From positions 28,789 through 52,788 of the forward strand of contig CAWELU010000018.1 of NCBI GenBank assembly GCA_963809965.1: 24,000 bases of DNA, written 5' to 3'. Positions 1 through 24,000 of this stretch are shown one piece after another; positions within the stretch are counted from its first letter, which is position 1, and each line of letters starts with the position of its first letter. Position numbers and translations under genes: made by a program. Source of the DNA: an uncultured beta proteobacterium. Its GTDB lineage: Bacteria; Pseudomonadota; Gammaproteobacteria; Burkholderiales; Casimicrobiaceae. A model generated the notes under the pieces. It was given only the letters and a program-made list of their open reading frames with translations. It did not search any database and had not been told where the DNA came from.

Positions 1-1
1 G

Positions 2-202
2 ACCGGGAAGATCGTCGCGCCGGACCTGTACATCGCGGTCGGCATTTCCGGTGCAATCCAGCATCTTGCAGGAATGAAGGACAGCAAGGTCATCGTCGCG
101 ATTAACAAGGATTCCGAAGCGCCGATCTTCCAGATCGCGGACTACGGACTTGTGGGCGATCTGTTCCAGATCCTTCCCGAGCTCACCGCCGCGATCGGTT
201 GA
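2..202 (+). CDS. etfA: Electron transfer flavoprotein alpha subunit, C-terminal end (start lies upstream of window)
   Basis: Frame 2 reads [66 protein letters not shown], the conserved FAD-binding C-terminus of EtfA. Stop TGA at 200-202. An acyl-CoA dehydrogenase follows, as is usual for etfBA loci. Confidence 0.85.
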
Positions 203-344
203 ACCCAGGGCTCGCATTGCCACGGTTGGCTTGACCCAAGTCGCGCTCTACGACGAACACCCGATACCACCCTGGTCCTCATGTCCGCAGGATTCGACCG
301 GACCCGATATTCAAACTGTCACCACTACCTGATCCGATACTGCC

Positions 345-2147
345 ATGAGCCAATACCAAGCGCCTCTCGCCGAAATGCAGTTCGTGCTCTACGAGCTCGC
401 GGGCCTCGATCAGGTCGCGCAGTTGCCGGGTTACGAGGAAGCCACTCCGGACGTGGCCACGGCGATTCTCGAGGAGGCGTCGAAGTTCGCGACCAACGTG
501 CTCGATCCGCTGAACGTGGTCGGTGACCGCGAGGGTGTGCAATTGCAGGAGGACGGCACCGTCCGGACTCCCACCGGCTTCAAGGACGCCTACTGGCAAT
601 TCTGTGACAACGGCTGGAACGGGCTGACCAAGCATCCGGAATTCGGCGGCCAGGGATTGCCCCTGCTGCTCGGGAGCGCGGTCGAGGAGATGTGGCACGC
701 GTCGAACGTGGCGTTCACGCTGTGCGGAATGCTGACGCAGGGCGCGATCGAGTCGATCGAGCTTCCCGGCTCCGATGCGCTCAAGCGCAAGTTCCTGCCG
801 AATATGGTCGCGGGCAAATGGGCCGGCACGATGAATCTCACCGAGGCGCAGGCGGGCTCGGATCTCGCCGCGGTGCGCACGAAAGCGGTACCGCAGGGCG
901 ACGGCACGTACAAGATCTTCGGGAACAAGATCTTCATCACCTACGGCGACCACGACTACACCGAGAACATCATCCACCTCGTGCTCGCGCGCACGCCGGC
1001 CGCGCCCCAGGGTGTCAAGGGGATCTCGCTCTTCGTCGTGCCGAAGATCCTGGTCAACGACGACGGCAGTCTAGGTGCAAGAAATGACGTGAAGTGCGTC
1101 TCGCTCGAGCACAAGCTCGGCATCCACGCGAGCCCGACCGCGGTCCTCGCTTTCGGCGATAACGGTGGGGCGGTAGGCTACCTTGTCGGCGAGGAGACCC
1201 GCGGACTCGAGTACATGTTCATCATGATGAACCTCGCCCGGTTCTCGGTCGGGATGGAGGGCCTCGGAATTGCCGAGCGCGCCTACCAGCGCGCGGCGGC
1301 CTACGCCAAGGAGCGCGTGCAGGGCAGGGCGGTGGGCCTCGAGAAGGGCGCGCCGACGGGCGCGATCATCGAACACCCCGACATCCGCCGCATGTTGATG
1401 ACGATGCGCGCGAACGCGGAGGCAATGCGCGCCGTCGCCTACGTCACCGCCGCCGCAATGGACAACGCTTTCCGGCATCCGGACGGGGAGGCGCGCAAGC
1501 GGCACCAGGCGTTCGTCGATTTCATGATTCCGATCGTCAAGGGATGGTCTACGGAGAACGCGCAGAAGATCACCTCCCTCGGCGTCCAGGTGCACGGCGG
1601 GATGGGGTTCATCGAGGAAACGGGCGCCGCGCAGTACTACCGCGATTCCCGGATCATGACCATCTACGAGGGAACGACCGGCATCCAGGCGAATGATTTT
1701 ATCGGCCGCAAGACGGCCCGTGACGGCGGTGCCATTGCGCGAATCGTGGCGGGCGAGATGGAGAAGGTAGCGCTGGAACTCGCGAGCAATGCCGACGCCA
1801 ATCTCAAGGCGATCGGCGCGCGACTCACCGAGGGCGTCGCCGCGGCGCGCGCGGCGGCCACGTGGCTAGTGCCGGCGTATGCCGCGCAGCCGCGGGTTGC
1901 GCACGCAGTGGCGGTGCCCTATCTCGAGCTGTGGGGCATCGTCGCCGGCGGCTGGCAGCTTGGTCGCGGGGCGCTCATCGCCGCGTTGCACCTGCGCGAG
2001 GGCACCGGCGATGCGCGATTCCTTACCGCGAAGATCCATACTGCGCGCTTCTACGCCGACAGCGTGCTGCCGCACGCGGCAGCGATTGCGCGCTCGATCA
2101 CCGAGGGCGGCGAAGCTGCGCTGGCGTTGGCCGCTGAGCAGTTCTAG
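345..2147 (+). CDS. Acyl-CoA dehydrogenase, long (~600 aa) FadE-like type with C-terminal extension
   Basis: Uninterrupted 600-aa ORF. It has acyl-CoA dehydrogenase motifs (TMNLTEAQAGSDL, IFITYGDHD, QVHGGMGFIEETGAAQYYRDSRIMTIYEGTTGIQANDFIGRK) and an extra ~150-aa C-terminal domain. It lies directly downstream of etfA. Confidence 0.9.
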   Translation: MSQYQAPLAEMQFVLYELAGLDQVAQLPGYEEATPDVATAILEEASKFATNVLDPLNVVGDREGVQLQEDGTVRTPTGFKDAYWQFCDNGWNGLTKHPEFGGQGLPLLLGSAVEEMWHASNVAFTLCGMLTQGAIESIELPGSDALKRKFLPNMVAGKWAGTMNLTEAQAGSDLAAVRTKAVPQGDGTYKIFGNKIFITYGDHDYTENIIHLVLARTPAAPQGVKGISLFVVPKILVNDDGSLGARNDVKCVSLEHKLGIHASPTAVLAFGDNGGAVGYLVGEETRGLEYMFIMMNLARFSVGMEGLGIAERAYQRAAAYAKERVQGRAVGLEKGAPTGAIIEHPDIRRMLMTMRANAEAMRAVAYVTAAAMDNAFRHPDGEARKRHQAFVDFMIPIVKGWSTENAQKITSLGVQVHGGMGFIEETGAAQYYRDSRIMTIYEGTTGIQANDFIGRKTARDGGAIARIVAGEMEKVALELASNADANLKAIGARLTEGVAAARAAATWLVPAYAAQPRVAHAVAVPYLELWGIVAGGWQLGRGALIAALHLREGTGDARFLTAKIHTARFYADSVLPHAAAIARSITEGGEAALALAAEQF

Positions 2148-2261
2148 GTTCGGGTTACTTCGTGACCTGCCCGACTTTTTCGAACGGCTAATTTCTGGAA
2201 AGATGGCTCTTCGACGTGAAGGAAGAGCCGATGAGAAAGAGCCGATTCACCGACGAACAGA

Positions 2262-3684
2262 GGTGAGGTCCTAGACTTGCTGGAAATTTGAGGTGGGATG
2301 CATCCTTCGGTTTGAACGTTTGGCGGCGCTCAGATCGGACAACCAAAGGGGCATCCCAATGGCAAGGGTACCGGCGTCGGAGACAGACGCGCAAACGGAT
2401 CGAAGCGACGATCAGCGGCGAGAGCGAAGGCATCGAAAAGGAGCGAGCTCGTGCGCGCGGCCGCGCGTTTGATCGTCGAGGAGGCGCTTGAGGAGGAGGT
2501 GAGCGACGCGCTCGGAGCGGGACTATCTACGAGCACGGGGCGAATCTACGAGCACGGTGAAGTCGGGTAGCGGCTATCGCAATGGCTACCGGCTGGGCGA
2601 CTGACGACCGGCCGAGGGGGCAATCGAGTATGCGGTGCCGCAGGTTGCCGATCGGGCTGAGCCATTTCGCTCGAAGATCCGCGCAGTGATCAGCGGGCGC
2701 TCTGAGGAGCTGGAACGGCTGGCGGTCGAGATGTATGCGCGCGGGCTGTCGACGCGCGATATCGAGGCGGCGTTTCGCGACGAGACGGGCATCGGTGCTG
2801 TCCGCGCTCGGCGGTCTCGGCGCTGACCGAGCGGCTGTGGGCGGACTACCTGGCGTTTGCGGCGCGCGATCTGGCCGAGTTCGAAGTGATCTACTTGTTT
2901 GTCGACGGGATTGCCGAGCGGCTGCATCTGGGACAGCCGCGAGAGGCGGTGCTCGCCGGTTGGGGCTTCGCCGCCGAAGGCAAGAAGGTGCTGCTCGGGC
3001 TGTCGCCGGGGACCAAAGAGGACACGGCGAGCTGTCGGGACTTCCTGCGCGATTTGAAGAATCGAAACTTGAGCGATCCGCTGCTCGTCAGCAGCGATGG
3101 CGCTCCCGGCCTGATTCGCGCACTGGAGGAAGCGTGTCCGCGCTCGCTGCGGCAACGATGCCTGGCGCACAAGATGCGCAACCTCGAGGCCAAGGTGCCA
3201 ATGGAGAAGTGGCCGGAGGTGAAATCGGCGGCCTGGAGCGCGTACACGGCGGCCAGTCCGAAGCTCGCCGAGCTGTTGCGCGACGAATTCGTGCGCACCT
3301 ACGAGCGCGAGCTGCCGGCGGCCACGGCGTGTTTCCTGGACGACTTCGCCGCCTGCATCGCGCATCTGAAGCTGCCCCTTACGCATCGCAACGCGACCCG
3401 AACGACCAAATCTATGGAGCGGCTGTTCGGTGAGGAGCGCCGGCGCTCGAAGGTGATCCCCCCATGCATTCAGCGAACGCGCGGTAATGAGGTTGATGTT
3501 CGCCGCATTGCTGCGCGCTTCGGAATCCTGGCGCGGTATTCGCATCACCGAGTTCGAGGTGCGGCAACTGAACTTGCTACGCCACGAATTGAACGAGCAA
3601 CTCGGCGCACGCAAATGCGCCCGTTTCTCAGCCGATCAATCCCGCATCGCACTCTCGAATTTCCAGCGGCCAGGGGACTTGCCC
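2262..3684 (+). mobile_element. IS256-family element (copy 1) inserted into IS3 orfA
   Basis: Imperfect ~31-bp terminal inverted repeats: ggtgaggtcctagacttGCTGGAAATTtGAG at 2262, against the reverse complement of 3654-3684, gggcaagtcccctggccGCTGGAAATTcGAG. About 20 of 31 positions match without gaps. An 8-bp flanking direct repeat is present: CGAACAGA at 2254-2261 and CAAACAGA at 3685-3692 (7/8). The 1423-bp size and Mutator-type transposase are typical of IS256. Confidence 0.8.
2288..3684 (+). pseudogene. IS256-family (Mutator-type) transposase, reading frame broken several times
   Basis: Homologous pieces lie in three frames. They read RKRIEATISGESEGIEKE / VRAAARLIVEEALEEEVSDALG / GYRNGYRLGRLTT.EGAIEYAVPQVADRAEPFRSKIRAVISGRSEELERLAVEMYARGLSTRDIEAAFRDETG / TERLWADYLAFAARDLAEFEVIYLFVDGIAERLHLGQPREAVLAGWGF..GKKVLLGL...DGAPGLIRALEEACPRSLRQRCLAHKMRNL / MRLMFAALLRASESWRGIRITEFEVRQL. 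A 19-bp tandem duplication at 2525-2562 adds one of the breaks. Confidence 0.8.
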
Positions 3685-4169
3685 CAAACAGATGGTGGCT
3701 CACCTGCGCGAGGCAGACCGAACCTCGGTCGACGAGCCCGCCAGGAAGAGCAAGGTCAACGAGCAAACTATCTACGCCTGGCGTAAGCACTTCGGGCAGC
3801 TGGAGCCTGCCGATGTGAAGCGGCTCAAGGCCTTGACTCTGGAGAACGCGAAGCTCAAGAAGCTGCTCGCCGAACGTGACCTCGAGATCGAGGTGATGAA
3901 GGACATCAATCGAAAAAATGGTGAGCCCGCAGGATCGCCGCGAGCAGTGCACCTAAGCTTACGGGCGAGGCATTCCGAAGCAACGCGCCTGCGGGCCGAA
4001 CGGCATGGCCCGCTCCACCCTGTCGTACGAGCTGCGGCAGCCGGCGAAGGACGCCCCGGTGCTCGCGGCGGTGCGCCGCCTGTGATCGCAGTACCCACGC
4101 TATGGCTATCGCTGGATTCGGATCTTCCTGTGCCGCGAAGATTTGGCAAGGAGCGCCTCACGGGCCGAG

Positions 4170-4399
4170 TGACCCTGCCTCGATTTGACGTACACCAGGC
4201 TACGCAGCCATGAGGCTGGATTCTACGTGCGCCGGGGTCCGGTACCCGATCGACGAATGCAAGCGTCGATGATTGTAGAAGCCTTCGATCCAGTCAACGA
4301 TGTCGAGTCGCGCCTGGGCGCGGGTTTCGTAGCGGAGCTGATAGATGCGCTCGACCTTCAGGGTCTTGAAGAAGCTCTCCATCGGTGCCGCCTCAATCG
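4170..4399 (-). mobile_element. IS3-family copy B: right terminus plus the last ~61 codons of orfB (inverted relative to copy A)
   Basis: The + strand reads TGACCCTGCCTCGATTTGACG from 4170 (an IS3-type terminus facing inward). The minus strand 4385->4200 encodes PMESFFKTLKVERIYQLRYETRAQARLDIVDWIEGFYNHRRLHSSIGYRTPAHVESSLMAA*, the typical C-terminus of an IS3 integrase-core OrfB. Confidence 0.7.
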
Positions 4400-4796
4400 C
4401 GGGGGCCTCCACTACGCCCGACTGCAGCTTCGGGATCGCCGTGGCCTCGCCCGACAGGACGGCGCGCGCGGCATTCTCGGCATCCGTCGGGTCGGACTTC
4501 CCTCTGAGGCGTCGCTTCGACCGATCCGCCCGATTGACTTCCAGAACTTCGATGCCGGCGTCGCGCAGAACGCGCGCGAGCCCAGCACCGTAGGTTCCCG
4601 TTCCTTCAACGCCAGCTCGTGTGCACGCTCCGAATGAACGGCTCCACTGAAGAAGCTGCTGGTACCCGTGGAGTCCAGCCGGTGCAATCAAGGTCCCAAG
4701 AACCTTACCGACACCGTCAATCACGACACCCACATGGGCGTCGAGGTGAGTATCGACTCCAAGAATGACTTCTCGCCCTTCTTTCGACTGTGCCAT
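4400..4796 (-). pseudogene. IS110-family (DEDD) transposase, N-terminal ~130 codons only, fused in frame to the IS3 orfB tail
   Basis: MAQSKEGREVILGVDTHLDAHVGVVIDGVGKVLGTL...GYQQLLQWSRSFGACTRAGVEGTGTYGAGLARVLRDAGIEVLEVNRADRSKRRLRGKSDPTDAENAARAVLSGEATAIPK matches the IS110 N-terminal RuvC-like domain. A GAGGAG Shine-Dalgarno sequence precedes the ATG at 4796. The C-terminal half is absent. Confidence 0.7.
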
Positions 4797-4935
4797 GAGA
4801 TTCTCCTCGAGTGAGCTTGGCTCGTCTCGCCGATCCCAGCCGCAGGACAGGACACTCACGGTGCAGCGCAAAGCTCCTATCAGGTCACTGACGCCGGGCC
4901 CGGCAACGCACGGGTGGTCGGCGACAATTATCTTG

Positions 4936-6838
4936 GCCGGCGTATTGCCTCACCAGAAAATGTTACTCCAGGGTGGTTGTCGCGTGTTTTGTCTTTCAAC
5001 AACGCTTTTCCCGCCGCGATGTGCAGGATTTGTCGTCGAATCCGATGTCGTTGTTGGTCTGCGTTGCACGACGCGTGCGCTCGATCGCAATCGACACGCG
5101 GGTGCGATGCGATGCGCATGGACGTTTTGCGGTGATGGTTGATGCCAAGGCGGGCGAACAAATCGCGTGTAGGCCGTTCTAGACGCCCCGATCTGGTGCA
5201 TGAGCGCCAAGAGGGCGACGATTCGTCCCATGCTGCTCGATTTCAATGCGCGCTCCTGTTCGCGTTCGCGTGAAGTTCGGTGGGCCGCAGCGTTCCGAAA
5301 ATAAGTTGCTTGGTCTGTTCGCTGCGCCACGCTTTCACTCGTCGCTGCAGCGTGCATAGCTGCGCCGTCGTCGAGTAGACATCGGGCATCATCGCAGCAA
5401 GCCGATGCATCAATTCTTTCGCACTCACCCCGGGATCGCTCTGCAGCCATTGCTCGACGGTGGGCCAAGTATGTTCAAACGGATCTGCGCGGCTTCGCCA
5501 CCAACGCGGCGCGGTCGCCCGACGCCGATGCGTCGGTCGCGATTCGCCGCTCTTCCAGGCGGTAGCAAGGCCGCGTACGAAGGCGTCGATATCATGCCCA
5601 TCCCCCGGTATCTGGCTAGGCGCGGAGCCGGTGGTCGCGAAGGCTGCCAGTTGCTCTTGCGCTATTCGGATTTCATGCAGCAGCGCCACCGGATCGAGGT
5701 TCGAGCATAGTTGCCGCAATTGCGCCGCGCCCGCGTCGTCGAGGCAGCCCGAAGCCAGCAGCCGCTCGCATGGCGTCGCCGGAGCCGAGTAGCGTTTGGT
5801 CACACGGGAACCCTCGCGGATCTTTGCGATGAGCTTGAACGACGGCTGAAAGAAGTTCACGTACAGTCGCGTAACGGCATAGAGCCGCGCCAGCGCCGCG
5901 GTGGCTTCCCGTCCCTGCAGTCGCCCATAGCCCACCAGACGGCGCACTACCGATCCATTCTTCTGCTCCACCCAAGCCTGGTCGTTCTTGCGATAGGGGC
6001 GCGAGCGCGTGAACTGCAAATCGTGGGCCCGGCAATAGTCGACTACCGTATCGTTGATGAACGCGCTGTCGTTGTCACCGTTGACCCCGTGCAGCGGGAA
6101 TGGCAGCTCAGCGCGTACGTGGGCAAAGCCCTCGATCACCAGGGTCTGTTCCCGCGCCGGCAGGGCGACGCATTCGGTCCAACCCGAGGCCACATCGGTG
6201 AGTACCAGGCTGTGCACGAACGTCCCTTCGGCCACCCCGCCACAATGCTCGACAAAGTCTATCTCGAAGAAACCCGGCTTGACGTCCTTCCAGTCGGCAA
6301 AGGTGCGGATCGGAATGCTCTTGCGCAGCGCGGAGTTGATCGCGCCCCGGTGCCGGCGACCAGCGAACCCTTCCCGACGCGTGGACTCGAGCAGGCGGTC
6401 AATGGTTGCCGTACTCATCGCCAACAAACGCTGCCGCACGCCGGCGTCCAGCGCGAGATGCCCATGGCGTTCCATCGCCCCGATCAGCAGCGGCTGCGCC
6501 GCCTTGAGTCGTTTGCTGCAAATCCGGTCAGCCGCTTCCCACAGAATGATCAGCGCCTGCCGAACCGCCTCGTCGTAGACACGCTCACGCGGTCGCCTCT
6601 CCGTCCGCTTGGCCGCATTGCCATTCAACACGCGAATCGCGTGCTTTCGGTGATACCCGGTAAGCCGCACGAATTCCTCGAGGATCTTCGGCTTCTCCTT
6701 GCCGCTGCTCGCACGATAGCGCTGGCCCACTCCTTCGATCAATTCCTTGCGCGTCGCCATGCTCAGTCGCCTCCGCATTTGGTGCCCCCGGCGTCCGTTC
6801 CGACGGGTAGCAAAATACGTGAGGCACGGCCCGACCCT
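4936..6838 (-). mobile_element. Putative IS carrying the 511-aa transposase; ends tentative
   Basis: The motif GTAGCAAAATACGTGAGGCA (6807-6826) lies upstream of the transposase start. An inverted, imperfect copy lies at ~4939-4966 (reverse complement GTAACATTTTCTGGTGAGGCA). A third direct copy at 7991-8010 suggests the true outer end lies beyond the IS630 insertion. Confidence 0.4.
5243..6778 (-). CDS. DDE transposase with N-terminal HTH and central rve/integrase-core domain (ISNCY/IS481-like; family not resolved), apparently intact
   Basis: 511-aa ORF (505 aa from the second ATG at 6760, which is preceded by GGAGG). N-terminus: MATRKELIEGVGQRYRASSGKEKPKILEEFVRLTGYHRKHAIRVL. Candidate DD35E triad: FFEIDFVEH, GVNGDNDSAFIN, and 35 residues further AWVEQKNG. 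Confidence 0.8.
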   Translation of the reverse strand: MRRRLSMATRKELIEGVGQRYRASSGKEKPKILEEFVRLTGYHRKHAIRVLNGNAAKRTERRPRERVYDEAVRQALIILWEAADRICSKRLKAAQPLLIGAMERHGHLALDAGVRQRLLAMSTATIDRLLESTRREGFAGRRHRGAINSALRKSIPIRTFADWKDVKPGFFEIDFVEHCGGVAEGTFVHSLVLTDVASGWTECVALPAREQTLVIEGFAHVRAELPFPLHGVNGDNDSAFINDTVVDYCRAHDLQFTRSRPYRKNDQAWVEQKNGSVVRRLVGYGRLQGREATAALARLYAVTRLYVNFFQPSFKLIAKIREGSRVTKRYSAPATPCERLLASGCLDDAGAAQLRQLCSNLDPVALLHEIRIAQEQLAAFATTGSAPSQIPGDGHDIDAFVRGLATAWKSGESRPTHRRRATAPRWWRSRADPFEHTWPTVEQWLQSDPGVSAKELMHRLAAMMPDVYSTTAQLCTLQRRVKAWRSEQTKQLIFGTLRPTELHANANRSAH

Positions 6839-6839
6839 A

Positions 6840-7988
6840 GTGCTTACCCAACTTAATATGCCTAGGATGTGGTATCCTGCCGTACCTGTCGAGCGCCAGG
6901 AGGTGCAGGATGCCCCGATCGCTGCAGCTGCGTTCGCTCTCGCGGTCCGAGCGGCGTGTGCTGGACCGCAAGCTCAAGGATCTGTCGCTGGCAGCACGCG
7001 TCCACCAGCGATACCGGGCGATCGCCGAAGTCGCCAAAGGATGGACCATTCTCGAAGCGGCCGACCGCGTTGGCTGCCACTTCACGGTGGCATACGACTG
7101 GGTCCACCGCTTCAACGACAGCGGTTTTGCGACCTTCGAGCAGGTGGCCAACCCCAAAGGCCGGCCGGCGATCTTGCGCGCGGAGCAATTGCGCGACCTG
7201 GTCGAGGTGGCGCTGTCCAATCCCAGCGAACGGGGACTGCCGTTTTCCAATTGGTCGGTGCCGAAGCTGGCCGAGTACTGTCGCGGCAAGGGGTTGCTGC
7301 CAGAGGTGACCGATGAATGGGTCCGCCGACTGTTGCGGCGTGAAGGGCTCAGCGCCCAACGCATCCGGACTTGGAAGACCTCGAACGATCCGCGCTTCGA
7401 CGCTAAAAAAAACGCATCCGCCGCCTCTACCGCACCTGTCCGCCGCGCGCCGCGGTAGTGTGCTTCGACGAATGGGGACCGCTCGAGCTGCGCCCCATCG
7501 GCGGGGTAGCCTGGGCCAGGCGCAAGCACCCCGTGCGGCAGCGGGCGACGTACCGCCGCTTGCAGGGCACCGAGCAGTTCTTGGGCTTCTACGACGTGCA
7601 CGCCGACTGCTTGGAGGGACTGTTCTCCAAACACAAGCGCGTGGTCGACATCTGCCAAGCCTTCAAACGCTTGCGCGCGTGCTACCCGCGCCGGCCCCTG
7701 TACGTCATCTTGGATAACCTGCACAACGTCCACGACCACCCTACGGTACTCACCCTCATGCGCACACTGCACATCCATCCAGTGTGGACACCGACCGAGG
7801 CTTCGTGGCTGAACTTGATCGAGCCCCAGTTCGGCGTCCTCAAGCGCTTCACCGTCGCCAATACCGACGATTCCGCACACGTGGTCCGGCGGCGGCGGAT
7901 CTATCGCTACCTGCGCTACCGGCACCAGAAAGTCGGAACCGAAGATCATCCGCTACGCCGTATTAGGATGGTTAAGTTGGAACAGCAC
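6840..7988 (+). mobile_element. IS630-family element, complete, with TA target duplication
   Basis: Terminal inverted repeats: GTGCTTACCCAACTTAATATGCCTA at 6840, against the reverse complement of the right end, GTGCTGTTCCAACTTAACCATCCTA. TA is present at 6838-6839 and at 7989-7990. The 1149-bp size is typical. Confidence 0.85.
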
Positions 7989-7991
7989 TAG
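6910..7991 (+). CDS. IS630-family DD35E transposase in two overlapping frames (6910-7458 and 7458-7991), joined by a -1 shift in an A8 run
   Basis: The upstream frame holds the HTH region (...GWTILEAADRVGCHFTVAYDWVHRFNDSGFATFE...). Reading -1 from the run aaaaaaaa at 7405-7412 gives FDAKKKRIRRLYRTCPPRAAVVCFDEWGPLE..., continuous with the catalytic part (VCFDEWG, YVILDNLHNVHD, SWLNLIEPQF with D-35-E spacing). Confidence 0.8.
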
Positions 7992-8007
7992 TAGCAAAAA
8001 TCATGAG

Positions 8008-8778
8008 TCAATGCGGGGTGCCACTGGGCGGTGTCGGCGGCCGACCGCGCGGAGGTTTGCCATTCTTCTTCGCCCGTCGCGCCGCCAGCTTGGCAGCGTA
8101 GGCGGCCTCAGCTTCGGCCTTGACCCGCGCCTCGATCTTCGCCTTGGCCGCGGCAATCGCCGCCAAGCGCTCTTCTCTGCGGCGCAACTCTTCGGGCAGG
8201 CTCATGCCCTCCGGCAAGTCCTTGGCGTTGGCCGCCTCCGCCCGTTTCATCAGCTCCGCCACCTCGGCCTTGAGCTTGGCCTCCAGCTTCTTGGCGTGGC
8301 CGTAACTCATGGCGCTGTGGCGCGAGGCGTTGGCATGCACCTTGGTCCCGTCCATACTCACCGTGCCCAGCTTCAACATGCCCACCTCGCGGGCGTAGCC
8401 CAGCACCTGGACGAAGATCGCCTCGATCTGCTTCAGGAAACGCTTGCGGAAACTGTTGATGGTGTCGTGATCCGGATGGGTGTTCGCCGTGACGTAGCGA
8501 AAAGCGATCGAGTCATAGCTCGCCCGTTCCAAGGCCCGGCTGGAGAACGTCCCGGTGGCATAGCCATAGAGCAACAGCGCCACCAGCATCGCCGGGTGGT
8601 GGGCATCGCTGCCGCGACCGGCATAGCTTTGCTCGAGGCCCGACAAATCCAGTTGCTCGACCACGTCGACCACGAACCGCGCCAGATGATCTTCCGGCAG
8701 CCACTCCTGCACGCTCGGCGGAAACAGAAACTGCGTATCGCGATCAACCGGAACAAAGCGCGCCATGAATTCACTCAC
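8008..8778 (-). pseudogene. IS1182-family (IS5-superfamily) transposase, N-terminal ~250 aa only
   Basis: MARFVPVDRDTQFLFPPSVQEWLPEDHLARFVVDVVEQLDLSGLEQSYAGRGSDAHHPAMLVALLLYGYATGTFSSRALERASYDSIAFRYV...LGTVSMDGTKVHANASRHSAMSY, then a Lys/Ala/Glu coiled-coil and a PPRGRPPTPP linker. The DDE domain that should follow is missing. The ORF stops inside the 7991-8010 repeat next to IS630. Confidence 0.75.
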
Positions 8779-8855
8779 CGAAAGACATCAATGCAATCCA
8801 GTGTAGTCAAGATTTCCAGAAACGAAAGTCCGACAGGCTGCTAGGATCGTCCGAA

Positions 8856-9791
8856 TCATTCGGATGCGTTCAGCCAGCTCATGACCCGTGGCCACAACGT
8901 CTCGCGAAAACGCGTTCGAAAGAACCCAAAGTGCCCAACCTTCTGGCCGCCAACATCAACTGGCCCAATCGCGACTTGAACTGCCGGCGCGTTTGCATAA
9001 AGTCCCAGAATACGGTCGGTCGCTGCTTGCGTTGCAAACGGATCGTCATCGAAGCGAAGCGCGAGGGTTTGTCCAGTAATCGCGCGAAACCGTGCTAGCA
9101 GGCTGGCTATCAACGTCAAGTCCAGCGATCCATCTGGGCGCTTAAGGTACCACCAGAAATCGGGCTTCCGCCGACGTGCCCAATCAAGCGCGACACCTTT
9201 TGGGAGGTCTTCTAGCAGGTGAAGGCGTCGACCAGGAAAGTAGCCGCAAACATGCGTGATCACTGGCATCAATGCATGCCATAGTACGAACATGGAAAGG
9301 CGCGTACCGGATGCATAGTCGCGCCAATATCCGGTATGAGCACTAACCAGCAACATCCGATCAATCTTGCCGCCATTCGGGGCAAAACCGGTCACAAACC
9401 CGCCCACGCTATGTCCCACCACAAGCATTTTCGCCCCAAAAAACCGGCTTGAAACCCACTCGAGAACGGCGGCACAATCCTTGCTTCCCCACTCCTCAAC
9501 CGAGGCTTGAAATCCAATTAACGTGCGGGGTCGGGACCCCCCAATTCCACGGTAGTCGTAAAGTATGGTCGGGATACCGTTGCCAGCGAGGAATGCCGCA
9601 AACCGGTCATAGTACGAATGTACAATGCCTGCGCCAGCATTCACTATCGCCGCATGCCCTACGGGGCCGCTCCGGTTACCGGTCCATAGGCGGACTGCGA
9701 GAGGGAAACCATCGCTCGCGCGTAGTGTAAAGTTGTGCTGAGATACTGAGGCAATATCGGCAGCATGCGTTCTGTCTTGGAGAGTTGCCAC
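8856..9791 (-). CDS. Alpha/beta-fold hydrolase (Ser-Asp-His type), function unknown
   Basis: 311-aa ORF with a GTG start. It has the nucleophile elbow GHSVGG, a candidate acid in RFDDDPFA and a candidate His in KVGHFGFFR. The YDYRGIGGS segment is typical of the fold. Composition is more AT-rich than the core genes. Confidence 0.8.
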   Translation of the reverse strand: MATLQDRTHAADIASVSQHNFTLRASDGFPLAVRLWTGNRSGPVGHAAIVNAGAGIVHSYYDRFAAFLAGNGIPTILYDYRGIGGSRPRTLIGFQASVEEWGSKDCAAVLEWVSSRFFGAKMLVVGHSVGGFVTGFAPNGGKIDRMLLVSAHTGYWRDYASGTRLSMFVLWHALMPVITHVCGYFPGRRLHLLEDLPKGVALDWARRRKPDFWWYLKRPDGSLDLTLIASLLARFRAITGQTLALRFDDDPFATQAATDRILGLYANAPAVQVAIGPVDVGGQKVGHFGFFRTRFRETLWPRVMSWLNASE

Positions 9792-9820
9792 GGGGCAAAC
9801 TGGGTTAATCGCGAAATACT

Positions 9821-12049
9821 TTGTACATGAAGTTTACGCATATCCGCGACCGTTTCGAAGTGCCGCTACGACTGGCGCATTGCTGGCTCACGCGCGACGG
9901 TCTCAATTCCTTGGTTGAGGGGACCCATCGGCCGGAACTCGAGCAATCCCTGCTTCGCGTGATTATCGGAGGCCTCGTCCTTGGATACCTTTTTATCCAC
10001 GCGTTTCGCGATGGAAGCATTGCTGGCCATGAAACGGAAGTTCTCGGCGTTGCGGTAACGTTTTTCCTTTTTTCGATCGGACTTACTGCCCAAGTACTAA
10101 CATCACACCCCATCTCGGTCGTGCGTCGATTCGTCGGGATGGTTGCAGATAACGCAGCCACGTCCTACTGCCTCATACAGACGGGCGAAGCTGGTGCTGT
10201 CATTATCGGTGTATATCTGTTCGTGACATTCGGTAATGGGTTCCGTTATGGACGGAAGTACCTTCACGCGTGTCAAGTAATGAACCTCGCCGGGTTTGCC
10301 TTGGTAATCCTTCTAAGTGACTATTGGCATACGCAAATTTCGCTCAGCGTTGGGCTTGCAATATCAATGACCGTGCTTCCGTTTTACGTTGGCGTGCTTG
10401 CGCAACGAATAACCGAAGCAAGAAAACGTGCTGATGAGGCGAACCAAGCAAAAGGGCGGTTTCTTGCAAACGTAAGCCATGAAATGCGTACGCCATTGAA
10501 TGGCGTAATCGCAATGACGGACGTTCTGCGCGAGACGACTCTCAACGAATCGCAGTGCGAAATTGTGGACACCCTGGGTACCTCCGCTCAGCTGCTGCTT
10601 GTGCAGATTGAGGACGTGCTCGATATGTCCAAGATCGAGGCAGGACGCGTCCAAATTGAATTGCGACCGTTCGACCTCGGGAGCCTAATTACTGGGACAG
10701 TGAAGGTTATCCTTCCACAGGCACGCTATAAAGCGCTTAATATCAATACCGAAATCGCTGACAATGCGACGCGCTGGTTCGTCGGTGATGGCCATCACAT
10801 CCGGCAGGTCTTGCTAAATCTCCTATCGAACGCAGTTAAGTTTACAGAGCGCGGTGAGATACTATTGCGAGTGACCGTTGTTACGGAGGATACTGCGCGG
10901 TCGTATGTCCGCTTCGAGGTAAAGGATACCGGGATCGGAATTCCTTCTTCGAAGCAAGCCGTAATTTTCGAACCGTTTACTCAGGCGGACGATTCAATCA
11001 CTCGCGTCTACGGCGGTACCGGGTTAGGCACGACTATCGCGCGCCAGCTCGTCACACTTATGGGTGGCCAGATCGGGCTGGAAAGCACGGTCGGCATTGG
11101 GAGCCTTTTCTGGTTTGAGTTACCGCTTCGACGTAGCGAACCCGTTGGAATCGACCTATCGTCGGAACTCACGGCAACAACCAAGCTTTCCTATGGCGCA
11201 GCGTCCCTCGCTGCTCAGCAACCCACAAACGTTACGAAGATCCGTGGTGCTCGCATTCTCGTCGCGGAAGACAACACGACGAATCAGCGCGTCACGCAAC
11301 TTATACTTGAGAGTGGTGGGCACCGCGTCACTATCGTAGACAACGGTGATGCAGCCCTTGACCTACTTGAACGAGCTAGTTTTGATCTTGCTTTCTTCGA
11401 CCTCTCGATGCCAGGAGTTAGCGGACTCGAAGCATTGAAGCTCTACAGATTCACGACAGACAAACCAATTCCGGTTGTGATCCTTTCAGCGAATGTTACT
11501 ACGGACATGGTCGCTCAATGCCAAGTGGCAGGGGCTGTCGAGTTCGTCGCAAAACCAGTTCGTGCCACGATCTTGCTCGATGCAGTCGAGCGGCATCTTT
11601 CTTCAAGAGCAAAGGAGTTCCAATCGAGTGTTCAACTTCCTCGAGTCGATGAACGCCCAGTGCTTACTATTGTCGAGACACCGGTGGTAGATCCTGCCGT
11701 GCTTGCTGATCTTGGCCAGCTCTCCACGGATCCAACATTCGTCGAGCGCCTTGTCCGCGGCTTTCATTCTGATGCAGAACGTCTGGTTGAAACAATCAGT
11801 GCGGCACTGGCTGCCCGTAGGTACGAGGAGGTCAAAGACGCTGCGCACGCCCTTAAAGGTGGCGCCGGCAGCGTGGGAGCAACTCAGCTAGTCACATTGG
11901 CCCTGCGATTTGAAAGGGCGACGCACGGCATGCTTCGCCTAAAGGCGAGCACGTGGACGGAAGAACTTGTATGCGCGACAGATGAAGTCTTTGCGGCACT
12001 AGAGACTCATCTTGAAGAGCGCCGACATAGGCAGTCGTACTCTTCGTAA
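9821..12049 (+). CDS. Hybrid sensor histidine kinase, RpfC-like architecture: multi-TM sensor, HisKA, HATPase_c, receiver, HPt
   Basis: 742-aa ORF; the likely start is the ATG at 9827 (MKFTHIR). The N-terminus (aa ~40-200) has several hydrophobic helices, including HRPELEQSLLRVIIGGLVLGYLF and VTFGNGFRYG. The H-box is SHEMRTPLNG and the G-boxes are DTGIGI and GGTGLG. The receiver reads RILVAEDNTTNQRV...DLAFFDLSMPGVSG...VVILSANVT...FVAKP. The HPt reads AAHALKGGAGSVGA. Confidence 0.9.
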   Translation: MYMKFTHIRDRFEVPLRLAHCWLTRDGLNSLVEGTHRPELEQSLLRVIIGGLVLGYLFIHAFRDGSIAGHETEVLGVAVTFFLFSIGLTAQVLTSHPISVVRRFVGMVADNAATSYCLIQTGEAGAVIIGVYLFVTFGNGFRYGRKYLHACQVMNLAGFALVILLSDYWHTQISLSVGLAISMTVLPFYVGVLAQRITEARKRADEANQAKGRFLANVSHEMRTPLNGVIAMTDVLRETTLNESQCEIVDTLGTSAQLLLVQIEDVLDMSKIEAGRVQIELRPFDLGSLITGTVKVILPQARYKALNINTEIADNATRWFVGDGHHIRQVLLNLLSNAVKFTERGEILLRVTVVTEDTARSYVRFEVKDTGIGIPSSKQAVIFEPFTQADDSITRVYGGTGLGTTIARQLVTLMGGQIGLESTVGIGSLFWFELPLRRSEPVGIDLSSELTATTKLSYGAASLAAQQPTNVTKIRGARILVAEDNTTNQRVTQLILESGGHRVTIVDNGDAALDLLERASFDLAFFDLSMPGVSGLEALKLYRFTTDKPIPVVILSANVTTDMVAQCQVAGAVEFVAKPVRATILLDAVERHLSSRAKEFQSSVQLPRVDERPVLTIVETPVVDPAVLADLGQLSTDPTFVERLVRGFHSDAERLVETISAALAARRYEEVKDAAHALKGGAGSVGATQLVTLALRFERATHGMLRLKASTWTEELVCATDEVFAALETHLEERRHRQSYSS

Positions 12050-12053
12050 GCAT

Positions 12054-12072
12054 CCCCCGGCAGAGCCGGGGG
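12054..12072 (+). terminator. Candidate rho-independent terminator after the hybrid kinase
   Basis: 8-bp GC stem cccccggc / gccggggg with loop aga, starting 5 nt after the stop codon. It is followed by cttt, which is only a weak U-tract. Confidence 0.5.
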
Positions 12073-12110
12073 CTTTAGATTGTGGGCCGCTCAAAGGGGC
12101 ATGGTGGAGT

Positions 12111-12216
12111 TGACCTGCCTGCGGATTTCGGACGCTTTATTCCTGGAAAGCAACTCGTGGTTGAGGGAACGACGTGGACGGATGGTGCTGCTTGAATTCG
12201 ATCGGGGTCAAGTAGT
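12111..12216 (+). mobile_element. IS3-family copy C: left IR, 5' UTR and first ~12 codons of orfA
   Basis: 12111-12150 (tgacctgcctgcggatttcggacgctttattcctggaaag) matches the copy A left end 2163-2202 at 30 of 40 ungapped positions. The putative orfA ATG at 12182 is 71 nt from the terminus (68 nt in copy A). The fragment stops at the IS256-type IR at 12217. Confidence 0.55.
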
Positions 12217-12246
12217 TCCGTAAGCTTCCCCGTCAAGTAGACAGTT

Positions 12247-12435
12247 CTAAACTGGAGTTTCCGCGGCGAGCAGCTGCTCGCGGTAGCGCGCTGGCGGCAG
12301 GCTCCCGAGCGCGTCGTGCGGCCTGATTTCGTTGTAGCGCTCGAGCCATTCGGCCGTGATCTCCCGGACCTCGTCGAGCGAGTCGAACAGGTGAGCGCTC
12401 AGCACTTCTTCGCGGTAGGTGCGGTTGAAGCGGCG
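12247..12435 (-). pseudogene. IS3-family orfB C-terminal fragment (last ~62 codons)
   Basis: RRFNRTYREEVLSAHLFDSLDEVREITAEWLERYNEIRPHDALGSLPPARYREQLLAAETPV*. This is the conserved end of IS3-group integrase-core proteins. Everything upstream is replaced by an oppositely oriented fragment. Confidence 0.7.
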
Positions 12436-12798
12436 GACTTCTGCGTCGACGCGCTGCACGAGGCCTTGCGCCGTTACGGCACGCCGGAGATCTTCAACAC
12501 CGATCAGGGCAGCCAGTTCACCAGCGACGACTTCACCGCGGGGCTCAAAGACGCTGGCGTGCGCATCAGCATGGACGGTAAAGGCCGCTGGGTCGACAAT
12601 GTCTGCGTCGAGCGGCTGTGGCGCAGCGTGAAGTACGAAGAGGTGTATCTGCACGCCTACGCCTCGATCGCCGAAGCGAACCGGCGGCTGGCGATCTACT
12701 TCGATTTTTACAATCGCATCCGCAGCCATCAGTCCTTGGACGGCATGACCCCCGACGCCGTCTACTTCGGCTCCGATGCCATGAGAGTCGCGGCCTGA
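12436..12798 (+). pseudogene. IS3-family orfB C-terminal fragment (~120 codons) of a different IS3 subgroup
   Basis: FCVDALHEALRRYGTPEIFNTDQGSQFTSDDFTAGLKDAGVRISMDGKGRWVDNVCVERLWRSVKYEEVYLHAYASIAEANRRLAIYFDFYNRIRSHQSLDGMTPDAVYF. This covers the second D and the E region of a DDE integrase core. A possible right terminus ...gtccaatca ends at 13048. Confidence 0.75.
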
Positions 12799-13048
12799 AC
12801 CGTCCATGCACCAAGGTTGGGCACCAGGAGGGTCTACAAGCGCGTCGACGCAGGTCCGAGGTCATTGGGTACCTCCCATTCGCGTCGCGCAACCCCGTTC
12901 ATCGTTCGTCGTCCCGCGCAATAATAATCGTGCGTCGAGTTTCCCACTGCGTCGCGCGCTCGTATGCGTGGCTTGCGCCACGCGCGCGCCGCCGTGGAAA
13001 ACTCTTGCGCAGTTCATCACTTATCCGACCCGAATTTCTGTCCAATCA

Positions 13049-13277
13049 GACGGGGCCAGCTCTCCGTGCGCTCGGGCAGGTGGCCGTTGCGCACCAGCCG
13101 CGCCCGACCGACCGCATCGCGCTTATCGACATGTCCCGCCAGGAACTCGGCCACCTCCGCTTCGATCGCCTGCGCCAGCAACGTCCGAGCTCCCTCTCGC
13201 AGCACTTCGGTCAACGCGTCCCGAACCTCGTTCGGCACCGCTGGATTCTTCAACGCAAAAACGTTATCGTGACTCAC
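13049..13277 (-). pseudogene. IS256-family transposase (copy 2), N-terminal ~75 codons
   Basis: The GTG start at 13277 is preceded by AAGGAG. It reads VSHDNVFALKNPAVPNEVRDALTEVLREGARTLLAQAIEAEVAEFLAGHVDKRDAVGRARLVRNGHLPER, then AGPV in an adjacent frame. It is cut at 13048/13049 by an IS3-type end. Confidence 0.7.
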
Positions 13278-13406
13278 GGCGTATTCACTCCTTTGCAAAA
13301 AGGTTGATGATCTTGGTCGACCATCAAGAATACGCCGCCCTCTCATTTCAGGTCATCCACAACTTTCGAGCATAGCTCTGTCTACCGGGAGGGGAAGCTT
13401 ACGGAG

Positions 13407-13626
13407 ACGTTCAATGGCTCGTACCGCGACGAGTGCCTGAACGTCCATTGGTTCGAAACCATGGAGGAAGCGAAAGCGATCAGCGAGGCCTGGCGCCGGG
13501 ATTACAATGAGACTCGGCCGCACATGGCTCTCAACGACCGAACACCAGAGGAGTACGAGCGCCAATCCGGCGCTCGGAACGCCGAAAACTAACTCTCAAA
13601 ACAGTCCGAAAAACCGAAGCGGCTCA
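13407..13626 (+). pseudogene. IS3-family copy C: last ~61 codons of orfB (to 13592) plus the right IR
   Basis: TFNGSYRDECLNVHWFETMEEAKAISEAWRRDYNETRPHMALNDRTPEEYERQSGARNAEN* with stop at 13590-13592. The downstream sequence gtccgaaaaaccgaagcggctca resembles the reverse complement of the 12111 left IR (gtccgaaatccgcaggcaggtca). Confidence 0.65.
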
Positions 13627-13739
13627 CCTGGTGTGACCTACGAAGCACCAGGTGTCCAGAGATTTTGGGGCAACTCCACGTGCTTACACCTTTGCGCTTG
13701 GTCCCGATTCAGGTCGATAGGTCGCGATACCTGCCGCCA

Positions 13740-14483
13740 ATGTTACTTCCGCTAGTAGAAGCAGCGGAATCCGGCACTGATCTGGTCCCCGCTGTGTTGG
13801 CTATAGTGTGCAAGCTAGGTTTTGATAGCTTCATGTACGCCACTGCAAACTACCACCTGCGACCAAACAATGACGAACGGATGTACGTATTTACAACACT
13901 GCCGACTGAGTGGGTAGCCCGTTATGATCAGATGGCGTATGTCGAGTGTGACCCGCGGGTCTTGTACTCCTTTGAAAGCGCTTTACCTTTAGTCTGGGAT
14001 CACGCGAGTGAACGCGGCAAGAGCGCCAAAACAGATCTGTTTCTCGAAGACGCCGCCAATTATGGTGTAGCGAGTGGCGTGGCATTTCCGGTCTACACTG
14101 GGTACCCAGCGAGGAATATTGTTGCATTAAATTCGTCGGTGCCGATAATCGATACTGTCCGACGATCAGAAATCGTTCGCAATCTTGGCGATATCGTGCT
14201 CTTTGGTCAGTACTTTCACGAGCTGTTTGTCAAGGGTGTAATCGAAAAAGGGATGGCCCCGCACTTTCAAGGCGCTCCATTGAGCGCACGTGAGCGCCAA
14301 TGCTTACAGATGGCTGCCAATGGTCTTACAAGTTCCGACATCGGTATGAAACTGGGAATATCAGAACGCACAGTCACTTTTCATTTTGCAAACATCATAA
14401 GCAAACTGGGGGTTCTAAACCGCCATGAAGCGATTGCCACCGGTGTCGCTAAGGGCATTATCCGTGTCACGACCGCGCATTAG
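13740..14483 (+). CDS. LuxR-family transcriptional regulator: autoinducer-binding domain plus GerE-type HTH, with no adjacent luxI (LuxR solo)
   Basis: The frame is open from 13665, but the ATG at 13740 gives a typical 247-aa LuxR. Relative to TraR numbering the invariant residues align: W57/Y61 (WVARY), D70-P71 (ECDP), W85 (PLVW), the G113 region (YGVASGVAFP), and E178/L182/G188 (RERQCLQMAANG). The HTH reads SSDIGMKLGISERTVTFHFANIISKLGVLNRHEAIA. This is the most AT-rich gene in the window. Confidence 0.85.
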   Translation: MLLPLVEAAESGTDLVPAVLAIVCKLGFDSFMYATANYHLRPNNDERMYVFTTLPTEWVARYDQMAYVECDPRVLYSFESALPLVWDHASERGKSAKTDLFLEDAANYGVASGVAFPVYTGYPARNIVALNSSVPIIDTVRRSEIVRNLGDIVLFGQYFHELFVKGVIEKGMAPHFQGAPLSARERQCLQMAANGLTSSDIGMKLGISERTVTFHFANIISKLGVLNRHEAIATGVAKGIIRVTTAH

Positions 14484-14521
14484 GGTGCCTTCTACACGAT
14501 TGCAACAAGCAATAACTTTGG

Positions 14522-14530
14522 AGCGGCCAT
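14522..14530. repeat. Target-site duplication (left copy) of the IS4-family element
   Basis: agcggccat lies directly before the left IR. An identical 9-mer lies at 15856-15864, directly after the right IR. Confidence 0.9.
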
Positions 14531-15855
14531 CAGTAGTGTCCCAACGTTTTCTACGGGACGGCTCATAAGCCAAAGAACTGAAAGCGCTTTTTCATGATTT
14601 TGCTTGTTACCGACTTGAACCGCGGAAGCAAGGTTTGCGACCCTGCGAGGCAATCCATCGCGGGAGCAACGGATGTACGCAGGCAAGCTGGTGTTTGCGC
14701 AAGTCATGGAGCATCTGCCGCTGCACACCTTTCGCCGAATCGTCAGCCGCTATGCGGGCGAACGGAAGGTGAAGTCGTTCTCGTGCCTGGATCAGTTCCT
14801 GTGCATGGCGTTCGCACAGCTGACTTATCGCGAGAGCCTGCGCGATATCGAAGCCTGTCTGCGCGCGCAGCGCTCCAAGCTTTATCACCTTGGGATTCGG
14901 TCGGCGGTAGCGCGCAACACACTCGCCAACGCCAATGCCGTGCGCGACTGGCGCATCTACGCCGACTTCGCGCAGAGCCTGATCGCCATCGCCCGACCGC
15001 TGTATGTCGACGAGCCCTTTGGTGTCGATTTGAAGGAGTCGGTCTACGCCTTGGACACGACGACCATCGATCTGTGCCTGTCGGTGTTTTCGTGGGCACC
15101 CTTTCGCTCGACCAAGGCGGCGGTCAAACTGCACACGCTGCTCGATCTGCGCGGCAACATCCCGACCTTCATCCACATCAGCGACGGCAAGATGCACGAG
15201 GTCAACATCCTCGACCAGTTGTTGCCCGAGCCGGGTGCCTTCTACATCATGGATCGGGGCTTTCTCGACTTCGAGCGGCTGTACCGCTTTCACGAAGCCG
15301 GCAGCTTCTTCGTCACGCGCGGCAAGTCGAATCTCAAGGTCCAACGGCGCTACTCGCATGCGGTCGACCGCGCCACGGGGCTGATCTGCGACCAGACCGT
15401 CTTCCTCACGGGCTTCTACTCGCGCAAGGGCTTCGAGGCTCCGATGCGGCGCATTCGATTCAAGGATCCCGAGACCAACAAGACGCTGATCTTTCTCACC
15501 AACAACTTCGCCCTGCCGGCGCTCACCATCACCGAGCTTTACCGCTGCCGCTGGCAGGTCGAGCTGTTCTTCAAATGGATCAAGCAACATCTTCGGATCA
15601 AAGCCTTTTTCGGTACCTCGGAGAATGCCGTCAAGTCGCAGATCTGGATCGCGGTGTCCGTTTACGTCCTGGTGGCCATCGTCAAGAAACGGCTGCGCCT
15701 GCCGGCCAGCCTCTACGAAATCCTACAGATCTTGAGCCTGACCATGTTCGAACGAATCCCCTTGGATCAATTGCTTGCGCAAGCCGTGACCGATGACATG
15801 GGCCGCATTTCCGATAAGCAACTGATCCTGTTCGAATAACGTTGGGACACTACTG
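14531..15855 (+). mobile_element. IS4-family element, complete (1325 bp)
   Basis: Perfect 18-bp terminal inverted repeats: CAGTAGTGTCCCAACGTT at 14531-14548 and its reverse complement at 15838-15855. There is a 9-bp direct duplication agcggccat on both sides and a single intact transposase ORF. Composition is host-like, inside AT-richer DNA. Confidence 0.9.
14673..15839 (+). CDS. IS4-family DDE transposase (N-terminal DUF4372-like region plus DDE_Tnp_1-like core)
   Basis: 388-aa intact ORF. MYAGKLVFAQVMEHLPLHTFRRIVSRYAGERKVKSFSCLDQFLCMAFAQLTYRESLRDIEACL...ALDTTTIDLC...FYIMDRGFLDFERL...YRCRWQVELFFKWIKQHLRIKAFFGTSENAVKSQIW is a typical IS4-type YREK/DDE region. Confidence 0.9.
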   Translation: MYAGKLVFAQVMEHLPLHTFRRIVSRYAGERKVKSFSCLDQFLCMAFAQLTYRESLRDIEACLRAQRSKLYHLGIRSAVARNTLANANAVRDWRIYADFAQSLIAIARPLYVDEPFGVDLKESVYALDTTTIDLCLSVFSWAPFRSTKAAVKLHTLLDLRGNIPTFIHISDGKMHEVNILDQLLPEPGAFYIMDRGFLDFERLYRFHEAGSFFVTRGKSNLKVQRRYSHAVDRATGLICDQTVFLTGFYSRKGFEAPMRRIRFKDPETNKTLIFLTNNFALPALTITELYRCRWQVELFFKWIKQHLRIKAFFGTSENAVKSQIWIAVSVYVLVAIVKKRLRLPASLYEILQILSLTMFERIPLDQLLAQAVTDDMGRISDKQLILFE

Positions 15856-15864
15856 AGCGGCCAT
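15856..15864. repeat. Target-site duplication (right copy) of the IS4-family element
   Basis: agcggccat, identical to 14522-14530. Confidence 0.9.
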
Positions 15865-15909
15865 CAAGAAATACCCGGCTTACTTGGTCAAGGCAAGTGG
15901 TACCGACGA

Positions 15910-17019
15910 TCAATCCGCGAGCTGGGTATAGATCGCGTCGATCTTTAGTCGGTCCGCCAGGAATGCGTCCACGCATTTCGGGTCGAAGTGCTTCGCGCGC
16001 TGGCTCTTCAGGAATTCGATGCCTTCGTCCACCGGCCACGCGTGCTTGTACGGCCGCTCGCTGACGAGCGCATCGAAGACGTCGGCGACGGCGACTACGC
16101 GAGCGACGATTGGAATGTCCTCGCCGTGCAACCCGTTCGGGTAGCCGGTTCCATCGAATTTCTCGTGGTGCCCGAGCGCGATGATCGCCCCCATGCTCAG
16201 GTATTTCGATGGACTCCCTTTGAGAATGTCGTAGCCGATGCGTGGGTGGGCGCGCATCGTTTCCTGCTCGGACGCGCTGAGCGGTCCTTCCTTCAGCAGC
16301 ACGCTGTCCGGGATGCCGATCTTGCCGATGTCGTGCATCGGTGCCGCGACTTCGAGGACGTGGACGGTTTCGCCGCCCAGCCCCAGATGCTGGCCGATAA
16401 GCCCGGAATATTTCGCCATCCGCACCAGGTGATTGCCGGTCGTCTTGTCGCGGAATTCACCGGCCTTGGCGAGCTTCGACAACGTCTCCAACTCACGCTC
16501 GTGTATCTCGGCAACAGACTTGTCGACCTGGTACTGCAGCACGCGCGCCTGGTCGGACAGTACGATCTTGTGCCGGCGCAGCTCGAGCAGATTTGCGCAA
16601 CGGGCGCGCGTTTCGTGCTCGTCCAACGGCTTGATTAGGAAATCGGTAGCTCCCGCTTCGAGCGCGTCGTACCGGACGCGCCGGTCGTCAACCACGGTGA
16701 TCACGACGATCGGCACGTCGACGCAATGCGGCAAACCGCGGATCTGCTTGACCAGCTCGATGCCGTCAAACTCTGGGAGCTTGTAGTCGGTCAGCACCAT
16801 GTCCACGCGGTTATGCCGCGCGAATTCCAGCGCGCGGCTCGGCGTGTCGAAGAGCTCGAGGTTGAGCTTGCCGTCGATCTGCCTCACGATCTCCGCCAGC
16901 AGCAACCGGCTGCTGAACAGGTCGTCGACGATGACCACGGTGTTGCGTTGTGCTCGCGCGAGCGCGAGCTCGGAGATGACGCCGGTGAGGGTCGCGTGGC
17001 GTGGTTGGGCAGCGGACAT
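15910..17019 (-). CDS. Response regulator with HD-GYP output domain (RpfG-like, predicted c-di-GMP phosphodiesterase)
   Basis: 369-aa ORF; GGAGAG precedes the ATG at 17019. The receiver reads VVIVDD...MVLTDYKLPEFDG...FLIKP. The HD-GYP region reads APMHDIGKIGIPDSVLLKEGPLSASEQETMRAHPRIGYDIL...ALGHHEKFDGTGYPNGLHGEDIPIVARVVAVADVFDALVSERPYK. Confidence 0.9.
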   Translation of the reverse strand: MSAAQPRHATLTGVISELALARAQRNTVVIVDDLFSSRLLLAEIVRQIDGKLNLELFDTPSRALEFARHNRVDMVLTDYKLPEFDGIELVKQIRGLPHCVDVPIVVITVVDDRRVRYDALEAGATDFLIKPLDEHETRARCANLLELRRHKIVLSDQARVLQYQVDKSVAEIHERELETLSKLAKAGEFRDKTTGNHLVRMAKYSGLIGQHLGLGGETVHVLEVAAPMHDIGKIGIPDSVLLKEGPLSASEQETMRAHPRIGYDILKGSPSKYLSMGAIIALGHHEKFDGTGYPNGLHGEDIPIVARVVAVADVFDALVSERPYKHAWPVDEGIEFLKSQRAKHFDPKCVDAFLADRLKIDAIYTQLAD

Positions 17020-17204
17020 GGATTCTCTCCCCCGGGCGTACTACGTAACGCCTTGACTACGCAAGAAACATGCCCTCGATCCCGATTGGATTAATTCCGC
17101 ATCGCGACCGGACGGCAGATCGCTACCTTGTTACAAGCGGTCCTGTCCCAGAAGAAGGGCATCCGGTTCGGTGCTGTGGAGGGCCGCCGTGAGCAAGAAA
17201 CACA

Positions 17205-17237
17205 AGAGGCCGGTCCGGGACTCCGGAACCGGCCTCT
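17205..17237 (-). terminator. Candidate terminator downstream of tRNA-Pro
   Basis: Long interrupted hairpin: agaggccgg (17205-17213) pairs with ccggcctct (17229-17237), with an inner stem tccgg/ccgga. On the minus strand it is followed by ttgtgtttctt. Confidence 0.5.
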
Positions 17238-17243
17238 ATATTG

Positions 17244-17320
17244 TGGTCGGGGCGAGAAGATTCGAACTTCCGACCCCCTGCACCCCATGCAGGTGCGCTA
17301 CCAGGCTGCGCTACGCCCCG
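17244..17320 (-). tRNA. tRNA-Pro, anticodon GGG
   Basis: The minus strand reads CGGGGCG TA GCGC AGCCTGGTA GCGC A CCTGC ATGGGGT GCAGG GGGTC GGAAG TTCGAAT CTTCT CGCCCCG ACCA. This is a 77-nt cloverleaf with a 7-bp acceptor stem, a TTCGAAT T-loop, encoded CCA, and anticodon loop AU-GGG-GU. Confidence 0.93.
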
Positions 17321-17345
17321 ACGTGAAATGAAAATTATAGCCGGA

Positions 17346-17780
17346 TCAGCGATCATGGCCTAGTAGCTGACGTATTTTCTCCAGTTCGTGCCGGATTTCG
17401 GCGGCGCTGAGCGGCACCGTCGGTGCAACGGACTGCGCGGAATCTTCGCCGGACGGCCGCATTCCAGCCGGTTCATACCGTGCCGAGCTTGGCCCCTGCG
17501 CCGCGATCTCCGAATCGAGCCGGTGTCGCGCGCCGTTGATCGTGAACCCCTGCTCGTAGAGCAGGTCGCGGATGCGACGAATGAGCAGGACTTCGTGATG
17601 CTGGTAATAGCGTCGATTGCCGCGACGCTTCACCGGTTTCAGTTGTGTGAATTCCTGCTCCCAGTACCGGAGCACGTGCGGCTTGACTGCGCAAAGGTCG
17701 CTTACCTCGCCGATCGTGAAGTACCGTTTGGCGGGGATCGGCGGCAGCTCGACTTGGTTAGCTCGGCTGTGTTCCGGCAT
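17346..17780 (-). CDS. MerR-family transcriptional regulator (the conserved gene that follows ihfA)
   Basis: 144-aa [69 protein letters not shown] is a MerR-type winged HTH. It overlaps the ihfA 3' end by 23 nt. Confidence 0.8.
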
Positions 17781-18066
17781 GGTTCGCTGCTTCGACCATG
17801 GCCTTCAGTTTCTGGCTCGCGTGGAAGGTGACGACACGCCGGGCCGTGATCGGGATTTCCTCGCCGGTTTTCGGATTGCGCCCCGGGCGCTGCGGCTTTT
17901 CGCGCAGCTGGAAATTGCCGAAGCCGGACAGCTTGACGCTGTCTCCACGCTCGAGCGCGATCCGGATCTCCTCGAAGAAGTGCTCGACCATGTCCTTGGC
18001 TTCGCGCTTGTTTAGGCCGAGCTGCTCGAAAAGCAAGTCGGCGAGTTCGGCTTTGGTGAGCGTCAT
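17758..18066 (-). CDS. ihfA: Integration host factor alpha subunit
   Basis: The 102-aa [92 protein letters not shown] carries the IHF-alpha signature. It lies directly after pheT. Confidence 0.92.
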
Positions 18067-18074
18067 CGGAGATC

Positions 18075-20452
18075 CTACTGGCGGAGCGTGGCGCCGAACT
18101 TCTCGAACAGCACGCGCAGCAACTGGGCTACGGTAGCGTCGATCTCGGCGTCCGTCAAAGTACGTTCAGTATCCTGCATAAGCACCAGAATCGCAAGGCT
18201 TTTCTTTCCGGCACCGATCCCGGGTCCCCGATAGACGTCAAAGAGGCGGAACGCTATCCACCCGGGCCGATCGTGCCTCTTCGAGGGCCCGCAGAACTTC
18301 CCGGGCCGGCAGAGCGTCATCGACGACCACGGCGAGGTCGCGGCGGACAACAGGAAATTTCGAGACCGGTCGCGCCACGGGAAGCGGTCGCGACAGGAAT
18401 GGCGACAGCTCCACTTCGAACAGGGTCGGGGCGCGCGGCAGAGCGAAGTGCTTGACCAGACGCGGGTGCAATTCGCCCAGCCACCCGACGGCTGCGCCGC
18501 CAACGCTTACGCGGGCCGATCGCCCCGGATGCAGGATCGGGTGTTCAGCGCGATCCGTGGTGAGTAGCTGCGGGGCGGCCAATGCCTCGAGGTCCCCCTT
18601 GACGTCGAAAAGGTCGACCTCGCGCCGGGGTACGCCCCATTGCTCGGGATTGGCATCGCCATACGCAAGCCCGCCGATGCGCAGCGGTTGATCGTAATGA
18701 CCGTCCGCCCGCAGGAAACAGCGTCCGACCTCGAACACGCGGAGGCGGTCCTGCTTTCGCGCGAGATTGGTACCCAGCACCTCGATGAGGCCCCCGGCGA
18801 GCGTCGTGCGCATCACGTCGAGGTGGCTGGCGATCGGGATTCAACACCGCGATCGGCGCCGAACGCGCGTCGCGCCCCTGGAAGAGTGCGGCCTCCCGCT
18901 CCGAGCTGACAAACGTAAAGGTGATCACTTCCTGCCAGTCGCGCGCGGCGAGGCGGTGTTTGAGCCCGCTGGCCGTCGCCTTGGCTTCCGGTTCGGCGAG
19001 CATCGCCTGCACGTGGGCGGATGGCACCGCAGGAATGGCGTTGTATCCCCACAGGCGCGCGATTTCCTCGATGAAATCTTCCTCGATCGCGAGGTCGAAG
19101 CGATAGGAGGGTGGCATGACGAGGAAATCTTCACCCGTGCGCGCGCACTCGAGACCGAGTCGGTCGAGGAGTTCTTGGATCGTGTTGCTCGGGATGCCGA
19201 CTCCGAGCAGTCGGGCGACACGAGCCGGTCGCACCCGCACCGGATCGCGCCTCGGTAGGTTGCCCACCGATGTCGTCGAGCGGACCCGCGCGTCCACCGC
19301 AGAGCTCGATGATCAACTGGGTCGCGCGCTCGACAGCACGCGCCGCGTTGCGCGAAATCCACACCTCGCTCGAAGCGAAAGCCGGCGTCGCTGACGAACC
19401 CCAGCCGCCGCGACTTGCCCTGGATAACGACGGGATTCCAGAACGCGCCTTCGAGAAGGACCGTCGACGTCGTGTCGCTGATCCCGGAATGCTCGCCCCC
19501 CATGACGCCGGCCAGACCGAGCGGTTTCCGCTCGTCCGCGACCAGCAGCAGGTCGGGCTCCAGATCGAGCGTCTGCTCGTTGAGCAAGGTCAGCTGCTCA
19601 CCCGGGCGCGCGAAGCGGACCACGATGGCGCCTTCGAGCAGCCGATCGTCGTACGCGTGCAGCGGCTGACCAAGCTCGAGCATCACGTAGTTGGTGACGT
19701 CTACGACGGCCGAGATCGATCGGATGCCGCTGCGTTCCAGCCGTTCCCTCATCCATGGCGGGGTTGGCGCGCGCGGATCGATCGCCTCGATCGTGCGCGA
19801 GACAAAGCGCGGACAGGCGTCCGGATCCTCGACCCGAACGGGACGTCTCGCCGACGCTTGCGACCGGCGTCGCGCCGAATGCCGGAATCCTGAGCGGTGC
19901 GCGGGTAATGGCTGCGACCTCACGGGCGATGCCGACCAGTGAAAGGCAATCGGCCCGGTTGGGAGTCAGCTTGAGCGTTATCAGCGTGTCGTCGAGCGCG
20001 AGCACCACGCGAACATCCGCGCCGACCTCGGCATCGGCAGGCAACGCGAGCAATCCGGACGCATCGTCGGCGATACCGAGTTCCGCTGCCGAGCAGAGCA
20101 TCCCCTGTGACTCGACACCTCGCATCGAGACTGCCTTGATCGAGAGTCCGCCGGGCAGCCGGGCGCCGATCGTCGCGCAGGGCGCCTTCATGCCGACTGC
20201 GGCGTTCGGCGCGCCGCAGACGATCGGGAGCGGCAACGGACCGCCGATGTCCACCGTGCACACGCGGAGCCGATCGGCTGACGGGTGAGGCTCGATTCTC
20301 GTGATCCGTCCGACGACGACTCCTGCAAACGGCGGCGCGGCCCGCACGGCGTCCTCCACCTCGAGTCCCGCCATCGTAAGCGCGTTGCACAACGCGGCGG
20401 TGTCAAGCGGCGGATCGACCAGCGTTCGGAGCCAGCGTTCGGAAAATTTCAT
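18075..20452 (-). pseudogene. pheT: Phenylalanine--tRNA ligase beta subunit, colinear but broken by five frame shifts (genuine decay or sequence errors)
   Basis: Six consecutive ORF pieces join into a full PheT. They run [12 protein letters not shown]...[23 protein letters not shown] / [65 protein letters not shown] / RNAARAVERATQLIIELCGGRAGPLDDIGG / LPRRDPVRVRPARVARLLGVGIP...YRFDLAIEEDFIEEIARLWGYN / ASHLDVMRTTLAGGLIEVLGTNLARKQDRLRVFEVGRCF / [43 protein letters not shown]. Breaks lie near 19843, 19350, 19264, 18835 and 18262. Confidence 0.9.
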
Positions 20453-20464
20453 CGCTGCGCCTCG

Positions 20465-21526
<1,062 letters not shown>

Positions 21527-21545
21527 TCATTTTTCCGCTGGCTGA

Positions 21546-21902
21546 TCAGGCCAGAGAGGCTTTGGCCTGCTCCGCGATCTTGGTAAACGCCGCCTTGTCG
21601 TGGACGGCGAGATCGGCGAGCACCTTGCGATCGATGTCGATCGACGCTTTTTTCAGGCCGTTCATGAATACGCTGTAGCTCATGCCGAGCTCACGGACGG
21701 CCGCGTTGATCCGCGCGATCCAGAGCGCGCGAAACTCACGCTTCTTGGCCCGGCGGTCGCGGTAGGCGTACTGGCCGGCCTTCATTACCGCTTCCTTGGC
21801 GATGCGGTAGACGGCGTTGCGGCGGCCGCGGTAGCCGGCCGCCTGGGAAAGAACCTTCTTGTGCCGCGCCCGGGCGGTTACTCCACGTTTAACTCGTGGC
21901 AT
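21546..21902 (-). CDS. rplT: 50S ribosomal protein L20
   Basis: 118-aa [68 protein letters not shown]... Confidence 0.95.
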
Positions 21903-21917
21903 GGTCCGGTGCCTCCC

Positions 21918-22115
21918 TTACGCGTACGGCAACATGGCCTTCACCGAATCCGCGTTGGTGCTGTGGACTCCGATGATGCCGCGCAGTTGCCGCTTGTTCT
22001 TGGTCGTCCTCTTCGTGAGGATGTGGCGCTTGTTCGCCATCGCGCGCTTGACGCTGCCGCTTCCGCGGACGCGGAAGCGCTTCTTCGCGCTGCTCTTCGT
22101 CTTCATCTTGGGCAT
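21918..22115 (-). CDS. rpmI: 50S ribosomal protein L35
   Basis: 65-aa [46 protein letters not shown]... Confidence 0.95.
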
Positions 22116-22126
22116 GAACCCGTCCC

Positions 22127-22726
22127 TTATTTGCTGCCCACCGCGGTGCTCTCCGGCGGAGAGACTTTCTTACCGGGGTCGGGCTTGGTCGGTGGATGCG
22201 CTTTCGGCACCACCTTCTTCGGGGCCAGCAGCATCACCATCTGCCGTCCCTCGAGCCGAGGCCAGGACTCGACGACACTGTAGGGCTCGAGATCGTTCCG
22301 GATCCGTTCCAGGAGTCGGATCCCGAACTCCTGGTGCGCCATTTCCCGGCCGCGGAATCGCAGCGTGATCTTCGCCTTGTCGCCTTCGCCCAGGAATCGG
22401 ATCAGGTTCCGCAGTTTGATCTGGTAGTCGCCTTCGTCAGTGCCGGGCCTGAACTTCACTTCCTTGACCTGGATCTGCTTCAACTTGAGCTTGGCCTCGT
22501 GCTGCTTCTTCGCCTCGCGATACTTGAACTTGCCGAAATCCATGATTCGGCAAACCGGAGGTTTGGCCATCGGCGCGATCTCGACCAGATCGAGCTCCGC
22601 CGCCTCGGCCTTCGCCACCGCTTCTCCGAGCGGCACGATACCGAGCTGCTCGCCGTCTTCACCTACCAGCCGGATTTCGGGAGAGGTGATCTCGCCGTTG
22701 ATCCGCTGCGCTCTGTCCTGAACTAT
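22127..22726 (-). CDS. infC: Translation initiation factor IF-3, non-canonical ATA start, Lys/Pro-rich C-terminal tail
   Basis: The conserved N-terminus [50 protein letters not shown] lies upstream of the first canonical in-frame start (GTG at 22636). The only plausible initiator is the ATA at 22724-22726, 7 nt after GGGAGA. The thrS TGA is in the same frame 57 nt upstream, with no ATG/GTG/TTG in between. Confidence 0.85.
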
Positions 22727-22780
22727 CGCTGTGTCTCCCAGTGAACGAAAAACAAACCGTGCAACCCGTTGCGCGCCATC

Positions 22781-24000
22781 TCAATGGCGTGCCGCCACCT
22801 CCTCGCGGAGGCGCGCAACCAAGGTATCCAGGGGCAATGCCCCCAGGTCCTCGCCGCGGCGGGTACGCACGGCCACTTGCAAAGCCTGCATCTCCTTGTC
22901 GCCGACAATCAGCTGGTACGGCAACTTTTGCAGGCTATGTTCGCGGATTTTATAGGTTATTTTCTCGTTGCGCAAATCGGCAGCCACCCGCAGCCCGGCC
23001 GCCTTCAGCCGCGTCTCGACCTCCCTCGCATAGACGGCTTGGCGATCGGTGATCGTGAGCACCACCGCCTGGATCGGCGCGAGCCATAACGGCAGGGCGC
23101 CGGCATAGTGCTCGATCAGGATGCCGATGAACCGCTCGAGCGATCCGACGATTGCCCGATGCAGCATCACGGGCGTCCTTCGGGTGTTGTCCTCGGCGAC
23201 ATACTCGGCGCCGAGCCGGCCGGGCATCTGGAAGTCCGTCTGGATCGTTCCGCACTGCCAGGAGCGGCCGATCGAGTCCTTCAGGTGGTATTCGACCTTC
23301 GGGCCGTAGAACGCGCCCTCGCCGGGCAACTCGACCCATTCGGCCGCACAGGCCTTCAACGCCTCGCGCAGCGCGTTTTCCGCCCGATCCCAGGTTTCGT
23401 CCGACCCGAGCCGCTTTTCGGGACGCAGCGCGATCTTGATCGCGACATCGGTGAAACCGAAATCGCGATAGACCGCGAGCGCCTGCCGATTGAAGGCTGT
23501 CACCTCGGGCTGGATCTCATCCTCGGAGCAGAAGATGTGGCCGTCGTCCTGGGTGAAGGCGCGTACCCGCATGATGCCGTGCAGCGCGCCGGACGGCTCG
23601 TTGCGGTGGCACGCGCCGAATTCACCGTACCGCAACGGCAGGTCGCGGTAGCTTCTGAGATCGGAGTTGAAGACCTGGACGTGCCCTGGGCAGTTCATCG
23701 GCTTGATCGCGAAATCGCGCTTCTCCGACTCGGTCGTGAACATGCTTTCCTTGAAGTTCGCCCAATGGCCGGATTTCTCCCAGAGCGAACGGTCGAGGAT
23801 CATCGGGCATTTCACTTCCTGGTACCCGTTGTCGAGATAGACGCTGCGCATGTGCTGCTCGATCTGTTGCCAGATCGACCATCCCTTCGGATGCCAGAAC
23901 ACCATCCCCGGCGCTTCGTCCTGCAGGTGGAAGAGGTCGAGTTGCCGCCCGAGACGGCGATGATCGCGCTTCTCGGCTTCCTCGATCCGGGTGAGGTAGG
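22781..24000 (-). CDS. thrS: Threonine--tRNA ligase, C-terminal ~405 codons (N-terminus beyond window edge)
   Basis: The frame is open to the window edge (...[50 protein letters not shown]...). It shows the class II catalytic core and anticodon-binding domain, ending ...[13 protein letters not shown]. Confidence 0.95.

Follow-up and report, generated by a model that had tools for sequence, protein, structure and literature searches.

Does a cluster of signal receptors devoid of any signal synthase represent a new type of sensory module, or the remains of a known one? This question is raised by a 24-kb stretch of DNA (hereafter the window) from an uncultured soil betaproteobacterium. The nearest named relatives of the source organism are Casimicrobiaceae and MAGs designated as 'uncultured beta proteobacterium'. 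The original prediction described an orphan set of receptor genes on a compositionally foreign islet, in a combination that was not recognized. Our analyses indicate instead that the locus is very probably a quorum-sensing cluster of the DSF family (rpf), rearranged by insertion sequences (IS), from which rpfF has been lost.

Pfam analyses confirmed the positions and domain compositions of the four predicted genes, which code for an alpha/beta hydrolase, a hybrid kinase, a LuxR-type protein and a REC+HD-GYP regulator (Table 1). The receptor types that had been proposed, namely an RpfC-like kinase, a canonical LuxR protein and a regulator with RpfG architecture and linkage, are borne out by the analyses described below. 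We also confirmed the presence of IS-derived DNA between the genes, with boundaries somewhat different from those first given. An Rfam scan returned nothing besides the tRNA.

Table 1. Features of the rpf locus and its immediate surroundings (positions are those of the window)
Feature	Position	Strand	Description
IS1182-family transposase, N-terminal fragment	8008..8778	-	Pfam DUF772; NCBIfam IS1182, 195 bits
Alpha/beta hydrolase	8856..9791	-	311 aa; Pfam Hydrolase_4/Abhydrolase_6/Abhydrolase_1
RpfC-type hybrid sensor kinase	9827..12049 (alternative start 9821)	+	740 aa from ATG at 9827
G+C-rich hairpin, then T-rich tail	12054..12072	+	5 nt past kinase stop; terminator scan
IS3-family element	12217..13405	-	rve_3 and IS3 matches, ORF 12247-12807
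Second IS3-family transposase, C-terminal fragment	13404..13592	+	frame translation …ETFNGSYRDECLN…RPHMAL…
LuxR-family regulator	13665..14483	+	Autoind_bind and GerE (Pfam)
IS4-family element	14530..15856	+	DUF4372 and DDE_Tnp_1; NCBIfam IS4, 263 bits, above cut-off
RpfG-type response regulator	15910..17019	-	369 aa; REC + HD-GYP; Pfam Response_reg and HD_5/HD
tRNA-Pro(GGG)	17244..17320	-	ARAGORN and Rfam
merR	17346-17780		beyond tRNA-Pro; Pfam
ihfA	17758-18066		beyond merR; Pfam

Judged by its sequence, the kinase is a true homologue of RpfC. Its HisKA, HATPase_c, Response_reg and Hpt domains (Pfam) are preceded by ~195 residues without a Pfam match, in which Kyte-Doolittle hydropathy indicates five hydrophobic, putative transmembrane (TM) segments (residues 42-60, 72-90, 115-133, 146-164 and 173-191). 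The phospho-acceptors His218 (HisKA), Asp525 (REC) and His674 (Hpt) are invariant in the family alignment (A1). Among solved structures, the REC domain best matches that of Xcc RpfC (3m6m_D, E 1.7e-23). The N-terminal 200 residues align with 12 Xanthomonadaceae RpfC representatives in BLASTP (E 6e-27 to 1e-9), hhalign matches the input domain to those of Xanthomonadaceae RpfC proteins with a probability of 99.9% (E 2e-33), and the full-length proteins are collinear, with 31-38% identity. The identity of this comparison set as RpfC is given by its 76% identity to the Xcc RpfC REC of 3m6m_D and by the presence in P0255 of R15, D17, S18, E19 and Q22, residues shown to be essential in Xcc RpfC (PMC5391125). 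Many homologues of the window kinase are also annotated as RpfC by JGI. A Rhodanobacter locus (L053) was discarded as a Xanthomonadales RpfC reference, its kinase being an MHYT/PAS hybrid kinase and not RpfC.

The putative sensory tail that precedes the TM segments differs from its Xcc counterpart in both length and sequence. It comprises ~41 residues, compared with 22 for the periplasmic tail of Xcc RpfC (PMC5391125). In an ungapped hhalign alignment, only two of the five membrane-proximal DSF-contact residues of Xcc RpfC are conserved: E37 and Q40 of the kinase, both invariant in the family, correspond to E19 and Q22, whereas T33, R35 and P36 lie opposite R15, D17 and S18. Because these last three residues are not conserved in that alignment, the ligand of the kinase may differ from DSF; a 2-residue gap would pair RPELEQ of the kinase with RPDSEHGQ of Xcc RpfC. 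The hairpin found downstream of the gene is probably the rpfC terminator. Homology to relatives stops shortly past it, and the end of a 3267-bp contig from an independent short-read assembly is located ~30-40 nt past the kinase and hydrolase genes.

The RpfG homologue harbours the acceptor Asp78 and the motifs HDIGK and HHEKFDGTGYP (HHExxDGxGYP) in its translation. It is 80-90% identical to the product of the gene found at the same position beside tRNA-Pro in relatives, and the spacer between rpfG and the tRNA gene is kept in 28 related loci. The tRNA-Pro, merR and ihfA genes form a conserved anchor of the cluster in this lineage. An HD-GYP gene is present upstream of the kinase gene in 31 of the 49 loci with enough room to contain it, and the identities of the kinase and of RpfG to their counterparts in relatives co-vary (Spearman 0.70, n=16).

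The LuxR protein likely starts at Met26 (position 13740). Its best solved relatives are RhlR, QscR, CviR and LasR. Nine canonical residues (W58, Y62, D71, P72, W86, G113, E185, L189 and G195) are all present, and they are invariant in an alignment of this protein with six cluster-linked homologues (A4). From motif spacing, we take them to be the equivalents of TraR W57, Y61, D70, P71, W85, G113, E178, L182 and G188. No luxI gene was found in the window or, by ORF inspection, beside the homologues in L003, L008, L107 and L131. The protein resembles the LuxR solos QscR and SdiA, which are Autoind_bind-GerE regulators without an adjacent luxI. Such a canonical solo recurs in 9 of 90 loci. The solos of the XccR/OryR group of plant-associated bacteria adjoin pip genes, in the same way as the window LuxR is encoded near an alpha/beta-fold hydrolase, and they carry substitutions at two of six ligand-pocket residues. 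In contrast, all six are canonical in the window LuxR; the window hydrolase matches no pip model, and the synteny partner of its gene is rpfC, not luxR.

The hydrolase is encoded by a conserved fourth gene of such rpf clusters, divergent from rpfC, with which it has a common short promoter region. The protein has a GHSVGG nucleophile elbow (Ser128), and its residues Asp249/250 and His287 show no variation across the aligned family (alignment A3). None of 1900 homologues bears a specific name, and sequence comparisons with solved structures yielded weak matches only. In a fold search with its AlphaFold2 model (pLDDT 82.9), the closest solved structures were generic neighbours, namely monoglyceride lipases and esterases (TM about 0.6). 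Its identification as a proline iminopeptidase was rejected, as it matches no NCBIfam family, its Pfam matches are generic for alpha/beta-hydrolases and the similar folds are those of lipases and esterases. Synteny lends strong support to the original idea of a link between the hydrolase and the signal. An rpf gene lies beside the hydrolase gene in 72 of 73 hydrolase-anchored metagenome loci, and a divergent kinase gene is found directly upstream of it in 48 of 60 loci, counts that reflect linkage and not the frequency of the hydrolase among rpf clusters because the sample was selected on the hydrolase. Among kinase-anchored genomes, the hydrolase gene is present in 3 of ~33. In one locus (L011), the hydrolase, KAS III and rpfF genes form a co-directional string, probably a single operon. 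Taken together with the lipase-like fold, these associations suggest that the most likely role of the hydrolase is in the processing or turnover of the lipid signal.

As initially noted, neither type of synthase is encoded in the window: tblastn searches with seven RpfF-type proteins of relatives gave only noise (best E 0.29), and none of the scanned ORFs matched ECH or Autoind_synth. No remnants of rpfF were detected in tblastn searches up to E=50 or when the junction segments were compared with all loci by blastn. Relatives, however, encode an RpfF-type crotonase with the two catalytic glutamates. Among loci with at least 1.3 kb of sequence beyond the kinase gene, 53 of 56 have an RpfF-type crotonase gene downstream of it. 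The product of this convergent gene in L001 matches Xcc RpfF (3m6m_A) with an E-value of 4.8e-59, compared with 1e-13 for ordinary enoyl-CoA hydratases, and keeps the glutamate motifs FEAAL and PE(I/V)LF. The kinase-RpfF pair is also present in two Methylophilus loci (L010 and L022). As our view is limited to a 24-kb window of a 120-kb contig in a multi-contig genome, rpfF may sit elsewhere in the genome of the source organism.

The gene order conserved in relatives is ihfA, merR, tRNA-Pro, rpfG, hydrolase, rpfC and rpfF, with rpfG and rpfC in the forward orientation and the hydrolase and rpfF genes in reverse. Genes for a LuxR solo, a KAS III and a fatty-acid desaturase are optional members of the cluster in this lineage. 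The segment from thrS to ihfA, merR and rpfG is collinear between the window and relatives, with 73-85% DNA identity, and the hydrolase-kinase block is also matched, but inverted relative to this segment. Two loci (L130 and L131) contain all four genes of the window together with rpfF, in the order HYD(+) LUXR(+) HDGYP(-); their LuxR solo is thus found in the order and orientation of the window. This site is likewise occupied in L001, L002, L006, L008, L009, L012 and many metagenome loci. We confirmed the reported dip in G+C content, with 51-56% for the hydrolase, kinase and luxR genes and 64-66% for the flanks. In most relatives compared, however, the cluster is also 5-10 points below its flanks, and because this property is common to the cluster, low G+C is no evidence of recent import. 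A recent tRNA-linked genomic island was therefore dismissed, since the site is occupied and the G+C content lowered in relatives as well; the cluster has long been established in the lineage. The idea of an unrecognized combination on a foreign islet does not survive the finding of the same cluster, with rpfF, at the same site in many relatives. The two checks proposed with the original prediction both speak against an accidental, IS-mediated assembly of the genes: the sensor domain groups with RpfC, and the four genes co-occur in L130 and L131, always with rpfF.

The anatomy of the IS elements suggests how the locus was altered. The IS4-family element, which has perfect 19-nt inverted repeats (I5), duplicated 7 bp of its target (GCGGCCA, at 14523-14529 and 15857-15863) on insertion. 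This was a simple, clean event in the spacer of roughly 90 bp between luxR and rpfG, and the perfect repeats and target duplication suggest that it was recent. The IS3-family element, which occupies the place of rpfF in relatives, has 40-nt imperfect terminal inverted repeats (I1; 78% complementary), and no target duplication was seen on reading its flanks. This element lies to the left of the second IS3-family transposase, which it abuts and cuts off. At the other end of the block, the IS1182 fragment covers positions 3-234 of the 488-position model, abuts the 3' end of the hydrolase gene and marks the right-hand limit of IS remnants accumulated over 6 kb (2586-8844). A search of a plasmid database with the whole region gave IS matches only. 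The proposed history would comprise, in addition to the IS4 insertion between luxR and rpfG, an inversion of the hydrolase-rpfC block in the source genome and the replacement of rpfF by nested IS3-family DNA. The order of these events is conjecture. An inversion by a single IS-IS recombination is not supported, because the ends of the block bear elements of different families (IS1182 and IS3).

These data can be set against other explanations. A purpose-built orphan receptor module for eavesdropping, in which a fatty-acid sensor is combined with an AHL receptor and a hydrolase, acquired horizontally as an islet at tRNA-Pro and never linked to a synthase, would account for the lack of rpfF and luxI in the window, the G+C content below that of the flanks, the neighbouring tRNA gene, the presence of IS elements and the intactness of the four genes, which are full-length relative to their homologues. 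Nevertheless, many relatives have the same genes plus rpfF at the tRNA-Pro/merR/ihfA site, with the same lowered G+C content; rpfF-less loci are exceptional (3 of 56), and IS4 simply inserted into a luxR-rpfG pair that was already in place. This highly improbable view is largely refuted by synteny. We give very little credence to an assembly artefact, in which a mis-join at repeated IS copies would make both the inversion and the missing rpfF unreal. The sequence is not error-free, as shown by five frame changes in pheT that point to a possible local assembly error, and the repeats at the flanks of the hydrolase-kinase block break the independent short-read assembly, which therefore cannot confirm the joins. 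However, an artefact would call for mis-joins at both ends of the block in addition to a deletion of rpfF, whereas the target duplications of IS4 match, which is internally consistent, and the window genes other than pheT are intact.

The remaining explanations concern the fate of the system. The locus might be decaying, its remaining genes being unused after the loss of rpfF and bound to degrade. The IS load is heavy across 2.6-15.9 kb and the operon geometry is broken, with rpfG and rpfC now 3.9 kb apart on opposite strands; yet the four genes have no frameshifts or truncations and their catalytic and phospho-acceptor residues are all present, which makes decay unlikely. A less remote but still doubtful scenario is that the system is complete, rpfF having been relocated in the genome by the same IS rearrangements, so that the cell makes its own signal. 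The block beside the expected position of rpfF is inverted, nearby IS copies could move segments, and rpfC, rpfG and the hydrolase gene are intact, as expected of a circuit in use. No rpfF is found within the 24-kb window, however, and the event may just be too recent for the genes to have been damaged. In the reading that we favour, the cluster is a damaged version of an already described system rather than a novel type of receptor module. Its 'orphan' state is derived, having arisen by an IS-associated loss in the source genome and not by design for eavesdropping; what is left of the cluster could nevertheless serve as a listener. The remaining DSF sensing arm is apparently intact, without its synthase.

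In the mode of action that we infer, a cis-2-unsaturated fatty acid would bind to the N-terminal tail and the five-helix input domain of the RpfC homologue. Phosphate would then be transferred from His218 to Asp525, His674 and finally Asp78 of the RpfG homologue, whose HD-GYP domain would degrade c-di-GMP. The lipase/esterase-like hydrolase would act on the lipid signal, and the LuxR solo would contribute an AHL-type input. Without a local rpfF gene, the cell would rely on a relocated synthase or on the DSF of its neighbours. A bolder and rather speculative version of this model holds that the hydrolase is a dedicated, undescribed component of DSF signalling in soil Betaproteobacteria that matures, releases or quenches the signal by acting on a lipid-esterified form, that the canonical LuxR solos of these clusters wire AHL sensing into the same c-di-GMP circuit and that the window stems from an rpfF-less listener strain in which both receptors are kept.

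In Xcc, rpfF is convergent with rpfC, and rpfG, rpfH and rpfC form a single operon (PMC4504480). The window RpfC has the same domain order, a five-TM input domain and whole-length homology; it has an RpfG-type REC+HD-GYP partner, and the RpfF-family synthase gene of the relatives is likewise convergent with rpfC. The internal order of the Xcc operon is rpfG-rpfH-rpfC, whereas the order here is rpfG, hydrolase, rpfC, with no single rpfG/rpfH/rpfC operon. Other differences are the lack of rpfB and rpfH, the conserved hydrolase gene divergent to rpfC and the absence of rpfF from the window. Outside xanthomonads, rpfF-rpfG-rpfC clusters have been described in Methylobacillus, Thiobacillus, Leptospirillum and Methylophaga (PMC4504480), and the three-gene core is the same in these non-xanthomonad clusters, including that of Acidithiobacillus (PMC4504480, PMC9040811). 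The loss of rpfF has been reported in one strain, L. ferriphilum ZJ (PMC9040811), which provides a precedent. A limited literature search revealed no account of rpf clusters that include genes for the hydrolase, a LuxR solo, KAS III or a desaturase, or that lie at the ihfA/tRNA-Pro location, and nothing relevant on quorum sensing in Casimicrobiaceae. What is new is modest: a conserved, uncharacterized hydrolase and a LuxR solo are accessory genes of rpf clusters. The RpfC-type input domain and the lack of a local DSF synthase are also reminiscent of the 'listener' logic of Pseudomonas aeruginosa PA1396, an RpfC-like sensor for interspecies DSF/BDSF sensing without RpfF (PMC4504480). PA1396, however, has no Hpt domain and its target is a DNA-binding regulator, whereas the window kinase keeps its Hpt domain and is paired with an HD-GYP regulator. 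Moreover, the lack of a synthase is here a derived state, recent and associated with IS elements.

To our knowledge, studies of DSF signalling have been confined almost entirely to xanthomonads, Burkholderia and a small number of pathogens. Uncultured soil betaproteobacteria harbour a large family of rpf clusters that occupy a fixed position in the chromosome and include a conserved fourth gene, that of the lipase-like hydrolase, and these clusters also bear recurrent lipid-tailoring genes and LuxR solos. For the window itself, the main message is corrective, in that the apparent 'orphan' module is a known system in rearranged form. If the hydrolase does act on the signal, it would represent a new enzymatic step for DSF biology. 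A natural strain that has kept its sensor arm intact but has no synthase nearby offers a case in which to study signal cheating or eavesdropping, as well as the dismantling of a communication system by insertion sequences.

The four genes of the original prediction, coding for an alpha/beta hydrolase, an RpfC-type hybrid kinase, a LuxR-type regulator and an RpfG-type REC+HD-GYP regulator, are real and intact, with the expected Pfam domains (see table). To their right lie tRNA-Pro(GGG), merR, ihfA, pheT, pheS, rplT, infC and thrS, and the left flank of the window comprises the end of etfA, an acyl-CoA dehydrogenase gene and then a 6-kb heap of IS remnants. The predicted lack of both synthase genes in the window, which covers part of one contig, was borne out: no ORF matches a crotonase or LuxI, and tblastn searches with seven RpfF queries from relatives yielded noise alone. 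Given the called starts, the divergent hydrolase and kinase genes are separated by ~35 nt (9792-9826; 60-150 nt in relatives), and the promoters of both must share or overlap this short region. The pheT gene of the window shows five reading-frame changes relative to that of L001, the closest long contig among the related loci, with junctions away from homopolymer runs, and the nearby pheS, thrS, infC and rpf genes are intact. Either this essential gene has become a pseudogene or the assembly is locally wrong.

Features of the window and lipid-related genes of rpf clusters in related loci
Feature	Sequence	Position	Strand	Remarks
IS remnant heap	window	2586-8844		~6 kb; IS256, IS3/IS110, rve ORF, IS1182
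IS256 fragment	window	2886-3818
HTH_Tnp_1 ORF	window	3692-4213
ORF, IS110 N-terminal part fused to IS3 C-terminal part	window	4200-4871
511-aa rve-domain ORF	window	5243-6778
370-aa ORF	window	6837-7949		precedes rve ORF; no Pfam or NCBIfam match
IS1182 N-terminal fragment	window	8008-8778
Alpha/beta hydrolase	window	8856-9791	-	Pfam
HisKA, HATPase_c, REC, Hpt hybrid kinase	window	9821/9827-12049	+	Pfam
IS3-family element	window	12217-13405
C-terminal stump of second IS3 transposase	window	13404-13592
Autoind_bind+GerE regulator	window	13665-14483	+	Pfam
IS4-family copy	window	14530-15856
REC+HD_5 (HD-GYP) regulator	window	15910-17019	-	Pfam; HD and HHEKFDGTGYP motifs in translation
pheT	window	18075-20452	-
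Fatty-acid desaturase	L131	3433-4611		between rpfC and hydrolase
KAS III	L011	15715-16839		in hydrolase-KASIII-rpfF string
KAS III; second hydrolase paralogue	L129	3111-4238 and 1224-2195
KAS III	L155	13669-14763

Sequence comparison identifies the kinase as a genuine homologue of RpfC. The protein begins with ~195 residues devoid of Pfam matches, which contain five hydrophobic segments, and the best match of its REC domain among solved structures is that of Xanthomonas campestris (Xcc) RpfC (3m6m_D, E 1.7e-23). We used the 3m6m_D fragment to retrieve full-length RpfC representatives from a library of 1.8 billion proteins, and twelve of them served for comparison. The kinase is collinear with the full-length representatives at 31-38% identity, its N-terminal 200 residues alone match the twelve proteins in BLASTP (E 6e-27 to 1e-9), and a profile-profile comparison with RpfC input domains gave a probability of 99.9% (E 2e-33). 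The sensor domain thus groups with RpfC, as had been proposed. Hundreds of homologues share 65-82% identity with the kinase, many of them labelled RpfC by JGI. Residues R15, D17, S18, E19 and Q22 of Xcc RpfC are essential for DSF sensing (PMC5391125). All five are present in P0255, the top full-length match; in an ungapped alignment only two of the five, E19 and Q22, are conserved in the window kinase, and hence its cognate fatty acid may differ.

The adjacency of the four genes might have been an accident of IS-mediated assembly, but the organization of related loci argues otherwise. The L001 kinase shares 72% identity with that of the window, and the gene order at this locus is thrS, infC, rpmI, rplT, pheS, pheT, ihfA, merR, rpfG(+), hydrolase(-), kinase(+), crotonase(-). 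This crotonase retains both glutamate motifs and matches Xcc RpfF with an E-value of 4.8e-59, versus 1e-13 for ordinary enoyl-CoA hydratases. Of 90 loci with a kinase that comprises the sensor domain, 56 extend at least 1.3 kb downstream of the kinase gene, and 53 of these have an RpfF-type gene there. The hydrolase family, too, is linked very tightly to these clusters: in a set of 73 metagenome loci anchored on the hydrolase gene and flanked by 500 bp or more, a sample that measures linkage rather than prevalence, an rpf gene is present in 72, and the kinase gene is divergent from and directly upstream of the hydrolase gene in 48/60. LuxR homologues (46-55% identical) were found in nine loci, and the nine canonical LuxR residues are invariant across seven aligned proteins. 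Two loci, L130 and L131, have the gene order hydrolase(+), luxR(+), rpfG(-), exactly that of the window, together with rpfF, and thus the same four genes co-occur elsewhere. The IS4-family copy is complete: its inverted repeats are perfect over 19 nt and a 7-bp target duplication flanks it, which indicates a simple insertion into a ~90-bp spacer between the convergent luxR and rpfG genes. The luxR-rpfG adjacency is older than this insertion.

The original prediction also viewed the genes as an orphan module on a foreign islet. However, the spacer between rpfG and tRNA-Pro is conserved in 28 related loci, the G+C content of the cluster is 5-10 points under that of its flanks in most relatives compared, and the identities of the kinase and RpfG to their relatives co-vary (Spearman 0.70, n=16). 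Low G+C, being common to the clusters of most relatives compared, is therefore a trait of the cluster itself within this lineage. The islet view is unsupported, and the rpf cluster is not a recent island.

A few loci show peculiarities of their own. In L011, an ORF between rpfC and rpfF (12976-13890) resembles a group II intron reverse transcriptase, as judged by eye from its translation, and in L105 (4255-7715) the rpfF-rpfC gap is ~3.4 kb versus 60-120 bp in other loci. The L001 hydrolase gene (9028-9849, -) is split into three frame fragments, which may reflect sequencing error rather than a pseudogene, since the contig, by its name, seems to stem from a long-read assembly.

At the DNA level, positions 15932-24000 of the window are collinear with L001 in one orientation, and the hydrolase-kinase segment (8884-12027) matches it in the opposite one; the hydrolase-rpfC block is thus inverted relative to rpfG. 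A terminator scan revealed a terminator-like G+C-rich hairpin 3' of the kinase gene, and nested IS3 DNA fills the site just past it where a convergent rpfF would be expected: an IS3-family element with no visible target duplication, abutted by the stump of a second transposase. An independent short-read contig contains the hydrolase and kinase genes only and ends ~30-40 nt past each, as expected if multi-copy repeats flank the pair on both sides. The ~135 nt that separate the kinase terminator from the IS3 inverted repeat (12082-12216) have no match in relatives and no recognizable coding remnant; this stretch may belong to a repeated element, as the short-read contig stops before it. The simplest history, whose order of events we infer, would start from an L131-like ancestor with the order rpfF, rpfC, hydrolase, luxR, rpfG, followed by block inversion and by loss of rpfF through a deletion next to an IS. 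A single event would not suffice, because the flanking IS fragments are from different families.

The desaturase, KAS III and hydrolase paralogue genes in relatives all point to fatty-acid chemistry. The window begins with the end of etfA and the gene of a 600-aa acyl-CoA dehydrogenase (1-2147), and these genes are also found a few kb from the rpf clusters of L011 (18128-21990), L146 (12828-14627) and L003 (20246-22152). This flank constitutes a second neighbourhood that is both conserved and related to fatty acids.

Both rpfF-rpfG-rpfC clusters beyond xanthomonads (PMC4504480) and the loss of rpfF in a single strain (PMC9040811) are already known. In a limited literature search, we found no published description of the conserved hydrolase gene, of a canonical LuxR solo embedded in such clusters or of their constant location next to ihfA and tRNA-Pro. 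With the Xcc DSF pathway as a template (PMC4504480, PMC5391125), a cis-2-unsaturated fatty acid would be perceived through the N-terminal tail and the five-TM domain of the kinase, phosphate would travel from His218 to Asp525, His674 and then Asp78 of RpfG, and the HD-GYP domain of the latter would lower c-di-GMP. The hydrolase has a predicted structure (pLDDT 82.9) similar to those of monoglyceride lipases and esterases, and its Ser-Asp-His triad is retained; we infer that it may release, tailor or turn over the lipid signal. Devoid of a local rpfF, the strain would use a relocated synthase or listen to its neighbours.
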